Assembly: GCA_964658305.1 (NCBI GenBank)
Contig: OZ210884.1
Span: 1,674,001 to 1,738,000, forward strand
DNA: 64,000 bases
Source of the DNA: Leptogorgia sarmentosa
Taxonomy: Eukaryota
Direction: 5' to 3'
The position numbers and the translations under genes were made by a program. The notes beneath the pieces are model-generated. The model saw only the letters and a program-made list of their open reading frames with translations, ran no database searches and was not told the origin of the DNA. This document shows, one piece after another, positions 1 to 64,000 of the stretch; the stretch's first letter is position 1, and every line of letters begins with the position of its first letter.

Positions 1-105
1 CACCCACCGCCTGAACATCCGGGTAATGATGTCATACGACAATAAACGTTGGCGAAATTGTTGGGTGTTTCAGCTTTGATACGATAGACACCATTCTGCG
101 CATGA
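1..105 (-). CDS. Exon of a fibrinogen-related domain protein (FReD, coral USOMP5-like); runs off the left edge
   Basis: After the acceptor ttttcttcag (minus strand) the exon reads HAQNGVYRIKAETPNNFANVYCRMTSLPGCSGGG(W), matching the NGVYxI...VYCxM...GGGW motif at the start of fibrinogen C-terminal-like domains. Not in the ORF track. Confidence 0.8.
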
Positions 106-1460
106 CTGAAGAAAACATTGGTAAACGAAGTTAATTTAATACCGTGATCGAATATAACAGAAAATCGATAGCTATTAATTTTACATAATACAGGGTTGTA
201 AAAAATACTGAAAAAATGTCCTCTCAAAGTCCCTCTCAGCTTCCCAAAGCGGCTTGAGCGATGCGAATATTTTTGTTTATCTAGATTGCTTGGGTTGATT
301 TATAATGTCTAATAATTGGAAAAATTGTAATATAATAATTTAATTGTTGACCACCCAGTGGAGGGAAGAAGGGGGGGGGGGTGAATTTGGCAACAGACGA
401 AAAAGATTTTGCACACGAAATTTGACTCATCAGTAGTGATCCTGAGTTGCTTTAGGGAAAATATGTTCGGTGTTGTACTGCGGTTCAAAATTTCATCGTG
501 CAATTTCAAGTGTAAGTTCTTCAAAATGTCACGCAAAATTTAACTTTTACAATAATTAGCTTTATGCAGGCTGACTTTACACATTTAGCTGGTTTGCCTA
601 TGCCTTTACCTAGTTTCATTATCACTAGGAATAAGTAAACCTAGGCCTCGGAGTATAACACCATTTTCATAACGCGACTGCCATTAGTCCTATTATTAGA
701 GTTTTTTAAACGTTTTGAAAAACAACCAGAAATGTTCTACGCGGCTAAGTCTCGTAGTTAAATAATTATATAAAGTGACTGGAAACCCGATTTGTATACT
801 GGGTTGGAAAGTTGAGATAAGTTTCGAAGCTAAGCAGATTCAAAACACCCGCAAAATTTGCGCATTACGATATCACATTCACAGCTATTTTCCGCCAACA
901 CCATCTCCACCATCTTAAGGAAAATGCTCAAGTAAGGTGGAACATTTAATTGAAAATGACTGATTTATCCAGTTCTGGTTTTAGATCAGAAGCAATTAAG
1001 CTACTAAGAAAGTAAGGCATTCGACTTACTGATTTAAAGCCCGCTACAAGTCCTGGAATTCGTGAAAATACTTACTTATTCTCCAGTAAGGCTTGACGGC
1101 ATGAATCGTATACTATATATATTCAAACAAATGATATGTATTAAAACTAGCAAAAATAGGTTTTCCAGTTTAATGCAATAATGATGTCAGCATGACGTCA
1201 CAAAGAGTTTCAAATCTCTTTTACCATTTGTATATCTGAATTTATTTTCTTGTTATTTGAAAGATAAATTAGATGATGATTTTTGGCAAAATGGCCGACC
1301 CCATCTCCATACAGTTCATCGAAAAGTTGAAATCCCTCCCTGTCTCTCTCCCTCCCCTCTTACTACTTTCGCTCTACCTCCTCCCACCTATCATAGCAAA
1401 AAAATGTCACTCCATCAAGATTCTGTCATGCAACATTCATGTAGACTAATTTATTTTCAC

Positions 1461-1666
1461 CTTTATTACAAATTTCTTTTTTTGACAACATTTCGTTTAT
1501 TTGGTCCACCTTGCCATTCAGTTTGGAGATCTGATCTTTCATTGTTGACAAAAAGCTTCTTATCTCGTGAAGTTCGGGTTGGAGCGCACAGTTTTCACCA
1601 GTCGTATTCCGTCGTGTGAGACAGATTTCTTCATCAGTGCCGAGAGAAATTTGGACAGCACTGATG
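1461..1666 (-). CDS. Probable upstream exon of the same gene: end of signal peptide plus coiled coil
   Basis: Acceptor aacttttag and donor aag|gtgaaa flank a stop-free 206-nt frame: ISAVQISLGTDEEICLTRRNTTGENCALQPELHEIRSFLSTMKDQISKLNGKVDQINEMLSKKEICNK, with a heptad pattern. The linking exon(s) are unresolved. Confidence 0.55.
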
Positions 1667-2457
1667 CTAAAAGTTGATAATTATTCGGAAATTAATTATT
1701 TGCTAACACGATCTTTTACTTCGTTGGAAAATCTTCATGCAGGTGATTCTGGAATGCTAGAAAACATTTTTCCTGCACAGCATTGTATTAGTCCACAATG
1801 TGTGTTGTTGTCGAAGTAGCTACACTGACATCATCATACAAGACCTTTCCCCTTTCAGACGAACTTTTGAATTAAGAAATATTTCATTACTGGACATTAG
1901 CAAAAACAGCATCATAGCTAAAATAATTTAATAAAACCGTGAACCGTGAAAACAATATATGGTAAACGTTTTGAAATACAGGCATTTGAATTTTGCTAAT
2001 TTTGTATGCACGCACAGCGCAGTGATATTATGCAAAAGTTTAATACAAAGTTTGCAAATTTTTAAAAGACTGTATTTTCCACATTTTACGTTATTTTGCA
2101 ACCAAACTTCACAATTCTACTAAATTAATGATGCTCTTTCCAGCCGTGGTGATTAATTCCCCTAATTCGAAACCAGCCATTGCACTCGCCAGCTATAATT
2201 GACAGCATAGAATTGCGCATTTGGAGTAGATACACTTATAGGCCATGAGGTTATTACTGAAACATTCCTTCTTCGCGTAAAAGTCAGATTTCATGCATGG
2301 CAATCGAATTAAATTCAGCGGATAAACAAGACGCATTTTTCACCGTTGGACTGCGTGCAAAAGAATTAGCGAATGCGATTAAGTGTTAAAAATATACGCT
2401 TCGTAGTAGTTGTTGCTTCCTGCATGGGACCGCGGTTGTACGAAAGTCGGGTAACTT

Positions 2458-2652
2458 TATCCATCGGATAGTGATTCTTTCAACTGTTGTAGAAATACAC
2501 AAAAAGCTATGAAACTGGAGATATAAAATTAAACTTCATCAACTTTAAAATATCAAAGTTTAATTATCTGAATTGAATGGATCAACGGATTGTTTTAGGA
2601 AGCTTGAAAAAGTCGCTATCCGATGAATAGCGCTATTCAGTACTACCGGCCC
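2458..2652. mobile_element. Degenerate PIF/Harbinger-like MITE remnant
   Basis: Inverted pair tatccatcggatagtgattctttcaa / ttgaaaaagtcgctatccgatgaata; right end ...ccggccc resembles the termini of the 5963-6201 element. Confidence 0.4.
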
Positions 2653-5624
2653 GTCGCTGCCAGATAGCGGCTGTGAGCGCACTCTACTGTAGGTATTTAT
2701 TGGAAATTCGCTTTCCAGGCGAAATTTAAAGGTAAAATCTGCGCTGAGGCGTTCTTTATCCAACTGTATGGTTTCTAGACGAAATTTGATCTACTCCATG
2801 CAAACAAAACCTCTTTTGTGCGTACTAAATACAAAAACAGCGCTGTAGCCACGACAACGATATATATGAATAAAAAATATGTTTCGCTTCATATAATAAA
2901 TTATGATTTCATGAGAATTTTTAAGTTTGTCTGCCCACTGAGAAACCCCTAAACTTCAAAATTTATATTTCGAACAAAGCTGAGCGCAAGGTACGTGACA
3001 GTACATACCGAAAATCTTCGTCTTAACTGCTACTAGTCTAACGAACCGGAGAGTATTCAAACATGAATAGCACGTCGGAGTGTGGATAGCAGGCATGCAG
3101 CTGCAGCAATAACGAAACACGGCAAAATATCGCCCTTGTGAAATATTCTTCATTAGATTATCATAAACATATAATGGTGTTTTATTATTTAGACCATTTA
3201 TATACAATTTTAAAAACAGCTAGATCGAACTTGCTAAAGACCACAGTTAACGGCTGGAAGCAAGCGTATACTCACATTTCAAAATAAAGCAAGATCAAAG
3301 CAAATTCAGGAACGCCAGTTCTCTTCATGATGCGAATCGGATTCGAACTGATTATTATTTTGTTCTTCAAGTTCTAATATGTGCGTTACGAGGTTGCATA
3401 ATATTTCATGAACATCAAAGTTAAATTTTCCAGGAAAGCTAAACATTTCGCACGTCACGGGAAAGATAAGCGTCATTCTTTGCTTTAAATAGGAATAAAG
3501 TAAGCAAAATTTTCAAATACGCACATTATCAAGTGTCCTTTTTCATTAGGCATGACAGAATATTTTGTACAAAAGCCAGATATGTTTGCATGTAACAAGG
3601 GCATTGTAAAAATACATCTTTGTACCTAGATGTGTGTATGCATATGGATTTAATTGCCGTCAATCTTTCTTTTTTTCATATACTCATATGTTATGTATAA
3701 CGTCACACAAAGCTTATTTCGTTTTATTTCTCTGTTTAATTCAGTCAGTTCATAAATCTAAGTCAAGAATTCATATATATTCCTATAAAGAATTGAAAAA
3801 TTATATAGTCTCATTTTGGAAGTCTCCGGAAAATTTGACGTTAACGAAATAGTTCGCAATCATTGCCTCCTCGCGTGAACAAATAAATTTATAATCTGTT
3901 TGCAATAGCATACCGAACGTTATGTAATTTTATCTTCCTTCAGCTCAAAACTATAGCAACAGGTCTTGTTGTTAAAATATTTCAATACACTTTTTTATAT
4001 GCAGTATTATTGCCGTCGTATGTGTAGTCTGATAAGAATCCCTGCGCCGCTTTTGTATTATTAATCTTTAATGACGGCAGAAGGAATAATGATAAAATCC
4101 GTTCCTTCTCCAAAAATAGCTAGCTACGTCTTCCTTCCTTGTGCATTGTATAGATCATCGTAAACAAAGCGAAATGGCAAGTCATTGCACTGTATGTATA
4201 TAAGACGATCTGGAAAATATCATGCTGTTGCTAGCCATCACCGATGTCATCACCTTTCCGCAAATAAATTTAATGTAGGAATTGTTTTCGGTGATATTTT
4301 AGAATTAATGATGGTAGTGTTTTCGTACACACGCTGTGAAACTGAATTAACGAATTATTTATACCGTACAAGACTAAAGTAGATCGATTGACATAAAATG
4401 GCTAGAATTTTTGCAATGAATTAAATTTTTAAACTTCAAACCTATATGGAGAATGTCAACTACCTTTTTTCATTAGGCATGACAGAAAGAGGAATATTTT
4501 ATGCAAAAGCCAGATACTATGTTTGCATGCATGTTACATGTAACAAGTGCATGTTTGAAAAATACATCTTTGTACCTTACACGTGTGTATGCTGATGGAT
4601 TTGCCGTCAATCTTTCTTTTGGATATTTCGCGCGGTTGATAACATAATTATAACGTCACACAGAGTTTATTTCGTTTTATTTCTCTTTTTAATTCGGTCA
4701 GTTCATAAATCAAAGTCAAGAATTCATGTATATTCCCATAAAGAACTGAAAAACTATATATTCTCATTTTGGACGTCTCTAAACGTTATTTAAAATAATC
4801 TAAAACTGTCTGGAGAACTGTGGTAATACCCTAAAACAAACATGAGATGGAGAGCTGGAACGAGGGTTCATAGTACAACACATGAACGCTGATTGGTGGA
4901 TTCAACATCGTGCCACTTTGCTGTTCACGTGGACAAAGACCCCCTAGACTGCTATAGTGCTCATCTCAACTCAAGTCAATGGCCGTATCTATAAAACATA
5001 CAAATATAAATACGAATGAAAAGGCTATGAAATTCAAACAAGAAGAACTAAACGGAGAACACGTACAGTAAACAGTAAACGAAAAGGACGAATATAGAAG
5101 CCGGAAATTTGACATTAAGACCCTGGTGCGTTTTCAAATGTATGTGTAAATAAAACGCTCCAAAACGCTTATTCATTCGTAGTGCGACGTAAATCAGTAA
5201 TTTCCGTATGTTCGAAGTTTGTTAATTTTAGCATCTAATTCTAATTCTTGGTCTACATTATACAAAGCCGATTTCTTACTCGGATTGGACCCGTGGATAA
5301 CCGAGATAAAATGGGTGATCTGAGAACAGCTATACCTCTATTTGTCTTCGGTATGAAGTCATCATGTTGTCGTATAAAGCAAAATTTGATTGCAAGCAAA
5401 CAATTACGTTCGCCAGATACATAAGAAATTCACAAGGTCGTGCGACTAATTTCGTCGTGCATCGTGCATTTCGTTTCGTGCATCGAAATGTATGCGTTTT
5501 CAAACGAAAACGCACTAGTGATTGATTGTCTCCTCGTGTGAATAAATAAAGTTATAATCAGTTGATAATAACCGGATGTTATAGCTATGTTCTATAATGT
5601 AGCTTAATTTCATTTTCCTTCAGC

Positions 5625-5912
5625 CAGTGGCTGAAAGGGCCAAGGCCCCCCAGCGAGGTTTCAGACAGTGGCGCAGAAAAGCCGGTGGGGCCCCAGAATC
5701 ATCAAGATGGGCCTGTCTAAATTTAAATTCTGAAATTTCGGAGACCCAGAATTTAAAAAGTTGTCGGGGGAGCATGTCCCCATCCAGATCGCTCGTGTCT
5801 ACGGCACTCGTCACTAATTTTCTAGAAGATGGGGCGCCAGTTTGGCATAATTCTTAGGGGCGCTAAATTTCACATTGGCCCCCCTTGAAATTTCCCAGCC
5901 ACCACGCCACTG
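5625..5912. mobile_element. hAT-type MITE
   Basis: Termini cagtggc...gccactg; 8-bp TSD ccttcagc at 5617-5624 and 5913-5920. Confidence 0.85.
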
Positions 5913-5962
5913 CCTTCAGCTTGGATAAGAATTCTTGCGCTTTTTTGTATCATTGATCTCTG

Positions 5963-6201
5963 GGGCCGGTTGTAAGAAAGGCGTTTAGCTTAAACGGTGG
6001 ATAAGTTAAAAATATCGAACAAGTTTATAAACTATAGTCTATAAGGAAACTAAACTTTTCCGTCTAAACACGACAACTATGCTTAGAACTACACATTTAG
6101 TTGATAAAATTTAGGTTCAATTATTTACAAAACGAATAGGAGTGTTTTCAAAATTTTGCTTATCCACAGTTTAAGCTAAACGCCTTTGATACAACCGTCC
6201 C
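5963..6201. mobile_element. PIF/Harbinger-type MITE
   Basis: ~42-bp TIRs gggccggttgtaagaaaggcgtttagcttaaacggtggataag / cttatccacagtttaagctaaacgcctttgatacaaccgtccc; 3-bp CTG TSD. Confidence 0.85.
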
Positions 6202-7794
6202 CTGATGGCGGCGGAAAGAATGTAAAATCCGCTCAAACTCTAAGAATACGTCTTTTGTGCGTTGTTTTGTTCTTGCAAACAAAACGAAACGGCAAGTGAC
6301 TGTATGTAAATAAGAATATCTGGACAATATCATGCTATTGAACGCTAGCTGCCTAGCCATCACATATTTCATCATCTTTTCGCAAATAAATTTTAATTAA
6401 TATTATTGTTTCACTGTATACACTCAATCTGATCGAGTAATCAACCCGTTACAACAAAATAATTAGATTGTAATCCATTTCAGCATTTGATTTTCTCCCA
6501 TTCAGTCACTTCGTCATCTTTTTGAATTTTTTGTCTTCGCTTATTGGATCCTAAGTTCAGCCGAAAATATGTCAGCCAATTATTATCCTCGCACTAGGCT
6601 AACGCCCGGACGGCGCCGTGGCTCTGGGATGAATACGAGCTAGCCTCTCAATGATCCATCTTCCGTGGTCACTGTTCCATCAAACTACGGGTCACCTCAG
6701 GCAACTATTCATTTATACACGAGGGCCACGTTGTGATTCTGCATCTCACTGCCAGCAAACAAAAATCAACTGACAGAAAAAAATCAACAAAAACAGAACT
6801 TATGCATTTGTGAGTTATTAAAATCGACCGGCCGGCTGTACGCCGCCTCCATGTTGATTTTTTTGGCGACAATTTTCTTTTAAGTGGGCGGTTGTTGCGA
6901 GGGGACAAACTGGCCAAATTGAAAAAACACAACATGCCGAATACTACAATAATAATAGAAAATAAAGTGCCAAAAATTTATATCCTGCGCCTGTTTTTTC
7001 GTTGCCCGTATAAACGAAACTAGCTTTTATAATTATATAGCTGAAATTAGCTTATATAATTAAACTGTGGATAAGGCCATGCAGAATATCAAGCAAGACT
7101 AGGAATTCAAAAGAACACAGCTTATGTATACAACTACATATTCTCATTTTCACTGTTTATAATAATGCTAATAGGAGTTTAATTAAAATTTTACTTCACG
7201 GTCGTTGAAGTTAAACTGCCTATAAATGATTGGTCCCTGACGTACTTAGAGAGAGAGAGAAAAGAAACAATTGTTCTTTTAAACAAATATGCAAATGCAA
7301 AATCAACAGTGTATCTAAGATATCGCTTGTCCATCGAACAAGAATTTAGTTAAACAACAAAAAGACAATTACGTTTTTCGTATGCAGTAACTAGTTCTCT
7401 TGTGTGAGCTAGGCTTGCGGTTACCAAGCAAGTTTTAAATTCATTTGGTATGAATTCCACTTATACTGTAACGCCAAAAAATATCAAGCCAAGCATAAAA
7501 ACATTGGGCTTCTTTTCTACAGGGTGTCCCAAAAGAAAATTGAACCTGCATGGATAAATTAATTATGCATTCGATGAAATTTGCATTCACGAACATTATA
7601 TGTCTAAACATGATAACTATATGCCAATAACTATACATTTAAGACGAACAAGAATGTCTTAAATTTTTCCACTTTCATCGATTGAGCAAAACGTTTTTGA
7701 TACTGCCGGCCTCAGATTACTGGGCAAAATTATATAACAATTAAGGTATAGGACGAAAGTGGTATTTGATACATATAAATCCATCTATCTCATA

Positions 7795-8670
7795 TCATTT
7801 ATATAAGCCGCTGAAAGGGGCACCGCCACTTTTGCCACCTATGTTTATCCTTGTTCTAACACTACCATGTATATCGACACAGTGGTTGTGATAGGTTCTT
7901 AGGTACTTACAAGGATTGAGGACTTTCATTTTCATTCGTTTTTTTAAAACCCATATGAAGACATTGTCTCCCCCCATAACATGCATGTTATAATTAAACT
8001 CAGACAACGTGGACTCATCTATGCGTTGCGTCAAGACAAATAGATATGTATCGTGCGAACCAACGTATCCTCCTTGATCGCAATATCCAGGTTTTCCTGC
8101 CATATTACACCGTTGTTCTTGCCGTCCATTGCGGGTCAACGCGTATGATATATTCCGTTTTACCATCAAAGTCTTATTTAAATTCTCGAATCCTTCTCCA
8201 AGGTAAATATCCATATTTGTTATAGCGACAAGCCTGTTTTGAAGTCTTTCATTCACGTAGTCCAAAAAGTCCCTATATTTAGGTAACGCGTGAATGGGAT
8301 GTATAAGTATTTTGTCCTTATTGTAGAATGGCAAGTTCTTCAATCTTTCCTGAGCCGACGGTTGATTTACGAGCAGATGGATAGTTTTAACAAAGGCATG
8401 GTTAAGATTTCTCTGTAAGGCTTCCTCTAATTCCAGCTGTCTTTGCCATAATCGGGACCTGTCAGCATCTGTTTGATTTTCATTCCAGGGCTTTTCCGTC
8501 ATCAGCGGGTAGTTGGTTAACAAGTGGATTTCGGTTGATTCCTCATTCGTAGGTTTTATGAGATAATGCTCCCTCCAATCTGGATTTAGCCATAGCTGTC
8601 GGCATATGACGAATATTGTTCCAGAAACCAGAGCAAATACCAACAATTGTTTCTCTTTCGATACAAACAT
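7795..8670 (-). CDS. Single-coding-exon type II membrane protein, putative GT-A fold glycosyltransferase-like
   Basis: 291-aa ORF with an N-terminal TM helix (LLVFALVSGTIFVIC), a DxD-like ITNMDIY, then YALTR, GSHDTYLF, GGDN and NPC...HNH motifs. Confidence 0.8.
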   Translation of the reverse strand: MFVSKEKQLLVFALVSGTIFVICRQLWLNPDWREHYLIKPTNEESTEIHLLTNYPLMTEKPWNENQTDADRSRLWQRQLELEEALQRNLNHAFVKTIHLLVNQPSAQERLKNLPFYNKDKILIHPIHALPKYRDFLDYVNERLQNRLVAITNMDIYLGEGFENLNKTLMVKRNISYALTRNGRQEQRCNMAGKPGYCDQGGYVGSHDTYLFVLTQRIDESTLSEFNYNMHVMGGDNVFIWVLKKRMKMKVLNPCKYLRTYHNHCVDIHGSVRTRINIGGKSGGAPFSGLYK

Positions 8671-10476
8671 GTTCTGTTTATAATATTATTCTTATAAAGG
8701 ATAATTATAGATATATAAATGGAACACAGACTTTCGTTTTGAAATCGGTTGTCCCAATAGGAAGGCGTCGATTGATTGTGGAAGAGATAAATAGTGACGC
8801 AGGCATCCTAACACTTTGATTCCGCCATGCAAATTTTAAATCATTAGCATTATTAATCTTCAAATTAATATCATAGACTCCGTTTTGCGATTTTCGATCT
8901 GTGAATACGAATATATGAAAATGAGCCCCCGATATATGATCGATCCTCTGATCGATAATTGATCGGTTTTTCACCGCTACTCTTGGCAATGTATAGTACT
9001 TCTAATTAAATACTTATAGCCCGATACTTTTCATCGACGATTCGAGAGAAGGTTGTTTGCATTGGTTGCACAGCGGCATAAAGTGTGAGAGAGGTGGGGC
9101 TACAACCCCCCTCCCCATTATTGTCGTCTGTAAAACTCACTAACTCGGTCTCAAAAATGTAGTGTTAAATCTTTGAAATGGACGTTTCCAGCGATTTAGC
9201 GGCTTTCGAAGCTCAGAATCTTTCGTCGGAAAAACGTAAAATTTCTTAAATTAAAATGTGAACAGATTGAATTCGCTCTTCATCCATAATTTTGCCATAA
9301 TTTTGAGATCAGTGATGACCACCCTTCGGCGATAGTCCAAAATGGCGGCCAACTGAGGAACTTCAGGCTACGCTCTGCTGTCCTTTAAAGGGTTTAAATA
9401 GCCGTGCGGAATTATTACCCTCGCGCAGCGAGTTCATGCCCTGGACTTGGGGATAAATATGGATTCTGTTTTTGGCAACTGAGTGATTTAGAGATTTATG
9501 GCCTATTCCCTGTTAAAACAGTCACGTCAGATAGTAAACGAAATCATTTGTGTTGCGCCAATTATTACGAAATAAAATTCATCTACTGCATTGTCTGCCG
9601 AAAAAAGGAATAAGTGTCAAAGATAAGTGGCAATTTAGATATATTTCGCTGGTGTGTTTGCCATTGTAAGTTGGTGAATATCGAATATTCGGGATCTCTA
9701 CGGACTCAACATTCTTCTTCATGCTCGTTGTGTAGGATCACAATTCGAAACAAAGATCGTACAGACGAGCCAACAGTGATGTAGTTACTGTATACATTAT
9801 TATAATTCTAGTACAAGTGAGGGACGTAAGAATCGGAGGGTGGGGGAACGAAGCTGTAGGGGGCATGGAACCCCCCAAAAATTCTGGATTTAAAAAAAAG
9901 GCCGTACCTTTGTCAACAATCTTTCATTTTTTATACCCAAAGAAGGCAACTAAAAAGGGCGAGTTTGGACTCCGAAATGGTCATTTCCGATCTGGAGACC
10001 CTAAATGTTCAAAATTTTCCGTTTTTAAAACGTTCGTACGTCACTGAAATAAGTACTCATTATGATGTGAATGATAATATTATCATCAATAGGTCAGTAT
10101 TGCTAAATTATCAACTACTTTACATCATTGCTTTTCTTTACCGAAACGTTTTGCAATGAAAATATAAATTTCTGAAAATGCCGATTCCAATGAGACTCAA
10201 CTGCAAATTTTTCGCGGGCTTCGCATTGGAATTATCAAACAAAATAATTATATTTGGAAGGCTTTAAACTGATCACTAAGCTAGCAAAAAGCATGTGAAA
10301 TTTATTCAATAAACCTTTGTCGTGCATTTAACTTCATTCTTGTTTTCGTATTAAAAAGAGTGCAATAGTGGTTAAACGTGGTTATTAAATGCAGGGGGGC
10401 GGTTTCCTGACACAAGATTGTGAATGAAGATTATTTGTTGCTGTGGCGCGATTTATCTGTTGCTGATTGTGCCATG

Positions 10477-10801
10477 TTAAAAGGCCTTAAAAAACAGTTT
10501 AAAAACGTTTGCCATCATATCTGAGACGTTTTTGAAAAGTCATGAAAAAAGTTAAGGTTAACCCCAAGTCTTTACTTTTTGGTCGATTTTGGGCACTAAT
10601 TCAACTATTTTAAAATCGTTTTAAAATGATTCAAAAACACTTAAAAGGCCTTAAAAAACAGTTTAAAAGCGTTTGCCATCATATCTGAGACGTTTTTGAA
10701 AAGTCATGAAAAGAGTTAAGGTTAACCCCTTTACTTTGTGGTCGATTTTGGGCACTTTTTTAACTATTTTAAAATCGTTTTAAAATGATTCAAAAACACT
10801 T
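10477..10801. repeat. Two-copy tandem repeat, ~160-164-bp unit
   Basis: ttaaaaggccttaaaaa...gattcaaaaacac occurs at 10477-10640 and 10641-10801, nearly identical. Confidence 0.9.
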
Positions 10802-11569
10802 GAACAAACGACAACAAACCAAAAACTGTTAGTAACCCTGTATTTTTAAGCAAATCTATTAAAGAAGACACATAATTTTTATTTAGGCGCAAATAAACCG
10901 CCAAACTAAAAAAACAATATGACAGTTTTGAAAGTTATCGCTCAGTAGCCCGCTAATGATTTCACCGACTGAGCCAGGTTCACGCCATCTCGAGCATTCT
11001 TCAATGCACGTTCCCATCTATCCCAATCAGTGCATTTGGAGGAGATATCATTATCTTCGTAGAAAGTGAATTTCCCCCATACATGTTCACCTTGCCAGAA
11101 CTGAGGACCAGATTTCTGATATAGGAAAGTCGCTTCACACCACCTTCGTAAAGAAATAATCATTCAGTAAGGCTTAAGAATATTTATACATACAGTATAT
11201 ATAAGTCCCGTTGCTTTTGATATAGCCAAAAACAGATTTTTAAATCAGATTCCAGATTATAATTACGTTCCATTTCGCAAAATCCTGAACTTCTTTCAAC
11301 CAATTTTCGTAACAACCCATTTATGTTTTGTATGCGTTTGGAATTGCTCTACAAACACGCGCGCCTTAACAAATTTTAGTGGCATATGTCACCAAGAAAT
11401 AGCTATTAGTAATATTATATTGTAACAAATTGCCACTTTAGAACCACATTTTTTAAGTACTGTTGCTACAACCTGATCGGGTAGCTAATTGGCTCTTTCC
11501 CCCAATAGGCCGTCTCTGCTGAGAGCTAATCTGTAATGCCAAAACTGGAGATTCTATAGAAGTACATAT

Positions 11570-12060
11570 AGCAATTTGGTATAAATCTTGAAGTGACTAT
11601 AAAAATTCCTGCAATTTGATTGGACAAGAATTGATTTCTCAAGATTTTAATTAATGTCATCTCATAATTAAAATTCAAAATGGTCGCTAGGTTTGCTGAA
11701 GTTTCGCAGGAGGAAATTGACAAAATTAAACAAGAAAGCATCCCCAAGAAAACCAAACAAGCCGAAAAAAATGTTTAAAAATCATTCAAAGTAAAATATT
11801 TTATTTAGTGTTATTTTTATGCAACAAAACTGGCTTTTTTCACTAGCAAAGTGGTGATATGAGCGTGACTTATTTTATGTGAACAAACTATAAACAAGGT
11901 AAACAAGGTAAACAAAACTTGAATTTCTACTTAACAGACAGTTTGAATTAAATCAGTTTGACCTGGAAATTTGTACTAAAACAATTAGTCGCCTCAGGCT
12001 CCGTGATTAGATGCCTATATTCACTGACGGCGAAGTCACTGATATGTATAATTGTTAAAT
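11570..12060 (+). mobile_element. Crypton-like (tyrosine recombinase transposon) non-autonomous element with an ORF-start remnant
   Basis: ATG at 11680 reads MVARFAEVSQEEIDKIKQESIPKKTKQA, matching the RFxxxSxEEI...PKxT N-terminus of Crypton/DUF3504-type recombinases; tgattgg motif near the left end. Boundaries approximate. Confidence 0.6.
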
Positions 12061-13152
12061 AGCCGAACATTTTAGCAGCGAAACCTCATAGGCCATATAT
12101 ACTTTCCCAGGCAGAGATCACACTTGGTTAGTAAGTCTTTAAAAGTCAATGTCCCAAGCATTGTTTTCCGCTTTATTTACATAATACGTACTGTATGACG
12201 TACTGATCGTGAGAGTCCAGAAGAATTTTGGCAAGGACGATGTTTTGCGAAAAAGAAATGTGTATTAAACTTGTGCATACACGCACGCAGTGTGAGATGG
12301 TTTGGTATGACTGGAATGACATGCATAATTGCTTTTGACCAATATTAGCTATATCGTAAACGGACTTTTCGAAGACTAATATATCATGATCTATTTGTCG
12401 TTAATGACGTCTCAGTTGAACATTGACTACAACGAAAATTAAATTGCATAATTATATATAAGTCACCCAATTAAACTTTTACAAAATTAATAATATTTAC
12501 TCAGCATAAATCGGAAAGACCAATAATTATAATTTCCTAGTTGTTCCATGCAGTATATCAATAAGTCGATTTGTTGAAAAAAAAGCTTGCTGAATAGCAA
12601 TAGGCAGTTAGAAACAAAGTGACCAAGCTTAAAGCCCACACGACAGAATAATGAAAATATCTCGGGAAACGTTGCTACATTGTGGGATTTTTACTTCACG
12701 GTGAAATCGCATGATAATATATAGGACATAATCGCTATAGATAAGTGCGAGTTCTTTGTGTGTGATTCATTTCACCCAAGCCGTCATTGGAAGCAACATC
12801 TCACGTCAGTTTCCTGTTCGAATGTACCCTCCCTTCTCACCCTATTTCTTTTTCGTTTGCCTGATGCTTTTGTTGGTGGCCGCTAATTTATCATATTATA
12901 TGCTCAAAGTGGTGTGCCGTATTTATGAATCGTTTTCAAATGGGTATTTAGCGTCTACTTCTTACAGAGAAAACGAAGCTCACCAGCACTGCAAATCGAT
13001 CCCCAGTTGAGGGCGGTTATGGAAAACTACAATTATTGCATGAAAAGAGGCGACGAAAATATTTTTAACTGTTTGGTACATAATTATTGGATTGAATATG
13101 AGAATGTTGCTTTTTTGTGGAATGTCCGGCTTGTAAAGAAATGTTTACTTTT

Positions 13153-13458
13153 TTAAGAAACGTTGTTAGGTCGTAATATATACCTGTGCTCAGCTCCGCA
13201 CCCAGTTCGTAGTTCGTTTCCTGGATTGTCAATATCTCGGGCCCTGAAGCGAACTTCGCGATTGCTGACTGGAAACATGACGGTAACTTGGGGCTGGCTG
13301 GAACTCACTTTAACGAAGTGCTCTTGGTTGAAACGATCAATCCATTTAAATCCATTGTATGGAGCTTCGCCTCGAAGACGATCCTCAGTGAACGAGTTTA
13401 CATCAGCAGTGAGGCCAGTCTCTTTGATTCGTAAATAATTTGGCCCTTGGTGAGTCAT
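13153..13458 (-). CDS. Possible small orphan protein, 101 aa
   Basis: GC-richer than its flanks, with protein-like composition and a candidate acceptor (ttttggtcacag) about 28 nt before the ATG. No family recognised. Confidence 0.4.
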   Translation of the reverse strand: MTHQGPNYLRIKETGLTADVNSFTEDRLRGEAPYNGFKWIDRFNQEHFVKVSSSQPQVTVMFPVSNREVRFRARDIDNPGNELRTGCGAEHRYILRPNNVS

Positions 13459-13972
13459 TTTTCAACACCCCAAAGATAAGTTGTGCCTGTGACCAAAAAT
13501 ATATCGGAACACTTCTTCCAAGCAACAACTGAAAACTGACGTTCCCTTAGCTTGTTCGCGGTTGTTATGTTTTCCACCAATGACGTTTGTGGTTAAGTGC
13601 CCGAAAAAGTTCCTTCCGTAATATAGCAATTGTTGTATTTTTAGAACTAAAAACGAATTCAAGTCTGTGCTCACTCTCACGATTTTTGGCAAGCGTGCTT
13701 ATACACTACAATGCATGCTTTGTTAACTATGCAGTGCAAGAAGATACAGTTATGCAGTGGCGTCGCCAGAGTCGATAAGTGGGGTGGACATATTCATATA
13801 TTCGTGTTCGCAGACCATAAAAACAATCTATTTCAAAAGAAATTAAATGTAAATAAAATATGTAAAACTTACGAGTTGCAAGCTACGGGTTACAAAGAAA
13901 GAGCGACAAATGGCATGTTCATTCACACTTTATCATCGTGAACAACAATGATCGTTTGTTCAACGTTTTAGC

Positions 13973-14460
13973 TAATAAAGGGTTATTGACCGAGCATGAG
14001 GTCTGTAGCTACTGTGAAATATCAGACCGAGGTTTTTTAGTATGGACCGAGCGATGAAGCAGAGAGGTCGATGTAAAAAACAGAGGTCTGATATTTCACA
14101 GTGCAGATCGGACAAGCGAGGTCAATAATCCGTTTATTATATGGCTGAATTGAGTTTTCATCATATATTTTCGCCGGAATTAAATCGGCTATCGTCAGTT
14201 TCACTGGGTAACAGTACGGTAGACAAACATGCTCAATGAAAAAGAATTTAGTTGTTTGAAATTCTGATGTCTAAATTTTACATTGGAAAATTAAAAAGCA
14301 AAAATCTTTTCTGTATATAAAGTGAAATTTCCCGCCAGATAAACGACATCCGGGACACCGGTCCAGATACGGAAAATACGGACCACGGTCCGGATATGGG
14401 TTTTTACGGACTGCTTGTCAACCAATCAGAATAGAGAATTTGGAAAAGCCATATAATAAT
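13973..14460. mobile_element. Crypton-like hairpin-ended element; inverted sibling at 25775-26145
   Basis: Terminal hairpin (gtgaaatatcagacc / ggtctgatatttcac), ttattatatggc / gccatataataa inverted pair and ccaatca motif. Its body is the reverse complement of 25775-26145. Confidence 0.6.
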
Positions 14461-15060
14461 GCTGTTTATATCGTGAATGATTTTTTTGTAAATTGAATAC
14501 ACTTTTCTCACGATTCGGCCAACTAAATACTAATTTCAGACGATTATTTTAGGCATCGCGTAGCTATTTACAAAGGAAGTAATTATATTCATGATCAAAG
14601 TGCTTGGCACAATATTTAACTTAATTGCTGCCGAGCGCCAGCGAGGCAGCGCACTATTCTTGACGTCACTGGACCCAGTCTTCCGCGCCGATCTATGTAT
14701 TGTCGAAAAGTCGATCTTTTCTCGGTGCCTCCATTTCCGGGATGACAGTGAACAGATGAATATGTGGGGGAGTGAATGATCACTTAAAATACCTTGTGCG
14801 CACGCAGGTTTCCTTCCATGTGCTCATGTTTTACAATTTACACAAACGATCGGAAATTTCAACGTAAAAATATGTCCCAATTACGTGACTGAAAGGAATA
14901 ACGGAGGAACTGTAGTAGATAAAGCGTAATCTATGAGTTCTCCGTATCAGTCGTATCAATGCTGCCTCTAGGCTCTAGACAACTTTTAAAGCCCGAATTT
15001 CTGGTATTCCTTTCGTGTATTGTATATTGTACATTTTACATTGACTATTAACGTTATTTA

Positions 15061-15227
15061 TACCAGGAAGAAAAGACCGCGGCTAAAATAAGTCGCGAAC
15101 GTAATCTTTTATACGGTATTTCACGAACCCTGGGCAAAAATTAGCCGCGGCTTATTCGCAAAGAAATTGTGCGTTTATTATACAGACGTTCGCGACTTAT
15201 TTTAGCCGCGGCTTATTCTTCCTCGTA
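15061..15227. mobile_element. Tc1/mariner-type MITE
   Basis: TIRs tac(c/g)aggaagaa...ccgcggctaaaataagtcgcgaacgt and its reverse complement, flanked by TA. Confidence 0.75.
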
Positions 15228-16405
15228 TATTGGCCCTATTGTCTATTGTCGCGACAACTAATTGAAATAGCTGTATCACATTTCACTTCTGTCATCGATC
15301 GTATGACTTAAAAATGCATCTTGCCCAGGCTTTTGAAAACTCGGCTATATTTATTACATTACGCAATTATTTTGACTTCGTATCGTTAAACTGTTTCAAA
15401 AGTAGACGGGTATTTTATAACCCAGCCGGAATTTTACAGTTTGTGCGTTACGGCAGCACTTTTCCTTGCGATAGTAACTCCTAGTTTACTACTGAAATTA
15501 TTATGCTAAAACAATTATTTGTTTGCACGTTTGCACTGTCCGTAGAGGATTTGCTCAAAAACGTCACATTTTCCGTGCTGGAACGACCACACTTTCTAAA
15601 CTGTGGTCGGGCGAAAACGGAGCGACAAATGGCGTGGTGTAAACACTCTCGCCGTTAATAATTCGCTACACTTTATAGTAACAGTGTTTGGTGGGAAAAC
15701 ATTATTTCGAATTAGCAATTTCTTGTTTTATTCAAAATGAAAATAATAAATCGGAATTCAAAAGGACAGTGTAAACGCAATCAAATTATGCCGTCACTTT
15801 TTCGCTCACGGCTTGTGTAAACGTAGTTTTAAACCATGCAATGTAGGCGATTTTGTTATGATTAAATAGCTACACATGACACAACGCCTACGCAAAACAG
15901 TTTCACAATACTCCTTGGCCTTGGCAAGTTGTTTTTACTCCTTATGTTTCGGCATGAGCAAATTTCTATGGTAACTAGCTATCTTGCATATTAGATATTA
16001 TCCATTCAAATCAGAATTACCACTAGATGAGCACTAAGTAACGATACCTGTAAAACAGGTGTATAATTTTTACTGCAGACAATCTGGACGTCATGCATGC
16101 TATATGCAAATATTGTTGCGTTATATAAAGAGCATGAATAAAATCAATTTTGAAAGAAATGGATGATGATATCGATCTAACATTTGCATATAGCATATGA
16201 CCAATTATTTCGGTCCAGCTGACACATGCACGGAATGCAGGCATTCTCTTTGACAACCCTTCGATAATTTCAATCAAAACATGTACTACCCCGATAAGGA
16301 GAGTAATCTTTTCTCACAGAAAGTTGTCTGAGGGCAATTTTTTTCTTCTTGACAGCTATACACAGCTTGACAGCAAAATAGAAACCGGTTCTAACCGGGT
16401 ATAGA

Positions 16406-16522
16406 GGGAATTTCCCTTGAGCAAATTCATTTCAAAACGTAAAATTAAAAAGAACAGTTTGGAAATTCTGTATCGTATAAAAGTACCAATAATTGAGGAG
16501 TTCTAAAGAGTTTCAGGTATGT
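16406..16522 (+). promoter_or_regulatory. Candidate promoter and short first exon: kB-consensus site, TATA box, splice donor
   Basis: GGGAATTTCC at 16406-16415, TATAAAAG at 16476-16483 and cag|GTATGT at 16517; all three are identical in the paralog. Confidence 0.5.
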
Positions 16523-17683
16523 AGGTCTTTCTAATATTCTATAAGACTGTGATATGGTGATGGTATTCAATAATGATTAATTAATTGTTCTATGTGTTGT
16601 AATCTGCAATCATTTCGTAAACAATTTCGTCAATGTCATTAGGTCTTCAATTGAAAGATCGCTCAGAGAATTTCTGTTCCCTTTTGCTTTTATTAATGAT
16701 ATTCCGAACAGAATTTCCAATTCGAATTGCGATCTCGCACGTGTGGGGTGTACATAAGGGTGTAGCAGTCCAGATTCGGTTGGTATTTGTTGTATTTATT
16801 TGCTATTCAATATTGGAATTATGTTATTTATCGAGGGTTCCTCCGCTGCACCACGGAAACATATTACCGTGACAGTGTGATGTAAAGAAGAATTTTATCT
16901 TTCTGTATAACTGTTTGGTAAATGATTTAGGAATTACTTGTAGTTTAGAAAGCAGATATACCGCGATCTGAATGTACAAATTAACAGATAGCAGATAACA
17001 ACGTAACATCGACAATTTTTAGTAAGTTCCGGTCGGTACCAAACGATATCTAGAACGAAATTCGACGTTTAAGAAGACGACGTTAAAGACTTTCGGCAAG
17101 TAATTTAAATCGAAACTTTAAAACTTATTCTACCGCGGTTCCCTGCCAGTTGGAACAATCTAGCAAGTTAGCAACTTAGTAATAATTCGATAGGATCGAT
17201 TGAATTGAATTCATGAAATATTAATAAGATGAGTTTTAAAGCGAAGTGTGATTATGCACTGTTTAATGATTGAGATCGTACGCTCGATCGTTTATACTAG
17301 AAAGTCGATGTTGAATACAACACGTATAAAATATTTTTCGGTGTCGAATAATCTCTAAGTTTCTATCCATGGGGCCATACATTCCCGTTCTGTCTGACTA
17401 ATTTCTTTTCAAATGAATTTAAAAACCCCTGATCGCATGCAAAAGAAATTGCTCGGGTTTGGATGATGGTATACAGCTAGGGTGCTGTAGGTTGTTCAGC
17501 AAAACTCTACTCAATCTACATCCTCACTGGACGAATTGCGTTTTCATAATTAGGAAAATTATTCCGTTTATGGCAATATAGGGCTAACCACAGACGCTAA
17601 CACTTCAAATTGTGTATTCAGATCAACTTTTCGTTGTCCGAAGTTGTAGTGATTTGTAAATGAAAAATCCTGGAATATGCAGC

Positions 17684-18141
17684 CATTGGCGTAGCGAAGC
17701 CATTCCGATAGGGGGAGTGTAAAGCAAAATATTTTACCGACCTAAATAGGTTTGGGCATGACAGGGCCGGATTATTTGTTGGGGAGGGGGAGTCTCACGA
17801 GACGCCACCATGGGTGGCGTCGAGCGAGAAAATCTTGTGAATTTAGAGCCTCTAGATCGCCGGAAACGGCCATTTCAGAGTGTTAACCAAAGCCTTAACA
17901 CTCAGAATAGAGTATAGAGGTCTTAGATGTTGTACAACCACAGCTTGCGAACTAATCGTACACGGACATAGACACCAGACATATACTTTTACATATTTTA
18001 CTTTTCTGCACTCTCTGTGATTTAATGACATAAATTGAAAATTTACCGACTGCTTTGGCTTCAAAAGCGACCGCAATTCATTTACCGACCATTTTCAAAA
18101 TAATCACACCCCCCCCCCCCCCCCCGCTCGCTACGCCCATG
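17684..18141. mobile_element. hAT-type MITE
   Basis: TIRs cattggcgtagcga / tcgctacgcccatg; 8-bp TSD tatgcagc (17676-17683 and 18142-18149). The empty site gaatatgcagccattaaataag is visible in the paralog near 40625. Confidence 0.9.
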
Positions 18142-18976
18142 TATGCAGCTATTAAATAAGTTACGATAGATCTGAAATTTGTGAACTCGTATAGGCCTTT
18201 CATATTAAACGACCTAGGGGCGAAATTTGCACGTGGCTACAGTAAATTTGTTTCGATCACAACAATGAAAAATTCAAATAAATATATATAGTAGACAGTG
18301 AGATACTGAAAAATACACAATGATAGATTTTGCATATCTTCACTGGTAGAGATGTGGACCAAGTGATCACTGGCTGCCAAAAAACTTGTTCTTAAAATGG
18401 CAACGTTCGTCTAAGAGCGGCAAACCAATTTTTGTGTTTTTCCATGAAAAATCAACTATGTTCTTGTTAATTCTTTGAATGTTTGCATGGTAAAGATAAT
18501 ATTTCTTTATAAAGTTATTATTGCAAATAAAATTTTAATTTATTTAATTTATTTAATTTATTTGATTTATTTGCGAGAATAATATTACGTCGTTTAAACT
18601 AAAAACTTTATAATTATAAATAAGTAATGTTGTTGTTGTTGTTCTTGTATATACATAGCTATATATTATATATAACTAATTAGTTTCTTTACAGAAAAAT
18701 TTTCTGATAGCGCTCAACTTTTAGGAGCAGTAATTACAATAAAAAGAAATTTCTATTAATTTTATGGTAATTTAATTTCCCATTTCTTTCTAAAGGGAAG
18801 AAGATTGTCATTTTGAATACTAAAGTGATCTATGTCCGTCAAGGCCTAAAAGGAAAAAAAGGTATTGTGATTCTACTTACATACAGTAGACTGTGGATAT
18901 GTAACAATTTATGCGTATATTTACGACATTAACAAAAACAGAATCATCTGCTTGGGAATATAAATAGCAATAAATC

Positions 18977-21202
18977 ATGAATAATTCGATACTCCAGGAA
19001 ATCGCTATATGGGAAGAAATTAACGAAGCTAATACTGATTTATTCGATCAACAATATATAAAAGAGAGAGTTTTAACCGCGCTAAATTACTATTTAAAAC
19101 ATCAGAAAGTGGAATGCGGCCAATTTGAGCCATTTGAATTGGAGATGTTGTTTGAATCTCTTCGATATGCTTTCAAAATTGATCGCATACTTGATGAAAA
19201 AGTTACGGATCGAATTCTTTTACAAGGCTTTCAAGCAATGACCATGAGTGGCAGTGGATTATTGACCGATCCGGAAATCCTATTGTGGGTCAAAAATGTC
19301 AATGATTCGACCCAACATTTTTTGAGTAACTTAGATTGTTTAGATGATTACGAAAATTGCTGCATTGGTTGTAGCTACTCCATACTCGCCTTAGCTTTTG
19401 GTCAAGTGCGTCGATCCTCGGGGTGGATTAGAACAACTTCGGTAGAATTGCCACCTGATATAGACAAAATAGTTGAAGTTTTGACCCAATGGATTTGCGC
19501 GCTATCACAATATACATTAGCCACCTTATCACTTATGTCTTCATGCCGCTCTTGTCGATACCTTTCTTTTCATGAATTAACTAAATTAACAAAAGCATTG
19601 ATTGGTATTATTCAACGAAGGGATGTTTCCTGGCATTTAATAACGCCTGACAATTGCGTGAATTTGAAAACAGTACTTAGGGCGCCCTTTATTCAGAGTA
19701 TAGCCTTTGAGTGCGAGGAGATAGTTCCATCGTATTTAACGAAGGCAAAGAACCGTGAAGCAGCCTTTTTAGCGCAAGATATCAATAAGACAAGACGTAT
19801 CCGAGCTGATCGCATACTTCAACCGCGTTCAGATGAAATGGATAAAACATGGGCAATGATTAAAGAAGACGAAGAAAAATTACGACTGCATGAAATCAGC
19901 ATTCAAATTAGGGAACATGAAAAACACTCCACTGTGTTAATGTTTCATATTGATTACTACGGCGCTCTTCATTGTTGTGTTTTAAATGACGAAGTGAATT
20001 TGATCTCATTTCCTGCCATTCATCAAGAAGACTTAATTTCTAAAATAGAAATGTTACTCAAACCTTGTAATATTGACATCCCTAGAGACTTTTCCTTCTT
20101 TGCGGATAGGAAAGACGAAATAGACCCATTGAGCACTAAAACTAGGACCGCTGAAACAGACACAGAAAGGGGCGAGGGTAACATGAATGCACCGAAACCA
20201 CCGTCTCTAACGCCATTGCAAAAAGCAACTGCAAAACAAAGGGAAATGGATGCAAGTTGGGCACGTAAACATCTTTTCAAGATCTTATTACACCCTCTTG
20301 AAAACTTTATCAAAGGTACAAAGCTAATCATTATTCCAGATAAATTCCTGTTCCTCCTTCCGTTTTCGTGTTTGCTGGATGAATGTGACAAGTCACTTTC
20401 AATGTCTTACAACATACAAATAGTTCCAAGTCTACATTACCTGCTGTCGAGTTTGGCTGATACCCCGCATTCTCCCACAATCGGTCCAGCAATGTGTGTT
20501 GGAAATCCAAATCTTGAAGGTATTGCCAAACATGAAAGTGAACAAGGCAATATGACACCAAGACCTCTCCAATATGCCGATGTCGAAGCGCAGCAAATTG
20601 CGGCAATGTTTAATACAAACCCTATTACTGGCGTTCACGCAACGAAGATATCCATTTTTGCAAATCTCGAAAAGGTCAGCATTCTTCATATTGCATCTCA
20701 CGGCGCATCAAATTTTGGGTCGATATTTCTCAGCCCTGATTTCAATTTTCCGTTTTCTGATCTTGCAGAGCAACAAGCTTATCTGTTGCGCGAATTCGAT
20801 CTGATGTTTTTGCAAATGAGTGCTCGACTAGTTTTTCTTTCTTGCTGTTGCACAGCACGTGGTGCGGTTTTGAGGGAAGGTGTTTTTGGTATTGCGAGAG
20901 CATTTTTAGATGCTGGGGCACGTTGTGTGATAGTGACCTTGTGGCCTATAAACGATTCAGTAACTAGTGAGTTTGCGCACAGATTCTACACTAAGTTATT
21001 TGATGAAAAGTCGGCTTGCGAGGCTCTTCAATTGACAATGATCGAATTCCAAGAAGATAGAAATCCAGTATACCAGTTGTTCACTTCCTGGGCGCCATTC
21101 CAAGTTCTTGGAGAGGATGTTAGATTCACGAAAGAGGAAATCAAAGAAATACGTCGGCAGGGAGATGCTAAAGTGTCGTATTTTGACCACTATGATAAAT
21201 GA
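18977..21202 (+). CDS. Intronless CHAT-domain protease (clan CD; TTC28-like C-terminal half)
   Basis: 741-aa ORF with CHAT motifs LIIIPDKFLFLLPF, VGNP, LHIASHG (His575), LVFLSCC (Cys624), EGVFGIARAFLDAGARCVIVTLWPIND and WAPFQVLG. The N-terminal region looks helical but has no obvious canonical TPRs. Confidence 0.93.
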   Translation: MNNSILQEIAIWEEINEANTDLFDQQYIKERVLTALNYYLKHQKVECGQFEPFELEMLFESLRYAFKIDRILDEKVTDRILLQGFQAMTMSGSGLLTDPEILLWVKNVNDSTQHFLSNLDCLDDYENCCIGCSYSILALAFGQVRRSSGWIRTTSVELPPDIDKIVEVLTQWICALSQYTLATLSLMSSCRSCRYLSFHELTKLTKALIGIIQRRDVSWHLITPDNCVNLKTVLRAPFIQSIAFECEEIVPSYLTKAKNREAAFLAQDINKTRRIRADRILQPRSDEMDKTWAMIKEDEEKLRLHEISIQIREHEKHSTVLMFHIDYYGALHCCVLNDEVNLISFPAIHQEDLISKIEMLLKPCNIDIPRDFSFFADRKDEIDPLSTKTRTAETDTERGEGNMNAPKPPSLTPLQKATAKQREMDASWARKHLFKILLHPLENFIKGTKLIIIPDKFLFLLPFSCLLDECDKSLSMSYNIQIVPSLHYLLSSLADTPHSPTIGPAMCVGNPNLEGIAKHESEQGNMTPRPLQYADVEAQQIAAMFNTNPITGVHATKISIFANLEKVSILHIASHGASNFGSIFLSPDFNFPFSDLAEQQAYLLREFDLMFLQMSARLVFLSCCCTARGAVLREGVFGIARAFLDAGARCVIVTLWPINDSVTSEFAHRFYTKLFDEKSACEALQLTMIEFQEDRNPVYQLFTSWAPFQVLGEDVRFTKEEIKEIRRQGDAKVSYFDHYDK

Positions 21203-23370
21203 ATGGCAGTATAATGTAAACAACGTGAACCTGAGTTTTATAGCACTTGTTTCTAGTATTCTATTTTAAAGGTATTTCTGTAATAGAATAGACCTTTCTT
21301 TATGTTAATTTACATCTGATGTCGTGGATGACAAGAAATTTCATTATGTAGAAAAAACCTTTCACCATATAACTCAGCGTAAAGTATTTGTATAATCCTA
21401 TTTATTGTGTTGTCACGCCCCATTTACTAGCTAGATTTCTACTGACTAATTTTCTAGTTGACACTTTTTAGGAAACAGGAGACCTAATTTACACAATTTG
21501 GAATTCTTCAGCAGCTGAGATGGATGAAACGTCGACGTCTCAATTAATGCCAAGTGTTTCATGTCAGACTACTGTACGTGTAAGCTTTTATGAAAGTGTT
21601 GCATACTACATACAATTGCCCTGCGCTCCCAAACTGAGGACATGCATGCAGATAGGGCCAATACAAACGCAACTGTTTTCATTTGAAACCGCGCCTATGC
21701 AAAAAAAAGGTAAATGTTGACTTTTTCATTTATTCGCAAATCCTTGGTATTTTGCAAGATTAAAAACATGGTTGGTATTGAAACTTAAAAATTCCATCTT
21801 GACCTAATTATTATTTTGTCATTCAATGTTACATAATATTTAATGGGCAATTAAGTTATTTCGGGGCAAAATTTCGGGCGAGGTCTCTCGAGTTGGTTCT
21901 AAGTATTATGATACAGTGAGTGATGTGAAAAGCGAATTTTTCTGATGCCTTTTCATAGCAATACTCTTTTGGAAGTTCACAGAATTGAACCCTTTGAGTT
22001 GTTAAGGATATTAAACAACCTTTTACGTATACCATTACAGGTTTAGTAATATTGTTTAATGTTCTTAACAGCAGTGCAACAATTTTCCGTTGTTTTCTTA
22101 TTATTCTACTTCTGAAAACGTTTTGAAATTTATGAACATAGTTTTTAAACATCGTTTTGTCTCGGCATATATTTGTTTCTATCTTTGCAATTAAAATTCT
22201 GGCGTAAAAAAAGTGAAAAAAGTTTTCCGGCATCAAAGTTGAGGTCCCGCGTCTGCACGCTATTCTGCTTTGAAAAAATCGAAACCAAATCTGAAGACAG
22301 AAATATTGATAATGAGAAGAGTTTCTAAAATTAGCGGAAAAATCGGTGAACGCTAAGTTTTTACCGATTGCCTCGTGGCGTGGCTGGTCAATTTATTGCG
22401 AAAAATGATACATGTGTTTTTGCAATTCAACTGCAAAAACATAGCGGGTCACAGCTTTGTGAAAAGAAATTTTAAAATTGACAATAACGCTTTTTATAGC
22501 TGTCAATTTGCATGGTCTGGCTCCGTTGGTTATTCGGAGGCAAATTAAAACAAACAAAAAAACAAAACAATTTTCTTTCAAAAGGTTTTTTCTGAGATCA
22601 TTTTTATCCATTTCTAGTAATAGCCTAAAACGGCAAGGAATTTTTCGGTACGTAAATAAGACCACAGAAGAGTTTGTGGTGGCCCATTCAATATGGCTGC
22701 CATTATCTCCATTTTCCCATTGCCGAAGGTCTATGCTAATGAACTGAATACAATTGGAAGGCTACATCCCGCTGCTACTTCGCATGATCGGATACTCGTG
22801 TTGCGAGAAATGCTAGAAATTGGTTTCAAATATTAATGTTGCGCCTACAAAAATATTGAAATAACTATGCATAAAAAGTTTTTTGAGAAGGTTTCATCAT
22901 CGACTAAGGGAAATAATGAAAAACACGTTTTTCGCCATTTTGAGAAGAAACTGGAATGATCTTGGCTTCAAGTTTCCGCTTGAAGTTATGTCAGTAGTTA
23001 AGGCTGTGTGCTTTATCCAGTTGTATTCAGATCAGTGGTAAAAAGTTTTATGAATGCCATGCTAATTAGTAGAATTGTTTTAAAACGAATACCTTTACAT
23101 AGTCAATCTAAATTTATTATTCATGATTTGTGAACTACGTATATGTAATTAATGGTTCATTCAAAATATCTTCAATAACCAAATATTATAGGTAATAAGA
23201 TAACTGATATATTAATGAACTGCTGGTGAAAAAGGAAAATTATTACGTTTTAAAATCGACGGACACCCAAGAATGCACAATCGATCTACATATTCCTGAC
23301 CCGAAGTTCTTCCACCCATGCAAGCATCGTTTGCGTGTGCTGTAAACACACGGCAAAGCACATTTGTTTT

Positions 23371-23715
23371 TGAAACTGAAAAAAATTTATCTGCAGGAAA
23401 GTTATACACATGTTCTTCGTGAAGGTGCTTCCTCGAACTGTTCTCGTATTTGGGTGTTGAAACTCAAGAAAATTGAACTGCAGGAAAGTTAAAAACACGT
23501 TCCTCGTGGAGGTGCTTCCTCGAACTGTTCTCGTATTCGGGTGTTGAAACTGAAGAAAATTGAACTGCATGCAGGAAAGTTAAAAACACGTTCCTCAGGA
23601 AGGTGCTTCCTCGAACTGTTCTCGTATTTGGGTGTTGAAACTCAAGAAAATAAAATTGAACTGCAGGAAAGTTATAAACACGTTCCTCGTGAAGGTGCTT
23701 CCTCGAACTGTTCCC
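23371..23715. repeat. Minisatellite, ~87-91-bp unit x 4
   Basis: Unit tgaaact..agaaaattgaactgcaggaaagtta..aacacgttcctcgtgaaggtgcttcctcgaactgttctcgtatttgggtgt. Confidence 0.9.
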
Positions 23716-25774
23716 GTTTGCAACGCTGCGAGATTGTAGAAAGGATACGTTGTTCCAAATTGAATTGTTTCATTGGATGAAGGGAAGAAAATTGATAAAC
23801 GAATCCCACAATCCGGTGTCAACACATTATTATGGTATTATCTATTCTCAAGATAAAACATAAAGTTGCTAAAGTAGTTACTAAAATATGACACGAATCA
23901 GTGGTCGTTTGTACAAAATTATCATTTTGGAATTCTTTACTGTACGATGGTCATGAGCGGCTTCTAAATTATGGAAAAATGAATTACTGTACAGAAGCGA
24001 CGCGAAAGGCTGACAGTGGATTTCGACAATAATTTCCTTGTTAACATTTACAGAAATGACATATTTTTATCAACGTTGGTTCGTCAGTTCTGAACTCAAA
24101 TACTTGCAGCAGCGCAAGTGGTGAGGATTATTCGAAAAAGGTCGTTTTCATTATCTTTGGAAACAATACAAGTCCAAAGGACGTGTAACGTTGATATTTA
24201 ATTGGATTCTAGTCGGATGTGATTGTAAAAAGCAAAGAATTAAAACATCAGGTTGACTACAGTTGCTTTTCTGCATGGGAGTATAGCTATGCCTAATAAC
24301 TAAAGATTGGCAAGCCGGCAATTGGTTGATGGGATCGAGTTTGGTGGAGATCGATTGTGTAGTTGAAGTGGAAATTAAAGGACATGTGGAGAACTAATTC
24401 TGCTTATAATAACGCATGCCTATCTTTTAGTTACAAGTTGTTGACTGTATGTAAGTGATGGGAAACATGATTCATTTGGACAAGCAGGTCACGAGAAAGG
24501 GAAATCAAAATCCTCTCGCGCCCTGCTTTGTCAAAATTCTTCATGTAACCTACGCGTTCTTTCCTTAAAATATATTTGAAAAAGTTGTTCATTGCAAACC
24601 TTTAACTCGAAACCTTCAAAACTTCGCTCTAGGCGCGCAAGTCCTGACGGGTGCGCAAGTTTCAGGCTTAGCTGTCAGGTATTTGATTTCTTGACAGGAA
24701 ATGATTCCGTGTACCTCCATACCAAGCAATCAGTGCCATTTATGATTTCTAATCGGATTAAAATAATATTATGTTTGACTGTCGCTCTCAGTTGAAGATT
24801 TACGATTTAGAGTTTATATGTTTTGCACGGGACAACTTCCCTGAATTACCTACTGTATCCTATATGTATCTGAAGTAAGAAACAATAATATGATAAACAA
24901 TATACTCTATAGCTAACGTCAATAATATCTTCACCATATTATATAGGTTTGTAGCGAGTTTCCATCTAACAAAGACAATAAAACAAAAAAAAAAACAAAA
25001 GAAAAAATATGAAAAAAAATATTGGCACTTTAATTACGATAATTGTATAGTAAACATAAATCTGCATGTGAGTATTATATCTATATATCCTAATAATAAA
25101 ATGTGTTTTTTTCTTGTATCATTTTTGGATCAGTGTCTTTCACATTGAATACATACAGGAGGAAAGATTAATTTGTACTAACTGTGCAACGCGGCATTTT
25201 CCGCGATTGTATTTAATTTGCAATATTAGTTACAAATGTTTGCTAAATTTAGAACAAGATTTTGCGTGAAATATCCACTAGTCTTGTGCATTTTGGCAAA
25301 TGAAAGATAATTTGGACCAAATTTATACTATACCATCCTGTTTCATCCTGTATCTTGGTAAAAAATTGTTTTCCACATTTTTTGATAAACTTCAAATTTT
25401 TTGATAAACTTCAATAGAATCTGCAACATAGTAGGCTTGATGGGAAAACAGGACATGGAACATTTGCAATGGTTGCAGAGTATGGACAAATCTTTTTTTT
25501 TTTCGTTTGCATGTTTGATGTTTCCAACAAAGCACTATTTCCTGAGCTAGTGTTCCATGCCCATCAGTAGGTTCAATTGCTGCCAAACGAGCTACTATAT
25601 ATACCAAAATTTTTATGTGGTTTCCTACTGTCAGGATTTAATTAATGCACCGTATTGACTTTTGAAATTGACATCGATCATGAGTGTATAAATAGAGTGG
25701 AACTCTAGTTTTAACCGTGAGTATACGAGTAAAAAAAGTGTATTACGGATTAGAATGATTGACATGTTAAAAAC

Positions 25775-26145
25775 AATTATTATATGGTTTTTCAAAATGC
25801 TCTATTCTGATTCTTTGACAAGCAGTCCGTAAAAAGCCCATATCAGGACCGTGGTCCGTATTTTCCGTAGCTCGACCGGTCTCCCGGATGTCGTTCATCT
25901 GGCGGGAAATTTCCCTTTGCAAACCAAAAATATTTTTCATTCTTAATTTTCCAATTTAAAAGTTGCAGATAAAAATTTCTTACAACTAAATTGATTTTTA
26001 TTGAGCATGTACGTCTGCCGTACTGTTACCCAGCGAAACTGATTATAGTCGATTTAATTCGCGCAAAAAGCATGTAATTCTTAAGCTCAAGACTCAATTC
26101 GCCCATATAATAAACTGATTATTGATCTCGCCTGTTCGGTCAACA
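25775..26145. mobile_element. Crypton-like element; inverted, truncated sibling of 13973-14460
   Basis: Reverse-complement similarity, e.g. ggaccgtggtccgtattttccgta and ccgtactgttacccag. Confidence 0.6.
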
Positions 26146-26469
26146 GGACATTTTTCTAACTTTCTAATGTACTTATGGCATCTAATCGAAACGCCACAAT
26201 TATACACGCGGGCTTTTTCAATATATATATATATATTAAAGTGTAGACCTCTTTCTCCTCTAAACGTCAAACACACCCAGTCCTTCGCTCGATTGGGAAA
26301 TGGCTAATGGACAACAATAGACTATCAGACGACCAGAAGCCAATCTTACAGTATATAAACCTTAAAACCAATCTTATAGGCCATAACAAACATAATTATT
26401 GCATACTCTGACTAATCCTGGTAATCATGTAGCTATACGATCTTTCGATTGAGTATATGCGGTGAAAAT

Positions 26470-26778
26470 ATGCCCAGATTTGTTTGAATTTTCCTCAACT
26501 ATAAGAAAATTTAAGTTTAACGTAGTTGAGGTAGTATTATTTATAGTATTTACATAATTATAGGAAAAGCGCACTGTGTCACACTGCATATACGTCATAA
26601 CCGGACCTTTTGGCCGCGCAGGAATTTCATCAGGTAACATGTCTCACAGCCCAACTTTGAACATAAAATTCGCAAACTTTTAGTTCGAAGTTTTCAACAA
26701 GATTGGTATTAATAAGCTCGCAAAAGATGAAATCTTCAGATTATGTAAAAAAATCGAAATTTCATTTCATATGCACTT
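26470..26778. repeat. Dispersed repeat (TE end fragment); inverted copy at ~38567-38865
   Basis: aggtaacatgtctcacag..ccaactttgaacataaaatt...aaaatcgaaatttcatttcatatgcac is the reverse complement of the 38.6-kb copy. Confidence 0.8.
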
Positions 26779-27738
26779 CAAACACTGGGTCAAAGCAAGT
26801 CTTGCGGGCTAAATATTACAAAATGGCGACTGGTATATAGGGGCAAGCTAAAGAGTGGTGATGTGTTTGATCGTTGATTTTATTTAGCATGAATAGCCAG
26901 ATAAAAAGAAAATATAATGGGCGCGGCGACGAGTGTTTTGACAGAAATGGAGGTTAATTTATAAGCGTTTAGAACATTATTTGCTAAGGAAATTTATACG
27001 CAAAAATATATATCATGAGGCAAATTGTACATTGGTATTGCTTTTAAAGATATAATAATATTATTATTAAAGAGGTTTGCTATAGAATTTAGATCATCAA
27101 TTAAAGCAAAAATATCATGACGCATATTATACATTGTATTATCTTGAACACAGCGGATGTTTAAGATTATGAAAGAGGTTCATGTCTTGACAAAATTGCG
27201 CGTATATTTTCACTACGATTCTTTAGCGTGTCGGCACTGACACATTTGCACCTGTTTGGCCTGCCCACGGACAGGCGCAGTGTCATTGTGAATTTGAGAT
27301 CACGGAATATCTAGCTACTATATTTTGACACTTCGTCATACAAAATGGTTGAAACATTCAATCCAAGGAAAACAGATTTTGCATCTTGTAATAAAACGGG
27401 TTTGAGCGTTTATTAAGCCCGAGAGAAAACAAACGAAATCATAATTATATAGTTTCAAGTATTCTGTTTTGAACCTACGCGCACACCGATCATACACTTT
27501 AGCGTCTAGGCAAATGCTGCATGAATAGACAGAATGTAGTGCATATAAATATATTATTACCAGGTTACCTGCAAGGTAGGAATTGCTGCGAGCATTTTTA
27601 ATAGGGCCGAGCATTTATAATAGGGCCAAGTAAGGAATAGTTTCAAAAAGTAAATTAAAGTGAGTTTATTCAATAGTAGCTAACAACATAATAATCTACA
27701 TAAAGTTTATTAGAAGACCAAATTCAATAAAAAAATTC

Positions 27739-27835
27739 GTACGCCATGCAGCTGCGAACCGAACACAGTGGAGAAAGGATGTCCTAGCCTTATGTGCCTC
27801 ATGGCACAAAGAGATTTAAGTTAAGTTAAGTTAAG
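27739..27835 (+). mobile_element. 3' terminal fragment of an RTE-clade non-LTR retrotransposon with a (TTAAG)n tail
   Basis: Translates AAANRTQWRKDVLALCASWHKEI*, matching the RTE ORF C-terminal RxxWRxxVxALC pattern, followed directly by (ttaag)4. Flanked by a ~73-bp direct repeat (27666-27738; second copy split into 27836-27842 and 30124-30191). Confidence 0.75.
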
Positions 27836-27842
27836 TTATTCA

Positions 27843-30123
27843 TACCTGAATACAGTGCGTTTAGAAAATAGCTTCAAATTAACACAAATCGTTAACTTCC
27901 CAACACGTGGAGCAGCAACACTAGATTTAATCCTTACTAATATTAATGAATTTTACGATCCCCCCATCGAACGCCCACAACTTGGTTTGTCTGATCATTT
28001 ATCTATAGAACTTCAACGCAGGAAACGATGTACTAAAGACGGAACTAAGGTCAAAATTAAAACGAGGGATCAACGTCCAAGTAAACGCGCAGCGATGGCG
28101 ACTTACTTACAGCAAGTGGATGTCAATTCTTTAATTGGTACTGTTAATACCTGCCAAGAGAAAGCCTCACTCTCACAAGATATCATTACAACTGGCCTTA
28201 ACACCATCTTGCCCATTCGCTCTCGAACAGTACATTCGACGGAACCACCCTGGATTACATCGACTTTGAAAAAGTTAATACAAAAGAGGCCAATAGCACT
28301 ATCTCGGAATAATACGTGTAATGAGGTAAAAAAGCTTAGTGGGTGTTCACCAACTATCCTGACACATGGCGACTTGTTAAAGTCCCTTCAAAACCAATAT
28401 GGGGCGCTAGATGAGATGAGTATAGCAAATATCGTCAACGAAGCATTCCTTACACCAATGCAAGATCATACTCCTCTTCAATATAACGATGATGCTCCCC
28501 CTTTCAACGAAACCTTGCCAGATCAAACCCTTGTCGTATCCCCCGACTCAGTGTTTATCAAATTGTCAAAGTTAAACCTTACGAAGGCAAATGGTCCTGA
28601 CAATGTACCATCATGGGTGTTAAAAGAGAACGCTGATGTTTTAGCAGAACCAGTTTCAGACATTCTGAATTGTTCATATCGTGAACGGAAGCTCCCATTC
28701 CAATGGAAACAAGCAAATGTGGTCCCTGTGCCCAAAGAGAAACCAGTTAACGACGTCAATAAACATCTACGCCCCATCTCGTTGACCCCTGTTTTATCAA
28801 AGATTGCGGAAGATTATGTAGTTGACAGTTACGTTAAACCAGCTTTTTTAAAGAACGTTGACCCACTGCAATATGGATCAATGCCTAATTCTAACACGAC
28901 ATTTGCACTAATTAACATGGTCCATTCCTGGCTGAAGTCCTCCGATGGAAATGGATCTACCGCCAGAGTAATGCTTTTTGATTTTCGGAAAGCATTTGAC
29001 CTGATCGATCATGTTTTGGCTCGCAAACTGACATCGTATGGTCTTCCTGCATCCATAATGCTCTGGATTTTAGATTTTTTATCCAATCGAAAGCAAAGGA
29101 TAAAGATGGCCAACGATTGTTTTTCCGCGTGGGGTGATTTACGAGCCGGGGTGCCACAAGGAACGAAACTTGGTCCATGGTTATTTTTAATAATGATCAA
29201 TGACGTGAAGATACCTAATTTAGAACTATGGAAATATGTTGATGATTCCACGATGTCTGAAGTAGTAAAGAAAAACGAGATAAGCTCTATGCAGGGATAT
29301 GTTAACCAGTTCGTGACGCAAACAAAATCGGACGGTTTCCAGTTGAACGAATCAAAGTGTAAAGAACTTAGAATAACGTTTTCGAAGGCGGAACCCCTAA
29401 TGGATGCAATTACTATCAACGGCAAAGAGATTGAATTAGTCTCGTCAGCTAAATTGCTAGGCCTTACGGTGAGCGACGACCTCAAGTGGAATGCACATAT
29501 TGACATGGTCTGTAAGAAAGTAGCAACGCGTCTCTACTTTCTCCGGCAGCTCAAACGTGCGAAGTTACCGATACATGACCTGTTGCTTTTTTATAAAACA
29601 TGTATACGTCCCGCAATTGAATATGCGAGTCCTGTATTCCACAATGCCTTACCACAATACTTATCAGATGTCTTGGAAAGACTACAAAAGCGTGCACTGC
29701 GGATACTGTATCCTGAGCTTTCTTACACTTTAGCTCTAGACATGTCTGGAATAGCAACCTTATATGAGAGACGAGAAGAGGCGAGTACACTTCTGTTCCA
29801 AGAAGTTGTAGAGAATAGCGATCACAAACTACACAAACTATTGCCACCTCGAAATAGCAGTAACATCTGTACCAGGCGAAAACGTTTCTTCCAATTACCA
29901 GTAGTCAAAACAAATAGATTAAAAAATAGTTTTATAGTCAATCATGCGTATAATTATCATTAATTATCTTTGAATTAGGTCTTATATAACGTTACACTAT
30001 TATGAACAATTGAAACAGTTTTTAACCATATAATCATATATTGCATGCTAGTTTTGTAAAATTTATCGTATTTCAGCTCTTGGGCTGCAATGATTAGTTT
30101 TTAATAAATATCTATCTATCTAT
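27843..30123 (+). mobile_element. 5'-truncated CR1/L2-group LINE
   Basis: RT ORF followed by a short 3' UTR with the stem-loop cagctcttgggctg, aataaa and a (tatc)n tail. Confidence 0.9.
27855..29963 (+). CDS. LINE ORF2 remnant: end of APE endonuclease plus reverse transcriptase
   Basis: Motifs FPTRGAATLDLIL, GLSDH, LRPISLT, DFRKAFD, GVPQGTKLGP, YVDD, LKWNAHI and IRPAIEYA. The N-terminus is missing, so the element is probably non-autonomous. Confidence 0.9.
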   Translation: MRLENSFKLTQIVNFPTRGAATLDLILTNINEFYDPPIERPQLGLSDHLSIELQRRKRCTKDGTKVKIKTRDQRPSKRAAMATYLQQVDVNSLIGTVNTCQEKASLSQDIITTGLNTILPIRSRTVHSTEPPWITSTLKKLIQKRPIALSRNNTCNEVKKLSGCSPTILTHGDLLKSLQNQYGALDEMSIANIVNEAFLTPMQDHTPLQYNDDAPPFNETLPDQTLVVSPDSVFIKLSKLNLTKANGPDNVPSWVLKENADVLAEPVSDILNCSYRERKLPFQWKQANVVPVPKEKPVNDVNKHLRPISLTPVLSKIAEDYVVDSYVKPAFLKNVDPLQYGSMPNSNTTFALINMVHSWLKSSDGNGSTARVMLFDFRKAFDLIDHVLARKLTSYGLPASIMLWILDFLSNRKQRIKMANDCFSAWGDLRAGVPQGTKLGPWLFLIMINDVKIPNLELWKYVDDSTMSEVVKKNEISSMQGYVNQFVTQTKSDGFQLNESKCKELRITFSKAEPLMDAITINGKEIELVSSAKLLGLTVSDDLKWNAHIDMVCKKVATRLYFLRQLKRAKLPIHDLLLFYKTCIRPAIEYASPVFHNALPQYLSDVLERLQKRALRILYPELSYTLALDMSGIATLYERREEASTLLFQEVVENSDHKLHKLLPPRNSSNICTRRKRFFQLPVVKTNRLKNSFIVNHAYNYH

Positions 30124-30688
30124 CAATAGTAGCTAACAACATAATAATCTACACAAAGTTTATTAGAAGAGCAAATTCAATCAAAAAATTCACAAGAATA
30201 TAGTTTTGGGGTCAAGTATTCATCCATCTTCCAAACCCCTGGTCTTTTCAATATACAAATCAATAGGGACACAAAGTGTACATGTATATCTGCGCCCATG
30301 CTACCAGCGCGGTGATACAAACTTGTCAATGCGCGTCTTGTTGGATTTGTCTCGAATATGTGTTACCTTGCCTGTATAAAATAGCATACCCCTAGCGAAT
30401 AGCGCGACTAATTTTCCGAAAATACTGATTGCTGAAAGGTTGTGCGTTGAATACTTGATATAAGCCTTCATGAATATATCGCATTCCGAATATCAAATTG
30501 CATCGGAATTCAAACTGGCATGGGGGACATTAGCCTGTGTCCCAGTCCACTACACCCCATTGTGAGTGGACTGTGCAATAATCTCAAATTTCCCGTCCGG
30601 CGACTTTACATAAAAGTTGTCAAATTTATGCGACGTCATCAACACGTGAGCGCATTAGTAAATTTATGCTAATAATTATATAATAAAC

Positions 30689-30903
30689 ATGGCGACCGCC
30701 GAAATGCTCATGAATATTAAAGATACAAAGAAGCCTTTGATGTCGTTAAACATGTGTTCCAAGTAGATCAACTTTATGACGACCAGATCAGTTTGATAAA
30801 AGCATTTTTTAATGGCTCGAATATATATTTCAATGCTCCAACAGGCTACGGAAAATCTATCGTATATCAATCTCTTCCATGGGTATGCGATATACTTCAT
30901 GAC
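30689..30903 (+). pseudogene. RecQ-like SF2 helicase N-terminal remnant carried by the transposon
   Basis: MATAEML-(frameshift)-EAFDVVKHVFQVDQLYDDQISLIKAFFNGSNIYFNAPTGYGKSIVYQSLP, containing the Q motif and Walker A. Truncated after motif I. Confidence 0.8.
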
Positions 30904-31503
30904 GTTCGAAACTCTCGAAATGGGTCGAATACATCCAAATCCTCAGCGAATATATATCGCCGACGCTTTCATATACGATCGTTGCACAATGAAATTGTAA
31001 CACATGTTTAACGACATCAAAGGCTTCTTCGTATCTTTCATTCGTGAGCATTTCGGATATATGTATCATATCCATTTTTCAGTATACATAACCACAGATG
31101 CAACCACGCAATTTGTGGGTATTTCCGCTGACCAAATGTAAAAATTTACTCGTTGATCTATAAAAATAACTGAATTGATAGAAAATGCTGACCATCATCA
31201 GGGCAAAAATCACACAAAATAGGGTTAGAAAAATGACGATAAAGCACGTAGATATTCTAAATATTACAATTACGTTAACAACATTGTGTGCACTTATTAG
31301 ATTAGCGCTACAACCAACAAACTCGAGATTTCAAAGAATAAACGTTGTTAAACAGCTTGACAAAAACTGTTCGTACAATGATTATGATACCAAAAATCGG
31401 TGTATCGGCTTTTCATTTCCCGAAAATATAGTAGGATTCACTACGAATCCACGCCATCTGTGACCTACAATATTCGCTTTAAAATGAGTGGTTATTTCAG
31501 TTT

Positions 31504-33905
31504 CACCATGGTTATATATACAGGCCGGGATTAATGTATACTTTGTATCTGCTGATCTGCAACTACAGTATATAGGTATCACTACCCCCAAGACCTAGCT
31601 AGTAGACTCGTATATTAAATTTTATATTTGACGAGTACTTCATCATGGTTATATATACAGGATTTCTGTATACTTTGTATCTGCAAGTACAGTTTAGATA
31701 TCACTACCCCAAGACATATAGTATAGATCGTATATTAAATTTTAAATGTGACGAGTATTTCATCATGGTTATATATACAGGATTTCTGTATACTTTGTAT
31801 CTGCAAGTACAGTTTAGATATCACCCCCCAAAACCTATGGTATAGGTCGTATATTAAATTTTAAATGTGACGATTATTTCATCATGGTTATATATACAGG
31901 ATTTCTGTATACTTTGTATCTGCAAGTACAGTTTAGATATCACCCCCCAAAACCTATGGTATAGGTCGTATATTAAATTTTAAATGTGACGATTATTTCA
32001 TCATGGTTATATATACAGGATTTCTGTATACTTTGTATCTGCAAGTACAGTTTAGATATCACCCCCCAAAACCTATGGTATAGGTCGTATATTAAATTTT
32101 AAATGTGACGAGTATTTCATCATGGTTATATATACAGGATTTCTGTATACTTTGTATTTGCAAGTACAGTTTAGATATCACCCCCCAAAACCTATGGTAT
32201 AGATCGTATATTAAATTTTAAATGTGACGAGTATTTCATCATGGTTATATATACAGGATTTCTGTATACTTTGTATCTGCAAGTACAGTTCAGATATCAC
32301 CCCCCAAAACCTATGGTATAGGTCGTATATTAAATTTTAAATGTGACGAGTATTTCATCATGGTTATATCATTAGAGTTCATCATGGTTATATATACAGG
32401 ATTTCTGTATACTTTGTATCTGCAAGTACAGTTTAGATATCACTACCCCAAGACATATAGTATAGATCGTATATTAAATTTTAAATGTGACGAGTATTTC
32501 ATCATGGTTATCTATATACAGGATTTCTGTATACTTTGTATCTGCAAGTACAGTTTAGATATCACCCCCCAAAACCTATGGTATAGGTCGTATATTAAAT
32601 TTTAAATGTGACGAGTATTTCATCATGGTTATATATACAGGATTTCTGTATACTTTGTATCTGCAAGTACAGTTTAGATATCACTACCCCAAGACATATA
32701 GTATAGATCGTATATTAAATTTTAAATGTGACGAGTATTTCATCATGGTTATATATACAGGATTTCTGTATACTTTGTATCTGCAAGTACAGTTTAGATA
32801 TCACTACCCCAAGACATATAGTATAGATCGTGTATTAAATTTTCAATGTGACGAGTATTTCATCATCGTTATATATACAGGATTTCTGTATACTTTGTGT
32901 CTGCAAGTACAGTTTAGATATCACCCCCCAAAACTATGGTATAGGTCGTATATTAAATTTTAAATGTGACGAGTATTTCATCATGGTTATATATACAGGA
33001 TTTCTGTATACTTTGTATCTGCAAGTACAGTTTAGATATCACTACCCCAAGACATATAGTATAGATCGTATATTAAATTTTAAATGTGACGAGTATTTCA
33101 TCATGGTTATATATACAGGATTTCTGTATACTTTGTATCTGCAAGTACAGTTTAGATATCACCACCCCAAAACCTATGGTAGGTAGTATATTAAATTTTA
33201 AATGTGACGAGTATTTCATCATGGTTATATATCACAGGATTTCTGTATACTTTGTATCTGCAAGTACAGTTTAGATATCACCACCCCAAAACCTATGGTA
33301 TAGGTCGGATATTAAATTTTAAATGTGACGAGTATTTCATCATGGTTATATATACAGGATTTCTGTATACTTTGTATCTGCAAGTACAGTTTAGATATCA
33401 CCCCCCCCCCCCCCCCCCCAAGACATATAGTATAGATCGTATATAATTAAATTTTAAATGTGACGAGTATTTCATCATGGTTATATATACAGGATTTCTG
33501 TATACTTTGTATCTGCAAGTACAGTTTAGATATCACCACCCCAAAACCAATGGTATAGGTCGGATATTAAATTTTAAATGTGACGAGTATTTCATCATGG
33601 TTATATATACAGGATTTCTGTATACTTTGTATCTGCAAGTACAGTTTAGATATCACCACCCGAAAACCTATGGTAGGTAGTATATTAAATTTTAAATGTG
33701 ACGAGTATTTCATCATGGTTATATATACAGGATTTCTGTATACTTTGTATCTGCAAGTACAGTTTAGATATCACTACCCCAAGACATATATATGGTACAG
33801 ATCGTATAGTAAATAATGTGACGAATATTTCATCATGGTTTTATATATATACAGGATTTCTGTATACTTTGTATCTGCAAGTACAGTTTAGATATCACCA
33901 CCCCA
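31504..33905 (+). repeat. Satellite array, 118-120-bp unit, ~20 copies
   Basis: Unit catcatggttatatatacaggatttctgtatactttgtatctgcaagtacagtttagatatcac...cgtatattaaattttaaatgtgacgagtattt, with two main variants in the variable segment. Confidence 0.97.
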
Positions 33906-33909
33906 AAGC

Positions 33910-35170
33910 GATATCTAAACTGCGCTAGCAGATACAAAACATCGGAAATCCTATTATATAATAACCATGATGAAATACTCGTCAACAGTGCATTTTGGTA
34001 GTGATACTAAAGTGTATAATTGCAGATACAAAATATACAGAAATCCTGTATATATAACCATGGTGAAATACTCGTCAAATGTGTAGTTTGGTAGTCATAC
34101 TAAAGTGTATAATATGCAGAATGATACAAAATATACAGAAATCCTGTATATATAACCATGGTGAAATACTCGTCAAATGTGCAGTTTGGTAGTGATACTA
34201 AAGTGTACTTGCAGATACAAAATATACAGAAATCCTGTATATATAACCATGGTGAAATACTCGTCAAATGTGCATTTTGGTAGTTATACTCCTGAATGAC
34301 AGAAATCCTGTAGACCTGTACATATAACCATGTTGAAATACTCGTCAAATGTGTAGTTTGGTAGTGATGCTAAAGTGTATAATATGCAGATACAAAATAT
34401 ACAGAAATCCTGTATATATAACCATGTTGAAATACTCGTCAAATGTGCAGTTTGGTAGTGATACTAAAGTGTATAATATGCAGATACAAAATATACAGAA
34501 ATCCTGTATATATAACCATGTTGAAATACTCGTCAAATGTGCAGTTTGGTGGTGATACTAAAGTGTATAATATGCAGATACAAAATATACAGAAATCCTG
34601 TATATATAACCATGTTGAAATACTCGTCAAATGTGCAGTTTGGTAGTGATACTAAAGTGTATAATATGCAGATACAAAATATACAGAAATCCTGTATATA
34701 TAACCATGTTGAAATACTCGTCAAATGTGCAGTTTGGTAGTGATACTAAAGTGTATAATATGCAGATACAAAATATACAGAAATCCTGTATATATAACCA
34801 TGTTGAAATACTCGTCAAATGTGCAGTTTGGTAGTGATACTAAAGTGTATAATATGCAGATACAAAATATACAGAAATCCTGTATATATAACCATGTTGA
34901 AATACTCGTCAAATGTGCAGTTTGGTAGTGATACTAAAGTGTATAATATGCAGATACAAAATATACAGAAATCCTGTATATATAACCATGTTGAAATACT
35001 CGTCAAATGTGCAGATTGGTAGTGATACTATAAAGTGTACTTGCAGATACCAAATAACAGAAATCCTGTATATATAACCATGGTGAAATACTCGTCAAAT
35101 GTGCAGTTTGTGGTAGTGATACTAAAATGTAATTGCAGATACAAAATATACAGAAATCCTGCATAATATA
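33910..35170 (-). repeat. Satellite array, ~94-bp unit, ~14 copies; inverted relative to, and homologous with, the left array
   Basis: Unit gcagatacaaaatatacagaaatcctgtatatataaccatgttgaaatactcgtcaaatgtgcagtttggtagtgatactaaagtgtataatat shares a ~55-bp core with the reverse complement of the left unit. Confidence 0.97.
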
Positions 35171-35172
35171 TA

Positions 35173-35563
35173 ACATAGTTGTTATTTGTCCGGTCACGGC
35201 CATGTACGAGCTTTGGCTATTGGTCCGTGAATTTTTCTGTTTATAATGAATTTTTTACGGAGAGTTTGTGTCGAGCTTCGTTGGTCTAGTGGTTTAGGTT
35301 TGGATCGCCGTGAAACAATTCCCGGGTTCAAACCCAGAGCGCGATGTTCTACCTTTTTTTTAGCTTTGCCTATTTTGCTCTCTTCCCAACATTTTTGCTG
35401 TTAGGGTCTGATTAGAGTTTGGGTTTGGATTAGGGAAAAAAAGAGAGAAAAGACTTTATTTTTTGTTTAGAGTCGGAATTTAGAATTGCCCGCACATAGC
35501 CCGCATTTTCACGGTAAATTGCCAAAGCTCGTACGTGTCCGTGACCGGCAAATAACAACTGCG
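35173..35563 (+). mobile_element. TIR element inserted at TA in a satellite unit; contains a tRNA-like head and TTAGGG-like repeats
   Basis: TIRs agttgttatttgtccggtcacggccatgtacgagctttggc / gccaaagctcgtacgtgtccgtgaccggcaaataacaact; A box tggtctagtgg (35282), B box ggttcaaaccc (35325), a T-run, then gttagggtctgattagagtttgggtttggattaggg. Confidence 0.75.
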
Positions 35564-36753
35564 TATATATAACCATGGTGTATTACTCGTCAAATGTGAG
35601 TTTGGTGGTGATAGCAAAAGTGTACTTGCAGGTACAACATAAACTGAAATCGATGTTTTGTACCTTCAAGTACAGTTATATCGCTACCAATTTACACTGC
35701 CTAAAGCCTAACGCCATATACATTTTATATTCGACATGGTTATATTATAAATACGACGTAAATCTAAAATCGTTTAGTATTATAAATACGACGTTTATCG
35801 GTTTAAAAATACGACCAAATGCAAAATGTGAAAGAAATATACTAAATAACATAGAAACAATGCTCTGGAATTAAGTTTTACACTGCAGCAGTTAGATGGT
35901 TGCATCCGTGGTTATATATACCATTTTCACGTAGTAAAACATACCACCATTTCGGCGGTCGCCATGTTTATTATATAATTATTAGCAAAATTTACTAATG
36001 CGCTCACGTGTTGATGACGTGCGCATAAATTTAACAACTTTTATGTAAAGTCGCCGGACGGGAAATTTGAGATTTTTGCACAGTCCACTCACAATGGGGT
36101 GTAGTGGACTGGGACACAGGCTAGGGGGACATACGATATGGCAGATTTTAAAGACCTCCTTCAACTCTGTTTACATCTATGTTGTCGTGTCGTGTCTTGC
36201 GATTGCTTTGCGAAATATGCGGCTTTCGTTCCAAGGACCATGTTTGCGTTTGTATAAAACCACTTACATAAAACATATTCTGTCCATGTCTTTAAATTGT
36301 CCATGTCGTTTTAAATTGCAATTGCGCACTTACTGAGATGTAGAATGTGAAAATTGACTGCCTAAACTTTCGTATATTTTATCGGTACAAACATTGTAAC
36401 ATAACACGCTGCCGTTTTGAATATTTTTCGAACTGTAATTGCATATTCGCTGAGATTTATATTGTGCAGTACAACCGCAATACTACGAGATTAACTATAC
36501 AGAATCGCACTATAATCCGTCAGTATTCTTTATGCAAGGCAAATGTTTCAGGTAAAACGGCAAAGCATCTAATGGCAAAACAGTAAAATACCTATATCAC
36601 AGTTCATTGCAGATTCGCATTAATAGAGTTCGCTGGTGGAACTTCCATTGTGGAAGCACAAGCGAGAATTAAAAACAGTGAATTGCGCATCACGTACGGC
36701 GCACAACCACAATGCAATGCGTTGCAAAGTTTGAGATAAATTTCGGTGAGCGT

Positions 36754-37110
36754 TAGATCATATAGAGTTAACGTACCATGACGTCATGATTTTAATATAA
36801 CCGTTTATACAGTATTAGTATTAGCTGTGAACTAATTTTATATAGACTAAGATCCCAACCCAAACCCTAAATACTAACCCTGACCATAAGGGTCGGCAAA
36901 ATATTGAGGAAAAAAAGTTTTAACTTGAAATCGAAAGAAAAGTGTCGCACCGGGGTTTGAACTCTAAAACAGCAACGCAGGCACCGCGTGCCTAACCTTC
37001 TGAGCTAATTTCGAGCTCGCTGAAAACTGTCGTCAAAAAAACATTTTATAGAGAAAACTCCGTAAATAATAAAATTCTGACGTCATGGTACGTTAACTCT
37101 ATATGATCTA
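36754..37110 (-). mobile_element. TIR element with TA ends; contains a tRNA-like head and TTAGGG-like repeats
   Basis: Perfect 33-bp inverted termini tagatcatatagagttaacgtaccatgacgtca. The minus strand carries A box tagctcagaagg, B box gagttcaaacc, T-runs and ggtcagggttagtatttagggtttgggtt. Confidence 0.8.
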
Positions 37111-37606
37111 GTATTAACCATAAATTTCGCCTACTGCACAAATTAGGTTTGCTACTACGCTCGCTCGCTTTAGGCTCGCTCGGCAACAAAATGATGAAGA
37201 CCTCTTTTTGGGCGAGAATCAAATCATATTTGTGGTACATCTTGGCCATCTTTCGACCAGTTTCACACGATTTCAAAACGTTATAATGACTTGTTTTCAA
37301 TCAAAAATCACGCTCTGCTGCTACGCTCGCTCCACTGATTCAGGCTCGCTGTCTTCGCAGCAATAATATGGTTTTGAGAAGGGTAATTTGGTTTTAAGAA
37401 AGCCCAGCGCTGTCTCTGCAAATAAAATGCGATATCATATGTCGTCAAGTTTCAATTCCTTATGCAATTTGATATGATCTTGCGAATTCCGGAATGAGAG
37501 ATAGTCATGAAAGCTTATATCAAGTATTGAATACGTCTCACGTTTTAACCATGCACAACCTCACGTCTTAAAAGGAATTACTTTGCGCTATTCGCCTATT
37601 ACCCAG

Positions 37607-37707
37607 TAGCTTCCTTTGCAGACGTTAATGTGCTCGACAATCTCTCCCAAGTCTCTCCCACTTGGGGGAGTGAGAACGTACACAACTGGCGGCTGCGAGA
37701 GAGACTA
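37607..37707. mobile_element. 101-bp Academ-type MITE
   Basis: TAG...CTA ends; imperfect TIRs tagcttcctttgcagacg / cggctgcgagagagacta; 9-bp TSD attacccag (37598-37606 and 37708-37716). Confidence 0.8.
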
Positions 37708-37910
37708 ATTACCCAGCAGTAAACCATTTTATACGTGCAAGATCGCGTATTGGGGACAGGTATGTCGCGTGTATCGAAAAGTTGAAAGCAAATAAGACTT
37801 GATCATCGCTGGTAACCAAGCAACATCGGCGCAGATACATGACACTTTGTGTACCTATTCTCTCTACTTGACAGCTGAAATAATAGAAACTTGTTCTAAC
37901 CGGTTATAGA

Positions 37911-38020
37911 GGGAATTTCCTTGAGCGGTTTTAGAACGCGGAAGTAAAACAACAGTTTGGGAATTCTGTATCGTATAAAAGTACCAATAATTGAGCAGTT
38001 TTGAAGAGTTTCAGGTATGT
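37911..38020 (+). promoter_or_regulatory. Candidate promoter and short first exon, paralog of 16406-16522
   Basis: GGGAATTTCC at 37911-37920, TATAAAAG at 37974-37981 and cag|GTATGT at 38015. Confidence 0.5.
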
Positions 38021-39094
38021 AGGTCTTTCTAGTACTCTGATATGGTGTTGGTTTTCAATAATGATTAATTTGTTCTAAGTGTCACAGCATAATCCGCAAT
38101 TATTTCGTAGACAATTTCGGCAGTCTCATTAGGTCTTCAATTGAAAGATCGCTCAGTGAATTTCTGTTCCGTTTGGCTTTTATTTGGCTGATAATATTCC
38201 GAATAGAACTTCCAATTCGAATTGCGATCTCGCGCGTGTTGGGTGTACATAAGGGTGTAGCAGTCTAGATTTGCAATTCGGTTTGGAATTCGTTGTATTT
38301 ATTTACTATTCAGAGTTGGAATTATATTATTTATTTATTGAGGGTTCCTCCGCTGCACCACCGAAACATATCACCGTGACAGTGTGGTGTATATAAAGAA
38401 GAATTTTATCTTCCTAAATAACTGTTGGGTAAATGAATTAGAAATTACTTGTAGTTTAGAAAGCAGATATACCGCGATCTGAATGTAGAAATCAACGGAT
38501 AGCAGATAACTTTTAGTAAGTTCCGGTCGGTACCAAACGATATCTAGGACGAAATTCGACGTTTAATGTGCATATGAAATGAAATTTCGATTTTTTTCTA
38601 TAATCCGAAAATTTCATCTTTTGCGAGCATAATGATACCAATTAATCTTGTTGAAAACTTCGAACTAGAAGTTTGCCAATTTTATGTTCAAAGTTGGTCT
38701 GTGAGACATGTTACCTGATGCATGAAATTCTTGCGCGGCCAAAAGGTCGTTTAATATGACGTATGCAGTGTGACACAGTGCGCTTTACCTATATGTAAAT
38801 ACTACAAACAATACTGCTTCAACTGCGTTAAACTTGAATTTTCTTATAGTTGAGGAAAATTCAGAAATACGAAAGCAATCGTAGATTTCGCTTATACAGA
38901 TCAAATTAATTTACGCTGTTGAGATCTTACTTGTAACGTATGGTGAATATTTTTGTTAAAAAAGGGTTACTCTAGACAACAGGATACAATTAAGATTTAT
39001 ACAGTCCGTGTACTAGACTGAATAGCCAAAATACAATCACAGTAAAGGAAAAGTATACCGGAACGCAATATTTATCATTTATAGACCCGGAGCG

Positions 39095-39196
39095 AGGGGG
39101 ATTCGGCGTAATATTTCCCGAAGTGATGATATTTTCCGAGGGGCTTTGCCCCGAGGAAAATATCATTACTGAGAGAAATATCGCCGAATCCCCCGA
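39095..39196. repeat. ~100-bp imperfect hairpin, probably a Crypton-like element end
   Basis: gggggattcggcg..atattt..gtgatgatattttcc / ggaaaatatcattac..aaatatcgccgaatccccc. Confidence 0.7.
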
Positions 39197-39683
39197 GCGC
39201 CTGTTAATTTGAATTTGTTTCGAAAATGGAATGTTAAAAATGAGTCTCAGTTAATCACAACACAATAAATCATTTCAATGTCTTTCAACAGAGGTCTTTC
39301 AAACAATAACAATACAGGTGTGAGTAGAACGAGCTTTGTCGAAACGCTATACTAAATTTTGTTTTTAAAAAACCCTTGTATCGCATCAACAACCATGAAA
39401 AGAAAATACTTCTGACTCCTCAACACGCAGTACATGAAAACCCCGTTTAGAAGTCGCTTTACAGAAGCTTGGAAATCAGTCCTTTCAGTTCTTGGAAATC
39501 AGTCGTTCAGTCGAACGAACGTTAGAACGTACACCTGCGAAACACGCCACAGTAAATCGCATACGTCACGAGTTAATTTGCTGAAAGTTCGATACATCAT
39601 CGGTAGAGATAACAACGTTTTAGTGTTAGTGTTTACTTTGAGAGCTCGTGACGTCAAAATACGTCATATTCGTTGTCGAAACA

Positions 39684-39727
<44 letters not shown>

Positions 39728-39728
39728 T

Positions 39729-39809
<81 letters not shown>

Positions 39810-39853
39810 CGCTTACAAAGCGTTACGTTGTTACATAGCAACGTAGACGCAAA
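39684..39853 (-). mobile_element. (CCAG)n microsatellite plus terminal stem-loop, resembling the end of a DINE-1/Helentron-associated element
   Basis: ~31 CCAG units (39684-39809), then the inverted repeat acgttgtta/tagcaacgt and an A-run. The other end was not identified. Confidence 0.55.
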
Positions 39854-42148
39854 AAGGCTCTACTTTAGAAATTCAGCTAACTTAAAATCTTATTGTACTG
39901 TTTCCTGCCAGAATAATCTAGCAACCTAATAATAATTTAATAGGATCGATGGAATTGAATTCATGGCATCTTAATGACATGATTTTTAAGGCGAAGTATG
40001 ATTATGCACTGTTTAATGGACTGAGAATCGTACGCTCGACCGTTTATACTAGAAAGCTGATGTTGAAATGAACACGTATAAAATATTATTCGGTGTCGAA
40101 TAATGTCTAAGTATCTATCCATGGGGCCATACATTCCCGTTCTGTCTGACTAATTTCTTTTGAAATGAATTTAAAGACCCCTGATTGCACGCAAAAGAAA
40201 TTGCTCGGGTTTGGATGATCGTATACAGCTAGGGTGCTTTAGGTTGTTCAGCAAATTGCGTGGGCATGATCTTCGGGTAATATTTCGTCGAATCACCCTC
40301 GCTCTGGGGATATAAATGATAATAATTACATAGTCTGTAGCTGGAAAGAGTAGTTTTCTTGACAAAAGTTATGATTTACTAACAATTTGTTTGACGAGTT
40401 ATAGCCAGCATTAAGTTAATTAAGTTAAAACTGACCGTTTACGGCATATATAGGGCTAAACTCAGACGTCGACGGTAACACTATGTCTTCCAATTGTGCA
40501 TTAGGATCAACTGTTCGTTGTCCGAAGTTGTAGTGATTTGCAAATGAAAACGTAATCGTAAATAACCTACTTTCAGGAGTGGATATAGGATATATAAAAG
40601 GAGGGTGGACAGTGACAAATCCTTGAATATGCAGCCATTAAATAAGCTACGATACCTGGAATTTGTGAACTCGTAGGCGTTTTCATATGAAACTACCTAG
40701 GGGCAAAATAGCACGCGGTCCCATCTATCCCAACCAATGTCATGTGGAAAAGATATTATTATCTTCGTAAAAATTAAGCCTCAGATTGCAGCTGGAGTAA
40801 GATTATAGGGGTAATATTCTTGACGTTTTTATATGCAAGTATTTTGCAAGTATTATATCTAGCGTAAGCAAGCCATAATCATGTTAAAACAACATAAGCT
40901 CGACCAATTGTTTAAAATGGCTAGAAATACCAATTGAATAGAGCAAGGATAATCGTTGATTGGCTTATTGCTGGCTTAACTAAGTTCAAGTAGCTGAAAA
41001 CCTTTAGCTTGGGTTCCGGCTTTTTGACTAAGCTCATTAAGTCATTCTGAAATTTAGAGACCAAATCGTATTTGCAACAGTTAGGCAGATCTGCTGAATA
41101 ATAGCATATCAAAGGTGGAATTTGTTCGTCCATCTCAGAGCATGGAACACGATGTATTTTTATCCACTTACTGCGTTCGAGAAATAATTAAATATTCGAC
41201 CGATTTTGAAACGATGCCTCGAACATTACAAAACAGTGCGCACCTTCTTTATCCCCGAGCCACGGTGCGAAGCGCCGTCCGGGCGCTAGCTCAGGGCGAG
41301 GGTAATAATTCCGCACGGCTATTTACACCCGAGTAAAGGAGAGCATAGCGGAGTCGAAAGTCATTTCGCCGAAGAGAATTTTGTAAGGGTGGTCATCACT
41401 GATCTCAAAAATATGGCGGACTGTCATGAAGGGCGAACACGAGAGGCTTTAGAAAAGTGGAAAACAAAGACGAAGACTATTGCTGCAAGACTATAAAAGA
41501 CTCCTGAGAAGACATTAATTTTTTAGTATTTCAAGATGCTAACGAATATTAGATGGAAAACAATACGAGCGAAATCAGCGAATATTCGTTTAAAATAGTT
41601 TTATTTCAAAAACGAAATTTGTATGAAATAAAAATATAATTTCCTAAAGTTAAAACATTTCAAAACGTCCTATGCGAACATTTTCCATCAAATTTAGGTT
41701 TAAAGACATTAGTGCGATATATGGTATATTGTGCAAATTAAAAAGCATTCTTTAAAAACCAGTTAAAAACTGATATTTTTTCTGTTATTTTTTATTTTTA
41801 AAAAAATATACGGAAAAATATGAATTGCCGTGTTGTTGTTATGACGATTGACGACGATGACTGGGTACTTCATGTTGTTAGAATATAGGTGGATTGAGTT
41901 GAATGTACTAACTACTCTTGGTACGTTAGTAAGACGAGCGAGGGGTTGCTGCATGTATGTATTTCTAGTTAGTAAATGTTGTGCTATTAGTATGTGTGTG
42001 TACAGCGTTCAGGTTGTAATTAGTAATTTTTTTTTAGCATAATAAAAGTATTTTTGCCAAGTCATTAATCTCTGCATTACATATAATTCCGATTTACCCA
42101 GTTGTCAAAGTTTTCGTGATAGAAGTCACATCTGAAAACGGTAAGAGG

Positions 42149-42803
42149 CAGTGGCGGATTAACGATTCATGGGGCCCCTGGCTATTTTTCTGATTGGGCC
42201 CCCAGACCTGGACGCTGCTTTACCTTTCGGCTACATCCAGCTACCTGGCTAGACTGTGGATTTTTTTCTGGAGCTTTTATATCCACATAAACAACAAAAC
42301 AACAAAAAACGTGAAGGTGTTATTGTTTTTAGACTTGATTGAATTAAATAGCTTTCCTGCGAGCTTTTTGCGCAGCAAAAGTGTCGATAAGCTCTTCAAA
42401 ATCAATCCCATTTAAGATTTCATGTTCGATGCTCATGAGCGACAGCTTGCTGAGTCGCTCCTGGCCCATAGTACTCCGCAATGCGTTCTTTATGCGTTTC
42501 AACTTAGAGAAAGAACGCTCTCCACTGCAATTGGAAGCCATCATACAGAGGTAGATCCGGAGTGCAATGTTCACATTTGGAAATGTTTGTATCCAGTCAT
42601 TGTCTTTCAGCAATAAAAACATACCAAGTTCAATTTGGCTTTCTTGTTTTTTAGTAGGGTCAGTGGTGTCTTTGCTCAAATCTACCGATTCTACCTTGAA
42701 CATTGTTTAAAAAATAGTAAGGCGGCCGCGGGCCCCCATGGGACCAGCAAATCTGCGGGCCCCTGGCTGTAGCCCAGTCAGCCCCCCCCTTAATCCGCCA
42801 CTG
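42149..42803 (-). mobile_element. Internally deleted hAT transposon
   Basis: TIRs cagtggcggattaa / ttaatccgccactg; 8-bp TSD gtaagagg (42141-42148 and 42804-42811). Confidence 0.95.
42344..42703 (-). pseudogene. hAT transposase C-terminal dimerisation-domain fragment
   Basis: FPNVNIALRIYLCMMASNCSGERSFSKLKRIKNALRSTMGQERLSKLSLMSIE. Confidence 0.92.
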
Positions 42804-42846
42804 GTAAGAGGTCATTTCTCTGTTTTCAAGAAACACAACCAGAATC

Positions 42847-43042
42847 ATGGACAGAAGTGCCGTTATGCGTCTCGTGATTTTCATAGCCCTGAATTATTTC
42901 ACAGTTCAAGTCTTTTGTCAACAAGGGAGGTGCTTGGGATCAAATAACTACTGTCTTGGTCAACTTGGCGACACGAAGGCAGTTTGTAAAAACGGCTCCT
43001 GCTACTGTACTGGCAAAGACTATGATTATAATACATGCTTGC
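42847..43042 (+). CDS. Receptor gene exon 1: signal peptide + Cys module 1
   Basis: MDRSAVMRLVIFIALNYFTVQVFC-QQGRCLGSNNYCLGQLGDTKAVCKNGSCYCTGKDYDYNTCL; donor gtaagt. The ORF track reads through the 90-nt intron that follows. Confidence 0.88.
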
Positions 43043-46000
43043 GTAAGTTGTCTTGTAAAAACGTTTTTTCCGTCTACATAATGTCATTTCACTTTCTCTT
43101 GTCTACCACTGAATCTAAATTTCTCACCCTAGCTGATGCATATGGATGTAAAATTGTTGCAAATTCTGATACCACGTACACTTGTACTCCCGATAACAGT
43201 TCACCAAAGTACGAGATTCACGTACTAGCTGTGTACAGGGCTACCAGCGGACGTCCTTCAACAGCTGCCAAGGCCAGTGTCGACATCATCAGTCCTGAAA
43301 AATCCAACAGACCAATTATACTTGTTCTCAGTAGCTTCGAAGCTGTGAATTGGGTTCTTAATATACCATCTCACACAACTATCGCAAAAGTAATCCTGGT
43401 TAGTACAGTATGGTCAGAGGCGTAGCGAAGGGTATACATTTGGGGGGGAGGGGTTGCGAGATTAGTTTTTGGGGACAAAAGGGCGTAGCTACGGCGTGGT
43501 TTGGGCGTGAATGAACTACACCATAATTATTTTAATAAAGAATTATACGATATATAATTGGTTGAGAGTGAGAACTATTTATTTTCAAAATACGCGAAAC
43601 AATTTCTTAAAATACATGCTAAAATATTAGGTCTCAAAGTTTTGAGAAATAGCATGTTCACTCAAGCCACCTATACACTTCACACTCACATTGGCGACAA
43701 CAAGTTTCATGTGTCCACGGACATGTCGATGATATTAAGCCTTTGAGTAAGGTAGTGCCGTCATGTCTATTTTGTTTAAGAGGACATTTTTTCTAACACG
43801 CAAAAACCGAAATCTTTTTGGCTTCTCAAAATGAAATTTTTCTATGATTATTTTCTGGATGGAACAGTTTGCTACTTGGCAAACCGCGTTTGGGGTTTCT
43901 GAAAGTTAAAGGAATATTAAAATTAAGAGCGTCAATGTGCGTATGACCGACGCAACCATGCAATTGGAAGAATTTGTTTATAACCGTGCATTGAAGTAAT
44001 ATTTCAACCTGATTTTCCATTGGGCGTACTCTCCAAAATCTTTTTACTTTGGTTTGATATCATAATTTATGAAGCCATTTAAGTTAGTCTGACATGTGAG
44101 AAACCTGAAAATTCAAAATATTATGAATTTTCATAATCTTGAGTATTGAGCGCGAAATACGTGCATGGAGAAAATTTTCGTCTTAGCTGACGAGTTTGCC
44201 GTATCAATGATAAACGCATCTTGCCGGAGATTCTCCTATGACTTTGCAGTGTTTTCATTTTGATTGTTATTATTACAATGTTTTAACTTACCATTCCTAC
44301 CACCCAATGGTATATTTATTATTCTCAATATACAAATTTAAAAATGTAATTCTCAACAATATGAGTATATACATTCTCTTCTTTATATTAAAATGGTAAT
44401 GTTGAAATGCAGGAATATGTATTTGTTATTGGTTTCTGTACTTGAAAATTGACGAATTTCCTATCCTTAATTTTTCATGTTATTATTTTTTGTAGGTGGC
44501 TTACGACATATTAGAAAGTTCGGTCAGCGGTAACGTCAGTCGAGTGAAAAATGTTGAACGAATTGGAATAAAGAACTCCGAGTGGTCTTGTGGATACGGG
44601 AGTGATTTAGTTGGATGCCATACAGTTAAGAATTTGAAGTAAGGAAATAATTAATCTCAGTGCCGGCCCGTCCATTTTCATGTTGGGGGGTATAATATAA
44701 ATTATTATATGGCTGACATAAATGGCGCACGCTTATTGGTTGATTAGCGGTCCGGAAAAAGTCATCTTGCCCGCTCAGGAAAGTCATCTTGCCCGCTCAG
44801 GAAAGTCATCTTGCCCGCTTGTGAAACTATTATACAAATTAAATTTTTAAGGAAACTAAATCTTATTATGCCGTACGGTGACGTTGAAGAACACTCCCCG
44901 ATTGAATTTTGCTGTCCCAGAAAAACACACGATCCAAAATGCTGAGTTTCAAAGTGAAAATAACGGCGAACAAAACAACTTACAGTTCGAAAACTGTTGC
45001 GAACATTGTTTTCACAGCACTTAAATGGCTTCATTTCGCATCGAACATTTGTTGTTTATCACGACATTTACATTATATTTTTTTATTCAATTTTTTCCTT
45101 TGTTGTATTTTTATTGTTTTGTTGTTGTACAGCAGTGAACGGCCAGAAACCGCCATTCAGTATGCCAGTGTATACGGCTGAACGTTTCAGCAGCGAAAGT
45201 GTTTTCTAGTTCTTTCTACAATGTCAGAACAAATTGCGATCGAACAAAGCCATATAATAAATCCCTTATTAACCTCGTTTGCTCGGTCTGTACGGGAAAG
45301 TATTGCCTTCGGTTTTTAACGCACTGACCTCGCTCCTTCGTCGCTCGGTCTGTACGAAAACCCTCAGGCAATACTTTCCCGTACAGACCTCGCACTCGGT
45401 TAATAAGTCCTTAATATAGAACCATAAATAAAATGCACCATAAAATGCAAAATTCTTAGTGTTAAAACCGATTGCGACATTTAGTTGAAGGTGCGTCAGC
45501 ATATATGTTATTTGCTCTTTTTTGCGTCAACCTTGCGCCGTTTATTTACATGACAATCGACAAATGAATTCACATGTTGAAATTTAATGAAGAACTATTA
45601 CGCGATGCAAAGAAATGAGTCGGACCCAGAATATATCAGGGCCGTATTAAGTTTCTCAGGGTCAGCGGCATTCGGTGAAGTTTAACTAGGGGCCACGTAT
45701 ATGTTCAGCTAACCGTACTATTGTGTTTATCTAGAAAGAATTAAAAGGTCACTATATGCCATATTACTTGGGAGGGGGGGTTAATACTCTCTTGCCGCCC
45801 CCTCCGGTCGCGCTGGCCCTGATTAATCTAGGATGTGCTAATCAGGGAAACAGTTGATACTCATTAGTTATCATGCAGTTAAGTTGGAATACGTTCATGA
45901 CATTCAATTGCATGTAAATGTTACAGGCAATTTGCTCAACAACATATCTTTTGCTTGTTTTTGGATAAAAATTATTCAAAGGCACCGTATTACGTAACAG

Positions 46001-49000
46001 TATAAAAAAATGATGAAGACCTCTTTTCGGGCGAGGAGCAAACCATATTTGTGGTACATCTTGGCCATCTTTTAACCAGTTTCAAACGATTTCAAAATTT
46101 TATAATGACTTGCTTTCAACCAAAAACCACGCTTTTGTCTTTCTTCTTCAACTATAGTCGTTTTTTAATGTTGAAAATGGGTAAAATCTAGAAAGATTCC
46201 GATGTAACAACAAAGAGGTTAATCCTATTAATTAACCGAGAAAGCCGAGAAAGCGAAAAAAATAATAGAATACATTTTAAGAGAAGCTGAGAGACGAGAT
46301 CAAGTACTTACATGTAATTCAGTGCAAAATAAAACTTTATTGCAATACACAGCGTGCAAGAGGAGGCGGCTATTAATATTTCATGGGCGGTATACTGTCC
46401 ATTATTTCTCCCCATAGATCCTATGACTTTTTCATTTTTTGCAATATATAATTTTTTAGTGCGAAATTATTGAACAATTTTCTTCTGGATGATTAAGTTA
46501 TAAAAGGATTTATTATGGATGATATTGCAAAATTTTCACCTTCGTTGCGTTTTTTTATTTGCCAGACAAATTCATAAAAGTTTTGGAGTAGTGACTTCAT
46601 TCCAAGGTACTTACGAGAAAAGCCAATGGTCTTTGGAGTTATCCGCTTTTAACGGGAGTGTAAACAATGGTAGGTTTAGTCAGCTATATACCCACAGCTC
46701 GTTGCATTTATTATTTTGAGCTTTATACTTTTATACGGATGTCGAACCTTATTAGACAGTAGGCTATAGTTGTTTTTGCCCTGCTTTTAGAAGATTGTGG
46801 CGAAGTCAACAGTAGAACATTCAACATCGACCGACCGGTCCATAATAATACAATTATTTACCGTCCATTGAAAGAATAAAATTGGTGTGCGCGCAAGCGC
46901 CGGAATTGAAAAGTTCAAAGGAAAAACATATCTGCACTTTTTCCTAGTCGAAACGTAGTTTTGTTTGAAAATTCAACTTTGACACTTAGCTATATAACAA
47001 AAGTTTTATTTACTGAAACATAGGTGAACAGTAAGTATCGACTGTGCAGTATCCTCCAGTACGGATCGAAGTCACACAGTCAATAACAATTAATTATTTA
47101 ATTTATGCATGGCAAGCACTTGTTTTGAGGAATGGCGCGATCTGATTGGCTGCTTCCAGGGCAAAATTTTCCCGTATTGCCGATTGGCAAAACGGAATTT
47201 TTTCTGCCCTGCCAAGAAAACAAACACAGAAACTTTAAAATTGAGGAAATTTTATTTAATAAAGTATAAAAGATTAAAATGAGCGACGAGGAGTATTTTG
47301 AGAGCGAGTTTTATTACCCAGAGGTTGACAATGAAGGATACGAACCGTTTTTTGTCAGTTTAAATTTGAGATCATTTTGAAACGCACATATGCCTTATAA
47401 TAAAAAACTTACTGACTTCCAATGCTCGGGCTGTACGGGAAAGTATCAAACCTCAGTTTGATATTTTCCCGCAAAGCCCTTACTCTACGTCAGTAAGTTA
47501 TTATTTATCAATGCAGCGAATTGACAGTATTGCTTTTCCATAAGAACATCATTTGTATAATATATGAAAAAATATTTTGCGAATTTGTTTTTCAGGTACG
47601 AGCATAAACACATCTATTCTTCCAACGGTTTGGTCAAAGGTTCGAAGACAGAAATGCTTGGGCGACTATTGTCTAGGGGAATATAATGACATGAAAGCTG
47701 TTTGCAAAGACGGATACTGCTACTGCAATGGAAAAGATTACGATTACGATACTTGTTTGCGTAAGTTCACACCAGGTCATGGTTTTAATTTAAATCAGTG
47801 AATTAATTGAATTGTAGGGGGGAATTTACATTTTCTATAGAACATTTTGGTTTTATGTTATGTGAACAAGAATATAAGATAGTTCCCCCTCTTTCCTTTA
47901 CCGCTAAGTGTTGTGCCTATTACATAACTGTATTAACTTCAGGTAATGAGGTGCATCTATCTGGTCCTATCTCAAGCCAAAAAAATTAATATCGAAAAGG
48001 TTTTAATTTTGAAAAGAATTTAACATGAGAACAACATGAAGCAAGACAATAGATGAATATGGAATGAACGTGACAAGAAAATCAAAAGAAAATCTCATGA
48101 ACATCTCATGAACGTATAGGAAATTCGTAAAATGATCGAAAATTTCCTATGATATTAAGAAGCTAGTACGGGCTGTTTCCCGGACTTGGCAATTTTATCT
48201 ATTTCATCTGCCAACATTATTATCCAAGATAATTAGGCAAGGTACAATTTGTTTGACACATTTGCAATCTTTTGTAAAGTGTTCGTATTACCACACTGTA
48301 AATCTGGCAGTGTTGTGACAACACCAAAAAAGTGTAAACATACACTGATTAGGTGTAAATTGAAACTTTACACCGTTTAAAGTAATATTACATTATTGCT
48401 GTGTACTTCGACACCACCTCAGTGTACAAGTAACACTGCTTTAGTGTGAAGCAAGGAAATACCTTGCTGACACTTATTTTTGTGTAAACTTACACCAAAG
48501 TGTGCATGTGAGATAAAATATGTACACTGTGAGAGTGTGAATACCCACCTGTTTAGTGTAAAATGTAGAACACTCTTTTGAGTGTAAGTTTACACTTCGC
48601 ATAGTGCAAAATTACACCAACGACAAGTTAAACTATTAGTCTAAAAATTATCATTATATTATTATTTATTACTTATTTAGTGTAAAATTACACATAACCT
48701 TGTTAATATACACTTTTAACAACTCAATATACAGTCATGTGGTGTAAACGAACACCAGGAACCAAAGTATAGTTTCCCTTGCTGTGGTGTAATTGTACAC
48801 AGTTTTTTTCCATGTTAATTATATCTGAATTCGAAGTTTCCTACAGGACTACACATAGGAATTAATTTTCCTGTAGGAATTCCACTCGAGTATTTCGCAG
48901 CCCGGGTTGGGGAAGTAATTTCGCGGTGAAAAACTCCCAACGCGAAAATTGAAATTTCCACTGTTTCGCAACCAATAATTCAACAAATCAATATGGAAGA

Positions 49001-52000
49001 CATGAACGAAGAGATTTTTGTAATAGCGCTTCGAAAAGGGTCTCGTAGTCGCAGTAATTTATTACCCGTTATAATATTAGTAGGGTAAAATCTGCAACGT
49101 GATTGGCTAATGAGCGTTCATTATAACAGCGTAATGCACGCATCTAGCTGTTAAATTTCTCCCGCGATTCTTTGGTTTGACAAAAAGACAATAAAAATAC
49201 ATATATACTAAAAATACATCCATAAAAAACGCTTGAATTGTTTGCTTTCGCTCAGCTAAAGGAATAAAGCTGTGTTGCTGCTTGGCAACATTTGAGAACA
49301 CGCTTGATTACATGTGAAGAGAATTGTAATTTTGATCTTCCTAACGAAGTTTTTTGTTGCGCTAATATTCTCTTATATTATAAAAGAAATAGATAACGAG
49401 TCGCGTGCCATTATGCTGTTGTAATTGCACTCGGGCAATGTTGTGAGAATACTCGAGAATCGCGTAAAACACTCGGCTACGCCTCGTGTTTTACGCGATT
49501 CTCTCGTATTCTACCAACATTTCCTTGATGCATTATAACAGCATAATGGCACGCGACTCGTTATCTATTTCTTAATTATTACCTATAAATAATATTAGTC
49601 CTTCAATAATTGAGATCAGTAGCTATGCTTTACCATATTTGGGTACCCATGCATTGCCCAAAAATTTGCATGTCATTTCCACTAAGACGTTTCAGAAGAG
49701 TGCGTCTAGGAGTTTTTCTCTTTTTAGCGTTAGGTAAAATTCTTTTCAGAATACCTTTTTCTTGGGTATTTAATGAGTATTCAACATCCGCTTCTTCGGT
49801 CACTTGAACGCCTCGTGACACCGTAACACTTGAATAAACAATTTTCTTTCCCCTAGCTGATGCTTATGGATGTAAAATTGTTGCAAATTCTGATACCACG
49901 TACAATTGTACTCCCGATAACAGTTCACCAAAGTACGAGATTCACGTACTAGCTGTGTACAGGGCTGTGTACAATTCAACAGCTGCCAAGGCCAGAGTCG
50001 ACATCATCAGTCCTGGAAAATCCAACAGACCCATTGTACTTGTTCTCAGTAGCTACGAACCTGTGAATTGGGTTCTTAATATACCATCTCACACAACTAT
50101 CGCAAAAGTAATCCTGGTTAGTACAGTGTGGTCAGAGGCGTAACGAAGGGTATACATTTGGGGGGGAGGGGGAGGGGGGGGGGGTTGCGAGATTAGTTTT
50201 TAGGGGACAAAAGGGCGTAGCTACGGTGTAGTTTGGGCGTGGACGAACCACACCATAATTATTTTAATAAAGGATTATACCATATATAATTGGTTGAGAG
50301 TGAAAATAGCATGTTCACTGAATAGCATGTTCACTCAAGCCACCTATACACTTCACACTCAGATTGGCGACAACAAGTTTCATGTGTCCACGGACATAGT
50401 GGATGATATTACGCCTTTGAGTAAGGTAGTGCCGTCATGTCTATTTTGTTTAAGAGGATTTTTTTTCTAACACGCAAAAACCGAAATCTTTTTGGCTTCT
50501 CAAAATGAAATTTTTCTATGATAATTTTCTGGATGAAACAGTTTGCTACTTGGCAAACCGCGTTTGGGGTTTCTGAAAGTTAAAGGAATATAAAAATTAA
50601 GAGCGTCAATGTGCGTATGACCGACGCAACCATGCAGTTGGAAGTATTTGTTTATAACCGTGCATTGAAGTAATATTTCAACCTAATTTTCTATTGGGCG
50701 TACTCTCCAAAATCTTTTTACTTTGGTTTGATATCATAATTTATGAAGCCATTTAAGTTAGTCTGACATGTGAGAAACCTGAAAATTCAAAATATTATGA
50801 ATTTTCATAATCTTGAGTATTGAGCGCGAAATACGTGCATGAAGAAAATCTTCGTCTTAGCTGATGAGTTGGCCGTATCAATGATAAACGCATCTTGCCG
50901 GAGATTCTCCTATGACTTTGCAGTGTTTTCATTTTGATTGTTATTATTACAATGTTTTAACTTACCATTCCTACCACCCAATGGTATATTTATTATTCTC
51001 AATATACAAATTTAAAAATGTAATTCTCAACAATATGAGTATATACATTCTCTTCTTTATGTTAAAATGGTAATGTTTAAATGCAGGAATGTGTATTTGT
51101 TATTGGTTTCTGTACTTGAAAATTGACGTATTTCTTATCCTTAATTTTTCATGTTATTATTTTTTGTAGGTGGCTTACGACATATTAGGAAGTTCGGTCA
51201 GCGGTAACGTCAGTCGAGTGAAAAATGTTGAACGAATTGGAATTCAGAACTCTGAGTGGTCTTGTGGATTCGGGAGTGATTCAGGTGGATGCGATACAGT
51301 TGAGAATTTGAAGTAAGGAAATAATTAATCTCTGTGCCGGCGCGTCCATTTTCATGTTGGGGGGTACAATATAAAATATAGAACCGCAAATAAAATGCAC
51401 CATAAAATGCAAAATTCTTAGTGTTAAAACCGAATGCGACATTTAGTTGATGGTGCGTCAGCATACATGTTATTTGCTCTTATTTGCGTCAACCTTGCGC
51501 CGTTTATTTACATGACAATCGACAAACGAATTCACAAGTTGAAATTTAATGAAGAACTATTACGCGATGCAAAGTCGGACCCAGAATATATCAGGGCCGT
51601 ATTAAGTTTCTCTGGGTCAGCGGCATTCGGTGAAGTTTAACTAGGGGCCAGGGATATGTTAAGCTAACCGTACTATTGTGTTTATCTAGAAAGAATTAAA
51701 AGGTCACTATATGCCATATTACTTGGGAGGGGGGTTAATACTCACTTGCCGCCCCCTCCGGTCGCGCTGGCCCTGATTAATCTAGGATGTGTTAATCAGG
51801 GAAACAGTTGATACTCATTAGTTATCATGCAGTTAAGTTGGAATACGTTCATGACATACAATTGCATGTAAATGTTACAGGCAATTTGCTCAACAACATA
51901 TCTTTTGCTTGTTTTTGGATAAAAAAATTTGAAAGGCACCGTATTACGTAACAGTATAAAAAAATGATGAAGACCTCTTTTCGGGCGAGGAGCAAACCAT

Positions 52001-55000
52001 ATTTGTGGTACATCTTGGTCATTATTTAACCAGTTTCAAACGATTTAAAAAATTTATAATGACTTGCTTTCAACCAAAAACCACGCTTTTGTCTTTCTTC
52101 TTCAACTATAGTCGTTTTTTACTTTAGTCGTTTTTCAACTACACTATTGTGATGAGTGGGGAAAATTCACATCAGTCATCGAGTCATCGAGTCATCGAGA
52201 CATCGAGTCATCACTCATCGAGTCATTCAGTCATAGTGTAAACTCCGGGGGGAGCGTCCCAATTTCTCTTGATGTGCGAAACTCCGTAGTGTACCGATGT
52301 CCTTTCAATTTTTAAGCAGAAATTATCCAATTGTAACGTTATACTATTGTTCATCATTATTTGCAGCTATTCGTATGGATAAGAAATTTAACTAGGGAAG
52401 TAATGTAATCTAAGATGCCTCGAGTTATAGTACACAATGCCGCAAAGCCCCTCCGGAATTTGGATTTTTGCGAAAATTGCAACTCAGCACGTGTTCGTGG
52501 GATGAAATATTTGTGTAATACAATATGGCGGACGCTAAGGAGTGCGACATTGAATCAGTAATGTGGCCAAGTTTCAACAATGTTTGAACATGTTGCCAAA
52601 GCGGTTAAAATGTTATTTGAATATCTGCGATGAATCTAGAAAACAAGTAAGGGTTGTCATGAACAAAAATAGCCATAGCCCATACTATCAACTGCTGCCG
52701 TGGATATTATAAATCTGCATACATTTTTAGTTTGCCGTCTTTAATTTTAAAACCATAATTTTAACGTGTTTGTTTCCATTTGTTCTCGCCATAGTCTCGG
52801 CCTAGCGGTTATGGAAATATTCCCATTCATGTACTCCCAATGTAAAAGAATAATTTACTACAATCAAATTCAGCCAGTTGCTCGCTTTTGCCTTGTAATA
52901 TATTTTAGTCGACTAAATAGACGACATGATTCATGATCATACTGATAGAAAATAGTCAACAGGACAACAGCTTCAGTAAGCTTGGGTTGCTTGTCTAGAT
53001 TCAATTGTTTACATGATTAGTGGCGGCGACTCAGGGATTCTTCAATTTCGCAGCAAGTAGAATTAACTATATATGTAGGCGAAGAAAAGTAAATTTAACG
53101 TTGGCCTAAAATTGTGAGTAGACTGAATTTCCATTACTACGCAGAGGTAGCCTACAGGTTGTACATTTGTTGAGTACTGCATAATCGCCCGTTCGTTGTT
53201 ACACTCCATTTTATTATTATAACGCGTGAAGGTCAGAGGTCAGAGAATCAACAAAATAATGTCGAGCACGCGAAATTTGAACGTGCGTATTTCCTTTTTT
53301 GGCTATAAAATCTTTTAAATTATTTTATTATACTACATCAAGCTTTTCTTTGAGCTGATGTTACATGGAATGATTTTTTAACGGCAATTCGAATCACAAC
53401 AGGGCCGAACAGGCCGCCAAGCGACACCAGCTTTTGCTCGATATCTTCGTAGAAACTTTGCACTATCCTTGGATTCCTAGTTAATGTTGAAAATGGGTAA
53501 AATCTAGAAAGATTCCGATGTAACAACAAAGAGGTTAATCTTATTAATTAACCGAGAAAGCCGAGAAAGCGAAAAAAATAATGTGAATACATTTCAAGAG
53601 AAGCTGAGAGACGTGACCAAGTACTTAGATATCATTCAGTGCAAAATAAAACTTTATTGCAATACACAGCGTGTAAGAGAAGGCGGCTATTAATATTTCA
53701 TGGGCGGTATACTGTCCATTATTTCTCCCCATAGATCCTATGACTTTTTCATTTTTTGCAAGATATTATTTTTTAGTGCAAAATTATTCAACAATTTTCT
53801 TCTGGATGATTAAGTTATAAAATGATTTATTATGGATGATATTGTAAAATTTTCAACTTCATTGCGTTTTTTTATTTGCCAGACAAATTCATAAAAGTTT
53901 TGGAGTAGTGACTTCATTCCAAGGTACTTTCAAGAAAAGCCAATGGTCTTTGGAGTTATCCGCTTTTAACGGGAGTGTAAATAATGGTAGGTTTAGTCAG
54001 CTATATACCCACAGTTCGTTGCATTTATTATTTTGAGCTTTATACTTTTATGCAGATGTCGAACCCTATTAGACAGTAGGCTATAGTTGTTTTTGTGCTG
54101 CCTTTGTTTTTGCGAAGATTGTGGCGAAGTCTCCATTTTATTATTGTTCTTATTATTTCCGTTGCGATGACAGAATCGGTCAACAGTAAACTTTCATCAT
54201 CGACCGACCGGACCATAATAATACATTTATTTACCGTCCATTGAAACAGTAAAATTGGTGTGCGCGCAAGCGCCGGAAATGAAAAACATATCTTGCTTCA
54301 AAGGAAAAACATATCTGCTTGGTTTCCTAGTCGAAACGTGATTTTGTTTGAAAATTCAACTTTGACAATTAGCTATATAACAAAAGTTTTATTTGCTGAA
54401 ACATAGGTGAATAGTAAGTATCGACTGTGCAGTATCCTCCAGTACGGATCGAAGTAACTCTGTGAATAACAATTAATTATTTAATATATGGCAAGCATTT
54501 GTTTTGGGGAAGGGCGCGATCTGATTGGCTGCTGTCAGGGCAAAATTTTCCAGTATTGCCGACTGGCAAAACGGATTTTTTTCTGCCCTGCCAAGAAAAC
54601 AATCACAGAAACTTTAAAATTGAGGAAATTTTATTTAATAAAGTATAAAAGATTAAAATGAGCGACGAGGAGTATTTTGAGAGCGAGTTTTATTACCCAG
54701 AGCTTGACAATGAAGCATACGAACCGTTTTTTGTCAGTTTAAATTTGAGATCATTTTGAAACGCACATATGCCTTATAATAAAAAACTTACTGACTTCCA
54801 ATGCTCGGGCTGTACGGGAAAGTATATCAAACCTCAGTTTGATATTTTCCCGCAAAGCCCTTACTCTCAGTCAGTAAGTTATTATTTATCAATGCAGCGA
54901 ATTGACAGTATTGCTTTTCCTTAAGAACATCATTTGTATAATATATGAAAAAATATTTTGCGAATTTGTTTTTCAGGTACGAGCGTAAACACATCTATTC

Positions 55001-58000
55001 TTCCAACGGTTTGGTCAAAGGTTCGAAGACAGAAATGCATGGGCGACTATTGTCCAGGGGAATATAATGACATGAAAGCTGTTTGCAAAGACGGATACTG
55101 CTACTGCAATGGAAAAGATTACGATTACGATACTTGTTTGCGTAAGTTCTCACCTTGTCATGGTTTTAATTTAAATCAGTGAATTAATTGAATTGTAGGG
55201 CGGGGGAATTTACATTTTCTATAAAACATTTTGTTTTTATGTTATGTGAACAAGAATATAAGATAGTTCCCCCTCTTTCCTTTACCGCTAAGTGTTGTGC
55301 CTATTACATAACTGTATTAACTTCAGGTAATGAGGTGCATCTATCTGGTCCTATCTCAAGCCAAAAAAATTAATATCGAAAAGGTTTTAATTTTGAAAAG
55401 AATTTAACATGAGAATAACATAAAGCAAGACAGTACATGAATATGGAATGAACGTGACAAGAAAATCACAAGAAAATCTCATGAACATCTCATGAACGTA
55501 TAAGAAATTCGTAAAATGATCGAAAATTTCCTATGATATTAAGAAGCTAGTACGGGTTGTTTCCCGGACTGGGCAATTTTATCTATTTCATCTGCCAACA
55601 TAATTATCCAAGATAATTAGGCAAGTTACAATTTGTTTGACAATCTTTCTTTTGCAATCTATGCTTTACCATATTTGCGTACCCATGAGGCAAACATTTG
55701 CATGTCATTTCTACTAAGACGTTTCAGAAAAGTGCGACTAAGAGTTTTTCTCTTTTTTGCGTTAGGTAAAATTCTTTTCAGAATACGTTTTTCTAGGGTA
55801 TTAAATGAGTATTCAACATCCGCTTCCTCGGTCACTTGAATGCCTCGTGACACCGTAACACTTCAATAAACAATTTTCTTTCCCCTAGCTGATGCTTATG
55901 GATGTAAAATTGTTGCAAATTCTGATAGCACGTACACTTGTACTCCTGATAACAATTCACCAAAGTACGAGATTCACGTACTGGCTGTGTACGCGGCTAC
56001 CAGCGGACGTCCTTCAACAGCTGCTAATGCCAGTGTCGACATCATCAGTCGTGGAAAATCCAACAGACCAATTATACTTGTTCTCAGTAGCTCCGAAGCT
56101 GTGAATTGGGTTCTTAATATACCATCTCACACAACTATCGCAAAAATAATCCTGGTTAGTACAGTAAGGTCAGAGGCGAAGCGAAGGGTATACATTTGGG
56201 GGGGGGGGGGGGGGTTTGCGAGATTAGTTTTTGGGGTCAGAAGGGCGTGGCTACGGCGTGGTTTGGGCGTGGATGAACTACACCATAATTATTTTAATAA
56301 AGGATTATACGATATATAATTGGTTGAGAGTGAGAACTATTTATTTTCAGAATACGGGAAACAATTTCTTAAAATACATGGTAAAATATTAAGTCTCAAA
56401 GTTTTGAGAAATAGCATGTTCACTTAAGCCACCTATACACTTCACACTCAGATTGGCGACAACAAGTTTCATGTGTCCACGAACATAGTGGATGATATTA
56501 CGCCTTTGAGTAAGGTAGTGCCGTCATGTCTATTTTGTTTAAGAGGACATTTTTTCTAACACGCAAAAACCGAAATCTTTTTGGATTCTCAAAATGAAAT
56601 TTTTCTATGATTATTTTCTGGATGGAACAGTTTGCTACTTGGCAAACCGCGTTTGGGGTTTCTGAAAGTTAAAGGAATATAAAAATTAAGAGCGTGAATG
56701 TGCGTATGAGCGACGCAACCATGCAGTTGGAAGAATTTGTTTATAACCGTGCATTGAAGTAATATTTCAACCTAATTTTCTATTGGGCGTACTCTCCAAA
56801 ATCTTTTTACTTTGGTTTGATATCATAATTTATGAAGCCATTTAAGTTAGTCTGACATGTGAGAAACCTGAAAATTCAAAATTTTATGAATTTTCATAAT
56901 CTTGAGTATTGAGCGCGAAATACGTGCATGGAGAAAATCTTCGTCTTAGCTGATGAGTTTGCCGTATCAATGATAAACGCATCTTGCCGGAGATTCTCCT
57001 ATGATTTTGCAGTGTTTTCATTTTGATTGTTATTATTACAATGTTTTAACTTACCATTCCTACCACCCAATGGTATATTTATTATTCTCAATATACAAAT
57101 TTAAAAATGTAATTCTCAACAATATGAGTATATACATTCTCTTCTTTATGTTAAAATGGTAATGTTTAAATGCAGGAATGTGTATTTGTTATTGGTTTCT
57201 GTACTTGAAAATTGACATATTTCTTATCCTTAATTTTTCATGTTAATATTTTTTGTAGGTGGCTTACGACATATTAGAAAGTTCGGTCAGCGGTGACGTC
57301 AGTCGAGTGAAAAATGTTGAACGAATTGGAATCAAGAACTCCGAGTGGTCTTGTGGATACGGGAGTGATTCAGATGGATGCCATACAGTTAAGAATTTGA
57401 AGTAAGGAAATAATTAATCTCAGTGCCGGCGCGTCCATTTTCATGTGGGGGGTACAATATAAAATATAGAAATGGTGATATCACGTGTTTTGTGTCGCGC
57501 CATAAAATGCAAAATTCTTAGTGTTGAAACCGACTGCGACATGTAGTTAAAGGTACGTCAGCATACATGTTATTTGCTCTTTTTTGCGTCAACCTTGCGC
57601 CGTTTATTTACATGACAATCGACAAACGAATTCACAAGTCGAAATTTAATGAAGAACTATTACGCGATGCAAAGAAATGAGTCGGACCCAGAATATATCA
57701 GGGCCGTATTAAGTTTTTCTGCGTCAGCGGCATTCGGTGAAGTTTAACTAGGGGCCACGGATATGTTCAGCTAACCGTGCTATTGTGTTGTTATAGAAAG
57801 AATTAAAAGGTCACTATATGCCATATTACTTGGGAGGGGTGGGGGGGTTAATACTCACTTGCTGCCCCCTCCGGTCGCGCTGGCCCTGATTAATCAAGGA
57901 TGTGCTAATCAGGGAAACAATTGATATACTCATTAGTTATCATGCAGTTAAGTTGGAATACGTTCATGACATTCAATTGCATGTAAATGTTACAGGCAAT

Positions 58001-61000
58001 TTGCTCAACAACATATTTTTTGCTTGTTTTTGGATAAAAATTATTCAAAGGCACCGTATTACGTAACAGTATAAAAAAAATGATGAAGACCTCTTTTCGG
58101 GCGAGGAGCAAACCATATTTGTGTTATATCTTGGCCATCTTTCAACCCGTTTCAAACGATTTCAAAAATTTATAATGGCTTGCTTTCAACCAAAAACCAC
58201 GCTTTTGTCTTTCTTCTTCAACTATAGTCGTTTTTTAATGTTGAAAATGGGTAAAATCTAGAAAGATTCCGATGTAACAACAAAGAGGTTAATCTTATTA
58301 ATTAACCGAGAAAGCCGAGAAAGCGAAAAAATAATTTGAATACATTTTAAGAGAAGTTGAGAGACGAGACGAAGTACTTAGATATCATAGAGTGCAATAC
58401 ACTGCGTGTAAGAGAAGGCGGCTATTAATATTTCATGGCCGGTATACTGTCCATTATTTCTCCCCATAGATCCTATGACTTTTTCATTTTTTACAATATA
58501 TTATTTTTTAGTGCAAAATTATTGAACAATTTTCTTTTGGATGATTACGTTATAAAATAATTTATTGTGGATGATATTGTAAAATTTTCACCTTCATTGC
58601 GTTTTTTTATTTGCCAGACAAATTCATAAAAGTTTTGGAGTAGTGACTTCATTCCAAGGCACTTTAAGGAAAAGCCAATGGTCTTTGGAGTTATCCGCTT
58701 TTAACGGGAGTGTAAACAATGGTAGGTTTAGTCAGCTATATACCCACAGTTCGTTGCATTTATTATTTTGAGATTTATATACTTTTATACAGATGTCGAA
58801 CCCTATTAGACAGTAGGCTATAGTTGTTTTTGTGCTACGTTTGTTTTTGCGAAGATTGTGGCGAAGTCTCCATTTTATTATTGTTCTTATTATTTCCGTT
58901 GCGATGACAGAATCGGTCAAGAGTAAACATTCATCATCGACCGACCGGTCCATAATAATACATTTATTTACCGTCCATTGAAACAGTAAAATTGGTGTGC
59001 GCGCCAGCGCCGGAAATGAAAAACATATCTTGCTTCAAAGGAAAAACATATCTGCTTGGTTTCCTAGTCGAAACGTGATTTTGTTTGAAAATTCAACTTT
59101 GACAATTAGCTATATAACAAAAGTTTTATTTGCTGAAACATAGGTGAATAGTAAGTATCGACTGTGCAGTATCCTCCAGTACGGATCGAAGTAACTCTGT
59201 GAATAACAATTAATTATTTAATATATGGCAAGCATTTGTTTTGGGGAAGGGCGCGATCTGATTGGCTGCTGTCAGGGCAAAATTTTCCAGTATTGCCGAC
59301 TGGCAAAACGGATTTTATTCTGCCCTGCCAAGAAAACAATCACAGAAACTTTAAAATTGAGGAAATTTTATTTAATAAAGTATAAAAGATTAAAATGAGC
59401 GACGAGGAGTATTTTGAGAGCGAGTTTTATTACCCAGAGCTTGACAATGAAGCATACGAACCGTTTTTTGTCAGTTTAAATTTGAGATCATTTTGAAACG
59501 CACATATGCCTTATAATAAAAAACTTACTGACTTCCAATGCTCGGGCTGTACGGGAAAGTAAGTTTTCCCGCAAAGCCCTTACTCTCAGTCAGTAAGTTA
59601 TTATTTATCAATGCAGCGAATTGACAGTATTGCTTTTCCTTAAGAACATCATTTGTATAATATATGAAAAAATATTTTGCGAATTTGTTTTTCAGGTACG
59701 AGCGTAAACACATCTATTCTTCCAACGGTTTGGTCAAAGGTTCGAAGACAGAAATGCATGGGCGACTATTGTCCTGGGAAATATAATGACATGAAAGCTG
59801 TTTGCAAAGACGGATACTGCTATTGCAATGGAAAAGATTACGATTACGATACTTGTTTGCGTAAGTGCTCACCTTGTCATGGTTTTAATTTAAATCTCTG
59901 AATTAATTGAATTGTAGGGCGGGGGAATTTACATTTTCTATAGAACATTTTGTTTTTATGTTATGTGAACAAGAATATAAGATAGTTCCCCCTCTTTCCT
60001 TTACCGCTAAGTGTTGTGCCTATTACATAACTGTATTAACTTCAGGTAATGAGGTGCATCTATCTGGTCCTATCTCAAGCCAAAAAAATTAATATCGAAA
60101 AGGTTTTAATTTTGAAAAGAATTTAACATGAGAATAACATGAAGCAAGACAATACATGAATATGGAATGAACGTGACAAGAAAATCACAAGAAAATCTCA
60201 TGAACATCTCATGAACGTATAAGAAATTCGTAAAATGATCGAAAATTTCCTATGATATTAAGAAGCTAGTACGGGATGTTTCCCGGACTTGGCAATTTTA
60301 TCTATTTCATCTGCCAACATAATTATCCAAGATAATTAGGCAAGTTACAATTTGTTTGACAATCTTTCTTTTGCAATCTATGCTTTACCATATTTGCGTA
60401 CCCATGAGGCAAACATTTGCATGTCATTTCTACTAAGACGTTTCAGAAAAGTGCGACTAAGAGTTTTTCTCTTTTTTGCGTTAGGTAAAATTCTTTTCAG
60501 AATACGTTTTTCTTGGGTATTAAATGAGTATTCAACATCCGCTTCCTCGGTCACTTGAACGCCTCGTGACACCGTAACACTTGAATAAACATTTTTCTTT
60601 CCCCTAGCTGATGCTTATGGATGTAAAATTGTTGCATATTCTGATACCACGTACACTTGTACTCCTGATAACAGTTCATCAAAGTACGAGGTGCATGTAC
60701 TGGCTGTGTACAAGGTTATCAACAGACGTCCTCCAACAGCTGGTGATTCCAACGTCAATATCATCAGTCGTGGAAAATCCAACAGAGCTATTGTGCTAGT
60801 GCTTGGCAGTTACGAACCTGTAAACTGGATTCTCGATATCCCTTATAATATTTCCATTAGCAAAGTTATACTGGTTAGTAGCTATACACAAATACATTGC
60901 CAAAATAAAATTAAGGCTTATTAACCTAGTACGAGGTCTGTACGGTAAATTATTGCCTGAGTGTTTTCGTGCTAACAATTGCAAACCGAGCGACGATGGA

Positions 61001-64000
61001 GGTACGTGCGTTAAAAACCGAAGGCAATGCGAAAACGGATTTATTACATCGCTTTGTTTTAACTTTGTAGAAAAAACCAGAAAATATTTTGGCTTGTGGA
61101 ACTTTCAGCCGTATACATGCACTTGCATACTGCATGGCGGTTTCATTGCTGTAAAAGAACAAAACAATAAACATGCATAATGCATAGTGCAAAGGAAAAT
61201 AATTTATAATGTAAATGTTGTGATAAACAACAAACGTTCGATGCGAAATGAAGCCATTAAATGCTGTGAAAACAATGTTCGCAACATTTTTCGAACTGTT
61301 GCTTTGTTCGGCGTTATTTTCATTTTAAAACTTAGCATTTTCGGTCGTTTGTTTTTCTGGGACAGTAAAATTCTACCGGGGAGTGTTCTTCATCGTCACG
61401 GTACGGCATAATAACATTCTGTTTCCTTAAAAAAAATATTTGTACAGTAGTTTCATGAGCAGGGAAGATGAATATGCGAGCGGGCAAGATGACTTTCCTA
61501 AGCGGGCAAAATCACATTTTCCAGTCCTCTAATCGACCAATCAGCGTGCGCCATGCATTTATTTCAGCATATAATAAACCTAATTCTGTTGTGACCTTGC
61601 ATTTGTAAAATTATTATAATTATGTGCTTATACGGCTTTTCCCAGGTCATGCACAACTGTAGTTACTTTCCTTGGTGTTTTTAAATCGAACTTGCTGAAT
61701 TACTACTCTGTATCGTTGAACATTGATAATTACAATCTTGAATACTCCTGAACATTTAAGATTATATGTTTAAAAATTAATGTGATTGTGTTGGTAGCCT
61801 TTCACGTCCGATATTGTGTTGTTGTATAATATTTCGACATTTTAAAATGATTATTTCCCTTTATTATAATCAAATACACAATCTACCTTCCTTTGGGACA
61901 TCCAAGAAACATTCACAACAAAATAGCGACAACATAGCTACTTATTGAAGTTTATATATTTATTAAACTTAATTGCAATTATGTTGTATATGGCAGTTGT
62001 ATATGGCAGGGCTAACACAACAGTATTACATCAATTACTGTGGACCTTTTAACTTCTCCAACATAAATTGATTTTCGAACTTAAATAAAAACAGAAATAT
62101 AATACAACCGAAAATCAGAAAAATCTCACATCAATCTCGGCACTCGATGATTTAAAATGCCTAAAATGCAAACGTCAGTCGAGATTTCGAGTTAGATATT
62201 TCGAGTTAGATACATGTTCGCCACATTCACAGTTCACAATAGGGGGACTTATAGCTACGACAAAATAACTCGCGACTTTGAATCACACAAGATGCGACTA
62301 TCGTCCGACCTAAACACGCCTATATAGCCTAAACGGTATAAAATGCGTGCATGCGTGTCTTGGCTAGACAGTCTCGTATAAATACACCAAAATGGTCAAA
62401 GATGCATCGCGACATATTTACTATTTTATTTTTAAAAGTACGTTGTTTTCAACATTGGTGGAAGTAACATGTTGTAGGCCAATGTGGGCGGGCTCTTTTG
62501 ATCGGACGAACTATACCTTAATTTAATACAAGCAAACTAACCTGGTCTAAAATCATCTCCATTTCATTTGAACAATCCGGTGGTTATTCCTGCTATGTTT
62601 TTTTTGTTCTTTAGGTTTCCTATTACATTCATGAAAGTTCTGTCGGTGGTGACTTAAGTCGAGTGAAAAGTGTCGAACGAAAGGGAACGAGAGACTCGGA
62701 TTGGGATTCAGGATACGGTAGTGACTCGGGTGGCGGCGGGACAGTGGGGATGCTAAGGTAGGTAAAACGATCATTTGAAACATTTTAGTCCATAGATATA
62801 TGTTATTTACCGGCTGGGAGGTCCGTACGGACCGACCTAAACGGTGAAAAATAGATTTATTTTTCTCTCCTCGATGTTATGATAAAATTCGTCAAAAATT
62901 CCAGTGTTGCGTAGTAGATTTTGAGATCAGTTTGTTTGTTTACTTTGCTACTCAATCGCAAGTATGGCTGCTGAACAGCCAAGACGAAGTGAGAAAAAAC
63001 CCTTCAATATTTAGACGCATTTTCTTCAATATTCACGCTCTTTCACTCAAAATTAAAATGAAAAAGGTGGACTTATTAAAATTATTTATTTTCCTGGTCG
63101 TTTCACGATACAAACATGGGTAAAATACGCTTTAGACACCGAAATATTTCGCCGAGAATGTTTTGTTTTGTTGCCATTCTGATGAGACGTGTTTTTGTCG
63201 CTGTAAATACCCCCGAAATAACCCTTAGCATAATAAAATGAACTTTCATGTGTTCTTTATCGCCTAAATTCGTTTTGAATGTTTTAATAAGCGGCCATTC
63301 AATTTTAAAAAAACAAAAACATTGACTATATTTCTATTTAATCTACGAGAATGCGAGCCGTCCGTACGTAGGATACGGACCTCTCGCCAACCAATCAGAA
63401 AGCTCTATTTAGGTTACGAACCTGGAAAAAAATAATTTATGATATTATAGAATGTTCATATTAATTATGTGATGCGAATTGCCAAATCTTCCATATTCAT
63501 TGCTTATTTTTACTCGCTAGACAAATCGACAAACGATTTGGTGTCGTTACATCATTCCAAGGCACTTACGTATCCAATCGATGGTCAATTGAATTGTCTA
63601 ATGATACTAATGTTGGTAGGTTTGTCTAGATGTTTTCAATTTTTTTTCACCCCCTAAATTGTTTTTAGTGTTTATGGTGAGACTGTTGAGACTGTGAGGT
63701 GTAATTATAAGGGAATTATAATTAGTAAAACAGATTAAACGTTCGCTGACCAAGATGCCCTTGTTGTCCCTTGTTGTCGTTTTAGAGCTTTGGGCATGTG
63801 TGGATGCGTCGATGTCTCTGTGTTGTACCACAGAAATGTTTCAGTCTTTCTTTATATTTAATTAATACGCTCCTTTCAAAGGCTCCATAATTAATATGTA
63901 GCTATATACCCAATATCTTCATATAGCTACAGCTCAAGGAAGTTCTCCAACGCCGGCGTCGTCCTCAAACAGCAGCATCGAGATCGTTGTAGGAATCACA
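42847..64000 (+). CDS. Multi-exon gene (at least 17 exons, at least 934 aa): signal peptide + 4 x [6-Cys module + beta-rich domain] + S/T stalk + start of probable TM helix; 3' end outside the window
   Basis: All exons listed below are bounded by GT/AG, phase-compatible (1,0,2,1 cycle) and stop-free; they sum to 2802 nt. Confidence 0.88.
43133..43398 (+). CDS. Receptor gene exon 2 (module 1)
   Basis: ccctag|PDAYGCKIV...EIHVLAVY...RPIILVLSSFEAVNWVL...KVIL|gttagt. Confidence 0.9.
44496..44638 (+). CDS. Receptor gene exon 3 (module 1)
   Basis: tttgtag|VAYDILESSVSGNVSRVKNVERIGIKNSEWSCGYGSDLVGCHTVKNL|gtaagg. Confidence 0.88.
44701..45412. mobile_element. Crypton-like insertion found only in duplication unit 1
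   Basis: Absent from units 2 and 3 (empty site ggtacaatataaaatatagaa). Has the ttattatatggc / gccatataataa pair and a terminal hairpin (ggtctgtacgggaaagtattgcct / aggcaatactttcccgtacagacc); no TSD seen. Confidence 0.75.
46566..46669 (+). CDS. Receptor gene exon 4 (module 1)
   Basis: ttgccag|QIHKSFGVVTSFQGTYEKSQWSLELSAFNGSVNN|gtaggt. Confidence 0.88.
47596..47760 (+). CDS. Receptor gene exon 5 (linker + Cys module 2)
   Basis: tttcag|TSINTSILPTVWSKVRRQKCLGDYCLGEYNDMKAVCKDGYCYCNGKDYDYDTCL|gtaagt. Confidence 0.88.
48270..49620. mobile_element. Composite insertion found only in unit 1: ACAC/GTGT-rich element (~48290-48805) plus an element ending in a 190-bp hairpin (49384-49573)
   Basis: Absent from the paralogous introns at ~55650 and ~60370; hairpin arms are aagaaatagataacgagtcgcgtgccattatgctgtt and its reverse complement. 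Confidence 0.75.
49857..50116 (+). CDS. Receptor gene exon 6 (module 2)
   Basis: Paralog of exon 2 with an in-frame net 6-nt loss (VYRAVYNST); AG/GT intact. Confidence 0.88.
51170..51312 (+). CDS. Receptor gene exon 7 (module 2)
   Basis: Paralog of exon 3: ...IQNSEWSCGFGSDSGGCDTVENL. Confidence 0.88.
52121..53480 (+). mobile_element. Helitron/Helentron-like non-autonomous insertion found only in unit 2
   Basis: Inserted in the T-run of gtcgttttttaatg; (agtcatcg)n microsatellite near the 5' end; ends with the small hairpin atccttggat and CTAG; no flanking TSD. Confidence 0.6.
53883..53986 (+). CDS. Receptor gene exon 8 (module 2)
   Basis: Paralog of exon 4: ...FQGTFKKSQW... Confidence 0.88.
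54977..55141 (+). CDS. Receptor gene exon 9 (Cys module 3)
   Basis: Paralog of exon 5; AG/GT intact. Confidence 0.88.
55889..56154 (+). CDS. Receptor gene exon 10 (module 3)
   Basis: Paralog of exon 2; AG/GT intact. Confidence 0.88.
57259..57401 (+). CDS. Receptor gene exon 11 (module 3)
   Basis: Paralog of exon 3: ...SCGYGSDSDGCHTVKNL. Confidence 0.88.
58618..58721 (+). CDS. Receptor gene exon 12 (module 3)
   Basis: Paralog of exon 4: ...FQGTLRKSQW... Confidence 0.88.
59696..59860 (+). CDS. Receptor gene exon 13 (Cys module 4)
   Basis: Paralog of exon 5; AG/GT intact. Confidence 0.88.
60608..60873 (+). CDS. Receptor gene exon 14 (module 4, diverged)
   Basis: ...EVHVLAVYKVINRRPPTAGDSNVNIISRGKSNRAIVLVLGSYEPVNWILDIPYNISISKVIL|gttagt. 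Confidence 0.9.
60912..61577. mobile_element. Crypton-like element; inverted, diverged sibling of 44701-45412
   Basis: Reverse-complement similarity, e.g. gctgtgaaaacaatgttcgcaaca and gagcgggcaagatgactttcct. Confidence 0.7.
62615..62757 (+). CDS. Receptor gene exon 15 (module 4)
   Basis: ctttag|VSYYIHESSVGGDLSRVKSVERKGTRDSDWDSGYGSDSGGGGTVGML|gtaggt; same 143-nt length as exons 3, 7 and 11. Confidence 0.9.
62795..63440. mobile_element. Crypton-like element of the same structural class
   Basis: ttatttaccggctgggaggtccgtacgg start and ccaaccaatcaga near the far end. Boundaries approximate. Confidence 0.5.
63521..63615 (+). CDS. Receptor gene exon 16 (module 4)
   Basis: cgctag|QIDKRFGVVTSFQGTYVSNRWSIELSNDTNV|gtaggt. 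Confidence 0.88.
63927..64000 (+). CDS. Receptor gene exon 17 (partial): S/T/P stalk and start of probable TM helix
   Basis: catatag|ATAQGSSPTPASSSNSSIEIVVGIT, phase-compatible with exon 16. Confidence 0.7.

Follow-up and report, generated by a model that had tools for sequence, protein, structure and literature searches.

The closest described systems are the orphan regions of betaglycan and endoglin. The endoglin report (PMC5464963) presents the orphan region of that protein as a novel fold whose origin was unclear and whose only distant look-alike was tubulin cofactor C, and it puts forward an origin in which an OR2-like gene was duplicated and then circularly permuted. It also places the endoglin cysteines C30/C53 and C182/C207 at spacings of 23 and 25. 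The TGF-beta site of betaglycan requires OD1, OD2 and the linking strands jointly, while endoglin binds BMP9 via OR1 alone. The two proteins use different surfaces, and sharing the fold therefore does not dictate which ligand is bound. Here we describe a coral gene that repeats four times a single unit predicted to be of this kind.

Results

The window, which is the whole stretch of 64,000 nucleotides of Leptogorgia sarmentosa DNA that was analysed, contains a spliced model on the forward strand (42847-64000) whose 17 exons give a single stop-free open frame of 934 codons, with GT..AG ends at 16/16 introns (Table 1). A sequence-only reading had proposed 17 phase-compatible exons; the frame and the introns agree with it, and splice joints in public contigs match the model at no fewer than 6 of the 16 introns. 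The contig comparison covered introns 1-5 (42700-50300), where joints were found at the predicted boundaries of 5/5 introns, and the 8 introns in 55000-64000, at least one of which had a joint among the contig matches listed. The contigs come from runs that carry no RNA record and their RNA status is deduced from the GT..AG joints. Some of these contigs differ at many letters from the window, as alleles or paralogs would; because of this, and because the repeats are 93-96% identical, not every joint is assignable to one repeat.

The last exon did not gain such support: no joint to 63927 appeared among the contig matches listed for 55000-64000, and its acceptor is one among several possible. 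Contigs X4 and X5 have depths of 0 and 0.41 over 63729-64000 and none extends past 64000; as absence is not something that contigs can show, this was given no weight. The GC content of this candidate exon is 53%, against 35% in the preceding intron, and only 8 hydrophobic-type residues of a possible membrane helix fall within the window. At the other end of the protein, residues 4-24 are hydrophobic (19-residue hydropathy 1.6-1.8), and the homolog P0004 begins with a region homologous to that encoded by exon 1. The proposed signal peptide thus holds as a signal-peptide-like stretch, judged by hydropathy. No paralogous exon was found upstream in the window.

Table 1. Positions of the exons and of the duplicated tract in the window.
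Feature	Position	Strand	Content	Evidence
Recent genomic tandem duplication giving repeats 1-3	43127..60833	+	units of 4.7-6.7 kb including introns	self-BLAST, 93-96% identity in blocks of 1.4-2.6 kb
Exon 1	42847..43042	+	signal-peptide-like start, 6-Cys module 1	joint 43042/43133 GT..AG in contigs X4, X5, X6
Exon A1	43133..43398	+	Cys pair (Ca, Cb), first strands of orphan-type domain 1	model, contig joints, family profile
Exon B1	44496..44638	+	middle of domain 1, extra Cys pair in loop preceding helix	model, contig joints
Exon C1	46566..46669	+	end of domain 1	model, contig joints
Exon D1	47596..47760	+	linker, 6-Cys module 2, phase 1-1	model, contig joints
Exon A2	49857..50116	+	in-frame 6-nt deletion in post-strand-1 loop	model, contig joints, family profile
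Exon B2	51170..51312	+		gene model
Exon C2	53883..53986	+		gene model
Exon D2	54977..55141	+	6-Cys module 3	gene model
Exon A3	55889..56154	+		gene model, contig comparison
Exon B3	57259..57401	+		gene model, contig comparison
Exon C3	58618..58721	+		gene model, contig comparison
Exon D3	59696..59860	+	6-Cys module 4	gene model, contig comparison
Exon A4	60608..60873	+	start of domain 4 (older, family-typical)	model, homologs, family profile
Exon B4	62615..62757	+		joint to 63521 GT..AG in contigs X4, X5; absent in X1, X2
Exon C4	63521..63615	+	end of domain 4	model, contig joint
Candidate exon 17	63927..64000	+	short S/T/P stalk, possible start of membrane anchor, interrupted by window end	model only

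As had been claimed, the protein repeats one unit four times in tandem, a 6-Cys module and then a domain of about 170 aa: the Cys spacing 6/4-10-4-1-9 is present in 4/4 modules, and the four domains (167-170 aa) score 198-233 bits each with the family profile. The Ca-Cb spacing in these units is short, at 12. The C-x4-C-x-C-x8/9-C spacing and a beta-hairpin fit an EGF-like module, and EGF_Tenascin reached 20.9 bits on the homolog P0002, below the cut-off of 25; searches with the window's own module gave no EGF match. Single exons had no match above cut-off in Pfam and NCBIfam, and a Toxin_2 match in the single-exon search (E 0.39) was discarded as Cys noise.

Repeats 1-3 show dN/dS values of 0.76-1.01 with few changes, which fits relaxation as much as diversification. 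Of the 25 positions that differ among them, 6 lie in the post-strand-1 loop, which also carries the in-frame deletion. Conserved columns contain 7 of the variable sites where 11.1 would be expected, so there is no enrichment (P 0.055 for depletion). It is very unlikely, in our judgement, that repeats 1-3 are decaying duplicates beside a working repeat 4, or that the whole gene is becoming a pseudogene. Such decay would agree with the loss of one or two family tyrosines from each of repeats 1-3, with their 12-15 departures from the coral consensus at conserved columns (6 in repeat 4), and with the differing positions in exons A-C (73/1519) compared with introns (331/9480). However, all splice sites are intact with no stop or frameshift, the introns have 67 gap openings against one in-frame deletion in the exons, joints are seen in public contigs, and the extra loop Cys pair of these repeats is also found in 32/181 family domains.

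The fold was predicted for homologs that share 62-80% identity with the units of the window. The family profile matched betaglycan alone in the PDB (E 3e-4), while single-sequence PDB searches returned no match or irrelevant ones and two ESM Atlas searches no usable match. A homolog model of pLDDT 90 superposed on betaglycan with Z 15.9-17.0 (rmsd 2.7-3.0, 149-154 residues, identity 16-20%) and on endoglin with Z 11.1-11.3; in a structure search of 48161 chains, betaglycan scored Z 16.4 and the best unrelated chain 3.6. DSSP assigned 14 strands and one helix (186-198) to the model, in keeping with the orphan fold, which is a parallel beta-helix-like sheet of some 12 strands and has a single helix towards its end. 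The resemblance to the orphan domain that had been suggested from motifs was therefore borne out by structure comparison of homologs. The motif alignment itself needs correction in one place, as the betaglycan Cys before EVH aligns with the second Cys of the coral protein and not with its 'GC'.

The predicted unit does not reproduce the intertwined arrangement in which OD2 is inserted in OD1: one homolog unit folds alone in the model and matches OD1 including the N-terminal segment, and tandem units in the family restart with a 6-Cys module at 12/12 junctions. No ZP domain was found in the 934 aa modelled, in 35 scanned relatives or in 12 coral homologs, in line with the description of a ZP-less protein; the gene extends past the window. 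With no ZP domain seen in the modelled part and no intertwined pair, we do not read the coral gene as a betaglycan. Both cysteines, Ca in the N-terminal segment and Cb before EVH, are kept in eukaryote units and align to the orphan-domain disulfide positions, and the post-strand-1 loop aligns with the betaglycan TGF-beta binding loop 244-251.

These correspondences bear on the possibility that the protein serves coral BMP/TGF-beta ligands as a co-receptor or decoy, one subdomain binding them as endoglin OR1 binds BMP9. The predicted fold is common to the orphan region and in OR1 order, OR1 is sufficient for BMP9 binding, the variable loop is homologous to the betaglycan binding loop, and a Stylophora gene, which may belong to this family, is labelled Tgfbr3 in one bioRxiv coral atlas preprint. 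We nevertheless consider this role unlikely, as a lone unit cannot form the joint OD1, OD2 and linking-strand site, the ligand is not fixed by a fold whose two vertebrate bearers use different surfaces, the identity to betaglycan is low and the conserved residues are common to bacteria, which have no TGF-beta, and a receptor whose ligand is conserved would not be expected to give the dN/dS of about 1 observed in repeats 1-3.

The family is large, at 3237 clusters. In invertebrates its members are mosaic proteins that also contain protease, lectin and Sushi domains, and in bacteria they are sigma-factor sensors; free-standing single units occur in corals and echinoderms. A partner-domain scan gave Pfam matches in 23/35 animal relatives, including trypsin, Ig, Sushi, VWD, C-type and SUEL lectin, kringle, WAP, TSP1, LRR and Reeler. 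The family had been called unrecognised, which is true only in part: 31/91 coral homologs carry the precomputed Pfam label PF26060, which is probably a TGFBR3 N-terminal family. The label was absent from echinoderm and bacterial matches, and a literature search did not find the accession. P0004 and P0008 are named 'myosin light chain kinase-like' and P0091 'GPCR Fz Smo', but neither name was accepted, since the proteins contain no such Pfam domain.

The same core was found in bacterial proteins, which supports the suspected link to a bacterial domain family. They are lipoprotein/beta-propeller proteins, ECF-type sigma-70 fusions and BlaR1/M56 fusions; 28 large matches picked by hand included 10 sigma-70 fusions and 1 BlaR1/M56 fusion, and each of the 11 carries 3-5 core copies after a hydrophobic helix, which, as read from sequence, is a membrane-sensor layout. 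No Cys lies ahead of the core in 24/24 bacterial proteins examined, so the Ca-Cb segment and the 6-Cys module are absent there. The coral-pattern scan of bacterial genomes retained 0/9 candidates, and a plasmid search gave no match. The whole-protein alignment (A4) was dominated by the bacterial propeller with BamB matches, and A5 was used instead. In the tree, which left out 5 partial domains, a long branch divides bacterial from eukaryote copies (UFBoot 100) and tandem repeats group by species; it contains no betaglycan sequence and hence gives no direction of descent. Five tyrosines are conserved in 114-157 of the 181 family domains, and 4/5 lie at strand ends of the model; they could instead be structural.

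Close homologs end in different ways: some have a TM helix and a Tyr-rich tail, some a hydrophobic stretch at the C-terminus and some neither of these. The many animal relatives that have no TM helix weigh against a receptor. An alternative role in mucus/matrix adhesion, as a GPI-anchored or shed protein with repeats that serve as spacers or binders but do not signal, would suit the 6/13 homologs checked whose most hydrophobic stretch lies at most 4 residues from the C-terminus, the 22 N-glycosylation sequons in the 934-aa model and the S/T/P-rich homolog linkers. We hold it to be fairly unlikely, considering that in P0006 and P0209, both homologs, a TM helix is accompanied by a long Tyr-containing tail, and that bacterial copies are contained in sensor-type fusions.

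Discussion

We tentatively propose, with somewhat less than even confidence, that the four-unit protein is a multivalent recognition receptor at the cell surface for a non-TGF-beta ligand, for example a microbial or extracellular surface polymer. The recognition and protease partner domains in animals and the sensor-type fusions in bacteria lead to this reading. The protein would be secreted and anchored in the membrane, and the putative binding site would be that end of the beta-sheet which carries the five conserved tyrosines and the variable post-strand-1 loop. Four copies may provide avidity; the recent duplicates 1-3 might drift in specificity while repeat 4 would retain the family site. 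Any signalling would depend on a putative cytoplasmic tail encoded past the window.

Related domains in bacterial membrane proteins suggest that the unit is probably an ancient module for surface recognition and that the vertebrate orphan region probably derived from it. Since a unit corresponds to a single subdomain, read in OD1 order, the vertebrate region would be most simply explained by tandem duplication of this unit with swapped N-terminal segments, and not by circular permutation. We lean slightly towards the full scenario, in which the coral unit would be a surviving single-domain ancestor: an extracellular sensor fold shared with bacteria would have acquired, early in eukaryote or animal history, the Cys-bearing N-terminal segment and an EGF-like module; phase-1 exon shuffling would have spread it among the recognition proteins of invertebrates, and one direct tandem duplication with the segment swap would have given betaglycan and endoglin, building the TGF-beta site of betaglycan and making circular permutation unnecessary. 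A single unit in OR1 order and a bacterial sister family thus offer a simpler, testable origin for the orphan region, and bring to notice a widespread extracellular module, largely without annotation, that corals expand repeatedly.

Compared with known systems, the predicted coral-family fold is that of the betaglycan (TGFBR3) orphan domain (PDB 6MZN, 6MZP, 9B9F, 9FDY, 9FK5, 7LBG), with which the family shares the Cys preceding the EVH strand, the L-x-S-x-x-P-x-x-W strand and the helix-GxVTSF end. Betaglycan, however, has two intertwined subdomains and a ZP domain and lacks two of the conserved tyrosines (the two readable from the alignment), while the coral gene has four single-subdomain units with 6-Cys modules and linkers between them. 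The bacterial family, which has no name, shares a core of about 130 aa and the conserved Tyr set with the coral units. The model likewise resembles the endoglin (CD105) orphan region (PDB 5I04, 5HZW), whose Cys spacings, as given in PMC5464963, are close to the long Ca-Cb form of the family (24-30) rather than to the short form of the window, and whose disulfides are crossed between the halves.

Gene Structure and Transcript Evidence

Splicing the exon chain proposed by the sequence-only reading from the ATG at 42847 (+ strand) gave 17 exons in one stop-free frame of 934 codons, with GT..AG borders at all 16 introns. The predicted protein has a hydrophobic start (residues 4–24) followed by four units, each a 6-Cys module (Cys spacing 6 or 4, 10, 4, 1, 9) and a domain of 167–170 aa, in agreement with the proposed layout. 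Every unit is encoded by four exons with phase-1 introns at both bounds. Symmetric phase-1 introns are typical of shuffled extracellular modules.

Public contigs carried joints matching five of the five introns predicted in 42700–50300 and at least one of the eight in 55000–64000 (exon B4 to C4, in the fourth domain), the latter present in sequencing runs X4 and X5 and absent from X1 and X2. We infer that these contigs are RNA-derived, and some joints may come from transcripts of paralogs. The last exon, exon 17, has a high GC content and keeps an open frame up to the edge of the window, with several possible acceptors; no joint to its upstream exon was found among the contig rows shown for 55000–64000. 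Since exon 17 has no listed joint and its acceptor choice is ambiguous, the membrane anchor is putative. The gene is real and probably expressed. Among the C-termini of 13 homologs, six had a hydrophobic end, one had a TM helix and a 177-aa tail with 11 Tyr, and six had neither. A non-signalling adhesion protein, anchored or shed, appears rather unlikely for the gene.

Features of the window
Feature	Position	Strand	Remark
Intronless frame, 742 aa	18974–21202	+	C-terminal CHAT domain (E 1e-45)
Reverse transcriptase frame, 712 aa	27825–29963	+	LINE-like element (RVT_1)
hAT transposase dimerisation remnant	42344–42706	-	Ends about 140 bases before the ATG of the gene
Single frame, 296 aa	7795–8685	-	N-terminal hydrophobic stretch; no Pfam match
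Adjoining tandem arrays	31555–35170		Units of 119/120 bp and 94 bp
Element of ~540 bp, two copies	44702–45233; 61048–61577		In two introns, opposite orientations; 81% identity
Intronic stretch	62826–63427		Summed depth >150,000 in X1

The ~540-bp element and the last stretch are likely high-copy mobile elements.

Fold and Order of the Unit

The claimed resemblance to the betaglycan/endoglin orphan domain was upheld by structure prediction and by Foldseek and Z-score searches, whose leading matches were these two proteins. The fold models were those of homologs of the gene's unit. Unit 1 of the coral protein P0004 (62–67% identical to the gene's units) was modelled with pLDDT 90.4 and pTM 0.90, and its ten highest-ranking Foldseek matches all came from betaglycan or endoglin (E 8.9e-7 for the first, 0.84 at rank 11). 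Against 48161 chains, three exceeded Z 5, namely 6MZN (Z 16.4, rmsd 2.9, 153 aligned), 7LBG (Z 12.6, rmsd 2.6, 128 aligned), and 5I04 (Z 11.3, rmsd 3.4, 140 aligned), the next best being Z 3.6. The weaker model of the coral P0008 (pLDDT 53.6), which is 69–80% identical to the gene's units and has the short Cys spacing of the window, gave them again at Z 10.6, 10.4, and 9.8. In a search of 177635 PDB sequences, the domain profile A5 had three matches at E up to 10, each of them a betaglycan orphan domain (E 3e-4 to 5e-4). The 6-Cys module lay outside the structural matches of both models and has an EGF-like look, with a score below the cut-off.

Eukaryote units have two extra Cys, Ca and Cb, upstream of the first core strand, with a spacing of 24–26 residues in most units from corals and echinoderms and of 12 in those of the gene and two Paramuricea units. 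Cb lines up with the Cys that precedes EVH in each half of betaglycan; the sequence-only reading had chosen the wrong Cys. Taking ranges as end points of aligned stretches, five two-domain betaglycan entries were aligned from model residue 44–47 (Ca is 47) over 149–154 residues, from their chain start (residue 30–31 for zebrafish, residue 4 for the construct from rat) through to the chain end. For the 7LBG chain (156 residues, range 47–192, read as the half OD2 alone), the alignment began no earlier than model residue 68. In zebrafish, residue 31 precedes C55, the equivalent of Cb, by 24 positions (offset 27), and is probably itself the first Cys. From the start-to-end alignment with the two-domain entries, the unit therefore matches the half OD1 with its N-terminal segment attached.

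The endoglin report (PMC5464963) gives Cys C30, C53, C182, and C207, bonded C30-C207 and C53-C182, and derives the half OR1 from an ancestral OR2 via duplication and circular permutation. Endoglin can be read as two tandem units (Ca, 23–25, Cb, core) with crossed bonds. With a free unit in the OR1 order, we infer that plain tandem duplication and a Ca-segment swap would suffice for the vertebrate region. A two-domain region may instead have given single units through OR2 loss, but the Cys module restarts at 12 of 12 tandem junctions in eukaryote-type proteins, and bacteria widely carry the core by itself.

Repeats and Candidate Binding Surface

Repeats 1–3 are 93–96% identical, introns included, and are the product of a recent genomic duplication. 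Repeat 4 is older than that duplication (64–65% aa identity to the others, dS 0.8–0.9). Differing positions among repeats 1–3, counted over non-independent pairs, were 73/1519 in exons A–C, 331/9480 in introns, and 12/495 in exon D. Their dN/dS was 0.76–1.01, a divergence pattern that fits diversification or relaxation alike. Reading frames and splice sites are nevertheless intact beside 67 gap openings in the introns, and we consider decay very improbable.

In the betaglycan study, TGF-beta is gripped by an arc of OD1 loop 244–251, OD2 residues 208–213, and F49 of the linker strand (PMC11865472), a surface different from the edge strand of endoglin (PMC11865472; PMC5464963). Because residues 49 and 208–213 shortly precede C55 and C225, within the would-be swapped segments, a lone unit would be unable to form this site. 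A BMP co-receptor, set beside both the shared fold and this limit, is unlikely. Five Tyr (in 114–157 of 181 domains) and an S-Y-E-P strand end are conserved in the family; four of these Tyr stand at strand ends of the P0004 model, which suggests that they may form one aromatic patch. Repeat 4 keeps all five, and one or two are changed in each of repeats 1–3, where the loop matching the betaglycan binding loop has 6 of the 25 variable positions and a 2-residue deletion. Over the adhesion, BMP, and decay readings we tentatively favour a membrane-anchored multivalent recognition protein, whose ligand would be other than TGF-beta.

Family Spread and Comparison with Known Proteins

Of 137 candidates searched with exon A4, the start of domain 4, 91 proteins matched; those with a species name were all anthozoan, and the closest of them came from Paramuricea clavata (80%). 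In a tree of family domains with betaglycan left out, the repeats clustered with Paramuricea (support 86), which suggests an octocoral as the source of the gene. A profile search extended the family to bacterial proteins and to Ig-trypsin fusions of echinoderms (30 matches among 7986 candidates). In the brittle star and sea star proteins P0134–P0136, Ig and trypsin are joined to the same Cys and orphan-type unit. At E 0.001 the 31-row A5 had 3237 matches in a set of 1.84 billion cluster representatives, with details from the best 150. Within the phylum to which the bacterium G001 belongs, it matched 9 of 301 genomes, G001 among them. One bacterial contig (G091:C172, 600–4397) holds three adjoining genes, each with the core.

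From those best 150, 35 proteins, mostly picked for Cys module presence, were scanned, and 23 had Pfam partners, nearly all extracellular modules (trypsin, Fz, Ig, WAP, Reeler, TSP1, TARSH_C, Sushi, VWD, LDLR-b, lectins, kringle, MAM, LRR); one also had PRMT_C, possibly a fused gene model. No ZP domain was among the Pfam matches listed for these 35. The suspected bacterial link was supported: 28 further hand-picked large hits included 10 sigma-70 fusions and one BlaR1/M56 fusion (P0165, P0166, P0173, P0176, P0183, P0187, P0197, P0203, P0205, P0206, P0172), all with a hydrophobic helix and then 3–5 cores, which are likely one-component sensors. A loose, uncontrolled lipobox-like pattern occurred in 16 of 24 other bacterial hits, and none of the 24 had a Cys before the core. 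P0132 and P0227, possibly from non-animal eukaryotes, carry divergent copies of the whole unit and hydrophobic C-terminal ends.

The precomputed Pfam label PF26060, probably a TGFBR3 N-terminal family, was on 31 of the 91 homologs; the curators' profiles therefore already catch the coral domain, and "unrecognised" fails in this respect. Single orphan domains in invertebrates or bacteria were not found described in literature searched by title and abstract start, mostly outside subscription journals. Two sources give one TGFBR3 gene per echinoderm (PMC10381214) and a coral gene labelled Tgfbr3 (bioRxiv 10.64898/2026.07.18.739195). By architecture, the gene is outside the betaglycan/endoglin family: the predicted fold is in common, whereas the single-unit, repeated, apparently ZP-less form is new.

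Follow-up and report, generated by a model that had tools for sequence, protein, structure and literature searches.

Predicted orphan-fold modules recently triplicated in a Leptogorgia sarmentosa gene: near-neutral divergence overall, with possible selection at a few residues

In the genes of snake-venom PLA2 and conotoxins, exons outpace introns, and the excess is large and gene-wide. The tandem repeats of abalone VERL exchange sequence. Betaglycan (TGFBR3) and endoglin bind a TGF-beta family ligand and have two intertwined orphan domains, OD1 and OD2, together with a C-terminal ZP module and a transmembrane helix. The orphan-domain fold is described in the accessible part of PMC5464963, and the OD1 loop of betaglycan is given as the main TGF-beta contact in that of PMC11865472. 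Hydractinia Alr1 and Alr2 are transmembrane proteins with an Ig fold and extreme allelic polymorphism, according to the available text of PMC9546547. Here, we compare a gene of Leptogorgia sarmentosa with these systems.

We analysed a window of 64,000 nt (the whole stretch of DNA under study, from contig OZ210884.1). Its translation contains 16 exons in one open frame, and all introns are GT-AG (Table 1). The gene is spliced and of coral type, and its product is likely to be an extracellular multivalent binding protein with at least four modules. Each module is one predicted orphan-fold domain (exon classes A, B, and C), set apart by a linker and a Cys-rich domain (class D). The hydrophobic tails of relatives suggest that the protein may be anchored at the cell surface.

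Table 1. Exons and private insertions of the gene, in window coordinates.
Feature	Position	Strand	Content and evidence
Exon 1 (D1)	42847..43042	+	start codon, hydrophobic signal-peptide-like leader resembling that of named homologues, small Cys-rich domain; translation; junction 43042-43133 (GT..AG) present in a contig of run X7
Exon 2 (A1)	43133..43398	+	orphan-fold domain first half (predicted), module 1; hot codons 43237-43239, 43336-43344
Exon 3 (B1)	44496..44638	+	contains the GSD loop and the beginning of the helix; hot codons 44607-44621
712-nt insertion	44701..45412	.	present in unit 1 only; high-copy in DNA runs (X4/X6 depth about 1000); likely a mobile element
Exon 4 (C1)	46566..46669	+	last strands; hot codons 46612-46617
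Exon 5 (D2)	47596..47760	+	Ser/Thr-rich linker and Cys-rich domain, module 2
1354-nt insertion	48269..49622	.	private to first D-A intron; part high-copy
Exon 6 (A2)	49857..50116	+	6 nt shorter, in frame; loop ~49967-49975 replaced by local repeat-plus-deletion
Exon 7 (B2)	51170..51312	+	translation
1362-nt insertion	52119..53480	.	private to unit 2; high-copy
Exon 8 (C2)	53883..53986	+	translation; B-C and C-D junctions present in record 25 of run X7
Exon 9 (D3)	54977..55141	+	translation
Exon 10 (A3)	55889..56154	+	translation
Exon 11 (B3)	57259..57401	+	translation, contigs of other runs
Exon 12 (C3)	58618..58721	+	translation
Exon 13 (D4)	59696..59860	+	translation, contigs of other runs
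Exon 14 (A4)	60608..60873	+	module 4, older; first ~60 nt resemble units 1-3
Exon 15 (B4)	62615..62757	+	translation; A-B junction of a ~90%-like relative present in record 7 of run X14
Exon 16 (C4)	63521..63615	+	no stop codon within window; gene runs past window end

Modules 1-3 are a recent triplication. Because the start of exon 14 resembles units 1-3, the duplication breakpoint probably lies inside this exon. In other samples, contigs differ from single units by about 1-2%, among the 40 of 309 differences listed, and collapsed contigs mix alleles and units. Along the stretch from exons A to C, partitions were not significantly clustered (64 of 162 adjacent pairs, versus 55 in shuffles; P = 0.08).

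The modules are predicted to have the orphan fold of betaglycan and endoglin. This prediction comes from models of two homologues that are 68-80% identical to the window modules, and both models had the parallel beta-helix-like architecture with a single long helix. The model of a stretch of homologue P0003 aligned 153 residues to 6MZN (Z 15.6, rmsd 2.7; next unrelated structure, Z 3.8), and that of P0008 (pLDDT 86.8) matched the betaglycan orphan domain with Z 14.6. The endoglin orphan domain scored Z 11.4-11.5 against these models, and the next unrelated fold for both scored Z 3.8-4.0. The ESM Atlas gave no usable hit (pLDDT of its own model, 0.32), and phmmer of homologue P0006 against the PDB gave no hits.

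The modules belong to a family bearing PF26060, which we take to be the TGFBR3/endoglin N-terminal domain. The accession comes solely from precomputed annotation of the homologues; a Pfam scan of six window stretches of the gene returned no families. Membership is evident from the Cys-rich and orphan-type homology and from the motifs HVL-VY, S-E--NW, G-G-D--G--T, and SF-G, several residues of which are substituted in modules 1-3. The family ranges from myxobacteria to amphioxus. A profile search reached a Chondromyces (myxobacterial) protein that shares the Tyr/Glu/Asp motif set with the window family. A word-based scan of prokaryote genomes with patterns of the Cys-rich part (alignment A1) gave 36 pattern matches and no relatives, and a metagenome scan gave two distant loci among 597 candidates, which were unsuitable as outgroups. 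The window modules are 68-80% identical to those of Paramuricea clavata, with which they form one clade (support 100/99), and module repeats also occur in Porites and Oculina. Relatives combine the orphan-type domain with lectin, SRCR, Sushi, WAP, trypsin, or antistasin domains. The uncharacterised PF26060 proteins of anthozoans and other invertebrates have the same modules and exon breaks as the window. In the literature outside subscription journals we found no paper on this domain family, cnidarians included.

The family has a weak profile match to 9FDY (E 0.008). Betaglycan and endoglin differ from the modules in several respects. Identity is 15-21%, and the modules have the Tyr/Glu/Asp motif set. 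In place of intertwined OD1 and OD2, each module of the window has a single domain, preceded by a small Cys-rich domain. No ZP module was found in the window, beyond which the gene extends, or in 6 + 55 scanned homologues. The loop that varies, located past the first long strand in the window family, aligns with the OD1 loop of betaglycan, a positional correspondence of one loop.

The earlier note on this DNA had stated that the duplicated exons diverged faster than their introns. Our recount agrees with its example: between exons 3 and 7 there are 9 differences in 143 nt, of which 7 are nonsynonymous and 2 synonymous, and another 9 in the upstream 400 nt, as claimed (exon versus this upstream part, Fisher P = 0.029). 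However, as a general statement it does not hold. In a three-way comparison of units 1-3 that pooled the four classes of exon and the four of intron, 40/660 exon sites and 213/3744 intron sites were variable (P = 0.72). The upstream intron part is a quiet one: among intron windows of the unit 1/2 pair, only 18% of those 400 columns wide show at most nine differences (median 14), and 23% of those 143 columns wide hold at least nine. Set against all introns of units 1 and 2 (153/3893), the exon 3/7 divergence gave P = 0.19. Whole-unit p-distances of exons and introns were 4.2 versus 3.9% for units 1/2 (P = 0.75), 4.2 versus 4.4% for units 1/3 (P = 0.84), and 5.6 versus 2.9% for units 2/3 (P = 0.001, or 0.011 once the complex block of exon 6 is left out), so that an exon excess exists in one pair of three. 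The 7:2 ratio of replacement to silent changes is the expectation from site counts of about 3:1. pN/pS was 1.24, 0.82, and 0.79 (units 1/2, 1/3, and 2/3), and 26 of 220 codons varied in amino acid, with 25.7 expected at the neutral intron rate. Exon-wide, neither divergence above that of introns nor dN above dS was found. The pattern named in the title of the earlier note owes most to sampling, so the locus is no new case of exons outpacing introns. The locus resembles the PLA2 and conotoxin genes in setting duplicated exons of a secreted protein against conserved introns; unlike there, exon and intron rates are equal overall.

We estimated dN/dS among units 1-3 at about 0.85. Relative to introns, replacements accumulated 1.13-1.16 times as fast (95% range 0.78-1.57) and silent changes 1.3-1.4 times as fast, so the expected rise of dN beyond intron divergence was not supported, silent sites being raised equally. 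Against module 4, dN/dS of units 1-3 was 0.33-0.40. Of 79 residues conserved in the family, 62-65 are retained by modules 1-3, 71 by module 4, and 72-78 by most full-length homologue modules. Constraint on modules 1-3 is weak, and their overall rate is near neutral. Outside the hot spots, replacements run at about 0.8 of the intron rate. With only three sequences compared, a site class with omega > 1 (M2a over M1a) was supported at P = 0.03 if calibrated on introns and at P = 0.13-0.14 with a free scale. These results are suggestive of relaxed constraint, likely with site-focused selection.

The four motif series quoted earlier are all present in the translation. That changes pile up at few positions goes beyond chance under most nulls, but not under others. 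Four codons carry three different residues (P = 0.007 under a neutral null, 0.05-0.09 under constrained nulls). Three distinct triplets occur at 6 of 220 codons and about 9 of 1231 intron triplets (P = 0.017, with real intron clustering included in the null). The 12 codons beside four family-conserved Tyr contain 9 of 31 replacements and no silent change (P = 0.004 relative to intron windows with their real clustering); this set was drawn with hindsight, after the earlier list, and the result varies with its definition. With neighbouring changes merged into events, the set holds 5 of 27 (P = 0.014), and a strict set of residues after strand ends in the better model holds 3 of 31 replacements (P = 0.17). 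Codons with at least two changes were not in excess over intron triplets (7/220 versus about 23/1231, P = 0.20). Variable sites were not enriched at family-conserved positions overall (8/79 versus 14/81, P = 0.25) or in coil of the predicted structure (P = 0.26), and adjacent variable pairs were equally common in introns (30/213) and exons (6/40).

The residues hit are conserved across 104 family domains: E34 in 81%, Y67 in 78%, P69 in 66%, G126 in 60%, and Y151 in 66%. The new residues F/S at 67, V/D at 126, and F/L at 151 are rare in the family. Homologues retain VYE, SYEP, GSDxGGG, and GTY, from which modules 1-3 depart repeatedly, and the conserved Glu of VYE is absent from all four modules. 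Diversifying selection on a ligand-binding surface, as proposed earlier, thus retains moderate support from the site class, the conserved residues, and the aligned loop, but not as exon-wide acceleration.

We consider it about an even chance (probability roughly 0.5) that the gene encodes an orphan-fold binding protein of at least four modules in which modules 1-3 evolve at about the intron rate and a few likely binding-edge residues were probably changed by selection. Unequal crossing-over between A exons would have made the units. Redundancy of the modules would then have relaxed purifying selection, and patchy exchange among units may have made them mosaics, a likeness to the tandem repeats of VERL. 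The strand-end Tyr/Glu turns and the GSD loop would share one edge of the beta-helix. Selection may have favoured new side chains on this edge, so that the specificity for an external ligand would be different or weakened in each module. The ligand would most likely be a glycan or a microbial or mucus component, and less likely of the TGF-beta family.

Relaxed constraint alone is a possible, though less favoured, explanation. Redundant modules would drift near-neutrally, and multinucleotide mutations, one slippage, and conversion between units would mimic hot spots picked with hindsight. That multinucleotide mutations can mimic selection is reported in the accessible part of 10.1101/165969. 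The equal overall rates of exons and introns, the free-scale site test, and the dependence of the clustering on how the codon set is drawn all agree with this explanation, as do the densest 60-nt windows, where introns reach 12 variable sites and exons 8. The VYRAT/VYRAV series is present, yet it reads as one local repeat-plus-deletion event rather than several substitutions. However, frame and splice sites are undamaged in all 16 exons, and the sole exon indel is in frame, versus 16-23 indel events per intron comparison. Moreover, the triple-state codons exceed the intron-based expectation given above, and three of the four fall where 22 close homologue modules show 91-95% conservation.

It is unlikely that exon-limited gene conversion from module 4 or paralogues brought old variants into the exons, which the introns could not receive. 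Of 30 two-state exon sites, 13 have a minority base shared with module 4, and these cover every one of the three partitions (7, 4, and 2); for comparison, 24% of invariant sites differ in module 4. Related but different copies appear in contigs of runs X7 and X14, and several minority residues match those of Paramuricea clavata paralogues. But at 15 such sites the surrounding stretch of exact identity with module 4 measures 1-27 nt, in most cases at most 11, and the divergent tracts lack its other differences. Module 4 is therefore ruled out as a direct whole-tract donor, an origin that the earlier note had named as one that would overturn its reading. Ancestral states kept on local trees explain many of the shared bases, exon C following the unit 2/3 grouping of the next intron, and conversion leaves the family-rare residues at 67, 126, and 151 unexplained.

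An immune or allorecognition receptor like Hydractinia Alr, with accelerated evolution throughout its exons, is very improbable here. The unit 2/3 exon excess and an extracellular repeat protein in a colonial cnidarian-like genome agree with it, and the locus shares with Alr1/Alr2 focal amino-acid change in such a protein. However, an excess is absent from the other two pairs and from the three-way count, the unit 2/3 contrast leans partly on two near-identical introns (1.1 and 1.6%), and silent and replacement sites are elevated alike. The analogy is loose, since in the part of the gene within the window the predicted fold is the orphan domain of betaglycan/endoglin, and not the V-set/I-set Ig ectodomain of the Alr type. 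Least credible is an assembly artefact from divergent alleles: although units 2 and 3 differ by only 1.1-1.6% over part of their length, and no contig of the compared samples spans the array, with some unit-specific stretches almost without cover there, the A-B and B-C introns of the three units are 3.1-5.1% apart pairwise, which makes three haplotypes, one too many for a diploid, private insertions distinguish units 1 and 2, and other corals have multi-module homologues.

The orphan domain arose by duplication and circular permutation according to PMC5464963, in whose accessible part a close single-domain relative is not named. We suggest, quite speculatively, that stand-alone orphan-fold domains, the likely ancestral form of those in betaglycan and endoglin, are undescribed recognition modules of invertebrates, and that in this coral gene a binding edge otherwise conserved between myxobacteria and amphioxus turned hypervariable immediately after the triplication, giving three new specificities beside the old one. 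The hot spots point to candidate binding residues in a widespread domain family. One protein with one conserved and three altered modules offers a built-in experiment, and the family bears on the origin of the orphan domain of the TGF-beta co-receptors.

The gene starts at 42847 on the plus strand, has 16 exons in a single open frame with all introns GT-AG, and continues beyond the window end. A leader with a Cys-rich domain is followed by four rounds of exons A, B and C, each round encoding one domain, joined by exon D. This splice model is borne out by contigs of two sequencing runs, neither recorded as RNA, which may derive from close paralogues. X7 contigs join 43042 to 43133 over a GT..AG intron and also contain the B-C-D junctions, and one X14 contig, from an approximately 90%-like relative, contains the A-B junction. 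Intron 1 (43043-43132), removed in an X7 contig, is 90 nt long, in frame and without a stop, so that exons 1-2 form one 192-codon ORF; its retention would give 30 extra residues.

Self-BLAST revealed three units with 91-97% identity, introns included, running from about 43127 into exon 14. The fourth module can be aligned to them in exons only. Among named proteins, those of Paramuricea clavata come closest (68-80% per module), which suggests an octocoral-like host. Contigs of runs X4 and X6 have near-zero cover at 45469-46802 (unit 1) and 50805-52138 (unit 2), both in the B-C intron, and cover the unit 3 equivalent; this could be caused by either copy-number variation or contig collapse. An insertion in unit 1 (44702-45415) has a 76%-like inverted relative at 60910-61577, in the intron following exon 14.

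Features of the gene and of the rest of the window
Feature	Position	Strand	Remarks
Exon D	between successive A-B-C rounds		linker plus Cys-rich domain
296-codon ORF	7795-8685	-	hydrophobic N-terminal stretch; Pfam scan, no match
CHAT-domain ORF	18974-21202	+	single exon, 742 codons; PF12770 C-terminal, E 1e-45
712-codon ORF	27825-29963	+	non-LTR retrotransposon reverse transcriptase-like, judged by eye
Two adjoining tandem arrays	31489-35174		related units, opposite orientation; periods ~119 and ~94 nt
hAT transposase C-terminal fragment	42148-42810	-	PF05699; between inverted ends, directly upstream of the gene's start codon

The earlier note held that the duplicated exons diverged faster than their introns. 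Its counts were correct: exons 3 and 7 differ at 9 of 143 nt (seven replacement, two silent), and the 400 nt of intron upstream also carry 9 differences. That intron window is unrepresentative, because 400-column intron stretches of the same pair have a median of 14 differences and 23% of 143-column intron windows carry at least 9. The exon and intron p-distances of whole units were 4.2% and 3.9% for units 1/2 (P = 0.75), 4.2% and 4.4% for units 1/3 (P = 0.84), and 5.6% and 2.9% for units 2/3 (P = 0.001). The last result favours the claim; it weakened to P = 0.011 once the complex block of exon 6 was removed, and rests in part on two introns at only 1.1% and 1.6% divergence. These comparisons are mutually non-independent. 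For a three-way count, the three private insertions (712, 1362 and 1354 nt) were removed, as were intron columns no more than 3 nt from a gap and, in the exons, 18 columns at the complex event. Variable sites were then 40/660 in exons and 213/3744 in introns (P = 0.72).

A codon model of 220 of the 225 codons (five complex-block codons omitted), scaled to intron branch lengths, put the replacement rate at 1.13-1.16 (95% range 0.78-1.57) and the silent rate at 1.3-1.4 relative to introns, with a dN/dS of 0.85 among units. We observed 26 amino-acid-variable codons, against 25.7 expected under simulated neutrality at the intron rate. As a general statement, faster exon divergence was not upheld. 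The dN/dS against module 4 was 0.33-0.40. Thus, the exons are no faster than the introns, yet much less constrained than family history predicts.

The replacements show a suggestive clustering. Numbering from the Asp of DAYGC, four codons have three different residues, namely 67 (F/Y/S), 126 (V/G/D), 151 (Y/F/L) and 152 (E/K/R), with P = 0.007 under neutrality and P = 0.05-0.09 under constrained nulls. The units have three different triplets at 6/220 codons and at about 9/1231 intron triplets (P = 0.017), and codons with at least two changes are not in excess (P = 0.20). The 12 codons starting at the family-conserved tyrosines 33, 67, 90 and 151, each at a strand end or just past it, were chosen with the earlier list already known; they hold 9/31 replacements and no silent change, a number reached by four random 9-nt intron windows with P = 0.004. 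The strict after-strand definition (better model) holds 3/31 (P = 0.17) and a wider set of 18 codons 9/31 (P = 0.0006); merging neighbouring changes into events, a judgement call, gives 5/27 (P = 0.014). No overall enrichment was found at family-conserved positions or in coil. Among 104 family domains, conservation is 81% for E34, 78% for Y67, 60% for G126 and 66% for Y151, and, judged against the family, the residues F/S67, V/D126, F/L151 and A/R34, which are rare there, are derived. When four further sets of repeated or paralogous modules were compared, variation was seen at positions 34 and 67 in one set and at 151 in none.

Diversifying selection on a ligand-binding surface, as proposed earlier, is consistent with this focal clustering and with an M2a/M1a grid fit tied to introns (P = 0.03). 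Exon-wide acceleration is not supported, and the site test with free scale gave P = 0.13-0.14. The main rival is relaxation alone plus clustered mutation. This tentative alternative agrees with the free-scale test, and adjacent changes are equally frequent in introns and exons, the condition for the false selection signals warned of in 10.1101/165969; however, the triple-residue and three-triplet codons argue against it. The step from VYRAT to VYRAV is one event, in which sequence was repeated locally and 6 nt were lost.

We give a probability of about one half to the reading that triplication freed modules 1-3, most sites drift, and selection changed a putative binding edge. The triplication would have arisen via unequal crossing-over between A exons, with a breakpoint probably within exon 14. 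Released modules would then drift at most sites under weak constraint (replacement rate off the hot spots, 0.106 per codon; neutral value, 0.134), and the predicted binding edge would have changed under selection. Other duplicated recognition modules likewise show focal change; venom genes and VERL are further points of comparison.

The minority base equals that of module 4 at 13/30 two-state sites in exons A-C (7, 4 and 2 in units 3, 2 and 1). Conversion from module 4 had been raised as a full explanation; as a donor of whole tracts it is ruled out, because exact runs at such sites are only 1-27 nt. Since introns likewise change unit grouping, the module 4-like bases may be ancestral states retained on local trees and reshuffled by inter-unit exchange.

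The gene is a member of an orphan-fold module family whose homologues already bear Pfam accession PF26060. Coral relatives show 51-71% identity to exon 2, and another search gave 98 matches near module length. A profile search found 804 cluster representatives at E ≤ 0.001, and the matches inspected come from the 150 listed. Ten relatives looked up among those listed include sponge, mollusc, hemichordate, amphioxus and the myxobacterium Chondromyces crocatus. Among 55 relatives scanned, the module is often joined to lectin, SRCR, Sushi, WAP, trypsin, antistasin, TSP1 or TARSH_C domains, and to a ZP domain in none. The public names of homologues P0003, P0008 and P0019 (myosin light chain kinase-like, GPCR Fz/Smo) are at odds with content and look like mis-annotations.

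For two homologue models (pLDDT 69.4 and 86.8), the orphan domain of betaglycan and endoglin was by a wide margin the best structural match (Foldseek E 1e-5; Z 15.6 vs 3.8 for the next match, and 14.6 vs 4.0 for the second model). In the profile alignment, the loop past the first long strand falls on the betaglycan OD1 loop, the main TGF-beta interface (PMC11865472). Because the fold is described as a parallel beta-helix (PMC5464963), tyrosine turns of successive rungs would be stacked on one edge. A Cys pair at positions 119 and 128, one on each side of the GSD loop (44589-44618 and the exon 7 and 11 equivalents), is common to modules 1-3, missing in module 4 and close coral homologues, and present in about 24% of the 104 family domains, including bacterial-like ones; it is likely a new loop disulfide.

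The product is most likely a multivalent extracellular binder, and the hydrophobic C-terminal tail of several relatives suggests anchoring. A TGF-beta ligand is possible, but a glycan or microbial ligand is more probable, because bacteria share the motif set and neither the two-domain clamp nor ZP was seen. The gene is not betaglycan or endoglin proper. Nor is it an allorecognition gene of the Alr kind (PMC9546547), the predicted fold of its modules being the orphan domain and not Ig.

Our literature search turned up no relevant paper on the domain from corals or from cnidarians at large. In the homologue models, the single-domain module aligned to betaglycan chain residues 30-359 in OD1 strand order, skipping OD2. 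It has been proposed that OR1 derives from OR2 via permutation (PMC5464963). The stand-alone domains of sponges, corals and myxobacteria may inform which orphan subdomain is ancestral.
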